NCBI GenBank assembly: GCA_965644495.1
Contig: CBFFSA010000074.1
Location: 1-26,343 of the forward strand
From: Perkinsela sp. CCAP 1560/9
Lineage: Eukaryota; Protista; Euglenozoa: Kinetoplastea
Direction of reading: 5' to 3'
Length of the DNA: 26,343 nucleotides
Positions within the stretch are counted from its first letter, which is position 1. Each line of letters begins with the position of its first letter. Made by a program: the position numbers and the translations under genes. The notes beneath the pieces were generated by a model. That model had not been told where the DNA came from. It saw only the letters and a list, made by a program, of their open reading frames with translations, and did no database searches. Positions 1 through 26,343 of this stretch are shown here, piece by piece.

Positions 1-1332
1 CATCGGAAGAAACAGCTTCGCGAATTTGTGTTCATGTCGAAGAATTCGGACCAGCCCCGCCAACTTCAACAGAACCTCCCCCATCGCCACAGGCCTAACG
101 GATTTTGATGTCTTGGGAAGTGCCACGAGACGCGCTCTCCTCAATCTACGCATGACTTCTTTGGACAGCATCCCGTTGACAAGATCACAGATCATATGAC
201 ACAGACTGGAACAACAGATCTCATCATCCAATAACAACCGAACAATGGCTTCCGTTGTACCCGAAGGTCCGGGAGCCGATCCCTTTGCTAGTCTTTTCCC
301 TGCATCACGTAGATCTTGCGGTGGGAGGCACGCAATCTTCGGGGCGTCTGTCGGAAGCGCGAATGAAATAGGCAACGAGGGATGCAATTTTCGCAATTGG
401 TCCAATTTTCCTTCATCCGTCATCGTTGTAGTTGCAGTTTCCTGATCTAATACTCGCGTTCCCTTCTTCGTTGCTCCTTCCAAGAGCAGTCTCGTTGCTT
501 TCTTTATAGCCCGCAAATCACTCGCCTTTTGCTCCGCTTCACTGTTCAGAGTTGTCGTCTCCTGAATTTCAACTGGACGGCGACGACGCTTCTTTCCAAT
601 GATGTGGCGCACTGTGGCTAAAGAGTGTTTCATTGCCGACAGAGTTCTGTTCCAAATTTGATTCCGTTGCTCGTACGAGGAACTCGCGTAGTCCCTCATG
701 ATATCCCGATAGATCGCGACAACACAAGGTACAAACTCGGAACTAACGGACCGTAAGGTGGGCATTGGGTCGAGGTCCAAATCAGCTTCGGTGTGATCAA
801 GATCATGTCTGTCTTTGTCTTCTGTGGAATTCGTTTCCCACGCGTTTCTCCTTGGCTCATCAAGCCAGCGTATCGAATGAATTCGCACGTTGGGATTCGG
901 CGGAATAAACCCCTCAAATTTGGTTCCAGATTTGTGCCCTTCCACGCCTTCATATGATATGGCTATTCTACCGGCTCCCGCCCGTTTCTTGACTGATTTC
1001 ACCACACCCCTCGATATATTTAATTGTGTGGAATCGCTAAAACACCACGCCACCAGGCAACCATCACCGCACTTCGACATTTTTGATTGATCCCAAACGA
1101 GGTCTGGTGCCATAGGGAAATGTCGAGCCGAATCTAACGTTCCTTTCCACGTCTCTATTATTCTCGCTTCTTCAGCTAATCCGGCCGGGGGTGCTTCAAC
1201 TGCGGTTTCAATGGTCGTGTTTGTTTGTTCACTGTCTTCGACCTCCGATTCCCCAGCAGCATTGAAAACCGGAATCACATTATGGCTGATGCTCCCTCCA
1301 GCGCGTGTCGGGATTTCGTCGGGCGTAATACA
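1..1332 (-). CDS. CRE-like non-LTR retrotransposon ORF (element CRE-1): N-terminal domain and start of RT; 5'-truncated and runs off the window
   Basis: Manual translation is stop-free from the poly(A) at 1334 to base 1: ...GCLVAWCFSDS...FVPCVVAIYRDIMRDY...RAIKKATRLLLEG...KGSAPGPSG...RARLVALPKTSKSVRPVAMGEVLLKLA. These are RT domain 0-2 motifs, homologous to the ORFs at 7240-8193 and 13566-15350. Absent from the ORF track because the stop lies outside the window. Confidence 0.88.
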
Positions 1333-1333
1333 G

Positions 1334-1348
1334 TTTTTTTTTTTTTTT
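1334..1348 (-). repeat. poly(A) tail (T15 on +) ending the 1350-2301 block
   Basis: The T15 run sits where identity to the 17897-18848 copy ends. Confidence 0.7.
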
Positions 1349-1349
1349 A

Positions 1350-2301
1350 GAAATCAACGACGAGAGTCTTCCACATACATTAAAAACAACTTGTAAGAAA
1401 ACATTGTTGTAAGAGCTAAAGAAATATATCGCTGATATCCTGAATCTCATCCACTGCCTATATTTACTAGCTAAAGAATATTCGTATTATTGATGCAACT
1501 ATCCGGATGTATATAGCGCGCAAACTATTTCAAAAGCATAATATAAAAATATAATACGTAGTGAAGGGGCTTTGCCCCCTGGCACGCAGCCACTGGTTGG
1601 GGGCTGGTGGGAGGGCATCGCACACTAATAAAAATAACTTGTAAGAGAATGTAAGCTATAAAACTATACACAATCTACATAAAGTTATAATTTAAATCAT
1701 ATTAAAAGATATAATAGAATTCATAATCAGAGATTATGTGCCTCGTAGGGCCATTCGAGAAAAAGGAGTCTTTTCAAATTCGTATTTGTTCTCGTCTAAA
1801 TTTCTTCTCGTAAACTATCATAAGCTTTTTTTTTTTTTTTATGAGTCGCGGCATTGCCTCTATACTTTAACCCAGTAGACGAACCGAGTAGGTCCATTGG
1901 GGGATATACGAGTTGAAAACAAGCAATCAAATTAGCAATTTTATATTGTTTTTATGCAAATAAAGAAAATTTTTCTCTCTCTTTCTCCTCTTTCTCACCT
2001 CTTGACATACTTTTCCCACCTTTCTCCCTACTTTCCTGCTTTCCCCTACCCAACTTTTCAACTTTTCAGGGGGGGTAAGGTCTCCCTCAGCTTCGCCTCA
2101 CCCGGCCTGCAGGCGGCTCCTCAACCATTCGCGCGTTCCGGACCGGGTCTTTCGACCTCTCCACGGCCTGACTTGTGGACCCTTCCCTTGTTATACGGGA
2201 GGGCGCAGGCGCGGGCCTGTGTCGACAGCGACACGGTCGCGAAACAGGATGCTGGCCGACGGGGAGGAGATTCACTACCCGTGTACTACCTCACTTGGGG
2301 T
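1350..2301. repeat. 952-bp direct repeat, copy 1 (copy 2 at 17897-18848)
   Basis: Constant offset of 16547. Only one substitution seen (aaatttcTtctcg vs aaatttcCtctcg), and the internal T15 run has the same length. Confidence 0.95.
1616..1820 (-). repeat. 205-bp leader/terminal repeat 'A', copy 1
   Basis: Near-identical to 18163-18367 and 22643-22847; partial copy at 24562-24679. Confidence 0.92.
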
Positions 2302-2501
2302 ACCTAGCCCTGACGGACTAGGCGTGAGCATAGACTCTGTCGACTCGACCAGCATCCGGGCCAGAGGTATGTGGCCCTGCGCATGGCGTCTTCGCCATGC
2401 CCCTAAGCGCCTTCAAGGGGGGCGTTAGGGTCACTGACAACTATCCTGGAGACCATCATCCGAGCCTGGGAACGCATCAACGTGACATTAAGCTCTTGCA
2501 A
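1826..2501 (-). mobile_element. Non-autonomous polyadenylated structured-RNA retroposon (SINE-like, family S), copy 1
   Basis: Ends in A15 on the minus strand, is flanked by ATAAGC at 1820-1825 and 2502-2507, and has a GC-rich hairpin core at about 2075-2430. Related copies lie at 18373-18848, 23423-23700 and 23704-24270. Confidence 0.55.
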
Positions 2502-2507
2502 ATAAGC

Positions 2508-5003
2508 TTTTTTTTTTTTTTTTAAAAGTAAAGGTCTTAATAAATTTTTTGTATTAAGATCACCTTTACCTTCAGAGTTGCTACTTTTCCGCCTTCATCA
2601 CTTACTACTATTAGACTTTCCCTCCAGAAGTTGGAGCCATTTTTTTTTTACTATAGTGTAATCCTTTCAGGTCAGGGCATCCGGCTTACGTTGTATGTCG
2701 GAAAACGTTGTCTTAATAATTGTATGATATAAACTGCGAATCCTCTTCAAACAATTCTTTTCGTAAACTATGAGACTTCCTACCACGGATTCTCACTGCA
2801 TATTCCATCAAAAAGCGCAAATATCGTCCCCATGGCTTTGGCTCAGGTACTTTCTGAGCTGGCCTAGGAGAATGTTTCCATTCATCTCCTGCAAGAGAAG
2901 TATGAAATCGTTTTCCACCTTGCTGGGCTCAATAGAAATGTTTTCCGCCAGAAGCCGTAGCAGCTCCCGAGTTCGGGCGTGCAATGAGCCACTTGACAGC
3001 ACCGGTAAACAGGCGAATTGCTCCTCGGCGAACATATTCGATGAGACGTATTTGGTGTTTTTCCGCGCGATCGCATCTTTGATTGCCTTCGCCGGTGTTG
3101 TTCCCGCAAGAGATGGTGCCAGATCGTGTACGACGGTGAGATCATAGAAGATTTCACCTGTCGCCCAATAAATAACCAAATCGGGCCCTGAACGGTGTAG
3201 CGTGCTGCCTTTGCATGTCGCAATGTGCTCTCGCCGACGTTCTTCTCGGATCACCTCGGAGCATGATGTGCACACATATGTGGAGAATTGCCGTGGCTCT
3301 AATTCACAAGGAATACCCGCACGCAGACACATATTATGAATATAGCGTACTAGTGCGTTGTGCTTTACCGTTGTATTCATTCCCGCACATCGGACGCAAC
3401 CCGGAATATGTGTAAGGGCAGTGGCACTGTTTAGAAGAACTCTGCATCCGGGGCAGGTGAGAGATTCGGGAAGACGTGGATGGCCCATTCCCAGGCGGGG
3501 CATTACTGCTAAGGTGAATTTCCGCGACGGCACGAGTCGCTCGTTTGCTTGTATCCATGTATAACTACCCTTCTTCGTTGTAGCGTCCATGATTCTTGCA
3601 AATTTCTTGTTCTTCCGAAGGCGCTCCTTCACTTCTTTGTGCATCTTGACTTCGACTGCCGTCATCTCAGCGACAGGTGCAGTGTCCGACTCGCTAGGCG
3701 TGACTTGAGCTGAAAGGAATTTTGGCTGCTCAAAAGCCACACTGCGCGACGCCTGGTACGCGGCCGCTCGGAGTGCATCAGTAGAAGGCAGGCCCAGCCC
3801 ACCCATACGAAGGGGAAGCCTTGCCCAGTCCAGTTGATCTTGCGTCATTGGTCCGAACCATGTCTTCAGAACTTTATCAACTTCGCCGTCAAACTCCTTT
3901 GCCATCGCTTCAGAGGAGTTCGGTGTGTGTGTGCGAATATGAAAACGATGACGAATGTTAACACATTTAGAGAGCAGGATAATAGATACGTTGCTCGCTC
4001 CCATCTGACTTAACCGACGGAAAATTGTTTTATGTTTCTGTAGCTTTTCTAGTAGTAGGGGATCTACCTTTTCGTCTTCTCCCACGTAAGCGCCGAGAAC
4101 CTTGATTGCGTCCTTCTCTACGTTGACTTGCGCCATTCGCAGAACTTCCGGAATTTCCGTGCCCTTCGTTCCTCCGAACCACACACATTTATGATTTGCC
4201 ATTTGCATGTTTCTTTCATTCAACAAATCCCACAGTCTATAAAATGCCTTCGTTAGGAGTGCAGGATCATCCGAAGCAAAGTTTATGTCGTCTATGTATG
4301 CGAATATTTTGATCGAGGGAAATTCTAAGGCCAGCGTTGCGAGGATGGGTTGCATCATTGTACAGAAAAGAAGCGTAGAAAGGGGAGACCCCTGTCGAAC
4401 TCCTGCTGTGCTGAAAACTTTGTCGTGTAACTTTCCGTCTGATCCAAAATACAGCAGCTCCGACGGCTCGGCATATTGAGCGTGAAAAAGCCTCCAGAAC
4501 GGTCGCAAACTAGAGAACGCGAAGAGTGCGTTCGCGATGTCTTGCCTCCAAGGAGTGTTGAATGCATTGCTGATGTCCATTGTTAGGATTGATTGTCCTT
4601 CCTGATAGAGTTTATGTAGGCGGTGTAATACTGTTTCACATCCTGATTTAGTTGCCACTCCGAATTGCCACGGAGCAAAAATCGGCGGCAGACAATGTTC
4701 ATATTTTTGCAACAAGACGATCTCTGCTAATTTTAGAAAAATCTCCCCAACAGCAACCGGGCGCACGTCCCTTCCATTTGCTTTCGGTATGGCGACTAAC
4801 CTTGCCCTCTACAACCTGTCCATCACGTCTTTCGAGATCGCTCCATTTACAACATCCAGTAACATGTGACACAGAGCTGTGCAACAGATTTGATCGTCGA
4901 GCAACAGTCTGACTATACCGTCCGTTGTCCCAGATGGACCGGGTGCCGCGCCCTTGGCCAATCGACGACCTGCCTCGCGGAGTTCTTCCGTTGTTATGAT
5001 CGC
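2508..5003 (-). mobile_element. CRE-like non-LTR retrotransposon CRE-2, 5'-truncated, with 3'UTR and poly(A)
   Basis: RT+RLE ORF, 3'UTR 2524-2807 and T16 tail at 2508-2523. The reading frame extends upstream to about 5003 (EELREAGRRLAKGAAPGPSG) through one in-frame TAG at 4809-4811. Confidence 0.85.
2808..4766 (-). CDS. CRE-clade reverse transcriptase + zinc knuckle + restriction-like endonuclease (partial, probably pseudogenised)
   Basis: Motifs RPVAVGE, QFGV, DISNAFN, GVRQGSPLS, YIDD, LPLRMGGLG, CPGC...HIPGC, KHNALV, PDLVIYW...YDLTV, KNTKY. Confidence 0.9.
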   Translation of the reverse strand: MRPVAVGEIFLKLAEIVLLQKYEHCLPPIFAPWQFGVATKSGCETVLHRLHKLYQEGQSILTMDISNAFNTPWRQDIANALFAFSSLRPFWRLFHAQYAEPSELLYFGSDGKLHDKVFSTAGVRQGSPLSTLLFCTMMQPILATLALEFPSIKIFAYIDDINFASDDPALLTKAFYRLWDLLNERNMQMANHKCVWFGGTKGTEIPEVLRMAQVNVEKDAIKVLGAYVGEDEKVDPLLLEKLQKHKTIFRRLSQMGASNVSIILLSKCVNIRHRFHIRTHTPNSSEAMAKEFDGEVDKVLKTWFGPMTQDQLDWARLPLRMGGLGLPSTDALRAAAYQASRSVAFEQPKFLSAQVTPSESDTAPVAEMTAVEVKMHKEVKERLRKNKKFARIMDATTKKGSYTWIQANERLVPSRKFTLAVMPRLGMGHPRLPESLTCPGCRVLLNSATALTHIPGCVRCAGMNTTVKHNALVRYIHNMCLRAGIPCELEPRQFSTYVCTSCSEVIREERRREHIATCKGSTLHRSGPDLVIYWATGEIFYDLTVVHDLAPSLAGTTPAKAIKDAIARKNTKYVSSNMFAEEQFACLPVLSSGSLHARTRELLRLLAENISIEPSKVENDFILLLQEMNGNILLGQLRKYLSQSHGDDICAF

Positions 5004-5007
5004 TGTA

Positions 5008-5100
5008 TATGCCGATCCGGACCGGATCTCGTTATTTATTGGAACAACGGCGAGGTATACTATGACTTAACCGTAATACACGAGCTTTCGTCCTTCATAC
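5008..5100 (+). pseudogene. Inverted fragment of a CRE-like RLE catalytic core
   Basis: Encodes RSGPDLVIYWNNGEVYYDLTVIHELS, similar but not identical to CRE-2 RSGPDLVIYWATGEIFYDLTVVHDLA. Confidence 0.8.
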
Positions 5101-5275
5101 AATAAGAAAGTAAACGTGACACAGACGTGATTTCGACGGTGAGTTGTCTTATAAAAAAAGCAATCAAATACATAATGAACAAGAATAAATAAAATGAAAC
5201 CAATTAGAAGGAGCATCGAATTATGATTTAAGCATTCTAGAAATGCTTTTCGCTTGTGACATGAGTTCGCTTCTC

Positions 5276-5310
5276 ATAAATAAATAAATAAATAAATAAA
5301 TAAATATAAA
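5276..5310. repeat. (TAAA)n microsatellite at the 3' end of CRE-3
   Basis: About 7 TAAA units, starting 30 bp past the CRE-3 stop codon. Confidence 0.85.
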
Positions 5311-5339
5311 TATTCCAGATAGACGTGTCCGCTGACTTC

Positions 5340-7320
5340 TTACAACCGAAGTCCTCCCATCCATTTCTCTGCCGGGATGTAGTCTCTGAGTTGAGATACT
5401 ATCGTGTAAGCGGACATCTTCTCAATCTCGAGTTGGAACGCGTTGCGCACGTTATCATAGTTCAGCTTCGCTCTTTGTGAGAGAGCCTTTAATAGGGCCT
5501 TTGTATCAACATGTAGCAGGCCGCAATCTGTTGCGGCCAGACATTTGAATGAATCGCTGTCGACGCCTTTCTCAACCACATATTTCTTGTACTTTCTGTC
5601 GGCGACCTGTTGCATGAGGGCAGAGCTGGTTTGTTTGGCATAGCTAGTACAGCACGTGTGAACCACTGTAAAATCATAGAGCACCTCACCGATGTGAGGC
5701 CACATGATGGCAAGATCTGGGCCGGAACGAATGCGGCGGGCTTTGCAAGGATGTTGCTCGGCGACTTCTGCGGAAATCGTGCACTTACATTTTGTGCAGT
5801 GGTACGAAGAGTAAATGCGCGGTTCGATAACACTAGGCAGGCCTGCTTTTGAGCATAACTCTGCGAGATAACGGACTATGTGTGAATGCTTGCGGGTAGA
5901 GTTCATGCCGGAGCAACGGGAACATCCAGCAACGTGGGGAAGGATGGTTGAAGGAGATTCTTGATTCGAACATCCAGGGCAAATCATTTTGGTCGGTGCT
6001 TTTGGCACGCCGATTCCCAAGCGCATCATGAGCGTGTATCTGAAAAGATACGGGTTAACGTAGTTACTTGTATGTTCGAGGTGAAAATTAGCTTCCTTGG
6101 TGCGCTTCAAGATATTTGTTAAGGTTGAGTCTTTTTGCACTTCAATTAATTGCTTGTCATGCGCTTGGCTCAGGTTCTTTTTAAGAAATTTGCGGGCCTT
6201 TTCCGCGCGGCTCTGAGCTTTAGCTTTGACCTTGCCGCTGCCCTCTGAATCTACCGGAGCGTTATTGGGTTCAAATTGCTCTTCAATAGATTCTCGGGCA
6301 GCTGCGAAGTAATATTGTTGTTTCAGAGTGCAAGAAATCAAGCCTAATCCGCCTAGTTTTTGCGGGAGCGCTGCAAGCTTGAGTGCCTGGACATCGGCGC
6401 CACACCATTTCTGCAGGACCTCGTGTATGTGCTGCTCGAAAGATTGGGCTAGGTAAAGAGTAGCCTCCGGGCGGTGAACTCTTAAATGGTAGTCTTGGCG
6501 TGGAATTGTACAGCGGCGCAAAATCGCCAGAGAGAGGTTACTCGGGCCCATGAGAAGAAGGCGACGAAATAGGCATTTGTGCTTGTTCAATTTGCGCAGG
6601 AGAAGATCTTCTACCACATTGTCTTTGCCGATATAGGCTCCTAGGATCTTTATCGACTCGGTGCAAAGATTAACGCCTAAGTTTTCTAATGAAAAGGGTT
6701 CGCATGACGCACATTTCTGAAAGAATTCACATTTTTGAAAGTTAACGCATAGATTGAGCTCGGCTGTGGTTTCGCGTAAGTGCAGGAACGCCGCTTCGAG
6801 TGATCGCACGTTGGTGGAACTGAGAGTCACGTCGTCTTGGTAGGCTCTTATTTTGACGTCAGGGTATAGGCTTAGGACTTCTCGAAGAGGACCTTGTAAG
6901 AGTGCACAGAAGTACATGGAGGATAGGGATGATCCCTGGCGAATTCCTGAAGAGCTTTCTATGGTTGCAAAAAGGGCATTGTGGGCGAAAAACAATAGTT
7001 CAGATGGCAGGCCGTATTCCAGATAAAACATGCGCATGAAAGGTTTAAACACGGGATTATCTAGTAGTGCCTGGGTTATAGCGTCACGACGTGGAGTGTT
7101 ATACGCATTGCTGAAGTCAACGGTAATCAATGCGTGTCCATTCTCGTATTCACTTAGTAGTTCGTGCACTATCGATTCACACGCGTTCTTGTGGAGTACA
7201 CCTCGTTGGATGGGCGCAAAGTACTTTCGTAGTGCGGCTTCATGTCGCTGAAGTAAAATGGACCCGCAGATTTTGAGGATCGTGTCCCCCATGGCAACCG
7301 GGCGTATACCATTTCGCTGT
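5340..7320 (-). CDS. CRE-clade RT + zinc knuckle + RLE (element CRE-3, C-terminal part; lacks RT domains 0-1)
   Basis: Motifs NGIRPVAMG, DFSNAYN, GIRQGSSLS, YQDD, LPQKLGGLG, CPGC...HVAGC, RKHSHIV, GPDLAIMW...YDFTV, KYKKY. The first ~23 aa of the ORF-track call (up to 7388) are off-frame sequence. Confidence 0.9.
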
Positions 7321-7329
7321 CTGTGTCGC

Positions 7330-8346
7330 GTCTGCTGGTAATTCGAAAACGCAAGGAGCCGCAGGGTGCAGTTTTTGGAGTTTGGCAAATGTTTCTTTAT
7401 CAGATAATTTGTTGATTACAGTGACCTGATCCAGAACTTTTGCCGCTTTTGAGATCGACCCCTCGAGCACAAGGCGTGTGGCTTTTTTTATCGCTCTGCG
7501 ATCAGCGAATTGCCCTTCGTCCGCGTCCTTCTCTCTTTCTTCAAGCTCGGATTGCGTAAGCACTGGGCGACGTCGTCGACTGCGCGCTGACTGCTCTCTT
7601 AATTCTGCCAGCGAGTATTTCATCGCGGAGAGCACCCTGTGCCATATCCGACAGCGGTGAACATAATCACAATCTGCATAATCCCTCATAAGATCGCGGT
7701 AAACCGACACCACGCACGGTATAAATGCAGCGCTTACGTTTCTGACTGTAGGAATAGGTTCGTAATCCAAATCTTCGACTGTTTGCTTCACAGACGGTAT
7801 ATCTTTTGCAGGCGCGACTTGCTCGTCTTGAGCGCCTCTATTCAAAACGTTAATCCATACAATTTTATAGATGCGCACACTTTCCTGAGCAGGAATCGAT
7901 CCCGCGAAGCTTCGTTCCTTGCAGTGTCCTTGTAGGCCGTTGTATTTTACAGTCAGTCTGCGTACACCTGCCCTTGATCTCGCCGTTTGAACTGTGCCAG
8001 CAGAGATGTTTAACAATACTTGTTGGTCGAAACACCACGCTACCACACATTCGTCGCCTTTCCGAGCATTTCTGGTATGTGACTCCACTTCTTGCGGCGT
8101 CAATGGGAACTCAGTCTCAGGTTTCACGTTTGCGCGCATGTCGTCCACAATTTGCGTTAGTCGGTCTGCATTGTTCGTCGAATCTACATTCACTTCATCA
8201 AGCGGCAGGGGCGAGGGTATGCGGCCTGGGCTGGGTGATTGTCCTTTCTCCTCTGACGCGGGTGAGCTGCAGTCGTAGAACTCTTCTGGCTGAATTTCAG
8301 GTTGCGCAACTGGTTTGGACTTGGAGGCAGTTGTTGCTTGTTGTTT
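7330..8346 (-). pseudogene. CRE-like N-terminal region (CRE-3 5' part), 5'-truncated and out of frame with the downstream RT
   Basis: Frame open from about 8346 with no upstream ATG. ECVVAWCFD, FIPCVVSVYRDLMRDY, RAIKKATRLVLEG and KLQKLHP all match CRE-1. Confidence 0.82.
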
Positions 8347-8366
8347 TTATTTTTATTTTTACTCGT

Positions 8367-9261
8367 ATGAACACGCAAAACGCCGAACAAATTATGAAGA
8401 GGGGATCAACGCTCGATAAGCCAAAGAAAACCCCCCGTGTGAGAGTTATTATGAGTGCAAAGGAATTATCGCCGAACTGGGCCGACCACGAGGTACATAG
8501 CAACTACCGACGGCCAAGGATAAAATTTTCTGATGCAAGGCCGACCTCACAAGAGTCCGAGAATGATTCCGATGAGGAGAGAGATTCATCCAAACATCCT
8601 GAAGATTGCGAAGGCGCCTCCGATGATACCACAGGCGAAGAATCTGATGTGATGTCGGTGGATGAGGACGTAACGTCGATGGATGGGGAAGTGGGGCAAC
8701 GCAAAAACGAAGAATTTCCGAAGGCTCCAGATCACATCAACACCATTATCCATGAATGGGGCAAAGGAACGACGTGCGAACTGAGATGGGGATTCAAAAA
8801 AGAGCAGAAATATGCCTCAAAAGGAGTAGTGGTGAAGAGGACTGTCCGAAAAGGTATTGTAAAGCTGAAGGTGGAATACAAGCCAAGCGACGGAGACAAT
8901 GGACCCTCTGGTTTTATCTACCTTCCTCCATCTGCAAAAGTGAAAATTTGGTCCATTAAGGCACTGTGTCTAGATAAAGTAAAAAGCGTCGATGTGTCAA
9001 TGGAAAACACTGGAAATTCAGAGAACAAGGAGGAGCGAGGCATTGAGGGAACATCTGATTTGGAACCGCTGCCAAAGATGGCACAAATTGATCCAACGTT
9101 TGCCGTCCATGTAATCGCGATTTTTCGTTCCATTATTAAAGCGTACCCGAAGGCTCAGACAGAAGCAGAAAGAACTGTTATCTGGCACAAACTCCTCGAT
9201 ACACCACGGGACTCTTTGGCCACAATCCGTCTAAACTACCTACGTCGCCAGAGCTCCGTAC
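8367..9261 (+). pseudogene. CRE-4 N-terminal region (acidic low-complexity stretch, beta-barrel-like domain, helical domain)
   Basis: ATG at 8367. FAVHVIAIFRSIIKAY...IWHKLLDTPRDSLATIR aligns with CRE-1 and CRE-3 FVPCVVAIYRDIMRDY...IWNRTLSAMKHSLATVR. Confidence 0.78.
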
Positions 9262-9478
9262 AGCGTCGAGGGAGACGTGAGTGGGAAACTATCGATAGGA
9301 CATACATTTTAATTTCGTCTGTTTTAGAAAATAGGATAAACTAAACTCTTCAATTCTTGCAAAAGTGTAACTCATTAAATATTAGACTCATTCCATGTGC
9401 TATATGTTCTTCTATTTTCTTCTAATGGGCAAACTAGATGAGGGCTAAGTATGGTTTGCTTTGAAAATACGGAATTCC

Positions 9479-12004
9479 CTACGGGCGCCGTAGGCTCTCA
9501 ATATAAGTACCGATGGAGGGCAGTGGTGTCAATTCTTCAGCGCTGGATTTTCTCGTGAAGGGATCTGATATTTGGGCGTTGGTAGGTACCCACTTTACTT
9601 CCAGGTTAGTGTTTGATGGGATGTACTGCATCCACCTATTGGCAGTGAAGTTAGTGCTTGCCCGCCTCTGGAGGGCCATGGCCACAGGCGCGTTGTCGAC
9701 GTTCAATAGAATGTCCCGATGTCCTTTTCTGACTGCTGCCATAATTCCACCAAGAGCCGCACTCAGCTCTGAGTAGAATATATGGGCTCCGGGCTTTGTC
9801 ATGCCCTGTTTTGCAGTTTCGAGAATGCCTTGATTGAACAACAGAATAGCCCATGCGATTGAACTGGCATCAGTCCAAACTTCCACCTTTTCTTCTTTGG
9901 GTATATGACCTATCTTTTTTAACCAAACATTTCGCTTGAGTGCGGAAAATGCATCAGTCAGTTCGCCTAACAGGTGGTCGGTCGGAGAGAAGGAGATCTC
10001 CCAAGACTTTTCGTCGTGCACTTTTCTGGCAACTTTTCCTAGTGTTTGAAGAAGGTGTGCAAAAGTGCATAGTGGGATTTTCATAACCGTGGCCCTCCAC
10101 ATTAGTAAACCAGAAAGCGTATACAGTTCCACAGCTGTCCACGTCCCATTCCCGATTATGTCATTGTATCTTGAATACGCCTTTTCAGTCCACTTTTCTG
10201 ACATGCGGTACTTCTTATTTTTTAGATCAAATTCAATACCAAGTACGCACGCTTCCTGTAGTGGCTTCATGGTGAGATCATCTACTTCTAGTTGAACTGC
10301 GTGGACTCGGGCGCGAAATTCTTTTGCATGGTTTTCTACTTCTGACTTGGATTTTCCGAACAAAAGAAAATTGTCTACCCAGGCCAATCCAATGTCCCGG
10401 ACAATGCGATTTGAAACTCGCTGTGCAATAGCCGGGGCCCATGACCATCCCATGGGCATGGAAGAAAATTGAATACTGCATGTTTCTCCTCTAGCGTGAC
10501 CTAAAACCGCTCCAAAGTAGGATCGGATCTCGGGAGCGAGGGAAAATTGGTAAAAGTAACTCCGTGCGTCCGCGTGAGCCATCCATTCCGAATCTAGCAG
10601 ATTTTCAATCACGTTATGTATGGATGGTAGGTGCATTGCGGGGGGGCATTCGAAAACTCGGTTGAGTTTCCTACAATCGCAGATTAGACGAAGTGTGGAG
10701 TCTTTCTTCGGAACTGTAAAGGTACGATGTACTACTATCGGTCCTTCGGTCTTCTCTACAACCCCCATGCGTAATAAGTCTGGTAAATGATGTCTCATAA
10801 ATCGAGACACTGGTCGATTGCCTTTAGGTGCACGCAGCATGTGCGCGTGAAAGGCGTTGACGTTCTGTAGTAGATGTAAAAAGTCTAGGCTGCCATCGTC
10901 ATTCATATTGTTCAGTATAGAATATGACAGTCTTGTGGTTGTGATAGGAGCAATTATTCCCTGATTTTTGTACGCTCGCACGCTCGGTGGTCGGGTGAGC
11001 TGCCCGCGAGACATAGACTGATTGTTTGTGTCTTCAATTTTCTTCGTTGCAATGTTAGCAATGTCCGTTGAATTATGCACGTAGATAGGTTCGGGATTCG
11101 GTTCGCCTATAATGTTATCGCTGTCTAGCGTGATCTTACCGATGTGCAAGGGGAACCTACCTTGTAATTGACGTTTTAGTATGTAAACAGCTGATTTAGT
11201 TTTCTTGTCATGTCCTTTGGTGTTTTCTGGGTTCACAGTAATTTTGTCGCGTCCTGTAGCCCTAGGGACAAGGCCACTTCCAGTCGAGGGAGATATATCC
11301 ACAATGTCTCCAGATCTTTGTGCTTGGCCAACAGCTGTATTACCGACAGTGGAACTCCCTTTCTGAGGAGTGATACTAGAGCCCCTCTTTTTACAGAATG
11401 TGCCGACAACTCTGCTTTCACCCGCTTCAGCACGGCATTGGCTCTCAGCGTCGTTAAAGTCGTGAACTTGTCTTCTGGCTTCAGCTTGTCCAATTGGTCC
11501 ATGAAGATTTTCCACTCCGTCAAGTTGCAAGTCATTGGAATAGCAGTCCCTACTCTGAAGGGATCCCCTTTGTGAGTCGGAAACGTTACTCCCAGTATTC
11601 TCCGCTCGAGATCTACCACTTGTAAATCTAATTTCCTCAGATGTTTGACATCGTCTATTCTGCTGCATGTCTTCCACGCCAAGGTCAGGCCCGCGGCTTC
11701 GTCCGGAAGCAGCCATTCGCACGCCTCCAATACTTGTTCGCGTGTAGCCGGGGGCGCCTGATGCTCCGGTATTTGAGCCCCTTGACGCTGAAGGGATCGC
11801 ATGTAGGCTGTTACTGTCGACTTTTGCAATTGACCCCCAGATCGGAATATGATTTGTATCAGACTCTTTGCATACGTATGTGCGGTTTGGATGCTGATGG
11901 TACCCCGTTGAGTTTGCGGATTGATTAGTCTCATTTTCGACTCCAAGAAGCATATTATGCACCAATCTTCGCTTGGAACGTCGTTTCCGAGATTTTCCTT
12001 CCAA
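9479..12004 (-). CDS. Reverse transcriptase / RNase H of YR-1 (frame stays open upstream to 12607)
   Basis: RT motifs FTVPKKDSTLRLICDCRKLN, DARSYFYQF, MPMGWSWAP, WVDN, LGIEFD. RNase H motifs VWTDAS, ELSA, VDN, SDPFTR. Confidence 0.9.
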   Translation of the reverse strand: MEGKSRKRRSKRRLVHNMLLGVENETNQSANSTGYHQHPNRTYVCKESDTNHIPIWGSIAKVDSNSLHAIPSASRGSNTGASGAPGYTRTSIGGVRMAASGRSRGPDLGVEDMQQNRRCQTSEEIRFTSGRSRAENTGSNVSDSQRGSLQSRDCYSNDLQLDGVENLHGPIGQAEARRQVHDFNDAESQCRAEAGESRVVGTFCKKRGSSITPQKGSSTVGNTAVGQAQRSGDIVDISPSTGSGLVPRATGRDKITVNPENTKGHDKKTKSAVYILKRQLQGRFPLHIGKITLDSDNIIGEPNPEPIYVHNSTDIANIATKKIEDTNNQSMSRGQLTRPPSVRAYKNQGIIAPITTTRLSYSILNNMNDDGSLDFLHLLQNVNAFHAHMLRAPKGNRPVSRFMRHHLPDLLRMGVVEKTEGPIVVHRTFTVPKKDSTLRLICDCRKLNRVFECPPAMHLPSIHNVIENLLDSEWMAHADARSYFYQFSLAPEIRSYFGAVLGHARGETCSIQFSSMPMGWSWAPAIAQRVSNRIVRDIGLAWVDNFLLFGKSKSEVENHAKEFRARVHAVQLEVDDLTMKPLQEACVLGIEFDLKNKKYRMSEKWTEKAYSRYNDIIGNGTWTAVELYTLSGLLMWRATVMKIPLCTFAHLLQTLGKVARKVHDEKSWEISFSPTDHLLGELTDAFSALKRNVWLKKIGHIPKEEKVEVWTDASSIAWAILLFNQGILETAKQGMTKPGAHIFYSELSAALGGIMAAVRKGHRDILLNVDNAPVAMALQRRASTNFTANRWMQYIPSNTNLEVKWVPTNAQISDPFTRKSSAEELTPLPSIGTYIESLRRP

Positions 12005-12381
12005 ACTGTATACTGTTTGTACACGCTGGAAAGGTGATTCCAGCGCGAGTTGGATTTCTCTTCTAATAGACGATCCTGGCCTAGAACGATCATTTGTTGA
12101 ACGTCGACTGTAGGAATCGCGGCTCTTGTTTCTCTGTTGCCTTCCACGCGGTCGAGGAAGAGGTCTTCGATCTCCAGTAAGTTCTTTGCTCTTGATCTTG
12201 TTACTATCCCTGTAACAGCCCTGTTGCTCGTGGAAGGTTGCTTGTACTGAGTACTTCGGACATGACTGGTAGTGCCGGCGCCGGTTGTGGTTTCCGTTTG
12301 ATTTCCGTATGTTTCGTTTCCCTCTTCTTGATATTGATTTTTTATGCCCCTTAATAAATATATTTCCAGAATATTCTTCAC
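11233..12381 (-). CDS. Tyrosine recombinase of YR-1 (frame open up to the gag stop at 12478)
   Basis: Catalytic residues R (WKTCSRIDD), K (THKGD), H..R (AHSVKRGA), H (LAKHKD), Y (LWIYL). Confidence 0.88.
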   Translation of the reverse strand: MKNILEIYLLRGIKNQYQEEGNETYGNQTETTTGAGTTSHVRSTQYKQPSTSNRAVTGIVTRSRAKNLLEIEDLFLDRVEGNRETRAAIPTVDVQQMIVLGQDRLLEEKSNSRWNHLSSVYKQYTVWKENLGNDVPSEDWCIICFLESKMRLINPQTQRGTISIQTAHTYAKSLIQIIFRSGGQLQKSTVTAYMRSLQRQGAQIPEHQAPPATREQVLEACEWLLPDEAAGLTLAWKTCSRIDDVKHLRKLDLQVVDLERRILGVTFPTHKGDPFRVGTAIPMTCNLTEWKIFMDQLDKLKPEDKFTTLTTLRANAVLKRVKAELSAHSVKRGALVSLLRKGVPLSVIQLLAKHKDLETLWIYLPRLEVALSLGLQDATKLL

Positions 12382-12477
12382 TGTAAAGATTATTGCCCCT
12401 AATGTCGATAGTTCTATTATATTGCCCCTTATATAATCTATTGTTTCTTGGACTAAATTTCTGTTGAATTCTTCGAG

Positions 12478-13233
12478 TCAGAATTTTTTCCCTTGCGGTT
12501 TTGTCATCGGGCCCGCGTTTCGCCCTGTTCGGTCGTTTTTTGTATCCATGGCTTTGATCATTGCAGGTAGAATTTTTCCCCGCAGTCCCCCGGTCGTTTT
12601 TGCTTCTTCAAGAGCCTGTGCGAAGACGCGGCAGTCCCCATGCTGAACGCGAACTTTGTAAGCAACCAACGCCGCCAATATGTTGTCCCCGACCGCCATG
12701 TTCCCGTCTGATTTCCATACAAGTCCCATTTTCATTGAGTTTCGCACCCAAGCCAAAAATGCTAGCAACAAATCGTTCTTCCGATGCTCGTCTTGGTGAT
12801 AGCGTGGGGCATTGCGTTCGGCAGCTCCAATACCAAAGTAGCGACGCAAATGAGCGTCCAATTCCACAAAACTACGATCTCGCGTCTCCGAGGGTGCCTC
12901 GATGAACATCGCGTACGTAGATAATTCAAGCGGTTCGAACGTTCCAGTCTCTCGGCCTTCAACACGCTCCATCGCAGCGGAGTAAGGGTCAGTGGCGAGT
13001 TTCTCCACCCCATGTAATCGAGCATTCGTCGGAGGAAACGTAAGCTCGCCAAATTTCGCATAGTCCACCAACATAGTTGTTTTCTCTTCGCCAATCTTCT
13101 TCACCACTCCCTTCCACATTTCTCCACGTGGCACTTTGTCTGAGGACCATAAAACCGCGATAGTGACGCCAACCTGACTCTCGGCCACAAACCGTCCAAT
13201 GCGAGAGTCAGATAGTGGGGGGAGGTCATTCAT
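12478..13233 (-). CDS. Gag-like protein of YR-1
   Basis: First ORF of the element, ATG start, weak similarity to the YR-2 Gag (FEPLELSTYAMFI vs FSVIFPLTWKSYI). No CCHC knuckle. Confidence 0.72.
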   Translation of the reverse strand: MNDLPPLSDSRIGRFVAESQVGVTIAVLWSSDKVPRGEMWKGVVKKIGEEKTTMLVDYAKFGELTFPPTNARLHGVEKLATDPYSAAMERVEGRETGTFEPLELSTYAMFIEAPSETRDRSFVELDAHLRRYFGIGAAERNAPRYHQDEHRKNDLLLAFLAWVRNSMKMGLVWKSDGNMAVGDNILAALVAYKVRVQHGDCRVFAQALEEAKTTGGLRGKILPAMIKAMDTKNDRTGRNAGPMTKPQGKKF

Positions 13234-13473
13234 TGTGCGTTTTTTTTGCTTTGAAAATACGGCTAGGATTACAATGAGCTACACATAATTATCCATCGTT
13301 TACTTCCATACATGTATGAATACGGTGCATTAAAACGATTTCACATTTTTACATGTATTACTCAAAGAGTTCCTGCAATACTAAATATTATAAATAAATG
13401 TTATAAATAAAATAATACGGGCATTTTCTAAAATTTTCATCATGGGCTGAAAAAGGACTACATGTTTTCGTAC

Positions 13474-15350
13474 GTCCCACTTGGGGATTAGCATCCCACA
13501 CGGCGAACATTACCGAGGAAGAACGACTTGTACAAGAAGTAGACAAACGATCAATTCGAAATGCATTGCAAGCAGCAAAGGCAGGAAATCTTGGAAAAGC
13601 TACCCGCATACTCGACAATGTTTACAAGGACTCTGCTCTTCCACTCTGGGAAAAGGTTGACAAACTTCGAGATCTACACCCCAAAGGCCCTACACCTCAA
13701 ACTTCTGATCGAGACTTCCCGCGAATTGCGATATTGGAACCTTCTGAACTTCGTCTAGCGACTGAAAAATTGTCAAAAGGTGCAGCTCCTGGCCCGACAG
13801 GTCTGAGTGAAAGCATGATGCGAATTTTAGTGGAGGACGAAGAATCCTGCCTTTCACTCTGCCACATGCTGAGAGACGTCATAAATGGGGAAGTTGCGAA
13901 AAGTGTCCGAGTAAGATTAACACGATGCAGAATGATAGCCCTTGCAAAACCGAACAATGGAATACGACCGGTTGCAATGGGGGAAACGCTGCTAAAAATT
14001 TGCGGTTGTATCCTCCTTGAGCGCCATGCGAACTCCTTGTCAGACATATTCCAACCGATCCAAAGAGGCATATTACAAAAGAATGCATGTGAGTCCATTG
14101 TACATGAACTTTTGGAAGAGCATGAAGCTGGAGCCACAATTTTGACGATTGATTTCAAGAATGCATACAATACGCCACAACGTACGGCAATAGAAGAAGC
14201 GCTCCTTCAATACCCGGTATTCAAACACTTTATGCGAATGTTCTATTTTGAATATGGTCAACCATCGGAACTTTTATTTTTCGCCAACGACTCATTACAT
14301 TCCGTGATCGAAAGCTCGTCTGGGGTCCGTCAAGGATCAGCACTCTCTTCGGTTTATTTTTGCGCACTGCTACAAGGTCCTTTGAAAGAAATTGCGAAGC
14401 TCTATCCAGAGGTTACTATCAGAGCCTACCAGGACGATGTGACGATGAGCTCCAAAAATGAGTCGTCTTTGGAAGTTGCGTTCCTTCACCTCAAAGAACT
14501 AGCAAGTGGTCTGAATCTTGAAATTAATTCCCGTAAATGCGAAGTATTCCAAGGCAACAGTTCAACGAATAATCGAGGGATGGATCTCAAGGAACTTGGG
14601 GTGGAAGACTGTGTGGATTCCATCAAGGTCCTAGGAGCATACATCGGGCATAATAAAGCCGTTGAACGAAAGCTCTTGGAGAAGTTAGGGAAACATAAAT
14701 GTTTATTTCGAAGACTTCGCGCTATGGGTCCCAGCAACTTGTCACTAGCGATTCTCAAGCGATGTACCATACCCCGTCATGATTACCACCTTCGAGTCCA
14801 CAAACCTGGAGCTTCGTTTCTTCTTGCCCAGGTGTTCGACGAGGAAATCCATGAAATCTTAAAGAAATGGTGTGGTGCAGATAGTGAAGCACTTAAACTC
14901 TCTGCCCTCCCATGTAAAATGGGAGGTCTAGGAATCACCTCAACCGTTCTAAAGCAACGCTACTTTTTCGAAGCGTCCCTAAAATCTATTGATGAGCGAT
15001 CGAAACCCATTAATGCTCCGGTAGATAAGGGAGGCAAGAAACAAGCCGACAGGACACGAACGAATTCACAAGCTGCACGCACCCAGCTAAGAAAGAGCAT
15101 GAAGAATGAACACGAGAAGACAGCAGCAGAATTGAATGCAATACCGAGATTCCAAAATATCATAAAGCGAACGAAGGAGGCGAACAATCACTTAGATTCA
15201 ACGTGCAACTACGTAAATCCATATCTTTTTCGTTACACTCTAATGATGCGCCTAGGAATTGCTCTAAGTAATGTGTCAGGCGAGATTACATGCCCTGGAT
15301 GTGGAACAATCGAAACATCAAGCAAAATCATTCACGATGTGCTGGCATGA
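13474..15350 (+). CDS. CRE-4 reverse transcriptase (separated from its N-terminus; frameshifted in the zinc knuckle)
   Basis: Motifs KLRDLHP, KGAAPGPTG, GIRPVAMGE, DFKNAYN, GVRQGSALS, YQDD, LPCKMGGLG, CPGC. Confidence 0.9.
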
Positions 15351-15910
15351 ATTGCACGAGAAAACATTCTCATTTGGTACGCTATATTGCCGAAATGTGC
15401 TCCAAAGCTGGTCTTCCATGTGCGATCGAACCTCGTATTCATGCGTCCTTTTTTTGCACCAAATGCAAGTGCTCAATTTCCCCAGAAGCGGCGGAATACC
15501 ATCCTTGCCGAGCGCGTCGAATTAGATCTGGCCCAGACCTAGCGATTATGTGGCCAGATGTTGGAGAAATTTTATACGACGTTACCGTGGTACATACGTG
15601 CTGCAGCAGCTATGCAAAGCAGAGCAGCAATGCCCTGCTGCAGAGTGCGGAAGAGCGGAAGATAGCAAAATATGTCAAAGAAAAAGGTCTTGATCCAGAA
15701 TGCTTTCGCTGCATAGCTGTGACAGATTGTGGAGTACTACATGAAGAGACAAAGGTTTTGCTGAAAACATTGGCGAAAAGAAATGATGTTGATTACAAGA
15801 TTGTACGAGAAGCTTTTCAACTTGAACTGGAAAAATATTCAGCCTATGCAGTCGCTCAATTGCGCCAATATATAGAAACCGAGAAATGGGTAGGAGGACT
15901 CCGTCTTTAA
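15332..15910 (+). pseudogene. CRE-4 restriction-like endonuclease domain (after the frameshift)
   Basis: SRCAGMNCTRKHSHLV...CTKCKC...HPC...RSGPDLAIMW...YDVTV...KIAKY...KWVGGLRL is collinear with the CRE-3 C-terminus. A short deletion removed the equivalent of PHVAGC. Confidence 0.88.
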
Positions 15911-15929
15911 ACACTCCTCTGAATATTAC

Positions 15930-16210
15930 ATTTTCGCTGCTTTTAACATTTCGTTAATAATGTTTCGTTGCTTTCAGCCTTTGGTGATTAATAATGTTTC
16001 GTTACTTTCAGCCTTTGGTGATTACTGTTTCGCTGCTTGGTTAGGTTTCAGCCTTTGGTTATTTTTGTTTTGCTGCTTGGTGATTATTGTTCCGCAGCTT
16101 TCAGCTCTTGGTTGTTACTGTTTCGCTGCTTTGGGTTATCACCGTTTCGCTGCTTTGAGTCGTCACTTTTTCGCTGCTTTCAGCATTCGGCTATTACTGT
16201 TTTGCTTTTT
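15930..16210 (+). repeat. Degenerate ~20-bp tandem repeats in the CRE-4 3'UTR
   Basis: Recurrent (CTG)TTTCGCTGCTT and TTTCAGCCTTTGGTGATTA units. Confidence 0.75.
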
Positions 16211-16368
16211 TGAGTAACATGTGAATAAATAAAGGAACGGAAAACACGTGAAACTATTATTTTTTAGTATACAGCAGCATTGTATACTGCCATTGTATAC
16301 TACAACAAGACGTTAAAGTCGTGAAAGAAGCCTTCCAACGCGTCCGTATTACGGACCCGAAAGGCTTC

Positions 16369-16458
16369 TTTATTACCCCCTTTTTGTTTATTACCCCCTT
16401 TTTGTTTATTACCCCCTTTTTGTTTATTACCCCCTTTTTGTTTATTACCCCCTTGTTG
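16369..16458. repeat. 18-bp minisatellite TTTATTACCCCCTTTTTG x5
   Basis: Four perfect units plus one variant; overlaps the stop codon of the 16445-17425 ORF. Confidence 0.95.
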
Positions 16459-17425
16459 TTTGCGCATCCGGCGCAGGGTCCGCCAATTGGGCTAAAGAAG
16501 GCAGTGTATTTGATATCAAGGTTGCAATTGGTTTCATGGTCTGAATCACGGTGCTAGCTGTAGGAAACGTGAATCGAGAGCCGGTCGGTCGACGAATGCG
16601 AATGTGTGAATTGGTTTGTTTCGATGCTTCAATGGCTTTTTTATCTTTCGCTTCTTTCCGTTCCTCAGCTCGTCCTTCGTTCCGTTCGTTCATAGGATGC
16701 GACGGAGATTGCGATCCAGGTGAAATGCAAGATTCTGATGAGGGTGGCGGCGTCGATGAAGATGTCGGGGATTTCGAAGATGGGGAATTCCGTGGTGGCG
16801 GCAAAGGAGTCTTTTGTGGAGGGAAAACGAAAGCCCTCTTTTTCTGCAGGGTCGCTCGCAACCGCTCGGAGTGCTGTGTGTTTGTCGGTTGCGGTAGCGG
16901 TAACGGGACCGGTAGCTCTTGCGACGAAGATGCTTGGGGCGGAAACGGTCGCGGTTGCGGCGGAGATGGTTGCGGCGTAGACGGGGACGGTTGTGGCGTA
17001 GACGGTCGCGGCGGGGACGGTTGAGGTTGCCGCTGCGGAGGCGGTTGCGATCGCTTCGCAGAACTTTGCGACGGGGGCGATCGCGGCGGTGCTGGCGATT
17101 CCGACGTTTGCGCTTGCGGTGCTGTCGGAGACGATCGCGGTTGCGACGGAGACTTTTGCGACGGAGGCAATAGTTGTGATCGCGGCAATGTTGTCGCAGA
17201 CGGGCCCTCAGGAGATTTCTTGTGCCGATCGCTCGGCAGCGACTGCGGTGACGGCGGCGGCGGCGCCGAAAGTTCAAGCGGCGGCGGTCCAGTTGCTCGC
17301 GATTCAGACGGTGCCGGCCGAGGCCGTTCCTCCGTAGGTTTCTTCCTGCGGCGGGTCGTTGGCAGAGGCTGGACAACTGGAGCTACTCCAGTATCTTTCG
17401 CTCGGCTCCGAGTGAACATGCCCAT
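16445..17425 (-). CDS. Pro/Ser/Gln-rich low-complexity protein, possibly the N-terminus of another retroelement ORF
   Basis: ATGs at 17425 and 17419 (MGMFTRSRAK...RRRKK) lie ~40 nt downstream of an SL-like sequence and a U-rich 5'UTR. No catalytic motif recognised. Confidence 0.5.
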   Translation of the reverse strand: MGMFTRSRAKDTGVAPVVQPLPTTRRRKKPTEERPRPAPSESRATGPPPLELSAPPPPSPQSLPSDRHKKSPEGPSATTLPRSQLLPPSQKSPSQPRSSPTAPQAQTSESPAPPRSPPSQSSAKRSQPPPQRQPQPSPPRPSTPQPSPSTPQPSPPQPRPFPPQASSSQELPVPLPLPQPTNTQHSERLRATLQKKRAFVFPPQKTPLPPPRNSPSSKSPTSSSTPPPSSESCISPGSQSPSHPMNERNEGRAEERKEAKDKKAIEASKQTNSHIRIRRPTGSRFTFPTASTVIQTMKPIATLISNTLPSLAQLADPAPDAQTTRG

Positions 17426-17465
17426 CACAAAAAGAGTAAGAGTACAAAAAATAAAAAACAAAAAG

Positions 17466-17490
17466 CAACAAGGTACAGAAACTGTATCAC
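17466..17490 (-). other. Spliced-leader (mini-exon)-like 3' remnant
   Basis: Minus strand reads GTGATACAGTTTCTGTACCTTGTTG, matching the conserved euglenozoan SL 3' half (...ACAGTTTCTGTACTwTATTG). Not followed by a GT donor. Confidence 0.7.
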
Positions 17491-17896
17491 TGTAAGATCA
17501 CTATCGCATGCTAACATATATAACATGCCTATAGTTCGGCATATGATATTACATTCGCCCTTGTCAGGGCCTTCCGCTTACACTGGCACTGCATGCAGCT
17601 TGACATGACGCATTCGCACAATGGCTGACACCAATTTTCGGAGGAGAACCAAGAACGGTACCCATGCGAAATCGTACGAGTGCTGGAAAAAAAGGCACAG
17701 AGCAGAAAAGGGATTTAGATGCTCAATGGGCCATAATTTTGTTGCGCTCAAAGTGATTTCTGACGGATTCCTCGGCTCCACGTAAATCTTGGACAGCAGT
17801 TTTGAAGATTGGAACAGAGCAGAAAAGGGATTTCGGCGCTCAATGAACCAATCTTCTGATCTACCGACCTTGATTTCCGTTGCCAAAATCAGCGTC

Positions 17897-18848
17897 GAAA
17901 TCAACGACGAGAGTCTTCCACATACATTAAAAACAACTTGTAAGAAAACATTGTTGTAAGAGCTAAAGAAATATATCGCTGATATCCTGAATCTCATCCA
18001 CTGCCTATATTTACTAGCTAAAGAATATTCGTATTATTGATGCAACTATCCGGATGTATATAGCGCGCAAACTATTTCAAAAGCATAATATAAAAATATA
18101 ATACGTAGTGAAGGGGCTTTGCCCCCTGGCACGCAGCCACTGGTTGGGGGCTGGTGGGAGGGCATCGCACACTAATAAAAATAACTTGTAAGAGAATGTA
18201 AGCTATAAAACTATACACAATCTACATAAAGTTATAATTTAAATCATATTAAAAGATATAATAGAATTCATAATCAGAGATTATGTGCCTCGTAGGGCCA
18301 TTCGAGAAAAAGGAGTCTTTTCAAATTCGTATTTGTTCTCGTCTAAATTTCCTCTCGTAAACTATCATAAGCTTTTTTTTTTTTTTTATGAGTCGCGGCA
18401 TTGCCTCTATACTTTAACCCAGTAGACGAACCGAGTAGGTCCATTGGGGGATATACGAGTTGAAAACAAGCAATCAAATTAGCAATTTTATATTGTTTTT
18501 ATGCAAATAAAGAAAATTTTTCTCTCTCTTTCTCCTCTTTCTCACCTCTTGACATACTTTTCCCACCTTTCTCCCTACTTTCCTGCTTTCCCCTACCCAA
18601 CTTTTCAACTTTTCAGGGGGGGTAAGGTCTCCCTCAGCTTCGCCTCACCCGGCCTGCAGGCGGCTCCTCAACCATTCGCGCGTTCCGGACCGGGTCTTTC
18701 GACCTCTCCACGGCCTGACTTGTGGACCCTTCCCTTGTTATACGGGAGGGCGCAGGCGCGGGCCTGTGTCGACAGCGACACGGTCGCGAAACAGGATGCT
18801 GGCCGACGGGGAGGAGATTCACTACCCGTGTACTACCTCACTTGGGGT
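17897..18848. repeat. 952-bp direct repeat, copy 2 (contains leader A at 18163-18367 and a truncated family-S copy at 18373-18848)
   Basis: Near-identical to 1350-2301. Confidence 0.95.
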
Positions 18849-18907
18849 GTGTACCTCACTGTGTACCTGTGTACCTCACTGTGTACCTCACTTGTGTGTG
18901 TGTGTGT
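18849..18907. repeat. Junction filler: iterated GTGTACCTCACT units then (TG)n
   Basis: Units are copies of the adjacent GTGTACTACCTCACT sequence. Confidence 0.8.
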
Positions 18908-18914
18908 TTAATCT

Positions 18915-20507
18915 CTAAAAAATTCTGCTTATTGGGTCCGCTGGATTTAGTTTCGTAGAAATATAATGAGCTTGAATACATATTCCTTTATTCTTTAAAC
19001 TCTGTAAAATGCTTTTCAATTCTTTCGCTATGCCATCAGACTTGCATATTTTCCGATTCAACGCTGCTCGACAAGACGTATTATCAATCCAAAGCTGAAC
19101 GCAAGTCCCTTGCTCGAAATATTTTTGGAATTCTTCGAGGGCGAATCGCACCGCCGCCGCTTCTGATTTGTTAACTTCGTAGGTCCATTCTGCTGGCCAA
19201 GGTGCGCCCAAAATCTTAACCTCTCCGCTATCCATGTACAGAATTGCTCCCCATCCTTTTGAGGAGGCGTCTGTAAAGAGTTTATGACGCGGAGGTGCAG
19301 TGGCGGGGTGAGGGGGTGCTCTTATCGGCACGTTTTTAATCAAGTCGTCACGCCATTGAGCTAAGATCACACGAGTTTTCATGGGAAGATCCACGATTTT
19401 GTCCTTTGCAAAAGGATGTCGGTTCAAGTAATTAATACGTCGTTGTACTATTTTTATCGCAAAGTGATATTGCGGGATTACCACACCAAGTATCGAAGAG
19501 CAGTACAGTAGACGCCCCACCGCCGCCTCCAGCTCTAAGAAAGTGAGTCTCGAAAAAGTATCCCGTTTCAATTTGCTCACAACCTTCGGTCCCAAGCAGA
19601 CCCGGCTTGATGCGTGATCAAATTTCACTCCGTTGAACACGTATTGTTTCGTCGGAGGAACGTCCTGATCTTTAAATCGAGCTCCTGCCACTCGCGCACG
19701 CGAGTCAATAAAATAAACATACTCGTCTGCATGTTTTCTAGATCCGGAAAAACGAACTCCATCTATATAGATATCAGTAGAACCGTGTTGATACGAGTGG
19801 GATTTTGAGCAATAATCTTTATTTCCTGCCAACGCTGCTGTCATGCAATGCATAATTTCAGGCGCACATCTGTGGCCCATGGGTAAAACATTCATTTCGT
19901 ATAATTGCCCATCTTCTGCACGAAACCGAAACTTTGCTCGGGATCGTAAGGGTAAGCCAACCTGGTAAAAACCACACATTAGATCACGTTTTACCCCCAC
20001 CTCAGCATTTACTGCGTATAAATAACGAGAAGGGTGTAGGAGAGGAACAGCTGGTTCGTAGTCCTTTAGGCGTAAATTGTCTGATCGTGTCCATGAAATA
20101 AAACGTCTTCTGTCTTTGCCCGCGTCGTCTTTTTCAAGGACAGTGAACGGAACCATATATTGCATGGTCGGGCGTCGTTTGGCTTCTTCGGTAGATACCT
20201 TCGATATGACTTTAGACCGAATCAATGCTGGAATGTCTCCTGGAGCCAATGCCGGTTTAATGCAAGGAGCGGACTCAGCTTTCTCGGGCAACTTGGTGAG
20301 TTCATCAAGAACGTACGTTAGCCTATCATTCTGTTGTTCCGTTAGCCACTTCCGTAATTTTTGAACATTCAACGTCGGAATATTATCCTTTGCATGCAAG
20401 GGGATATGGTAGTCGTCGGTTTTAGCTAATTTGGAACTGCGCCTTGGACATAAAATTGAATACGATTTAAGGAAAGGAACCTGTTCGTAAAACTCCTGAA
20501 CCATCAC
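18915..20507 (-). CDS. Reverse transcriptase / RNase H of YR-2
   Basis: RT motifs PFTVLEK...RRRFISW, DLMCGFYQV, VLPMGHRCAP, YIDG, FNGVKFD. RNase H motifs LFTDASSKGWG, EAAAV, IDNTS, NPADPISR. Confidence 0.9.
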   Translation of the reverse strand: MMVQEFYEQVPFLKSYSILCPRRSSKLAKTDDYHIPLHAKDNIPTLNVQKLRKWLTEQQNDRLTYVLDELTKLPEKAESAPCIKPALAPGDIPALIRSKVISKVSTEEAKRRPTMQYMVPFTVLEKDDAGKDRRRFISWTRSDNLRLKDYEPAVPLLHPSRYLYAVNAEVGVKRDLMCGFYQVGLPLRSRAKFRFRAEDGQLYEMNVLPMGHRCAPEIMHCMTAALAGNKDYCSKSHSYQHGSTDIYIDGVRFSGSRKHADEYVYFIDSRARVAGARFKDQDVPPTKQYVFNGVKFDHASSRVCLGPKVVSKLKRDTFSRLTFLELEAAVGRLLYCSSILGVVIPQYHFAIKIVQRRINYLNRHPFAKDKIVDLPMKTRVILAQWRDDLIKNVPIRAPPHPATAPPRHKLFTDASSKGWGAILYMDSGEVKILGAPWPAEWTYEVNKSEAAAVRFALEEFQKYFEQGTCVQLWIDNTSCRAALNRKICKSDGIAKELKSILQSLKNKGICIQAHYISTKLNPADPISRIF

Positions 20508-21679
20508 ATTATCGATGCACCGGGGAGAAGTACTGACACCTTCTGAGTCCCTAACGCTCTTGCCGTAGTTATTTGGTTGGCGTTGTACCGCAGTAGACTT
20601 TCTACGTTCAAGTGCTTTGAGAGATTCATTACTTCCGATAAGTTGAGGTGGCCTTCTACTATTTCCTGAAATAGAAAGGTGATGGCTCCTCTCTTGATTG
20701 AGTGCGTGCCATATCCGTCGCCTAGGACGTCTCGAATATGGAGATCCATCTCCTGAACTGTCGCGGTGCTCATTCGTTGCCCTGGTCGCAGGCTGCTTAC
20801 ATACTGAGCTATTTGGTTTGTGCCCGGACCCGTGATGATCGCGTACATGTACGGTCGGTACGGATTTAGACGAGTGGTCTTCGTGAAACGTCCCCAGTAG
20901 ATTATTATTTCATTCGAATTTACACTCAGAAATTGCTCCCTTCTTAGCTCGGCCGTTTCGGTCCAGCGTGACGCGGCTTTCCAGCATAGCAGGACCGTCA
21001 TTGCTTGTGTTATCGACAGGCGTGTGCACAATTTTTGCAACATGGGAGGTGTTATCGGTTGCATTTGACGTTGTGGTTCCGTGCCCCCCTGGGCCTGAAT
21101 CGCTTTTGTGAACAACTTCAACGGATTGCATTCCATCCCCATCAACGTGAAAACCGTGTGAAGAGCGCGAGCATAATTGAGGCGAGTTGACGGCGCGACG
21201 CGTAGAGTCTGGAGATACAAAATGGCGGTTGCTGAATTCATCTCTCGGTGCTTCACGCGACAAAATTCGTTTACGTTTTTCCATAGGCGTGTTCTGTTGT
21301 TCCAAGTCGACTTTGCCCACATCGGCTGAATCGCTTCGGTCAGCTGGACGGAGTCCGGATCGTCCGGATTTATCCTCAGAATTGCCTGAGTAATGTTTTG
21401 AACTTGGTCGTGGGATACATCGCGACTGTGTTCTCGTTTTAGTCCTCTGACTGTTTGCGAATCTGTGCGGTGCGCGACACGTGTTTGAGGTAAGACCCTT
21501 AGTGGAATCAGTCGTGTGCAAGGATGCATTTTGGTCTGTATTGGGATACGAGTAGTTTTGGGCACACTCCGGGCACTGATTTTGGGAAATTTGGGAGAGC
21601 ACCTCACGAACGAGTTTTGCAAACTTTTCCACGATCTCTTCAATCCAATGACACGAGTAGTTTTTGGGGTGGGGAACAA
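20504..21679 (-). CDS. Tyrosine recombinase of YR-2
   Basis: WKAASRW (R), TKT (K), THSIKRGA (H..R), LSKH (H), LLRYN (Y). Confidence 0.88.
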   Translation of the reverse strand: MFPTPKTTRVIGLKRSWKSLQNSFVRCSPKFPKISARSVPKTTRIPIQTKMHPCTRLIPLRVLPQTRVAHRTDSQTVRGLKREHSRDVSHDQVQNITQAILRINPDDPDSVQLTEAIQPMWAKSTWNNRTRLWKNVNEFCRVKHREMNSATAILYLQTLRVAPSTRLNYARALHTVFTLMGMECNPLKLFTKAIQAQGGTEPQRQMQPITPPMLQKLCTRLSITQAMTVLLCWKAASRWTETAELRREQFLSVNSNEIIIYWGRFTKTTRLNPYRPYMYAIITGPGTNQIAQYVSSLRPGQRMSTATVQEMDLHIRDVLGDGYGTHSIKRGAITFLFQEIVEGHLNLSEVMNLSKHLNVESLLRYNANQITTARALGTQKVSVLLPGASIM

Positions 21680-21682
21680 TCC

Positions 21683-22645
21683 CTAGTGGATTGTCCGTCT
21701 TTCGCTGCGCACCATTTGGTGGGAACGCGCAGCGCCACTCGCCACCCCCCTCTGAAAAATCTGAGTCAAAAGAGGACAGTTAGCACGTATATGACCTGGT
21801 TTACGACAATTATAGCAAACAGGGTTGGCACGGCGAGAAATACGAGTTTGCTTGAGCTGTTCCTCAAGCATCATTTTCCCAAATACGTCATTGGGGTCTT
21901 CCACTTGATGGAGGCGTTGTTGAACACGATCGACTGGCGCTCCAGCAGCTGCCCAATAGTGCGTGCGTAACTCCTCGATCAGCATGGTAGCGATAGCAAC
22001 GAAATCTTCTGTCCAGGTGCCTAGCTCGCGCGCCGCATAAATCCATTTGGTGAGGATAGTAAACAAGCGCTCTCGGATTGGGGGAGGGTTGAAGCGAACA
22101 CCTAATTGAGGAGCATCGCGCAATTCTCTGATCAATTCACGGGGCTTGAAGTCATCTTCAGAGTATATATACGATTTCCATGTCAAGGGGAAGATTACTG
22201 AAAATGCCTTGGGGTTTTCTACGCCCACTTCAGATTGGATAGGATCACTCACCCGTTGTCCACCCGGCATACGTGCTTGAACCTTGACGAAACTGAGATC
22301 GTAATAGCTTATATCCGGGAAAGGAAACGAATATTCAATGTCAGGGTCATCGTCCCATCGCGCTTTAATCTCACTGTTCGGATCTTTTGGATTCTTAAAG
22401 TAGACACGACCTGTAACCGTGTATCGATCCTGGTCCCCTCGCTCCGACCACACTGCTTGAACGAAGACGCGATAACCTCGTGAGAGTAGTAAATTGGTTT
22501 TATCTGCAAATTCTCGCAAAGCTTCTTCGGACAACGGAACGGCATGGCCACCGCCTTGCAGAATCGCCTCAACCTGGCCAGGGTTGAGTGTCTGCTGGTG
22601 ATCACTCGGCGCGGCCGGATCAGGACTGATCGCTCTGGCCGTCAT
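21683..22645 (-). CDS. Gag-like protein of YR-2 with CCHC zinc knuckle
   Basis: CYNCRKPGHIRANC (C-x2-C-x4-H-x4-C); first ORF of the element. Confidence 0.85.
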   Translation of the reverse strand: MTARAISPDPAAPSDHQQTLNPGQVEAILQGGGHAVPLSEEALREFADKTNLLLSRGYRVFVQAVWSERGDQDRYTVTGRVYFKNPKDPNSEIKARWDDDPDIEYSFPFPDISYYDLSFVKVQARMPGGQRVSDPIQSEVGVENPKAFSVIFPLTWKSYIYSEDDFKPRELIRELRDAPQLGVRFNPPPIRERLFTILTKWIYAARELGTWTEDFVAIATMLIEELRTHYWAAAGAPVDRVQQRLHQVEDPNDVFGKMMLEEQLKQTRISRRANPVCYNCRKPGHIRANCPLLTQIFQRGVASGAARSHQMVRSERRTIH

Positions 22646-22847
22646 CGCACACTAATAAAAATAACTTGTAAGAGAATGTAAGCTATAAAACTATACACAA
22701 TCTACATAAAGTTATAATTTAAATCATATTAAAAGATATAATAGAATTCATAATCAGAGATTATGTGCCTCGTAGGGCCATTCGAGAAAAATGAGTCTTT
22801 TCAAATTCGTATTTGTTCTCGTCTAAATTTCCTCTCGTAAACTATCA
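22643..22847 (-). repeat. Leader/terminal repeat A, copy 3 (5'UTR of YR-2, includes the gag ATG)
   Basis: 1-2 mismatches to 1616-1820 and 18163-18367. Confidence 0.92.
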
Positions 22848-23422
22848 GCATCATCCCAGCGAAAACTCGCTATCCGAAATAAAAGCGTTCGATTTTTTAC
22901 ACTGACTCGCGTAGCGCAAATATGGCGAATGAAATCCTCAGGACTGGACCGAGCAGAAGAGGGTTTTACAGGCTCAAGGTCAGGCGAAAAAGAGGTTATA
23001 CACTTTGTTTTCATGAATGCTAAATGCAAATGGAGGTAGTCTTGCACTAATACAGTCGGCAAAGGTCTGATCCTGTGTATCTGACTCCTTCGTCTCTCCT
23101 CTCATGCTCGGCGCTGGAGTCTCAATGCTTTTGACAACGGAGGATGTAGCCAAGTCCGACGAAGTGGGCGATGGGGCGCTGAATTGCTTTTCTTGAGCTT
23201 CGATCTCCGAGAGCCTTCGTTCGCGCTCCAATCTTTCTTCCGCAGTTGGGAAACCGTGCAGTGTCAGAAGACCTTTCCACACGGTTTTTCCGACGACGCC
23301 AGCAACTTTCCCGAGTGTTTCCAGACGAGAGGGTTCCAGAGTTGTTTGTTCTTTAGCAAAGGAAACCTTTACTCATCTCTACCTCACATTGGGGAACCTT
23401 GCTTCCGAAAAAACAAGTATTC

Positions 23423-23700
23423 TTTTTTTTGCAGTTAATAAGGGGGGAGAAGTATGAATCGCGGCATTGCCTCTATATTTTGACCCAGTAGACGAACCAA
23501 GTAGGTCCATTGGGGGGGAATACGAGTTGAAAACAAGTAAATTTTTTTTTTTTTTATATGATTTTAAAACAAGCAATCAAATTAGCAATTTCATATTTTG
23601 GAGCCCAAAACTAGCAATTCGATCTCCCGTAAGTATAAGAACATTAAAAACAATAACAATAAAAACACTCTTTTTTTAAATACTCTTTACAATAAAAACA
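23423..23700 (-). repeat. Family-S 3' end, truncated copy with short poly(A)
   Basis: Shares ATGAATCGCGGCATTGCCTCTATA...CCCAGTAGACGAACC...GGTCCATTGGGG with 1841-1945 and 23748-23850. Confidence 0.8.
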
Positions 23701-23703
23701 TTC

Positions 23704-24270
23704 TTTTTTTTTTTTTTTTTTTTTGCAATTAATAAGGGGGGAGAAGTATGAATCGCGGCATTGCCTCTATATTTTGACCCAGTAGACGAACCAAGTAGGT
23801 CCATTGGGGGGGGTATACGAGTTAAAAACAAGCAATCAAATTAGCAATTCTTTTTGTTTCCACAGATGTACCTTTTGTTTTTTCTCAGCCCAAAACTAGC
23901 AATTTAATCTCCCCTAAGTATATACTACAAACAAGAAACAGTAAAAACTAAAACAAGCAATACAGACCCAATCCATTCGCGCGTTCCGGACCGGGTCTTT
24001 CGACCACTCCACGGCCTGACTTGTGAACCCTTCCCTTGCTATATGGGAGGGCGCAGGCGCGGGCCTGTGTCGACAGCGACACGGTCGCGAAACAGGATGC
24101 TGGCCGACGGGGAGGAGATTCACTACCCGTGTACTACCTCACTTGGGGTACCTAGCCCTCGCGGGCTAGGCGTGAGCATAGACTCTGTCGACGCGACCAG
24201 CACCCGTGGCCTATGTCACCACCATAGGATCCGTTGGGTCCTACGTCCTCGGACCCAGGACTGTACAGTA
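23704..24270 (-). mobile_element. Family-S structured-RNA retroposon, divergent copy
   Basis: T21 tail, conserved 3' block, and a core at 23973-24206 matching 2125-2358 with scattered substitutions. Confidence 0.6.
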
Positions 24271-24271
24271 C

Positions 24272-24348
24272 AACGCACATAAAGTTCAGCCATCACTTAT
24301 GATTAAGAAAAACTTCTAGAAAAACGTTTAGCAGAAGATAAACTCTAT
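24272..24348. repeat. 77-bp repeat identical to the window end (26267-26343): 5'UTR and first codons of the Cys-rich ORF
   Basis: AACGCACATAAAGTTCAGCCATCAC...GATAAACTCTAT occurs at both sites. Confidence 0.92.
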
Positions 24349-24360
24349 TCCTATATTAAA

Positions 24361-24561
24361 CCCAGATTGAAAGGGGCGAGGGAGATACGAAGCAACAGGC
24401 GTGGCAGATTCCCACTGAAAAGAAATGTTATCTCCCGCACGAAGTTTGTCTCCGAGCTAGAAAGCGCAAAGGCTTTTCTCGTGCGGGGAGATACCATTTC
24501 TTTTCAGTGGGAATCTGCCACGCCTGTTGCTTCGTATCTCCCTCGCCCCTTTCAATCTGGG
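24361..24561. mobile_element. MITE-like foldback element, 201 bp, ~82-bp terminal inverted repeats
   Basis: First 67 bp (CCCAGATTGAAAGGGGCG...AGAAATG) are perfectly inverted at the other end. TTAAA on both flanks (24356-24360, 24562-24566). Confidence 0.85.
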
Positions 24562-24679
24562 TTAAAAGATATAATAGAATTCATAATCAGAGATTATGTG
24601 CCTCGAGGGCCATTAGAGAAAAAGAAGTCTTTTCAAATTCGTATTTGTTCTCGTCTAAATTTCCTCTCGTAAACTATCA
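24562..24679 (-). repeat. Leader repeat A, partial diverged copy 4
   Basis: Matches 1702-1820 with a few differences and ends at the same AAACTATCA boundary. Confidence 0.9.
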
Positions 24680-24949
24680 TGGTTAAAAAATTCTCGATTC
24701 TGATATGGACGAGCATAAAAACTCGCTTTGTCCAACGAATCGTGCAGATTTGAGACGAGAGATCGCTTCTGGGGTCGAAAAATTAGAAGAGGCGCAATAC
24801 GATGTATTTTTGAGGACTTTAAAGAGTGTTTCAACCCGTGTGAAAATTGTGCTGGAGAAAAAAGGTGGAAATTGTGGATACTAACTTTTTTCTTACCAGA
24901 AAAAAAACTTGCAGTTGCCCTTTTTACGGTATTCAGGAGAATGCCAAAA

Positions 24950-25471
24950 ATCCAAAAAATCCAAATCATTCCGGATTGATCCGGATGGTCACTGGCAAGC
25001 CAGACCCTTCACAGACAGATTTGGAAGTTCCGAGGCCGACGTCCTCTACCAGTTTCAGCTTTTCCAAGGCGGCACCAACGTGCTGTTGCCAACACGCTGC
25101 GTCGACGAACTGTGCGTCAACACGGCTTAACCAAGAGGTGTAAGCCTGGTAAGGGAGCTGGTTCCCTGTGGGGAGGGTCCGGGACGGTCCTCCGAGTACT
25201 GGGCCTAGTCCAATCCAAAATCCAAATCATTCCGGATTGCTCCGGATGGTCACTGGCAAGCCAGACCCTTCACAGACAGATTTGGAAGTTCCGAGGCCGA
25301 CGTCCTCTACCAGTTTCAGCTTTTCCAAGGCGGCACCAACGTGCTGTTACCAACACGCTGCGTCGACGAACTGTGCGTCAACATGGCTCACCCAAGAGGT
25401 GTGAGCCGGGTAAGGGAGCTGGTTCCCTGAGGGGAGGGTCCGGGACGGTCCTCCGAGTACTGGGCCTAGTC
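24950..25471. repeat. Tandem duplication of a 261-bp GC-rich, hairpin-rich unit (24950-25210, 25211-25471)
   Basis: CCAAATCATT at 24961 and 25222; GGGCCTAGTC at 25201 and 25462; few substitutions. Confidence 0.93.
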
Positions 25472-25576
25472 GGTTATCAGCCCAGCCTCTTAGAGTGAGG
25501 CCTCCGGGAATACTGCGATGAACGGGTTTGAACTCGCCGTCTGAGCACCATGTGCTTCAAACTTTGAGTTCTTGCC

Positions 25577-25626
25577 ACTCCGCCACCTCCCCCTACTCCG
25601 CCACCTCCCCCTACTCCGCCACCTCC
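25577..25626. repeat. 18-bp minisatellite ACTCCGCCACCTCCCCCT x2.8
   Basis: Read directly from the sequence. Confidence 0.9.
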
Positions 25627-25697
25627 ACCTTTTTAGCCAAATACAAACGATCACGACGGATTGTATATCCTTCAAGCAGGTCTCTTCTTCCTTCGTC

Positions 25698-26288
25698 TTA
25701 CTTCCTTCCTTCAAGCAGGTCTCCAATCTGATCATGGATCATAGCAATTCGCTCTTCCCTTTGCTCCTTAACACTCTTGGCAGCAGTTCCCTTGTAGGTT
25801 GTCCAAATGCGGCGCATCGTCTTTGATAGAACGGGGGCGTCTGCAGAGGGAAGCTCACGACGGAAATATTCGGCTACGGAAGTTGCCGCACGGCTATACA
25901 CTTTCGACTTTCCTACAGTAAAGCTTCGCTGTATAATGCAAAGTACTTGGGACACAAGTGCGAATGTCAACTTCCGTTGGCATACTGTCCACCCTTCGTA
26001 GACACAGCATGCTTCCTGGACTCTCTTTTGGTCCAACCCACGCTTGGCACACTTTGCCACAACTTCAGGACCCAAGGTTTGATGATCTTGCGGCTTATTG
26101 CAAGAGTGGCAAATGTTGCAGCCAACAGGCACGCAAAACTCGGAGCAGTGGCCGCACATTTCAAGTGAGGTGCATTCCTCATTAGTGTGCTCGTTGCCGC
26201 AATCAAGGCAAGAGGAAGGAGTCCGAGCACGGAACTGAGTAACCTTATCGCAGTTAAAACAGTGCAAACGCACATAAAGTTCAGCCAT
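25698..26288 (-). CDS. Hypothetical Cys-rich protein with four CxxC pairs (possible double zinc ribbon)
   Basis: CFNC, CLDC, CGHC and CHSC in the first 65 aa, followed by a helical-looking region. Family not recognised. Confidence 0.55.
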   Translation of the reverse strand: MAELYVRLHCFNCDKVTQFRARTPSSCLDCGNEHTNEECTSLEMCGHCSEFCVPVGCNICHSCNKPQDHQTLGPEVVAKCAKRGLDQKRVQEACCVYEGWTVCQRKLTFALVSQVLCIIQRSFTVGKSKVYSRAATSVAEYFRRELPSADAPVLSKTMRRIWTTYKGTAAKSVKEQREERIAMIHDQIGDLLEGRK

Positions 26289-26343
26289 CACTTATGATTA
26301 AGAAAAACTTCTAGAAAAACGTTTAGCAGAAGATAAACTCTAT

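Follow-up and report, generated by a model that had tools for sequence, protein, structure and literature searches.

The window, a stretch of 26,343 nucleotides of contig CBFFSA010000074.1 from the kinetoplastid Perkinsela sp. CCAP 1560/9, holds an intact VIPER-like tyrosine recombinase (YR) retrotransposon, YR-1, which has the order gag-YR-RT/RNase H (RH) on the reverse strand and interrupts a CRE-like non-LTR ORF. The relevant features, with the basis for each, are as follows:

7854..9297, forward strand: 5' part of the CRE-like non-LTR ORF interrupted by YR-1, continuing at 13504-15350
9298..9472, reverse strand: terminal repeat B, the 3' end in the present assembly (Logan contigs)
9479..12607, reverse strand: RT/RNase H frame, -1 relative to gag (ORFs, Pfam, motifs)
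11233..12477, reverse strand: tyrosine recombinase frame (frame 0), with spacer, N-terminal arm, and Cre-like core (Pfam, motifs, AlphaFold2)
12121..12237, reverse strand: conserved YR N-terminal motifs PS..S and R..GN.E.RA..P (alignment, pLDDT 85-92)
12475..12480, reverse strand: gag stop UGA plus CUC, candidate readthrough site (reading frames)
12478..13233, reverse strand: gag-like ORF1, 251 aa (ATG 13233, TGA 12480-12478)
12484..12489, reverse strand: A6 run, giving only a non-canonical G_AAA_AAA heptamer
12495..12525, reverse strand: candidate H-type pseudoknot, two 4-bp all-GC stems, 9 nt past A_AAA_AAC
12535..12541, reverse strand: slippery heptamer A_AAA_AAC (T-K-N), best -1 shift candidate (frame 0, inside the open -1 frame)
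12574..12580, reverse strand: slippery heptamer G_GGA_AAA, canonical, secondary candidate (inside the open -1 frame)
13245..13503, reverse strand: terminal repeat A, the 5' end of YR-1 (empty site and joints in Logan contigs)
18915..22645, reverse strand: YR-2, a second, divergent element of type A layout (ORFs, Pfam, comparison)

An empty site in Logan contigs (9297|13504) is rejoined in frame with no duplicated bases, indicating insertion without target-site duplication, and restores a single open frame of the CRE-like ORF, which has an RVT_1 match in its 3' part. The last 18 bp of repeat A are also the first 18 bp of repeat B (13262, 9472). Within the window the element has an A-ORFs-B arrangement alone; Logan contigs contain both B-to-A and A-to-B joints, as a B1-A2-B2 arrangement predicts, with no contig spanning all of it, and circles plus solo AB copies would look alike. 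The succession of a gag-like ORF and overlapping YR and RT/RH ORFs is that of VIPER-like elements, with YR before RT and not the Ngaro-like gag, RT/RH, YR order (described in the portion of PMC8547959 covered). We found no DIRS1-like inverted terminal repeats of at least 25 nt at the ends of YR-1, no methyltransferase domain (a DIRS1-like trait) in a Pfam search, no relative among viral contigs, and nothing at the gathering score in Rfam (one chance match, E 0.44). Its RT is only 22% identical to that of the VIPER-like YR-2, indicating a separate lineage, and no named trypanosomatid is among its 38 RT homologs; by eye, its RT motifs are close to neither VIPER nor TATE, and those of YR-2 match VIPER.

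ORF1 of YR-1 has no Pfam match and no CCHC knuckle; we call it gag-like by its position, and its C-terminal part can be aligned with ORF1 of relatives. It ends in GGG AAA AAA TTC TGA CTC, with the stop at 12478-12480 and an A6 run just 5' of it (12489-12484), as the initial annotation had read it, and two Logan contigs, X1 record 4 and X2 record 11, have the same UGA, the differences listed for them being at other positions. Frame 0 then stays open for 414 codons up to the TGA at 11235-11233, which confirms the earlier reading of an uninterrupted continuation to 11233. This frame matches Pfam Phage_integrase (E 1.5e-5), has the core motifs R, K, H-x-x-x-R, H, and Y, which are conserved in 34 sequences, and yields an AlphaFold2 model (mean pLDDT 93.3) whose top PDB match is Cre (E 1e-8); YR-1 is accordingly described here as carrying a predicted intact tyrosine recombinase instead of a DDE integrase. 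The first in-frame ATGs past the stop are at 12093 and 11934, and the conserved N-terminal motifs lie 5' of the first of these.

The -1 frame is open for 1042 codons, from 12607 to the TAG at 9481-9479, and so covers the gag end and all of YR, again as annotated. It encodes an RVT_1 domain (E 1e-11), with a core starting at about 11161 and WVDN at 10381, and an RNase H-like RVT_3 domain with D-E-D-D. The roughly 200 codons without ATG that had been reported at its start are also present, the first ATG (11953) lying 218 codons in and 176 codons past the gag stop; the trans-frame linker spans the whole YR gene and is poorly conserved. In the 124-codon spacer after the stop, the third frame has 12 stops, compared to 0 in both coding frames, although for YR-1 alone the open spacer reaches only a p of 0.014 under a strict null. 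Across the YR core of YR-1 there are no RT-frame stops, compared to a mean of 13.0 after synonymous recoding (minimum 5 in 300 draws), and across 27 recombinase cores there is one, which is copy-specific, compared to about 350 expected, suggesting that selection keeps the RT frame open across YR cores.

We compared the junction with those of relatives, drawn from 80 loci, of which 31 passed an automatic test, 8 failed, and the others had no YR match with a 5' end; we then dropped five near-duplicates together with L048, a broken copy, and added seven loci by hand, and L047, L062, and L074 are ambiguous. Among 34 scorable gag junctions, 22 are of type A, with the recombinase in frame after the stop and RT in -1 as in YR-1, 12 are of type B, with RT in frame and the recombinase in +1, and no third layout occurs. 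A frame-0 ORF is open directly after the gag stop in 33 of the 34 (type A 21/22, type B 12/12), and the A/B label switches at least four times on both the RT tree (IQ-TREE, quick version) and the YR tree (FastTree). Random frames or spacer stops among relatives had been named as what would refute the initial reading, and the outcome is the opposite, with a frame relation conserved across divergent relatives; judged from these reading frames, the three-way junction layout is a family trait and not peculiar to YR-1. The first RT-frame ATG often lies more than 100 codons past the gag stop, and in several relatives the frame is open for more than 300 codons before it. Between the stop and the first ATG, the type A YR frame has 1 stop in 895 codons, compared to 14.5 by codon permutation (minimum 6 in 1000) and 67.5 by base shuffle. 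YR-2 itself has a CCHC gag, UAG-GGA at 21685, YR in frame (25% identical to that of YR-1), and RT in -1 opening within gag; its only RT-frame stop, at 20912, is missing from the near-identical database proteins P0107 and P0108, as assessed via protein records.

The best candidate signal for a -1 shift in YR-1 is A_AAA_AAC at 12541-12535, an in-frame X_XXY_YYZ heptamer that precedes the stop by 54 nt and is followed by an open -1 frame. In the alignment it coincides with the heptamers of L007 and L014, and it lies at most one column from those of L001/L026. The A6 run had been put forward as the slip site, but it does not fit X_XXY_YYZ and the heptamers of relatives align upstream of it; we reject it as the main site and regard A_AAA_AAC as likelier. 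No stimulator was found for the G_GGA_AAA at 12580-12574. Within the 21 gag codons that precede the stop, 14 of 22 type A junctions have a canonical heptamer, compared to none of the 12 type B junctions (Fisher p 2.4e-4, a value that, like the others, overstates independence since the junctions are kin by descent). The background count in type A gag is 5 over 3912 codons, and an in-frame A_AAC close to the stop shows the same division (15/22 compared to 0/12). Six different heptamers are in use, so this is not one inherited motif. As to structure, both helices of the candidate YR-1 pseudoknot were seen, in separate folds, and its pair score was equalled by 4 of 300 shuffles at what was one of four sites tested; nested-fold z-scores of the YR-1 and YR-2 junction windows are not significant (YR-1, -0.2 to +0.9), and no structure was found 3' of the YR-1 stop. 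Downstream of 14 heptamers, folding is only slightly stronger than background (mean z -0.74, p 0.08); a family-wide sliding fold dips no more than weakly near the stop (type A mean z -1.27); and L001/L026 have stems with changes on both sides.

UAA is the gag stop at 0 of 34 junctions, compared to 28% of 534 third-frame stops, and UGA-C or UAG-G is found at 26 of 34, compared to 17% of the same set, with UGA-CU alone at 16 of 34. Exact hexamers of the viral type II/III readthrough classes (as given in the part of PMC13517186 covered) occur at 11 of 34 junctions and 13 of 534 third-frame stops. The UGACUC of YR-1 is not an exact type II hexamer (UGACUA or UGACGG), which 5 of 25 UGA junctions are, but YR-1 does combine UGA-C with a conserved open in-frame extension.

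We propose that the gag stop of YR-1 is a three-way translation junction, a reading to which we assign a probability of roughly 0.64. Most ribosomes would end at the UGA and yield the 251-aa Gag; others would shift to -1 at A_AAA_AAC and cross the whole YR gene to give a Gag-linker-RT/RNase H protein of about 1250 aa; and some would pass UGA-C in frame to give a 666-aa Gag-recombinase, so that all three proteins would come from one mRNA. On this model the RT frame is open over the whole recombinase gene because a -1 slip would reach RT through it, and fusion to Gag might bring both enzymes into the particle in small, fixed proportions, as it does for retroviral Gag-Pol. In type B lineages the roles would be exchanged, with RT reached via readthrough and the recombinase via a +1 shift or its own ATG. 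Taken singly, the -1 slip is very probable and readthrough of the stop probable, the latter arm being less secure because an in-frame ATG precedes the YR core in most relatives; that both act on one mRNA we likewise infer. The same three products had been suggested in the initial annotation, and in the sequence comparison conserved frames, leaky-type stops, and -1 slip heptamers, together with the absence of heptamers where RT is in frame, all speak for them; the slip at A6 is given up. Several observations count against the model: 8 of 22 type A junctions have no canonical heptamer before the stop, the -1 frame of L021 opens only 11 nt past the stop, an RT-frame ATG overlaps the gag stop in four relatives, and in most type A relatives the YR frame has an ATG 3 to 90 codons past the stop.

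This last feature bears on the strongest alternative, which we consider unlikely although it deserves serious attention: that of the two recoding events the -1 frameshift alone takes place, and the recombinase comes from a subgenomic mRNA produced by trans-splicing or from ribosomes that reinitiate at an internal ATG or a near-cognate codon, with the weak stop merely slowing termination. Many of these type A relatives have a U-rich tract before the YR-frame ATG that is compatible with a trans-splice acceptor; in relatives from the clade of YR-1 and in L025, such tracts (16 to 22 T in 30 nt) lie 44 to 143 nt past the stop with the ATG close by, and in the type B loci L016, L017, and L019 the YR frame has stops until the tract and then an ATG. 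T. cruzi VIPER, by eye, has UGA-AUG, with the YR ATG directly after the stop, as separate initiation would have it, and in the modelled core of YR-1, ATG 12093 falls close to where the first long helix begins. However, this alternative accounts neither for a type A frame 0 that is kept open all the way from the gag stop to the end of the tract (no stop in 726 codons, compared to 11.6 under a strict null) nor for the missing UAA. YR-1 itself lacks a pyrimidine tract, its best stretch scoring 17 of 30, and a start at ATG 12093 would remove two conserved motifs.

The stop contexts could instead reflect splicing that joins gag to YR or RT without recoding, with UAG-G as a 3' splice site and UGA-CU as a branch point, since TAG|G and (C)TGAC resemble the splice acceptor and branch-point consensus. 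We reject this improbable reading because the 30 nt 5' of UAG-G stops are purine-rich (7 to 13 pyrimidines) and 25 of 34 junctions have no GTRAG donor in the last 200 nt of gag, with donor positions not conserved; moreover, the best branch point, CTAAC, would yield UAA stops, which are never seen, and the restriction of heptamers to type A is left without account. Equally improbable is the initiation of both enzymes at internal ATGs (RT at 11953, 11716, or 11668; YR at 12093), with the open frames as a by-product of overlap. Such ATGs are present in YR-1, and alternative start sites are mentioned for T. cruzi ORF3 in the covered text of PMC5146736, but this gives no reason for 176 open RT-frame codons past the YR-1 stop, or more than 300 in several relatives, and leaves the heptamer and stop-context enrichment without account. 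That gag and YR were formerly one gene, split by a nonsense mutation in a dead copy, or that the host reads UGA as Trp, is refuted by a stop at the homologous place in 34/34 junctions and the two Logan contigs checked, by 13 TGG and 0 TGA codons in the YR-1 RT core, and by a YR that itself ends in TGA.

If the three-way junction is real, two recoding modes compete within about 60 nt and are swapped in evolution, providing a natural system in which to study the interchange of readthrough and frameshift signals as well as candidate programmed-frameshift and readthrough sites for kinetoplastid-type ribosomes. The model is precise and can be tested in a short reporter. In the literature covered, we found no account of how the overlapping RT and recombinase ORFs of DIRS-order elements are expressed; a full-text search found no recoding proposal for VIPER or TATE, with Poulter and Butler 2015, Lorenzi 2006, and Goodwin and Poulter 2004, which may mention frameshifting, outside its scope.

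The closest known system is VIPER, which shares with YR-1 the gag-like, YR, RT/RH order, the YR/RT overlap, the lack of target duplication, and the same frames (PMC6681497, in part) and has split direct repeats (PMC6681497 and PMC5146736, in part), but YR-1 differs in having an RT of a separate lineage and a gag that lacks CCHC. The combination was initially thought undescribed for the DIRS order; the layout is in fact already in print as coordinates of T. cruzi VIPER (ORF1 169-1509, YR 1510-2517, RT/RH 1386-4214, or in a second set ORF1 1-1341, YR 1342-2359, RT/RH from 1218), although the portions covered of the same two papers, PMC6681497 and PMC5146736, do not read the junction as recoding and describe no type A/B swap. 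By eye, in the supplements of PMC6681497 that were covered, T. cruzi VIPER shows, 9 codons ahead of its gag UGA, an A_AAA_AAC followed by a 6-nt spacer and then a 10-bp GC stem, which looks like a textbook -1 frameshift signal, and copies from B. saltans and C. fasciculata have heptamers before UGA. We lean slightly towards the broader view that in VIPER-like elements, including that of T. cruzi, one gag stop region serves as a three-way switch on one mRNA, with routes repeatedly swapped and heptamers gained or lost accordingly. TATE of Leishmania has the same gene order and repeats, and inspection by eye shows that its gag, too, ends with a canonical heptamer (PMC6681497 and its supplements, in part). 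In the one L. braziliensis copy inspected by eye there, unlike YR-1, A_AAA_AAC is followed by UAA, YR is in -1, and the RT frame begins only deep within YR, an arrangement that points to serial shifts and not to branching at one stop. Ngaro elements have split direct repeats (A1-ORFs-B1A2B2) and share a YR and overlapping ORFs with the YR-1 group but place YR after RT/RH (PMC8547959 and PMC3783388, in part). Retroviral Gag-Pol is made by -1 frameshifting in HIV, RSV, and MMTV and by UAG readthrough in MuLV (PMC5009743 and PMC13517186, in part), and as far as these sources go the YR-1 group resembles it in having, where gag ends, X_XXY_YYZ with a candidate 3' structure, in its UGA-CU, UGA-CG, or UAG-G stops, and, on the proposed model, in enzymes fused to Gag. 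Retroviruses, however, use one mode, or serial shifts, to make one polyprotein, whereas the YR-1 group would reach two parallel overlapping ORFs from one junction and would exchange enzymes and routes between lineages.

Re-reading the minus strand recovered all that the initial annotation had described in YR-1, a VIPER-like tyrosine-recombinase (YR) retrotransposon: a gag, its stop, a YR in the same frame (frame 0) and an overlapping reverse transcriptase (RT) frame in -1.

13233 to 12478, minus strand: gag of YR-1, ATG 13233 to TGA 12480-12478 (ORF reading)
Gag stop to 11233, minus strand: open YR frame of YR-1 (frame 0), Pfam Phage_integrase
12607 to 9479, minus strand: open RT frame of YR-1 (-1), Pfam RVT_1 and RNase H-like domain
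12541-12535, minus strand: A_AAA_AAC heptamer of YR-1, aligned with heptamers of close relatives

The first ATG of the -1 frame lies 218 codons in, and the recombinase model (pLDDT 93) has Cre as its nearest match. From conservation at the gag junction we favor, with a probability of roughly 0.64, a model in which one YR-1 mRNA would give three products: Gag by termination, Gag-RT/RNase H by a -1 shift, and Gag-recombinase by readthrough.

Relatives came from one scan of JGI metagenomes (80 loci); these loci together with YR-1 and YR-2, a second, divergent element in the window, gave 34 scored gag junctions after removal of near-duplicates and unscorable contigs. The initial annotation had proposed comparing frame relations among relatives, and they proved not to be random: 22 of the 34 junctions have YR in frame after the gag stop and RT in -1 (type A), 12 have RT in frame and YR in +1 (type B), and none has a third layout. 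The frame-0 ORF starts directly at the gag stop in 33 of 34. Trees of RT (26 rows, quick IQ-TREE) and YR (27 rows, FastTree) have matching groups, and each requires at least four changes of type; both are unrooted, so these changes are counted without direction. Nine contigs of ∼4.4 kb (L001, L002, L016, L033, L034, L050, L051, L056, and L057) are self-closing with terminal overlaps of 81 to 123 nt, as would be expected from split repeats or circular intermediates. Seven loci (L003, L010, L011, L018, L020, L043, and L056) carry related RT ORFs of ∼1,000 codons where complete, several opening after UAG-CG or UAG-G, with no recombinase ORF detected upstream of RT; they are possibly recombinase-less derivatives or users of a different integrase.

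A -1 shift into the RT frame of YR-1 is likely. Across 27 recombinase cores the RT frame contains 1 stop, that of YR-2, against ∼350 expected under synonymous recoding. The RT-frame linker peptide is poorly conserved; selection therefore acts on the openness of its frame, which requires that ribosomes shift into it close to where gag ends. Within the final 21 codons of gag, 14/22 type A and 0/12 type B junctions carry canonical slippery heptamers (X_XXY_YYZ), which are of six different kinds (background, 5 in 3,912 codons elsewhere in type A gag). The initial annotation had placed the shift at the A6 run beside the stop; the shift itself stands as likely, but that run is noncanonical as a slippery heptamer, and it is A_AAA_AAC that aligns with the sites of relatives. 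A small candidate pseudoknot begins 9 nt 3' of this heptamer (equalled by 4 of 300 shuffles); nested structures at the YR-1 junction were not significant, and the family-wide folding trend downstream of heptamers is weak. A canonical site before the gag stop is absent from 8 of 22 type A junctions, and in locus L021 the -1 frame opens 3' of the gag stop, so RT entry would need readthrough first.

Readthrough into the YR-1 recombinase is probable. UAA closes gag at 0/34 junctions (28% of control stops), and UGA-C or UAG-G does so at 26/34 (17% of controls). The leaky UGA-C stop previously suggested for YR-1 belongs to an enriched type, but its UGACUC is not an exact match to the viral type II/III hexamers, which 11 gag stops do match (13/534 controls). 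From gag stop to first ATG, type A YR frames hold 1 stop in 895 codons (14.5 expected under a strict null); in five type B elements whose YR frame is not reached from the gag stop, 10 stops have accumulated there. Two conserved, confidently modelled recombinase motifs of YR-1 lie 5' of its first ATG. Most relatives also carry an ATG ahead of the recombinase core, and in many a U-rich tract lies there too, so the recombinase may have a trans-spliced mRNA of its own, in addition to readthrough or instead of it. The region after the YR-1 gag stop (12477-12330), as in L001-L019, is AT- or U-rich with a hydrophobic segment in the YR frame; it may be a tract used in splicing, the by-product of keeping two frames open, or a helix with a function of its own. 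Type B loci L024, L027, L031, L034, L037, L042, and L054 have the +1 (recombinase) frame open across the gag stop, several ending in UCC-UGA or CCC-UAG, which are contexts of +1 frameshift sites; strong stems follow the stop in L024, L027, L034, and L037 (z of -2.3 to -4.8).

YR-1 interrupts a CRE-like non-LTR ORF, one of several clustered CRE/SLACS-like elements (RT plus restriction-like endonuclease motif).

7854-9297 and 13504-15910, plus strand: CRE/SLACS-like parts
1-1353, 2808-4808, and 5340-8346, minus strand: CRE/SLACS-like parts

In Logan contigs (four runs, one study) 9297 abuts 13504 at an empty site, and the ends of YR-1 are also found joined to each other in both orders, so the element spans 9298-13503; it lacks a target duplication. 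Split direct repeats (A1-ORFs-B1-A2-B2), collapsed in this assembly, are most likely. Among the homologs of its RT are proteins bearing the labels Diplonema papillatum and EukProt PhF_6, and PhF-6 is a prokinetoplastid. The host of YR-1 and YR-2 is probably a euglenozoan.

YR-2 has VIPER-type RT motifs (judged by eye) and the frame layout of YR-1, although the recombinases are only 25% identical.

18915-22847, minus strand: YR-2, with repeat A ahead of gag (22847-22643) and again downstream (18367-18163)

Its RT frame has a single, copy-specific stop at 20912, missing from 99.6% identical database proteins, and a canonical heptamer lies 8 codons 3' of its gag UAG. A solo copy of its downstream block occupies 1350-2358, and an inverted repeat pair (24338-24584; 99 nt, 90% complementary) adjoins a fragment of its repeat A. 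A short tract at 17490-17475 (minus strand), which resembles the 3' part of a kinetoplastid spliced leader (no Rfam match), stands directly ahead of a long low-complexity ORF (17497-16445); together they are possibly a retrocopied mRNA.

A full-text search of the openly accessible literature turned up no paper that proposes recoding in VIPER or TATE, and the searched portion of a 2016 frameshifting review does not mention DIRS or tyrosine recombinases. The VIPER papers describe overlapping ORFs, with no discussion of recoding in the passages searched, and their printed coordinates for Trypanosoma cruzi VIPER yield the same three frames as YR-1 (PMC6681497, PMC5146736). YR-1 agrees with the VIPER-like group (PMC6681497) in gene order and, most likely, in its repeats. 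Junctions of known elements were read by eye in that paper's supplements. In T. cruzi VIPER, A_AAA_AAC is followed by a 6-nt spacer and a GC stem of 10 bp, nine codons ahead of UGA-AUG. In a B. saltans copy, G_GGA_AAC stands eight codons ahead of UGA and both frames are open; in a C. fasciculata copy, A_AAA_AAA precedes UGA. In a TATE copy of L. braziliensis, A_AAA_AAC lies immediately 5' of UAA, and the ORF that follows is in -1.

Follow-up and report, generated by a model that had tools for sequence, protein, structure and literature searches.

VIPER layout and the YR-2 element

Among the closest described systems are the VIPER retrotransposons of kinetoplastids. In the T. cruzi VIPER, gag occupies positions 169–1509, the tyrosine recombinase (YR) gene 1510–2517, and the RT/RH gene 1386–4214 (PMC5146736), and the YR/RT overlap of VIPER and other elements of the order DIRS has been published. 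The way in which the downstream genes are read seems to be undescribed. PMC6681497 and PMC12278014 mention neither slippage nor readthrough, translation also being absent from the former and frameshift from the latter; neither DIRS nor VIPER occurs in the first 300,000 characters of PMC5009743; and no title or abstract opening that was found refers to recoding in the VIPER family, which Lorenzi 2006 or the Repbase notes may mention.

Inspection by eye of supplementary file 10 of PMC6681497 (parts 1–3 of 6) revealed a canonical heptamer 7–14 codons before the gag UGA in all five distinct VIPERs, namely G_GGA_AAC in B. saltans, A_AAA_AAA, A_AAA_AAC, and G_GGA_AAC in C. fasciculata, and A_AAA_AAC in T. 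cruzi, where a 10-bp stem surrounding the stop begins after a 6-nt spacer. YR continues in the frame of gag after the stop in each of the five, while the openness of the -1 frame was taken from published coordinates for T. cruzi alone. One C. fasciculata copy carries its heptamer in the frame of the zinc knuckle, not that of the first ATG.

YR-2 lies in the window, i.e., the whole analysed stretch of 26,343 nucleotides of Perkinsela sp. CCAP 1560/9 DNA. Judged from its sequence, it belongs to the tyrosine-recombinase retrotransposons and has the layout of VIPER (order DIRS). The gene order gag-YR-RT/RH, with YR overlapping RT/RH, agrees with the T. cruzi coordinates, and the frame layout, already published for that element (PMC5146736), is hence not new. 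The gag, YR, and RT coordinates proposed in the first-pass annotation all hold, including the position of the gag TAG and the in-frame continuation into YR (Table 1).

Table 1. Features of YR-2 in window coordinates
Feature	Positions	Strand	Basis and remarks
Direct repeat A1	22643..22847	(-)	ends in gag ATG; 99.5% identity over 205 bp with 18163-18367
gag-like ORF, 320 aa, stop TAG	21683..22645	(-)	ORF; zf-CCHC PF00098, E 4.9e-6, at residues 276-291
Putative -1 slip site G_AUU_UUU, lying in gag frame 23 codons ahead of stop	21755..21761	(-)	aligns with deduced G_GAU_UUU of relative P0081/P0084
Predicted three-way junction, 6 nt past slip site	21666..21748	(-)	-43.1 kcal/mol; encloses gag stop
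gag stop UAG, context UAG GGA UUG	21683..21685	(-)	sequence; UAG also inferred in relative P0081/P0084
Tyrosine recombinase frame of 392 codons, continuing gag frame	20504..21682	(-)	motifs; first ATG 21529; stop TGA 20506-20504
RT/RNase H frame of 954 codons, -1 relative to gag, spanning gag end and whole YR	18915..21779	(-)	RT_RNaseH PF17917, E 9.5e-7; RVT_1 weak, E 0.03
In-frame TGA of RT frame	20910..20912	(-)	private to this copy or its assembly; Arg in sisters, CGA in contigs
TGATG, YR stop overlapping RT-frame ATG (20504-20502)	20502..20506	(-)	sequence; not conserved in relatives
3' repeat region B1	18368..18905	(-)	further copies 1821-2301, partial copy 23420-24211
Direct repeat A2	18163..18367	(-)	99.5% identity over 205 bp with A1

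The 3' end of gag reads CAC TAG GGA TTG TTC CCC. The YR frame carries the pattern R..HxKRG..H..Y at about 20968, 20704, 20614, and 20587, that is, the R-H-R-H-Y catalytic set of tyrosine recombinases, and no DDE integrase. It is 25% identical (E 5.6e-12) to the recombinase of a second element, YR-1, which matches PF00589, as do four of 20 aligned relatives; the YR-2 recombinase itself has no Pfam match, and its profile gave weak integrase matches against PDB (E 0.06–0.09). The RT frame opens after the TAA at 21782–21780, contains YIDG at 19769 and TDAS at 19274, and terminates after RNase H, without a methyltransferase domain. A candidate His/Cys motif is present at its start.

The flanking repeats are direct rather than inverted. 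Compared with the VIPER scheme A1 - ORFs - B1 A2 B2, YR-2 has A1, the ORFs, a B1 region, and A2, while no B2 was found beyond A2 in a search of the window for repeats. The named relatives, Papus ankaliazontas and Diplonema papillatum, are euglenozoan; the protein calls of D. papillatum are 31–33% (RT) and 28% (YR) identical to YR-2. A quick tree with long branches and without named VIPER proteins, which was not used for placement, put YR-2 in a clade of 12 rows with SH-aLRT 100. Other YR-2 copies are known here from protein calls and short contigs only. A metagenome scan returned a single locus, rejected as a chance match in bacterial-type DNA; a scan of viral sequences gave zero matches, the Rfam scan one match attributable to chance, an HDV-like ribozyme descriptor nothing, and a hammerhead core pattern no more than three loose matches.

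The RT frame and its overlap with YR

Between its opening and the TAG at 18917–18915, the RT frame is interrupted by one stop only, the TGA at 20912–20910. The first-pass annotation had expected CGA at this site in intact copies, and this was borne out: all four sister protein calls that span the site (P0002, P0027, P0032, and P0033) carry Arg at this position, and the codon is CGA in contigs from run X3 (depth 93.8/93.8) and run X4 (32.2/32.2). Runs X1–X4 come from a single study and could themselves have been used to build the assembly; X1 and X2 have no coverage of the site. The TGA is thus not a fixed feature and reflects either a mutation of this copy or a mistake in the assembly. Two of the sisters, P0032 and P0033, run for 905 aa from the same GTG start as a 240-aa ORF of YR-2, with three and two residue differences besides the start. 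As had been proposed, the 240-aa ORF represents the beginning of the RT frame, cut off from the remainder. A search for longer RT forms yielded one weak match of 1192 aa.

The openness of the -1 frame across YR exceeds what YR codon usage would produce. When the synonymous codons of YR were permuted 5000 times, the -1 frame acquired a mean of 12.7 stops and a minimum of two, against one observed; for YR-1, the background null gave a mean of 20.7 and a minimum of seven. YR codons ending in T are nearly absent before AA, AG, or GA (1/56 versus 68/234 at other sites, Fisher p 8.5e-7), and no such gap was detected by the same test in gag (20/60 versus 77/182, p 0.14) or in the RT core (31/97 versus 121/292, p 0.06). 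The suggested selection on both frames of the overlap is thereby upheld, and the competing view, that codon usage alone keeps the -1 frame open, is rejected.

The same avoidance holds in the stretch that separates the gag stop from the first RT-frame ATG (21284), both in YR-2 (0/25 versus 28/72, p 4e-5) and in YR-1 (0/38 versus 32/83). From the end of gag onward, purifying selection thus acts against -1-frame stops; since these are avoided even ahead of the first RT-frame ATG, entry into the RT frame must take place close to the gag end. A Met is found 33–38 residues before the PLH motif in five of 13 families (YR-2, P0003, P0004, P0006, and P0020), but no Met is present near the end of YR in the other eight (P0005, P0007, P0009, P0010, P0011, P0012, P0024, and P0025); a start of RT at the end of YR is therefore not conserved.

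Candidate recoding signals at the gag end

The first-pass annotation reported no canonical slippery heptamer, and X_XXY_YYZ indeed occurs zero times in the 317 codons of gag; what it overlooked is a non-canonical candidate slip site with a predicted fold at 21761–21666. In the region 21760–21640, which the first-pass annotation had suggested folding in search of a stimulatory structure, a stable structure correctly spaced from the slip site is predicted. It consists of a basal stem GGGGUGG/CCACCCC, an inner hairpin at 21734–21703, and a 9-bp hairpin at 21696–21673 with the gag UAG in its loop. The slip site and structure of -1 signals are separated by 5–9 nt (PMC3542737), a range that includes the 6-nt spacer of YR-2, whose structure is a prediction. 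The fold had a modest z, -2.63 in a first run and -2.21 in a second, where three of 200 shuffles were equally good, and ranked second among 91 windows of the element. A stronger fold is predicted just upstream of the slip site (21880–21771, z -3.6), and relaxed slip sites are common, with seven in the 317 gag codons. By eye, GCGAGU at 21742–21737 could form a pseudoknot with ACUCGU at 21658–21653.

Relatives share D/V/I-F in gag and G/D-F-S in the -1 frame at the slip-site region. For P0081/P0084, overlapping-frame protein calls imply G_GAU_UUU followed by a 6-nt spacer, although the calls so joined come from different copies and conflict at codon 36; G_GAU_UUU is a known -1 site, used by pea enation mosaic virus (PMC5009743). 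The basal stem of YR-2 recurs in three of four resolutions of this junction (about -41 to -46 kcal/mol), and the fourth folds differently. The junction bases are ambiguous for P0183, P0228, and P0078, each of these families being known in one frame only. Among the pieces listed for a diverged collinear X2 contig, a match of at least 90% to the window is confined to 21758–21733 and one 18-nt gag patch. The gag/RT overlap of YR-1 holds G_GGA_AAA and A_AAA_AAC, and no stable fold was found after these heptamers (z +0.1 to +0.9). Against frameshifting at G_AUU_UUU, the site is non-canonical with poor P-site re-pairing from AUU to GAU, relaxed sites are frequent, the z of the fold is modest next to that of the stronger upstream fold, and the YR-1 heptamers lack a stable fold. 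The slip site with its fold, the deduced junction of the relative, and the heptamers of the five VIPERs inspected by eye make it likely that the RT of YR-2 is made by -1 frameshifting.

For YR, readthrough of the UAG has about an even chance, the remainder falling to reinitiation or a spliced mRNA of its own. The gammaretroviral analogy drawn earlier is retained in part: UAG-G is present, but no structure was detected 3' of the stop in nested folds of 60–180 nt (z +0.5 to +0.9; pseudoknots are not modelled by the program), and the analogy is weak overall. The in-frame position of YR follows from a -1 shift combined with the fixed YR/RT phase and is not independent evidence of readthrough. Beyond the gag stop, a stop-free span of 51 codons in YR-2 and 128 in YR-1 contains no AUG; this was unusual against base shuffles (P 0.047 and 0/113) but not significant against a synonymous-codon null (P 0.15 and 0.08). 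No close natural Gag+YR fusion occurs among the best 150 of 596 matches. P0084 was rejected as a Gag-YR fusion, as it spans the junction solely via an apparent frame error.

Our main reading, with a probability of roughly 0.65, is that in YR-2 the RT is likely produced by a -1 frameshift near the end of gag and YR possibly by readthrough of the gag stop. Most ribosomes would terminate at the UAG and release Gag of 320 aa. Some would pause at the fold, slip by -1 on G_AUU_UUU just past the zinc knuckle, and bypass the stop in the other frame; the product would be a Gag-linker-RT/RNase H fusion some 1240 aa long, most of its linker of roughly 400 aa being a -1-frame shadow of YR. A small number would read through UAG-G into YR to give Gag-YR of about 713 aa, and a single mRNA would thus encode three proteins with a common Gag N-terminus.

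The principal alternative, which we consider unlikely, retains the frameshift for RT but has YR made separately by termination-reinitiation at an NUG one codon past the gag stop. YR-2 has such a codon (UUG) at +4 to +6, as does P0081/P0084 (AUG or GUG), the T. cruzi VIPER appears by eye to have UGA AUG, and these AUG and GUG codons speak against readthrough; YR calls P0077, P0043, and P0092 begin with M-[PL]-PTP at the same spot, and reinitiation can use near-cognate codons (PMC3542737, PMC10275272). However, the TURBS motif 1 sequence UGGGA is absent from the last 90 nt before the stop, its nearest occurrence being at 21881, and no NUG lies directly past the stop in YR-1 or, by eye, in the four kinetoplastid copies that are not from T. 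cruzi.

Less probable still is an absence of recoding, with RT and YR translated from their own AUG or GUG on separate mRNAs trans-spliced at new acceptors. The named relatives are euglenozoan, trypanosomatids trans-splice their mRNAs (PMC6681497), and alternative RT starts are mentioned for the T. cruzi VIPER; in YR-2, the segment 21783–21752 contains two CAG, a pyrimidine tract, and a CTAAC resembling a branch point, and the GTG at 21632 is flanked by A at -3 and G at +4. Yet the CTAAC doubles as the Ala-Asn codons of the zinc knuckle, the first AUG (21715) past the acceptor is in the gag frame with the first RT-frame AUG about 470 nt off, and heptamers at a fixed gag-frame place in all five kinetoplastid copies and YR-1 would be left unexplained. 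Finally, entry of RT at ATG 20504 by TGATG stop-start coupling, as known for SART1 (PMC10275272), with the open -1 frame a by-product of YR codon usage, is largely refuted as the sole route and very improbable: the TGATG overlap exists in YR-2 and a Met lies near this spot in five of 13 families, but A before any in-phase TGA yields such an ATG by itself, the Met is missing in eight families and YR-1, and codon usage was rejected as the cause by the permutation and T-avoidance tests.

If the preferred frameshift is correct, annotation changes, with RT becoming a Gag fusion rather than a free ORF, and a further retrotransposon group would join the known users of -1 frameshifting. The located slip site and fold make a hitherto unexplained layout open to a simple reporter test. 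More tentatively, and with the odds somewhat against it, one RNA element at the gag end of VIPER-type elements could act as a three-way switch between termination (Gag), -1 frameshifting (Gag-RT), and readthrough (Gag-YR). Such a switch would account for the family's 1.2-kb stretch of double coding and would mean that euglenozoan nuclei encode a signal for both frameshifting and readthrough, that of the T. cruzi VIPER included.

Comparison with known systems

YR-2 shares with the VIPERs of T. cruzi, C. fasciculata, and B. saltans (PMC5146736, PMC6681497) a gag followed by in-frame YR right past the stop, an RT/RH of about 950 codons in a -1 frame opening inside gag, a CCHC knuckle, direct repeats A1 and A2 of a putative split arrangement, and, by eye, a heptamer and stem near the gag stop. 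It differs in having UAG instead of UGA, a U-rich, non-canonical slip site, a predicted three-way junction instead of a simple stem, no AUG after the stop, and no B2 found. TATE and the D. papillatum YR elements have the same gene order; however, the Gag of TATE has no clear CCHC, the B. saltans TATE is reported to occur in single-ORF forms, which we count in favour of readthrough, and some D. papillatum calls are single ORFs that may be gene-predictor joins.

Like YR-2, DIRS-1 and Ngaro carry YR in place of an integrase, and a long YR/RT overlap is present in half of 28 DIRS1-like elements (PMC3266345). DIRS1 has inverted terminal repeats with an internal complementary region and a methyltransferase, in contrast to the direct flanking repeats of YR-2 and its RT frame ending after RNase H, while the Ngaro order is gag-RT-YR, in contrast to YR-2, where YR precedes the RT core. 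As in retroviral and umbraviral -1 signals, the candidate slip site of YR-2 immediately follows the nucleocapsid knuckle and is separated by 6 nt from a predicted GC-rich stem. The gammaretroviral readthrough signal likewise has UAG followed by G, and includes a compact pseudoknot 8 nt 3' of the stop; in YR-2, nested folding gave no stable structure 3' of the UAG. Unlike in these viral systems, a single gag end in YR-2 would host both recoding events and give access to two overlapping frames.

Frame organisation of YR-2 and the TGA in its RT frame

The coordinates proposed for YR-2 in the first-pass annotation all agree with the stop map of the minus strand, and RT and RNase H are encoded at the 3' end of the -1 frame. 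The layout of YR-1 is the same, as had been claimed for these dissimilar elements, with identities of only 25% (YR) and 23% (RT). In relatives with 47–57% identity, the RT frame likewise reaches 200–440 codons further upstream than the conserved PLH motif.

Reading frames of the YR-2 element
Frame	Position	Strand	Description
gag	22645–21683	minus	320 aa, CCHC knuckle
YR frame	from after gag TAG to 20504	minus	same phase as gag
-1 frame (RT/RNase H)	21779 to 18915	minus	open but for single TGA at 20912–20910

The TGA is a break or mis-assembly of the present copy, and the YR-2 family is intact at that base. The arginine codon expected in intact copies is present in all four sister protein calls (from other YR-2 copies) spanning the site, and the anticipated CGA is read at full depth in contigs of the sequencing runs X3 and X4, which belong to one study and are possibly the source of the assembly itself. 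Two 905-aa sister calls begin at the GTG of the 240-aa ORF, previously interpreted as the detached start of the RT frame.

The opening stretch of the RT frame (21683–21560, minus strand) carries a PHP..SC motif, a helix predicted to be amphipathic, and CxxC; the related protein calls P0020, P0227 and P0228 carry PHP..CSC, a helix and CxC there, and P0003 and P0004 carry CxxC. Judging from sequence, these motifs possibly form a small metal-binding module of the Gag-RT linker.

Stop avoidance and proposed synthesis of RT and YR

A stop in the -1 frame requires a YR codon ending in T ahead of AA, AG or GA. In the YR gene of YR-2, T occupies 1 of 56 such sites versus 68 of 234 other sites (p = 8.5e-7), and in that of YR-1, 0 of 77 versus 66 of 209. 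The same comparison revealed no significant gap in gag and the RT core of YR-2 and a mild one in those of YR-1 (p = 0.01 and 0.03). Permuting the YR-2 YR gene's own codons gave a mean of 12.7 stops, with a minimum of 2 in 5000 permutations, which favours the earlier proposal of selection on both frames over YR codon usage alone. The gap persists downstream of the gag stop as far as the first RT-frame ATG (21284), with 0/25 versus 28/72; therefore, translation of the -1 frame likely starts at the end of gag, rather than at an internal AUG.

We propose, with a probability of about 0.8, that YR-2 RT would be made through -1 frameshifting. As noted before, YR-2 gag contains no canonical slippery heptamer. 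Directly past the gag knuckle lies G_AUU_UUU (21761–21755), a poor tandem-slip site, which counts against frameshifting; P-site deviations are tolerated in -1 frameshifting, according to PMC3542737. Folding near the gag end, where a stimulatory structure had been envisaged, gave a predicted three-way junction (-43.1 kcal/mol, z = -2.6 and -2.2) that starts 6 bases 3' of G_AUU_UUU, is closed by the stem GGGGUGG/CCACCCC and places the gag UAG within the loop of a hairpin. Relatives retain PTP/PHP after the stop and, in gag, the tail F-x-x-G-V-A, which would otherwise be odd; the codons of these motifs are the two arms of the predicted stem. In one relative, almost every base of the junction can be assigned from protein calls in two frames; the inferred junction has G_GAU_UUU, a known -1 site (PMC5009743), a 6-nt spacer, the same basal stem and the UAG inside. 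A stop-start route to RT at TGATG, where the YR TGA shares its A with an RT-frame ATG, could at most serve as a side route, as Met occurs there in only 5 of 13 families and is lacking in YR-1, and such a start leaves the open -1 frame unexplained.

The candidate slip site is closely preceded by the strongest local fold of YR-2 (21880–21771, minus strand; z = -3.6, 0/200 shuffles). The stretch 21783–21752 (minus strand) contains a branch-point-like CTAAC, a pyrimidine tract and two CAG overlapping the slip site; it could represent a splice acceptor or simply result from the knuckle codons.

YR lies in frame with gag as a consequence of the -1 shift combined with the fixed phase of the overlap. 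The odds that YR is made by readthrough of the gag UAG are about even: the gammaretroviral UAG-G context suggested earlier is present, but no fold was found 3' of the YR-2 gag stop. Relatives with a single ORF exist, and the leader lacks stops and AUG over 51 codons in YR-2 and 128 in YR-1 (P by base shuffling 0.047 and 0 of 113, respectively), although P rises to 0.15 and 0.08 under a synonymous null. Reinitiation after the gag stop is a more doubtful route; pointing to it are an NUG one codon past the stop, present both in YR-2 and in one relative, YR calls beginning at the post-stop site in three relatives, and UGA AUG in T. cruzi VIPER. Production of YR from a separate trans-spliced mRNA is still less probable. 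In Diplonema papillatum, YR and RT occur in one predicted protein (calls P0186, P0248 and P0249); these may be genuine fusions, or else the gene predictor may have joined frames across recoding sites.

Surroundings of the YR elements

A 952-bp duplicate (1350–2301 and 17897–18848, 99.9%) consists of a solo B-A-flank unit that has no ORFs and resembles SIRE beside VIPER. Non-LTR elements with RVT_1 matches (2808–4808, 5340–8346 and 13416–15910), and probably another at 1–1353, are packed around the YR elements; their C-termini are Cys-rich and endonuclease-like, and by eye they are CRE/SLACS-like. A 197-aa Cys-rich ORF without Pfam match (25698–26291, minus strand) has its 5' leader and start repeated at 24265–24348, and 24949–25471 and 24338–24584 comprise two tandem 261-bp copies (96%) and a 99-bp inverted repeat. 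About 550 bp (23400–22848, minus strand) separate upstream B-like repeats from A1 and include a 100-aa ORF (22980–23282). Copies of an 18-bp direct repeat, found by eye, lie just ahead of the YR-1 gag ATG (13245–13262) and just past its RT stop (9455–9472; both minus strand).

Comparison with VIPER elements

In T. cruzi VIPER, gag (169–1509) is directly followed, in frame, by YR (1510–2517), and RT/RH (1386–4214) is in the -1 frame, opening within gag (PMC5146736). This layout was already known, so the main surprise of the first-pass annotation is ordinary for the family. PMC6681497 describes split direct repeats A1..B1 A2 B2 and, for RT/RH, alignments of ~950 aa; YR-2 carries A1 and A2 (205 bp, 99.5%) and a B1 region, and B2 was not found. 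Of 10 clusters of relatives looked up, only two carry organism names, both euglenozoan, and a third is labelled merely 'integrase'; the host of YR-2 is presumably a euglenozoan protist.

A canonical heptamer lies 7–14 codons ahead of the gag UGA in 5/5 distinct VIPERs, counted by eye without a shuffled control in parts 1–3 of 6 of supplementary file 10 of PMC6681497, a pattern that supplements 8, 9 and 11 could widen or weaken. By eye, two T. cruzi copies from this source share A_AAA_AAC followed by a 6-nt spacer and, surrounding the stop, a perfect stem of 10 bp. YR-1 (9479–13278, minus strand) has the heptamers G_GGA_AAA (12580) and A_AAA_AAC (12541), a UGA-C gag stop and an unbroken RT frame; no stable fold was found after the heptamers, which counts against frameshifting, and strong folds lie instead at 12110–11921 (z = -2.5 to -3.5).

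No description of a slip site with a fold in VIPERs was found in the literature searched, whose scope excluded Lorenzi 2006 and Repbase; the proposed YR-2 recoding signal, which is easily testable, is likely undescribed so far. As judged by its layout, YR-2 works like a VIPER.
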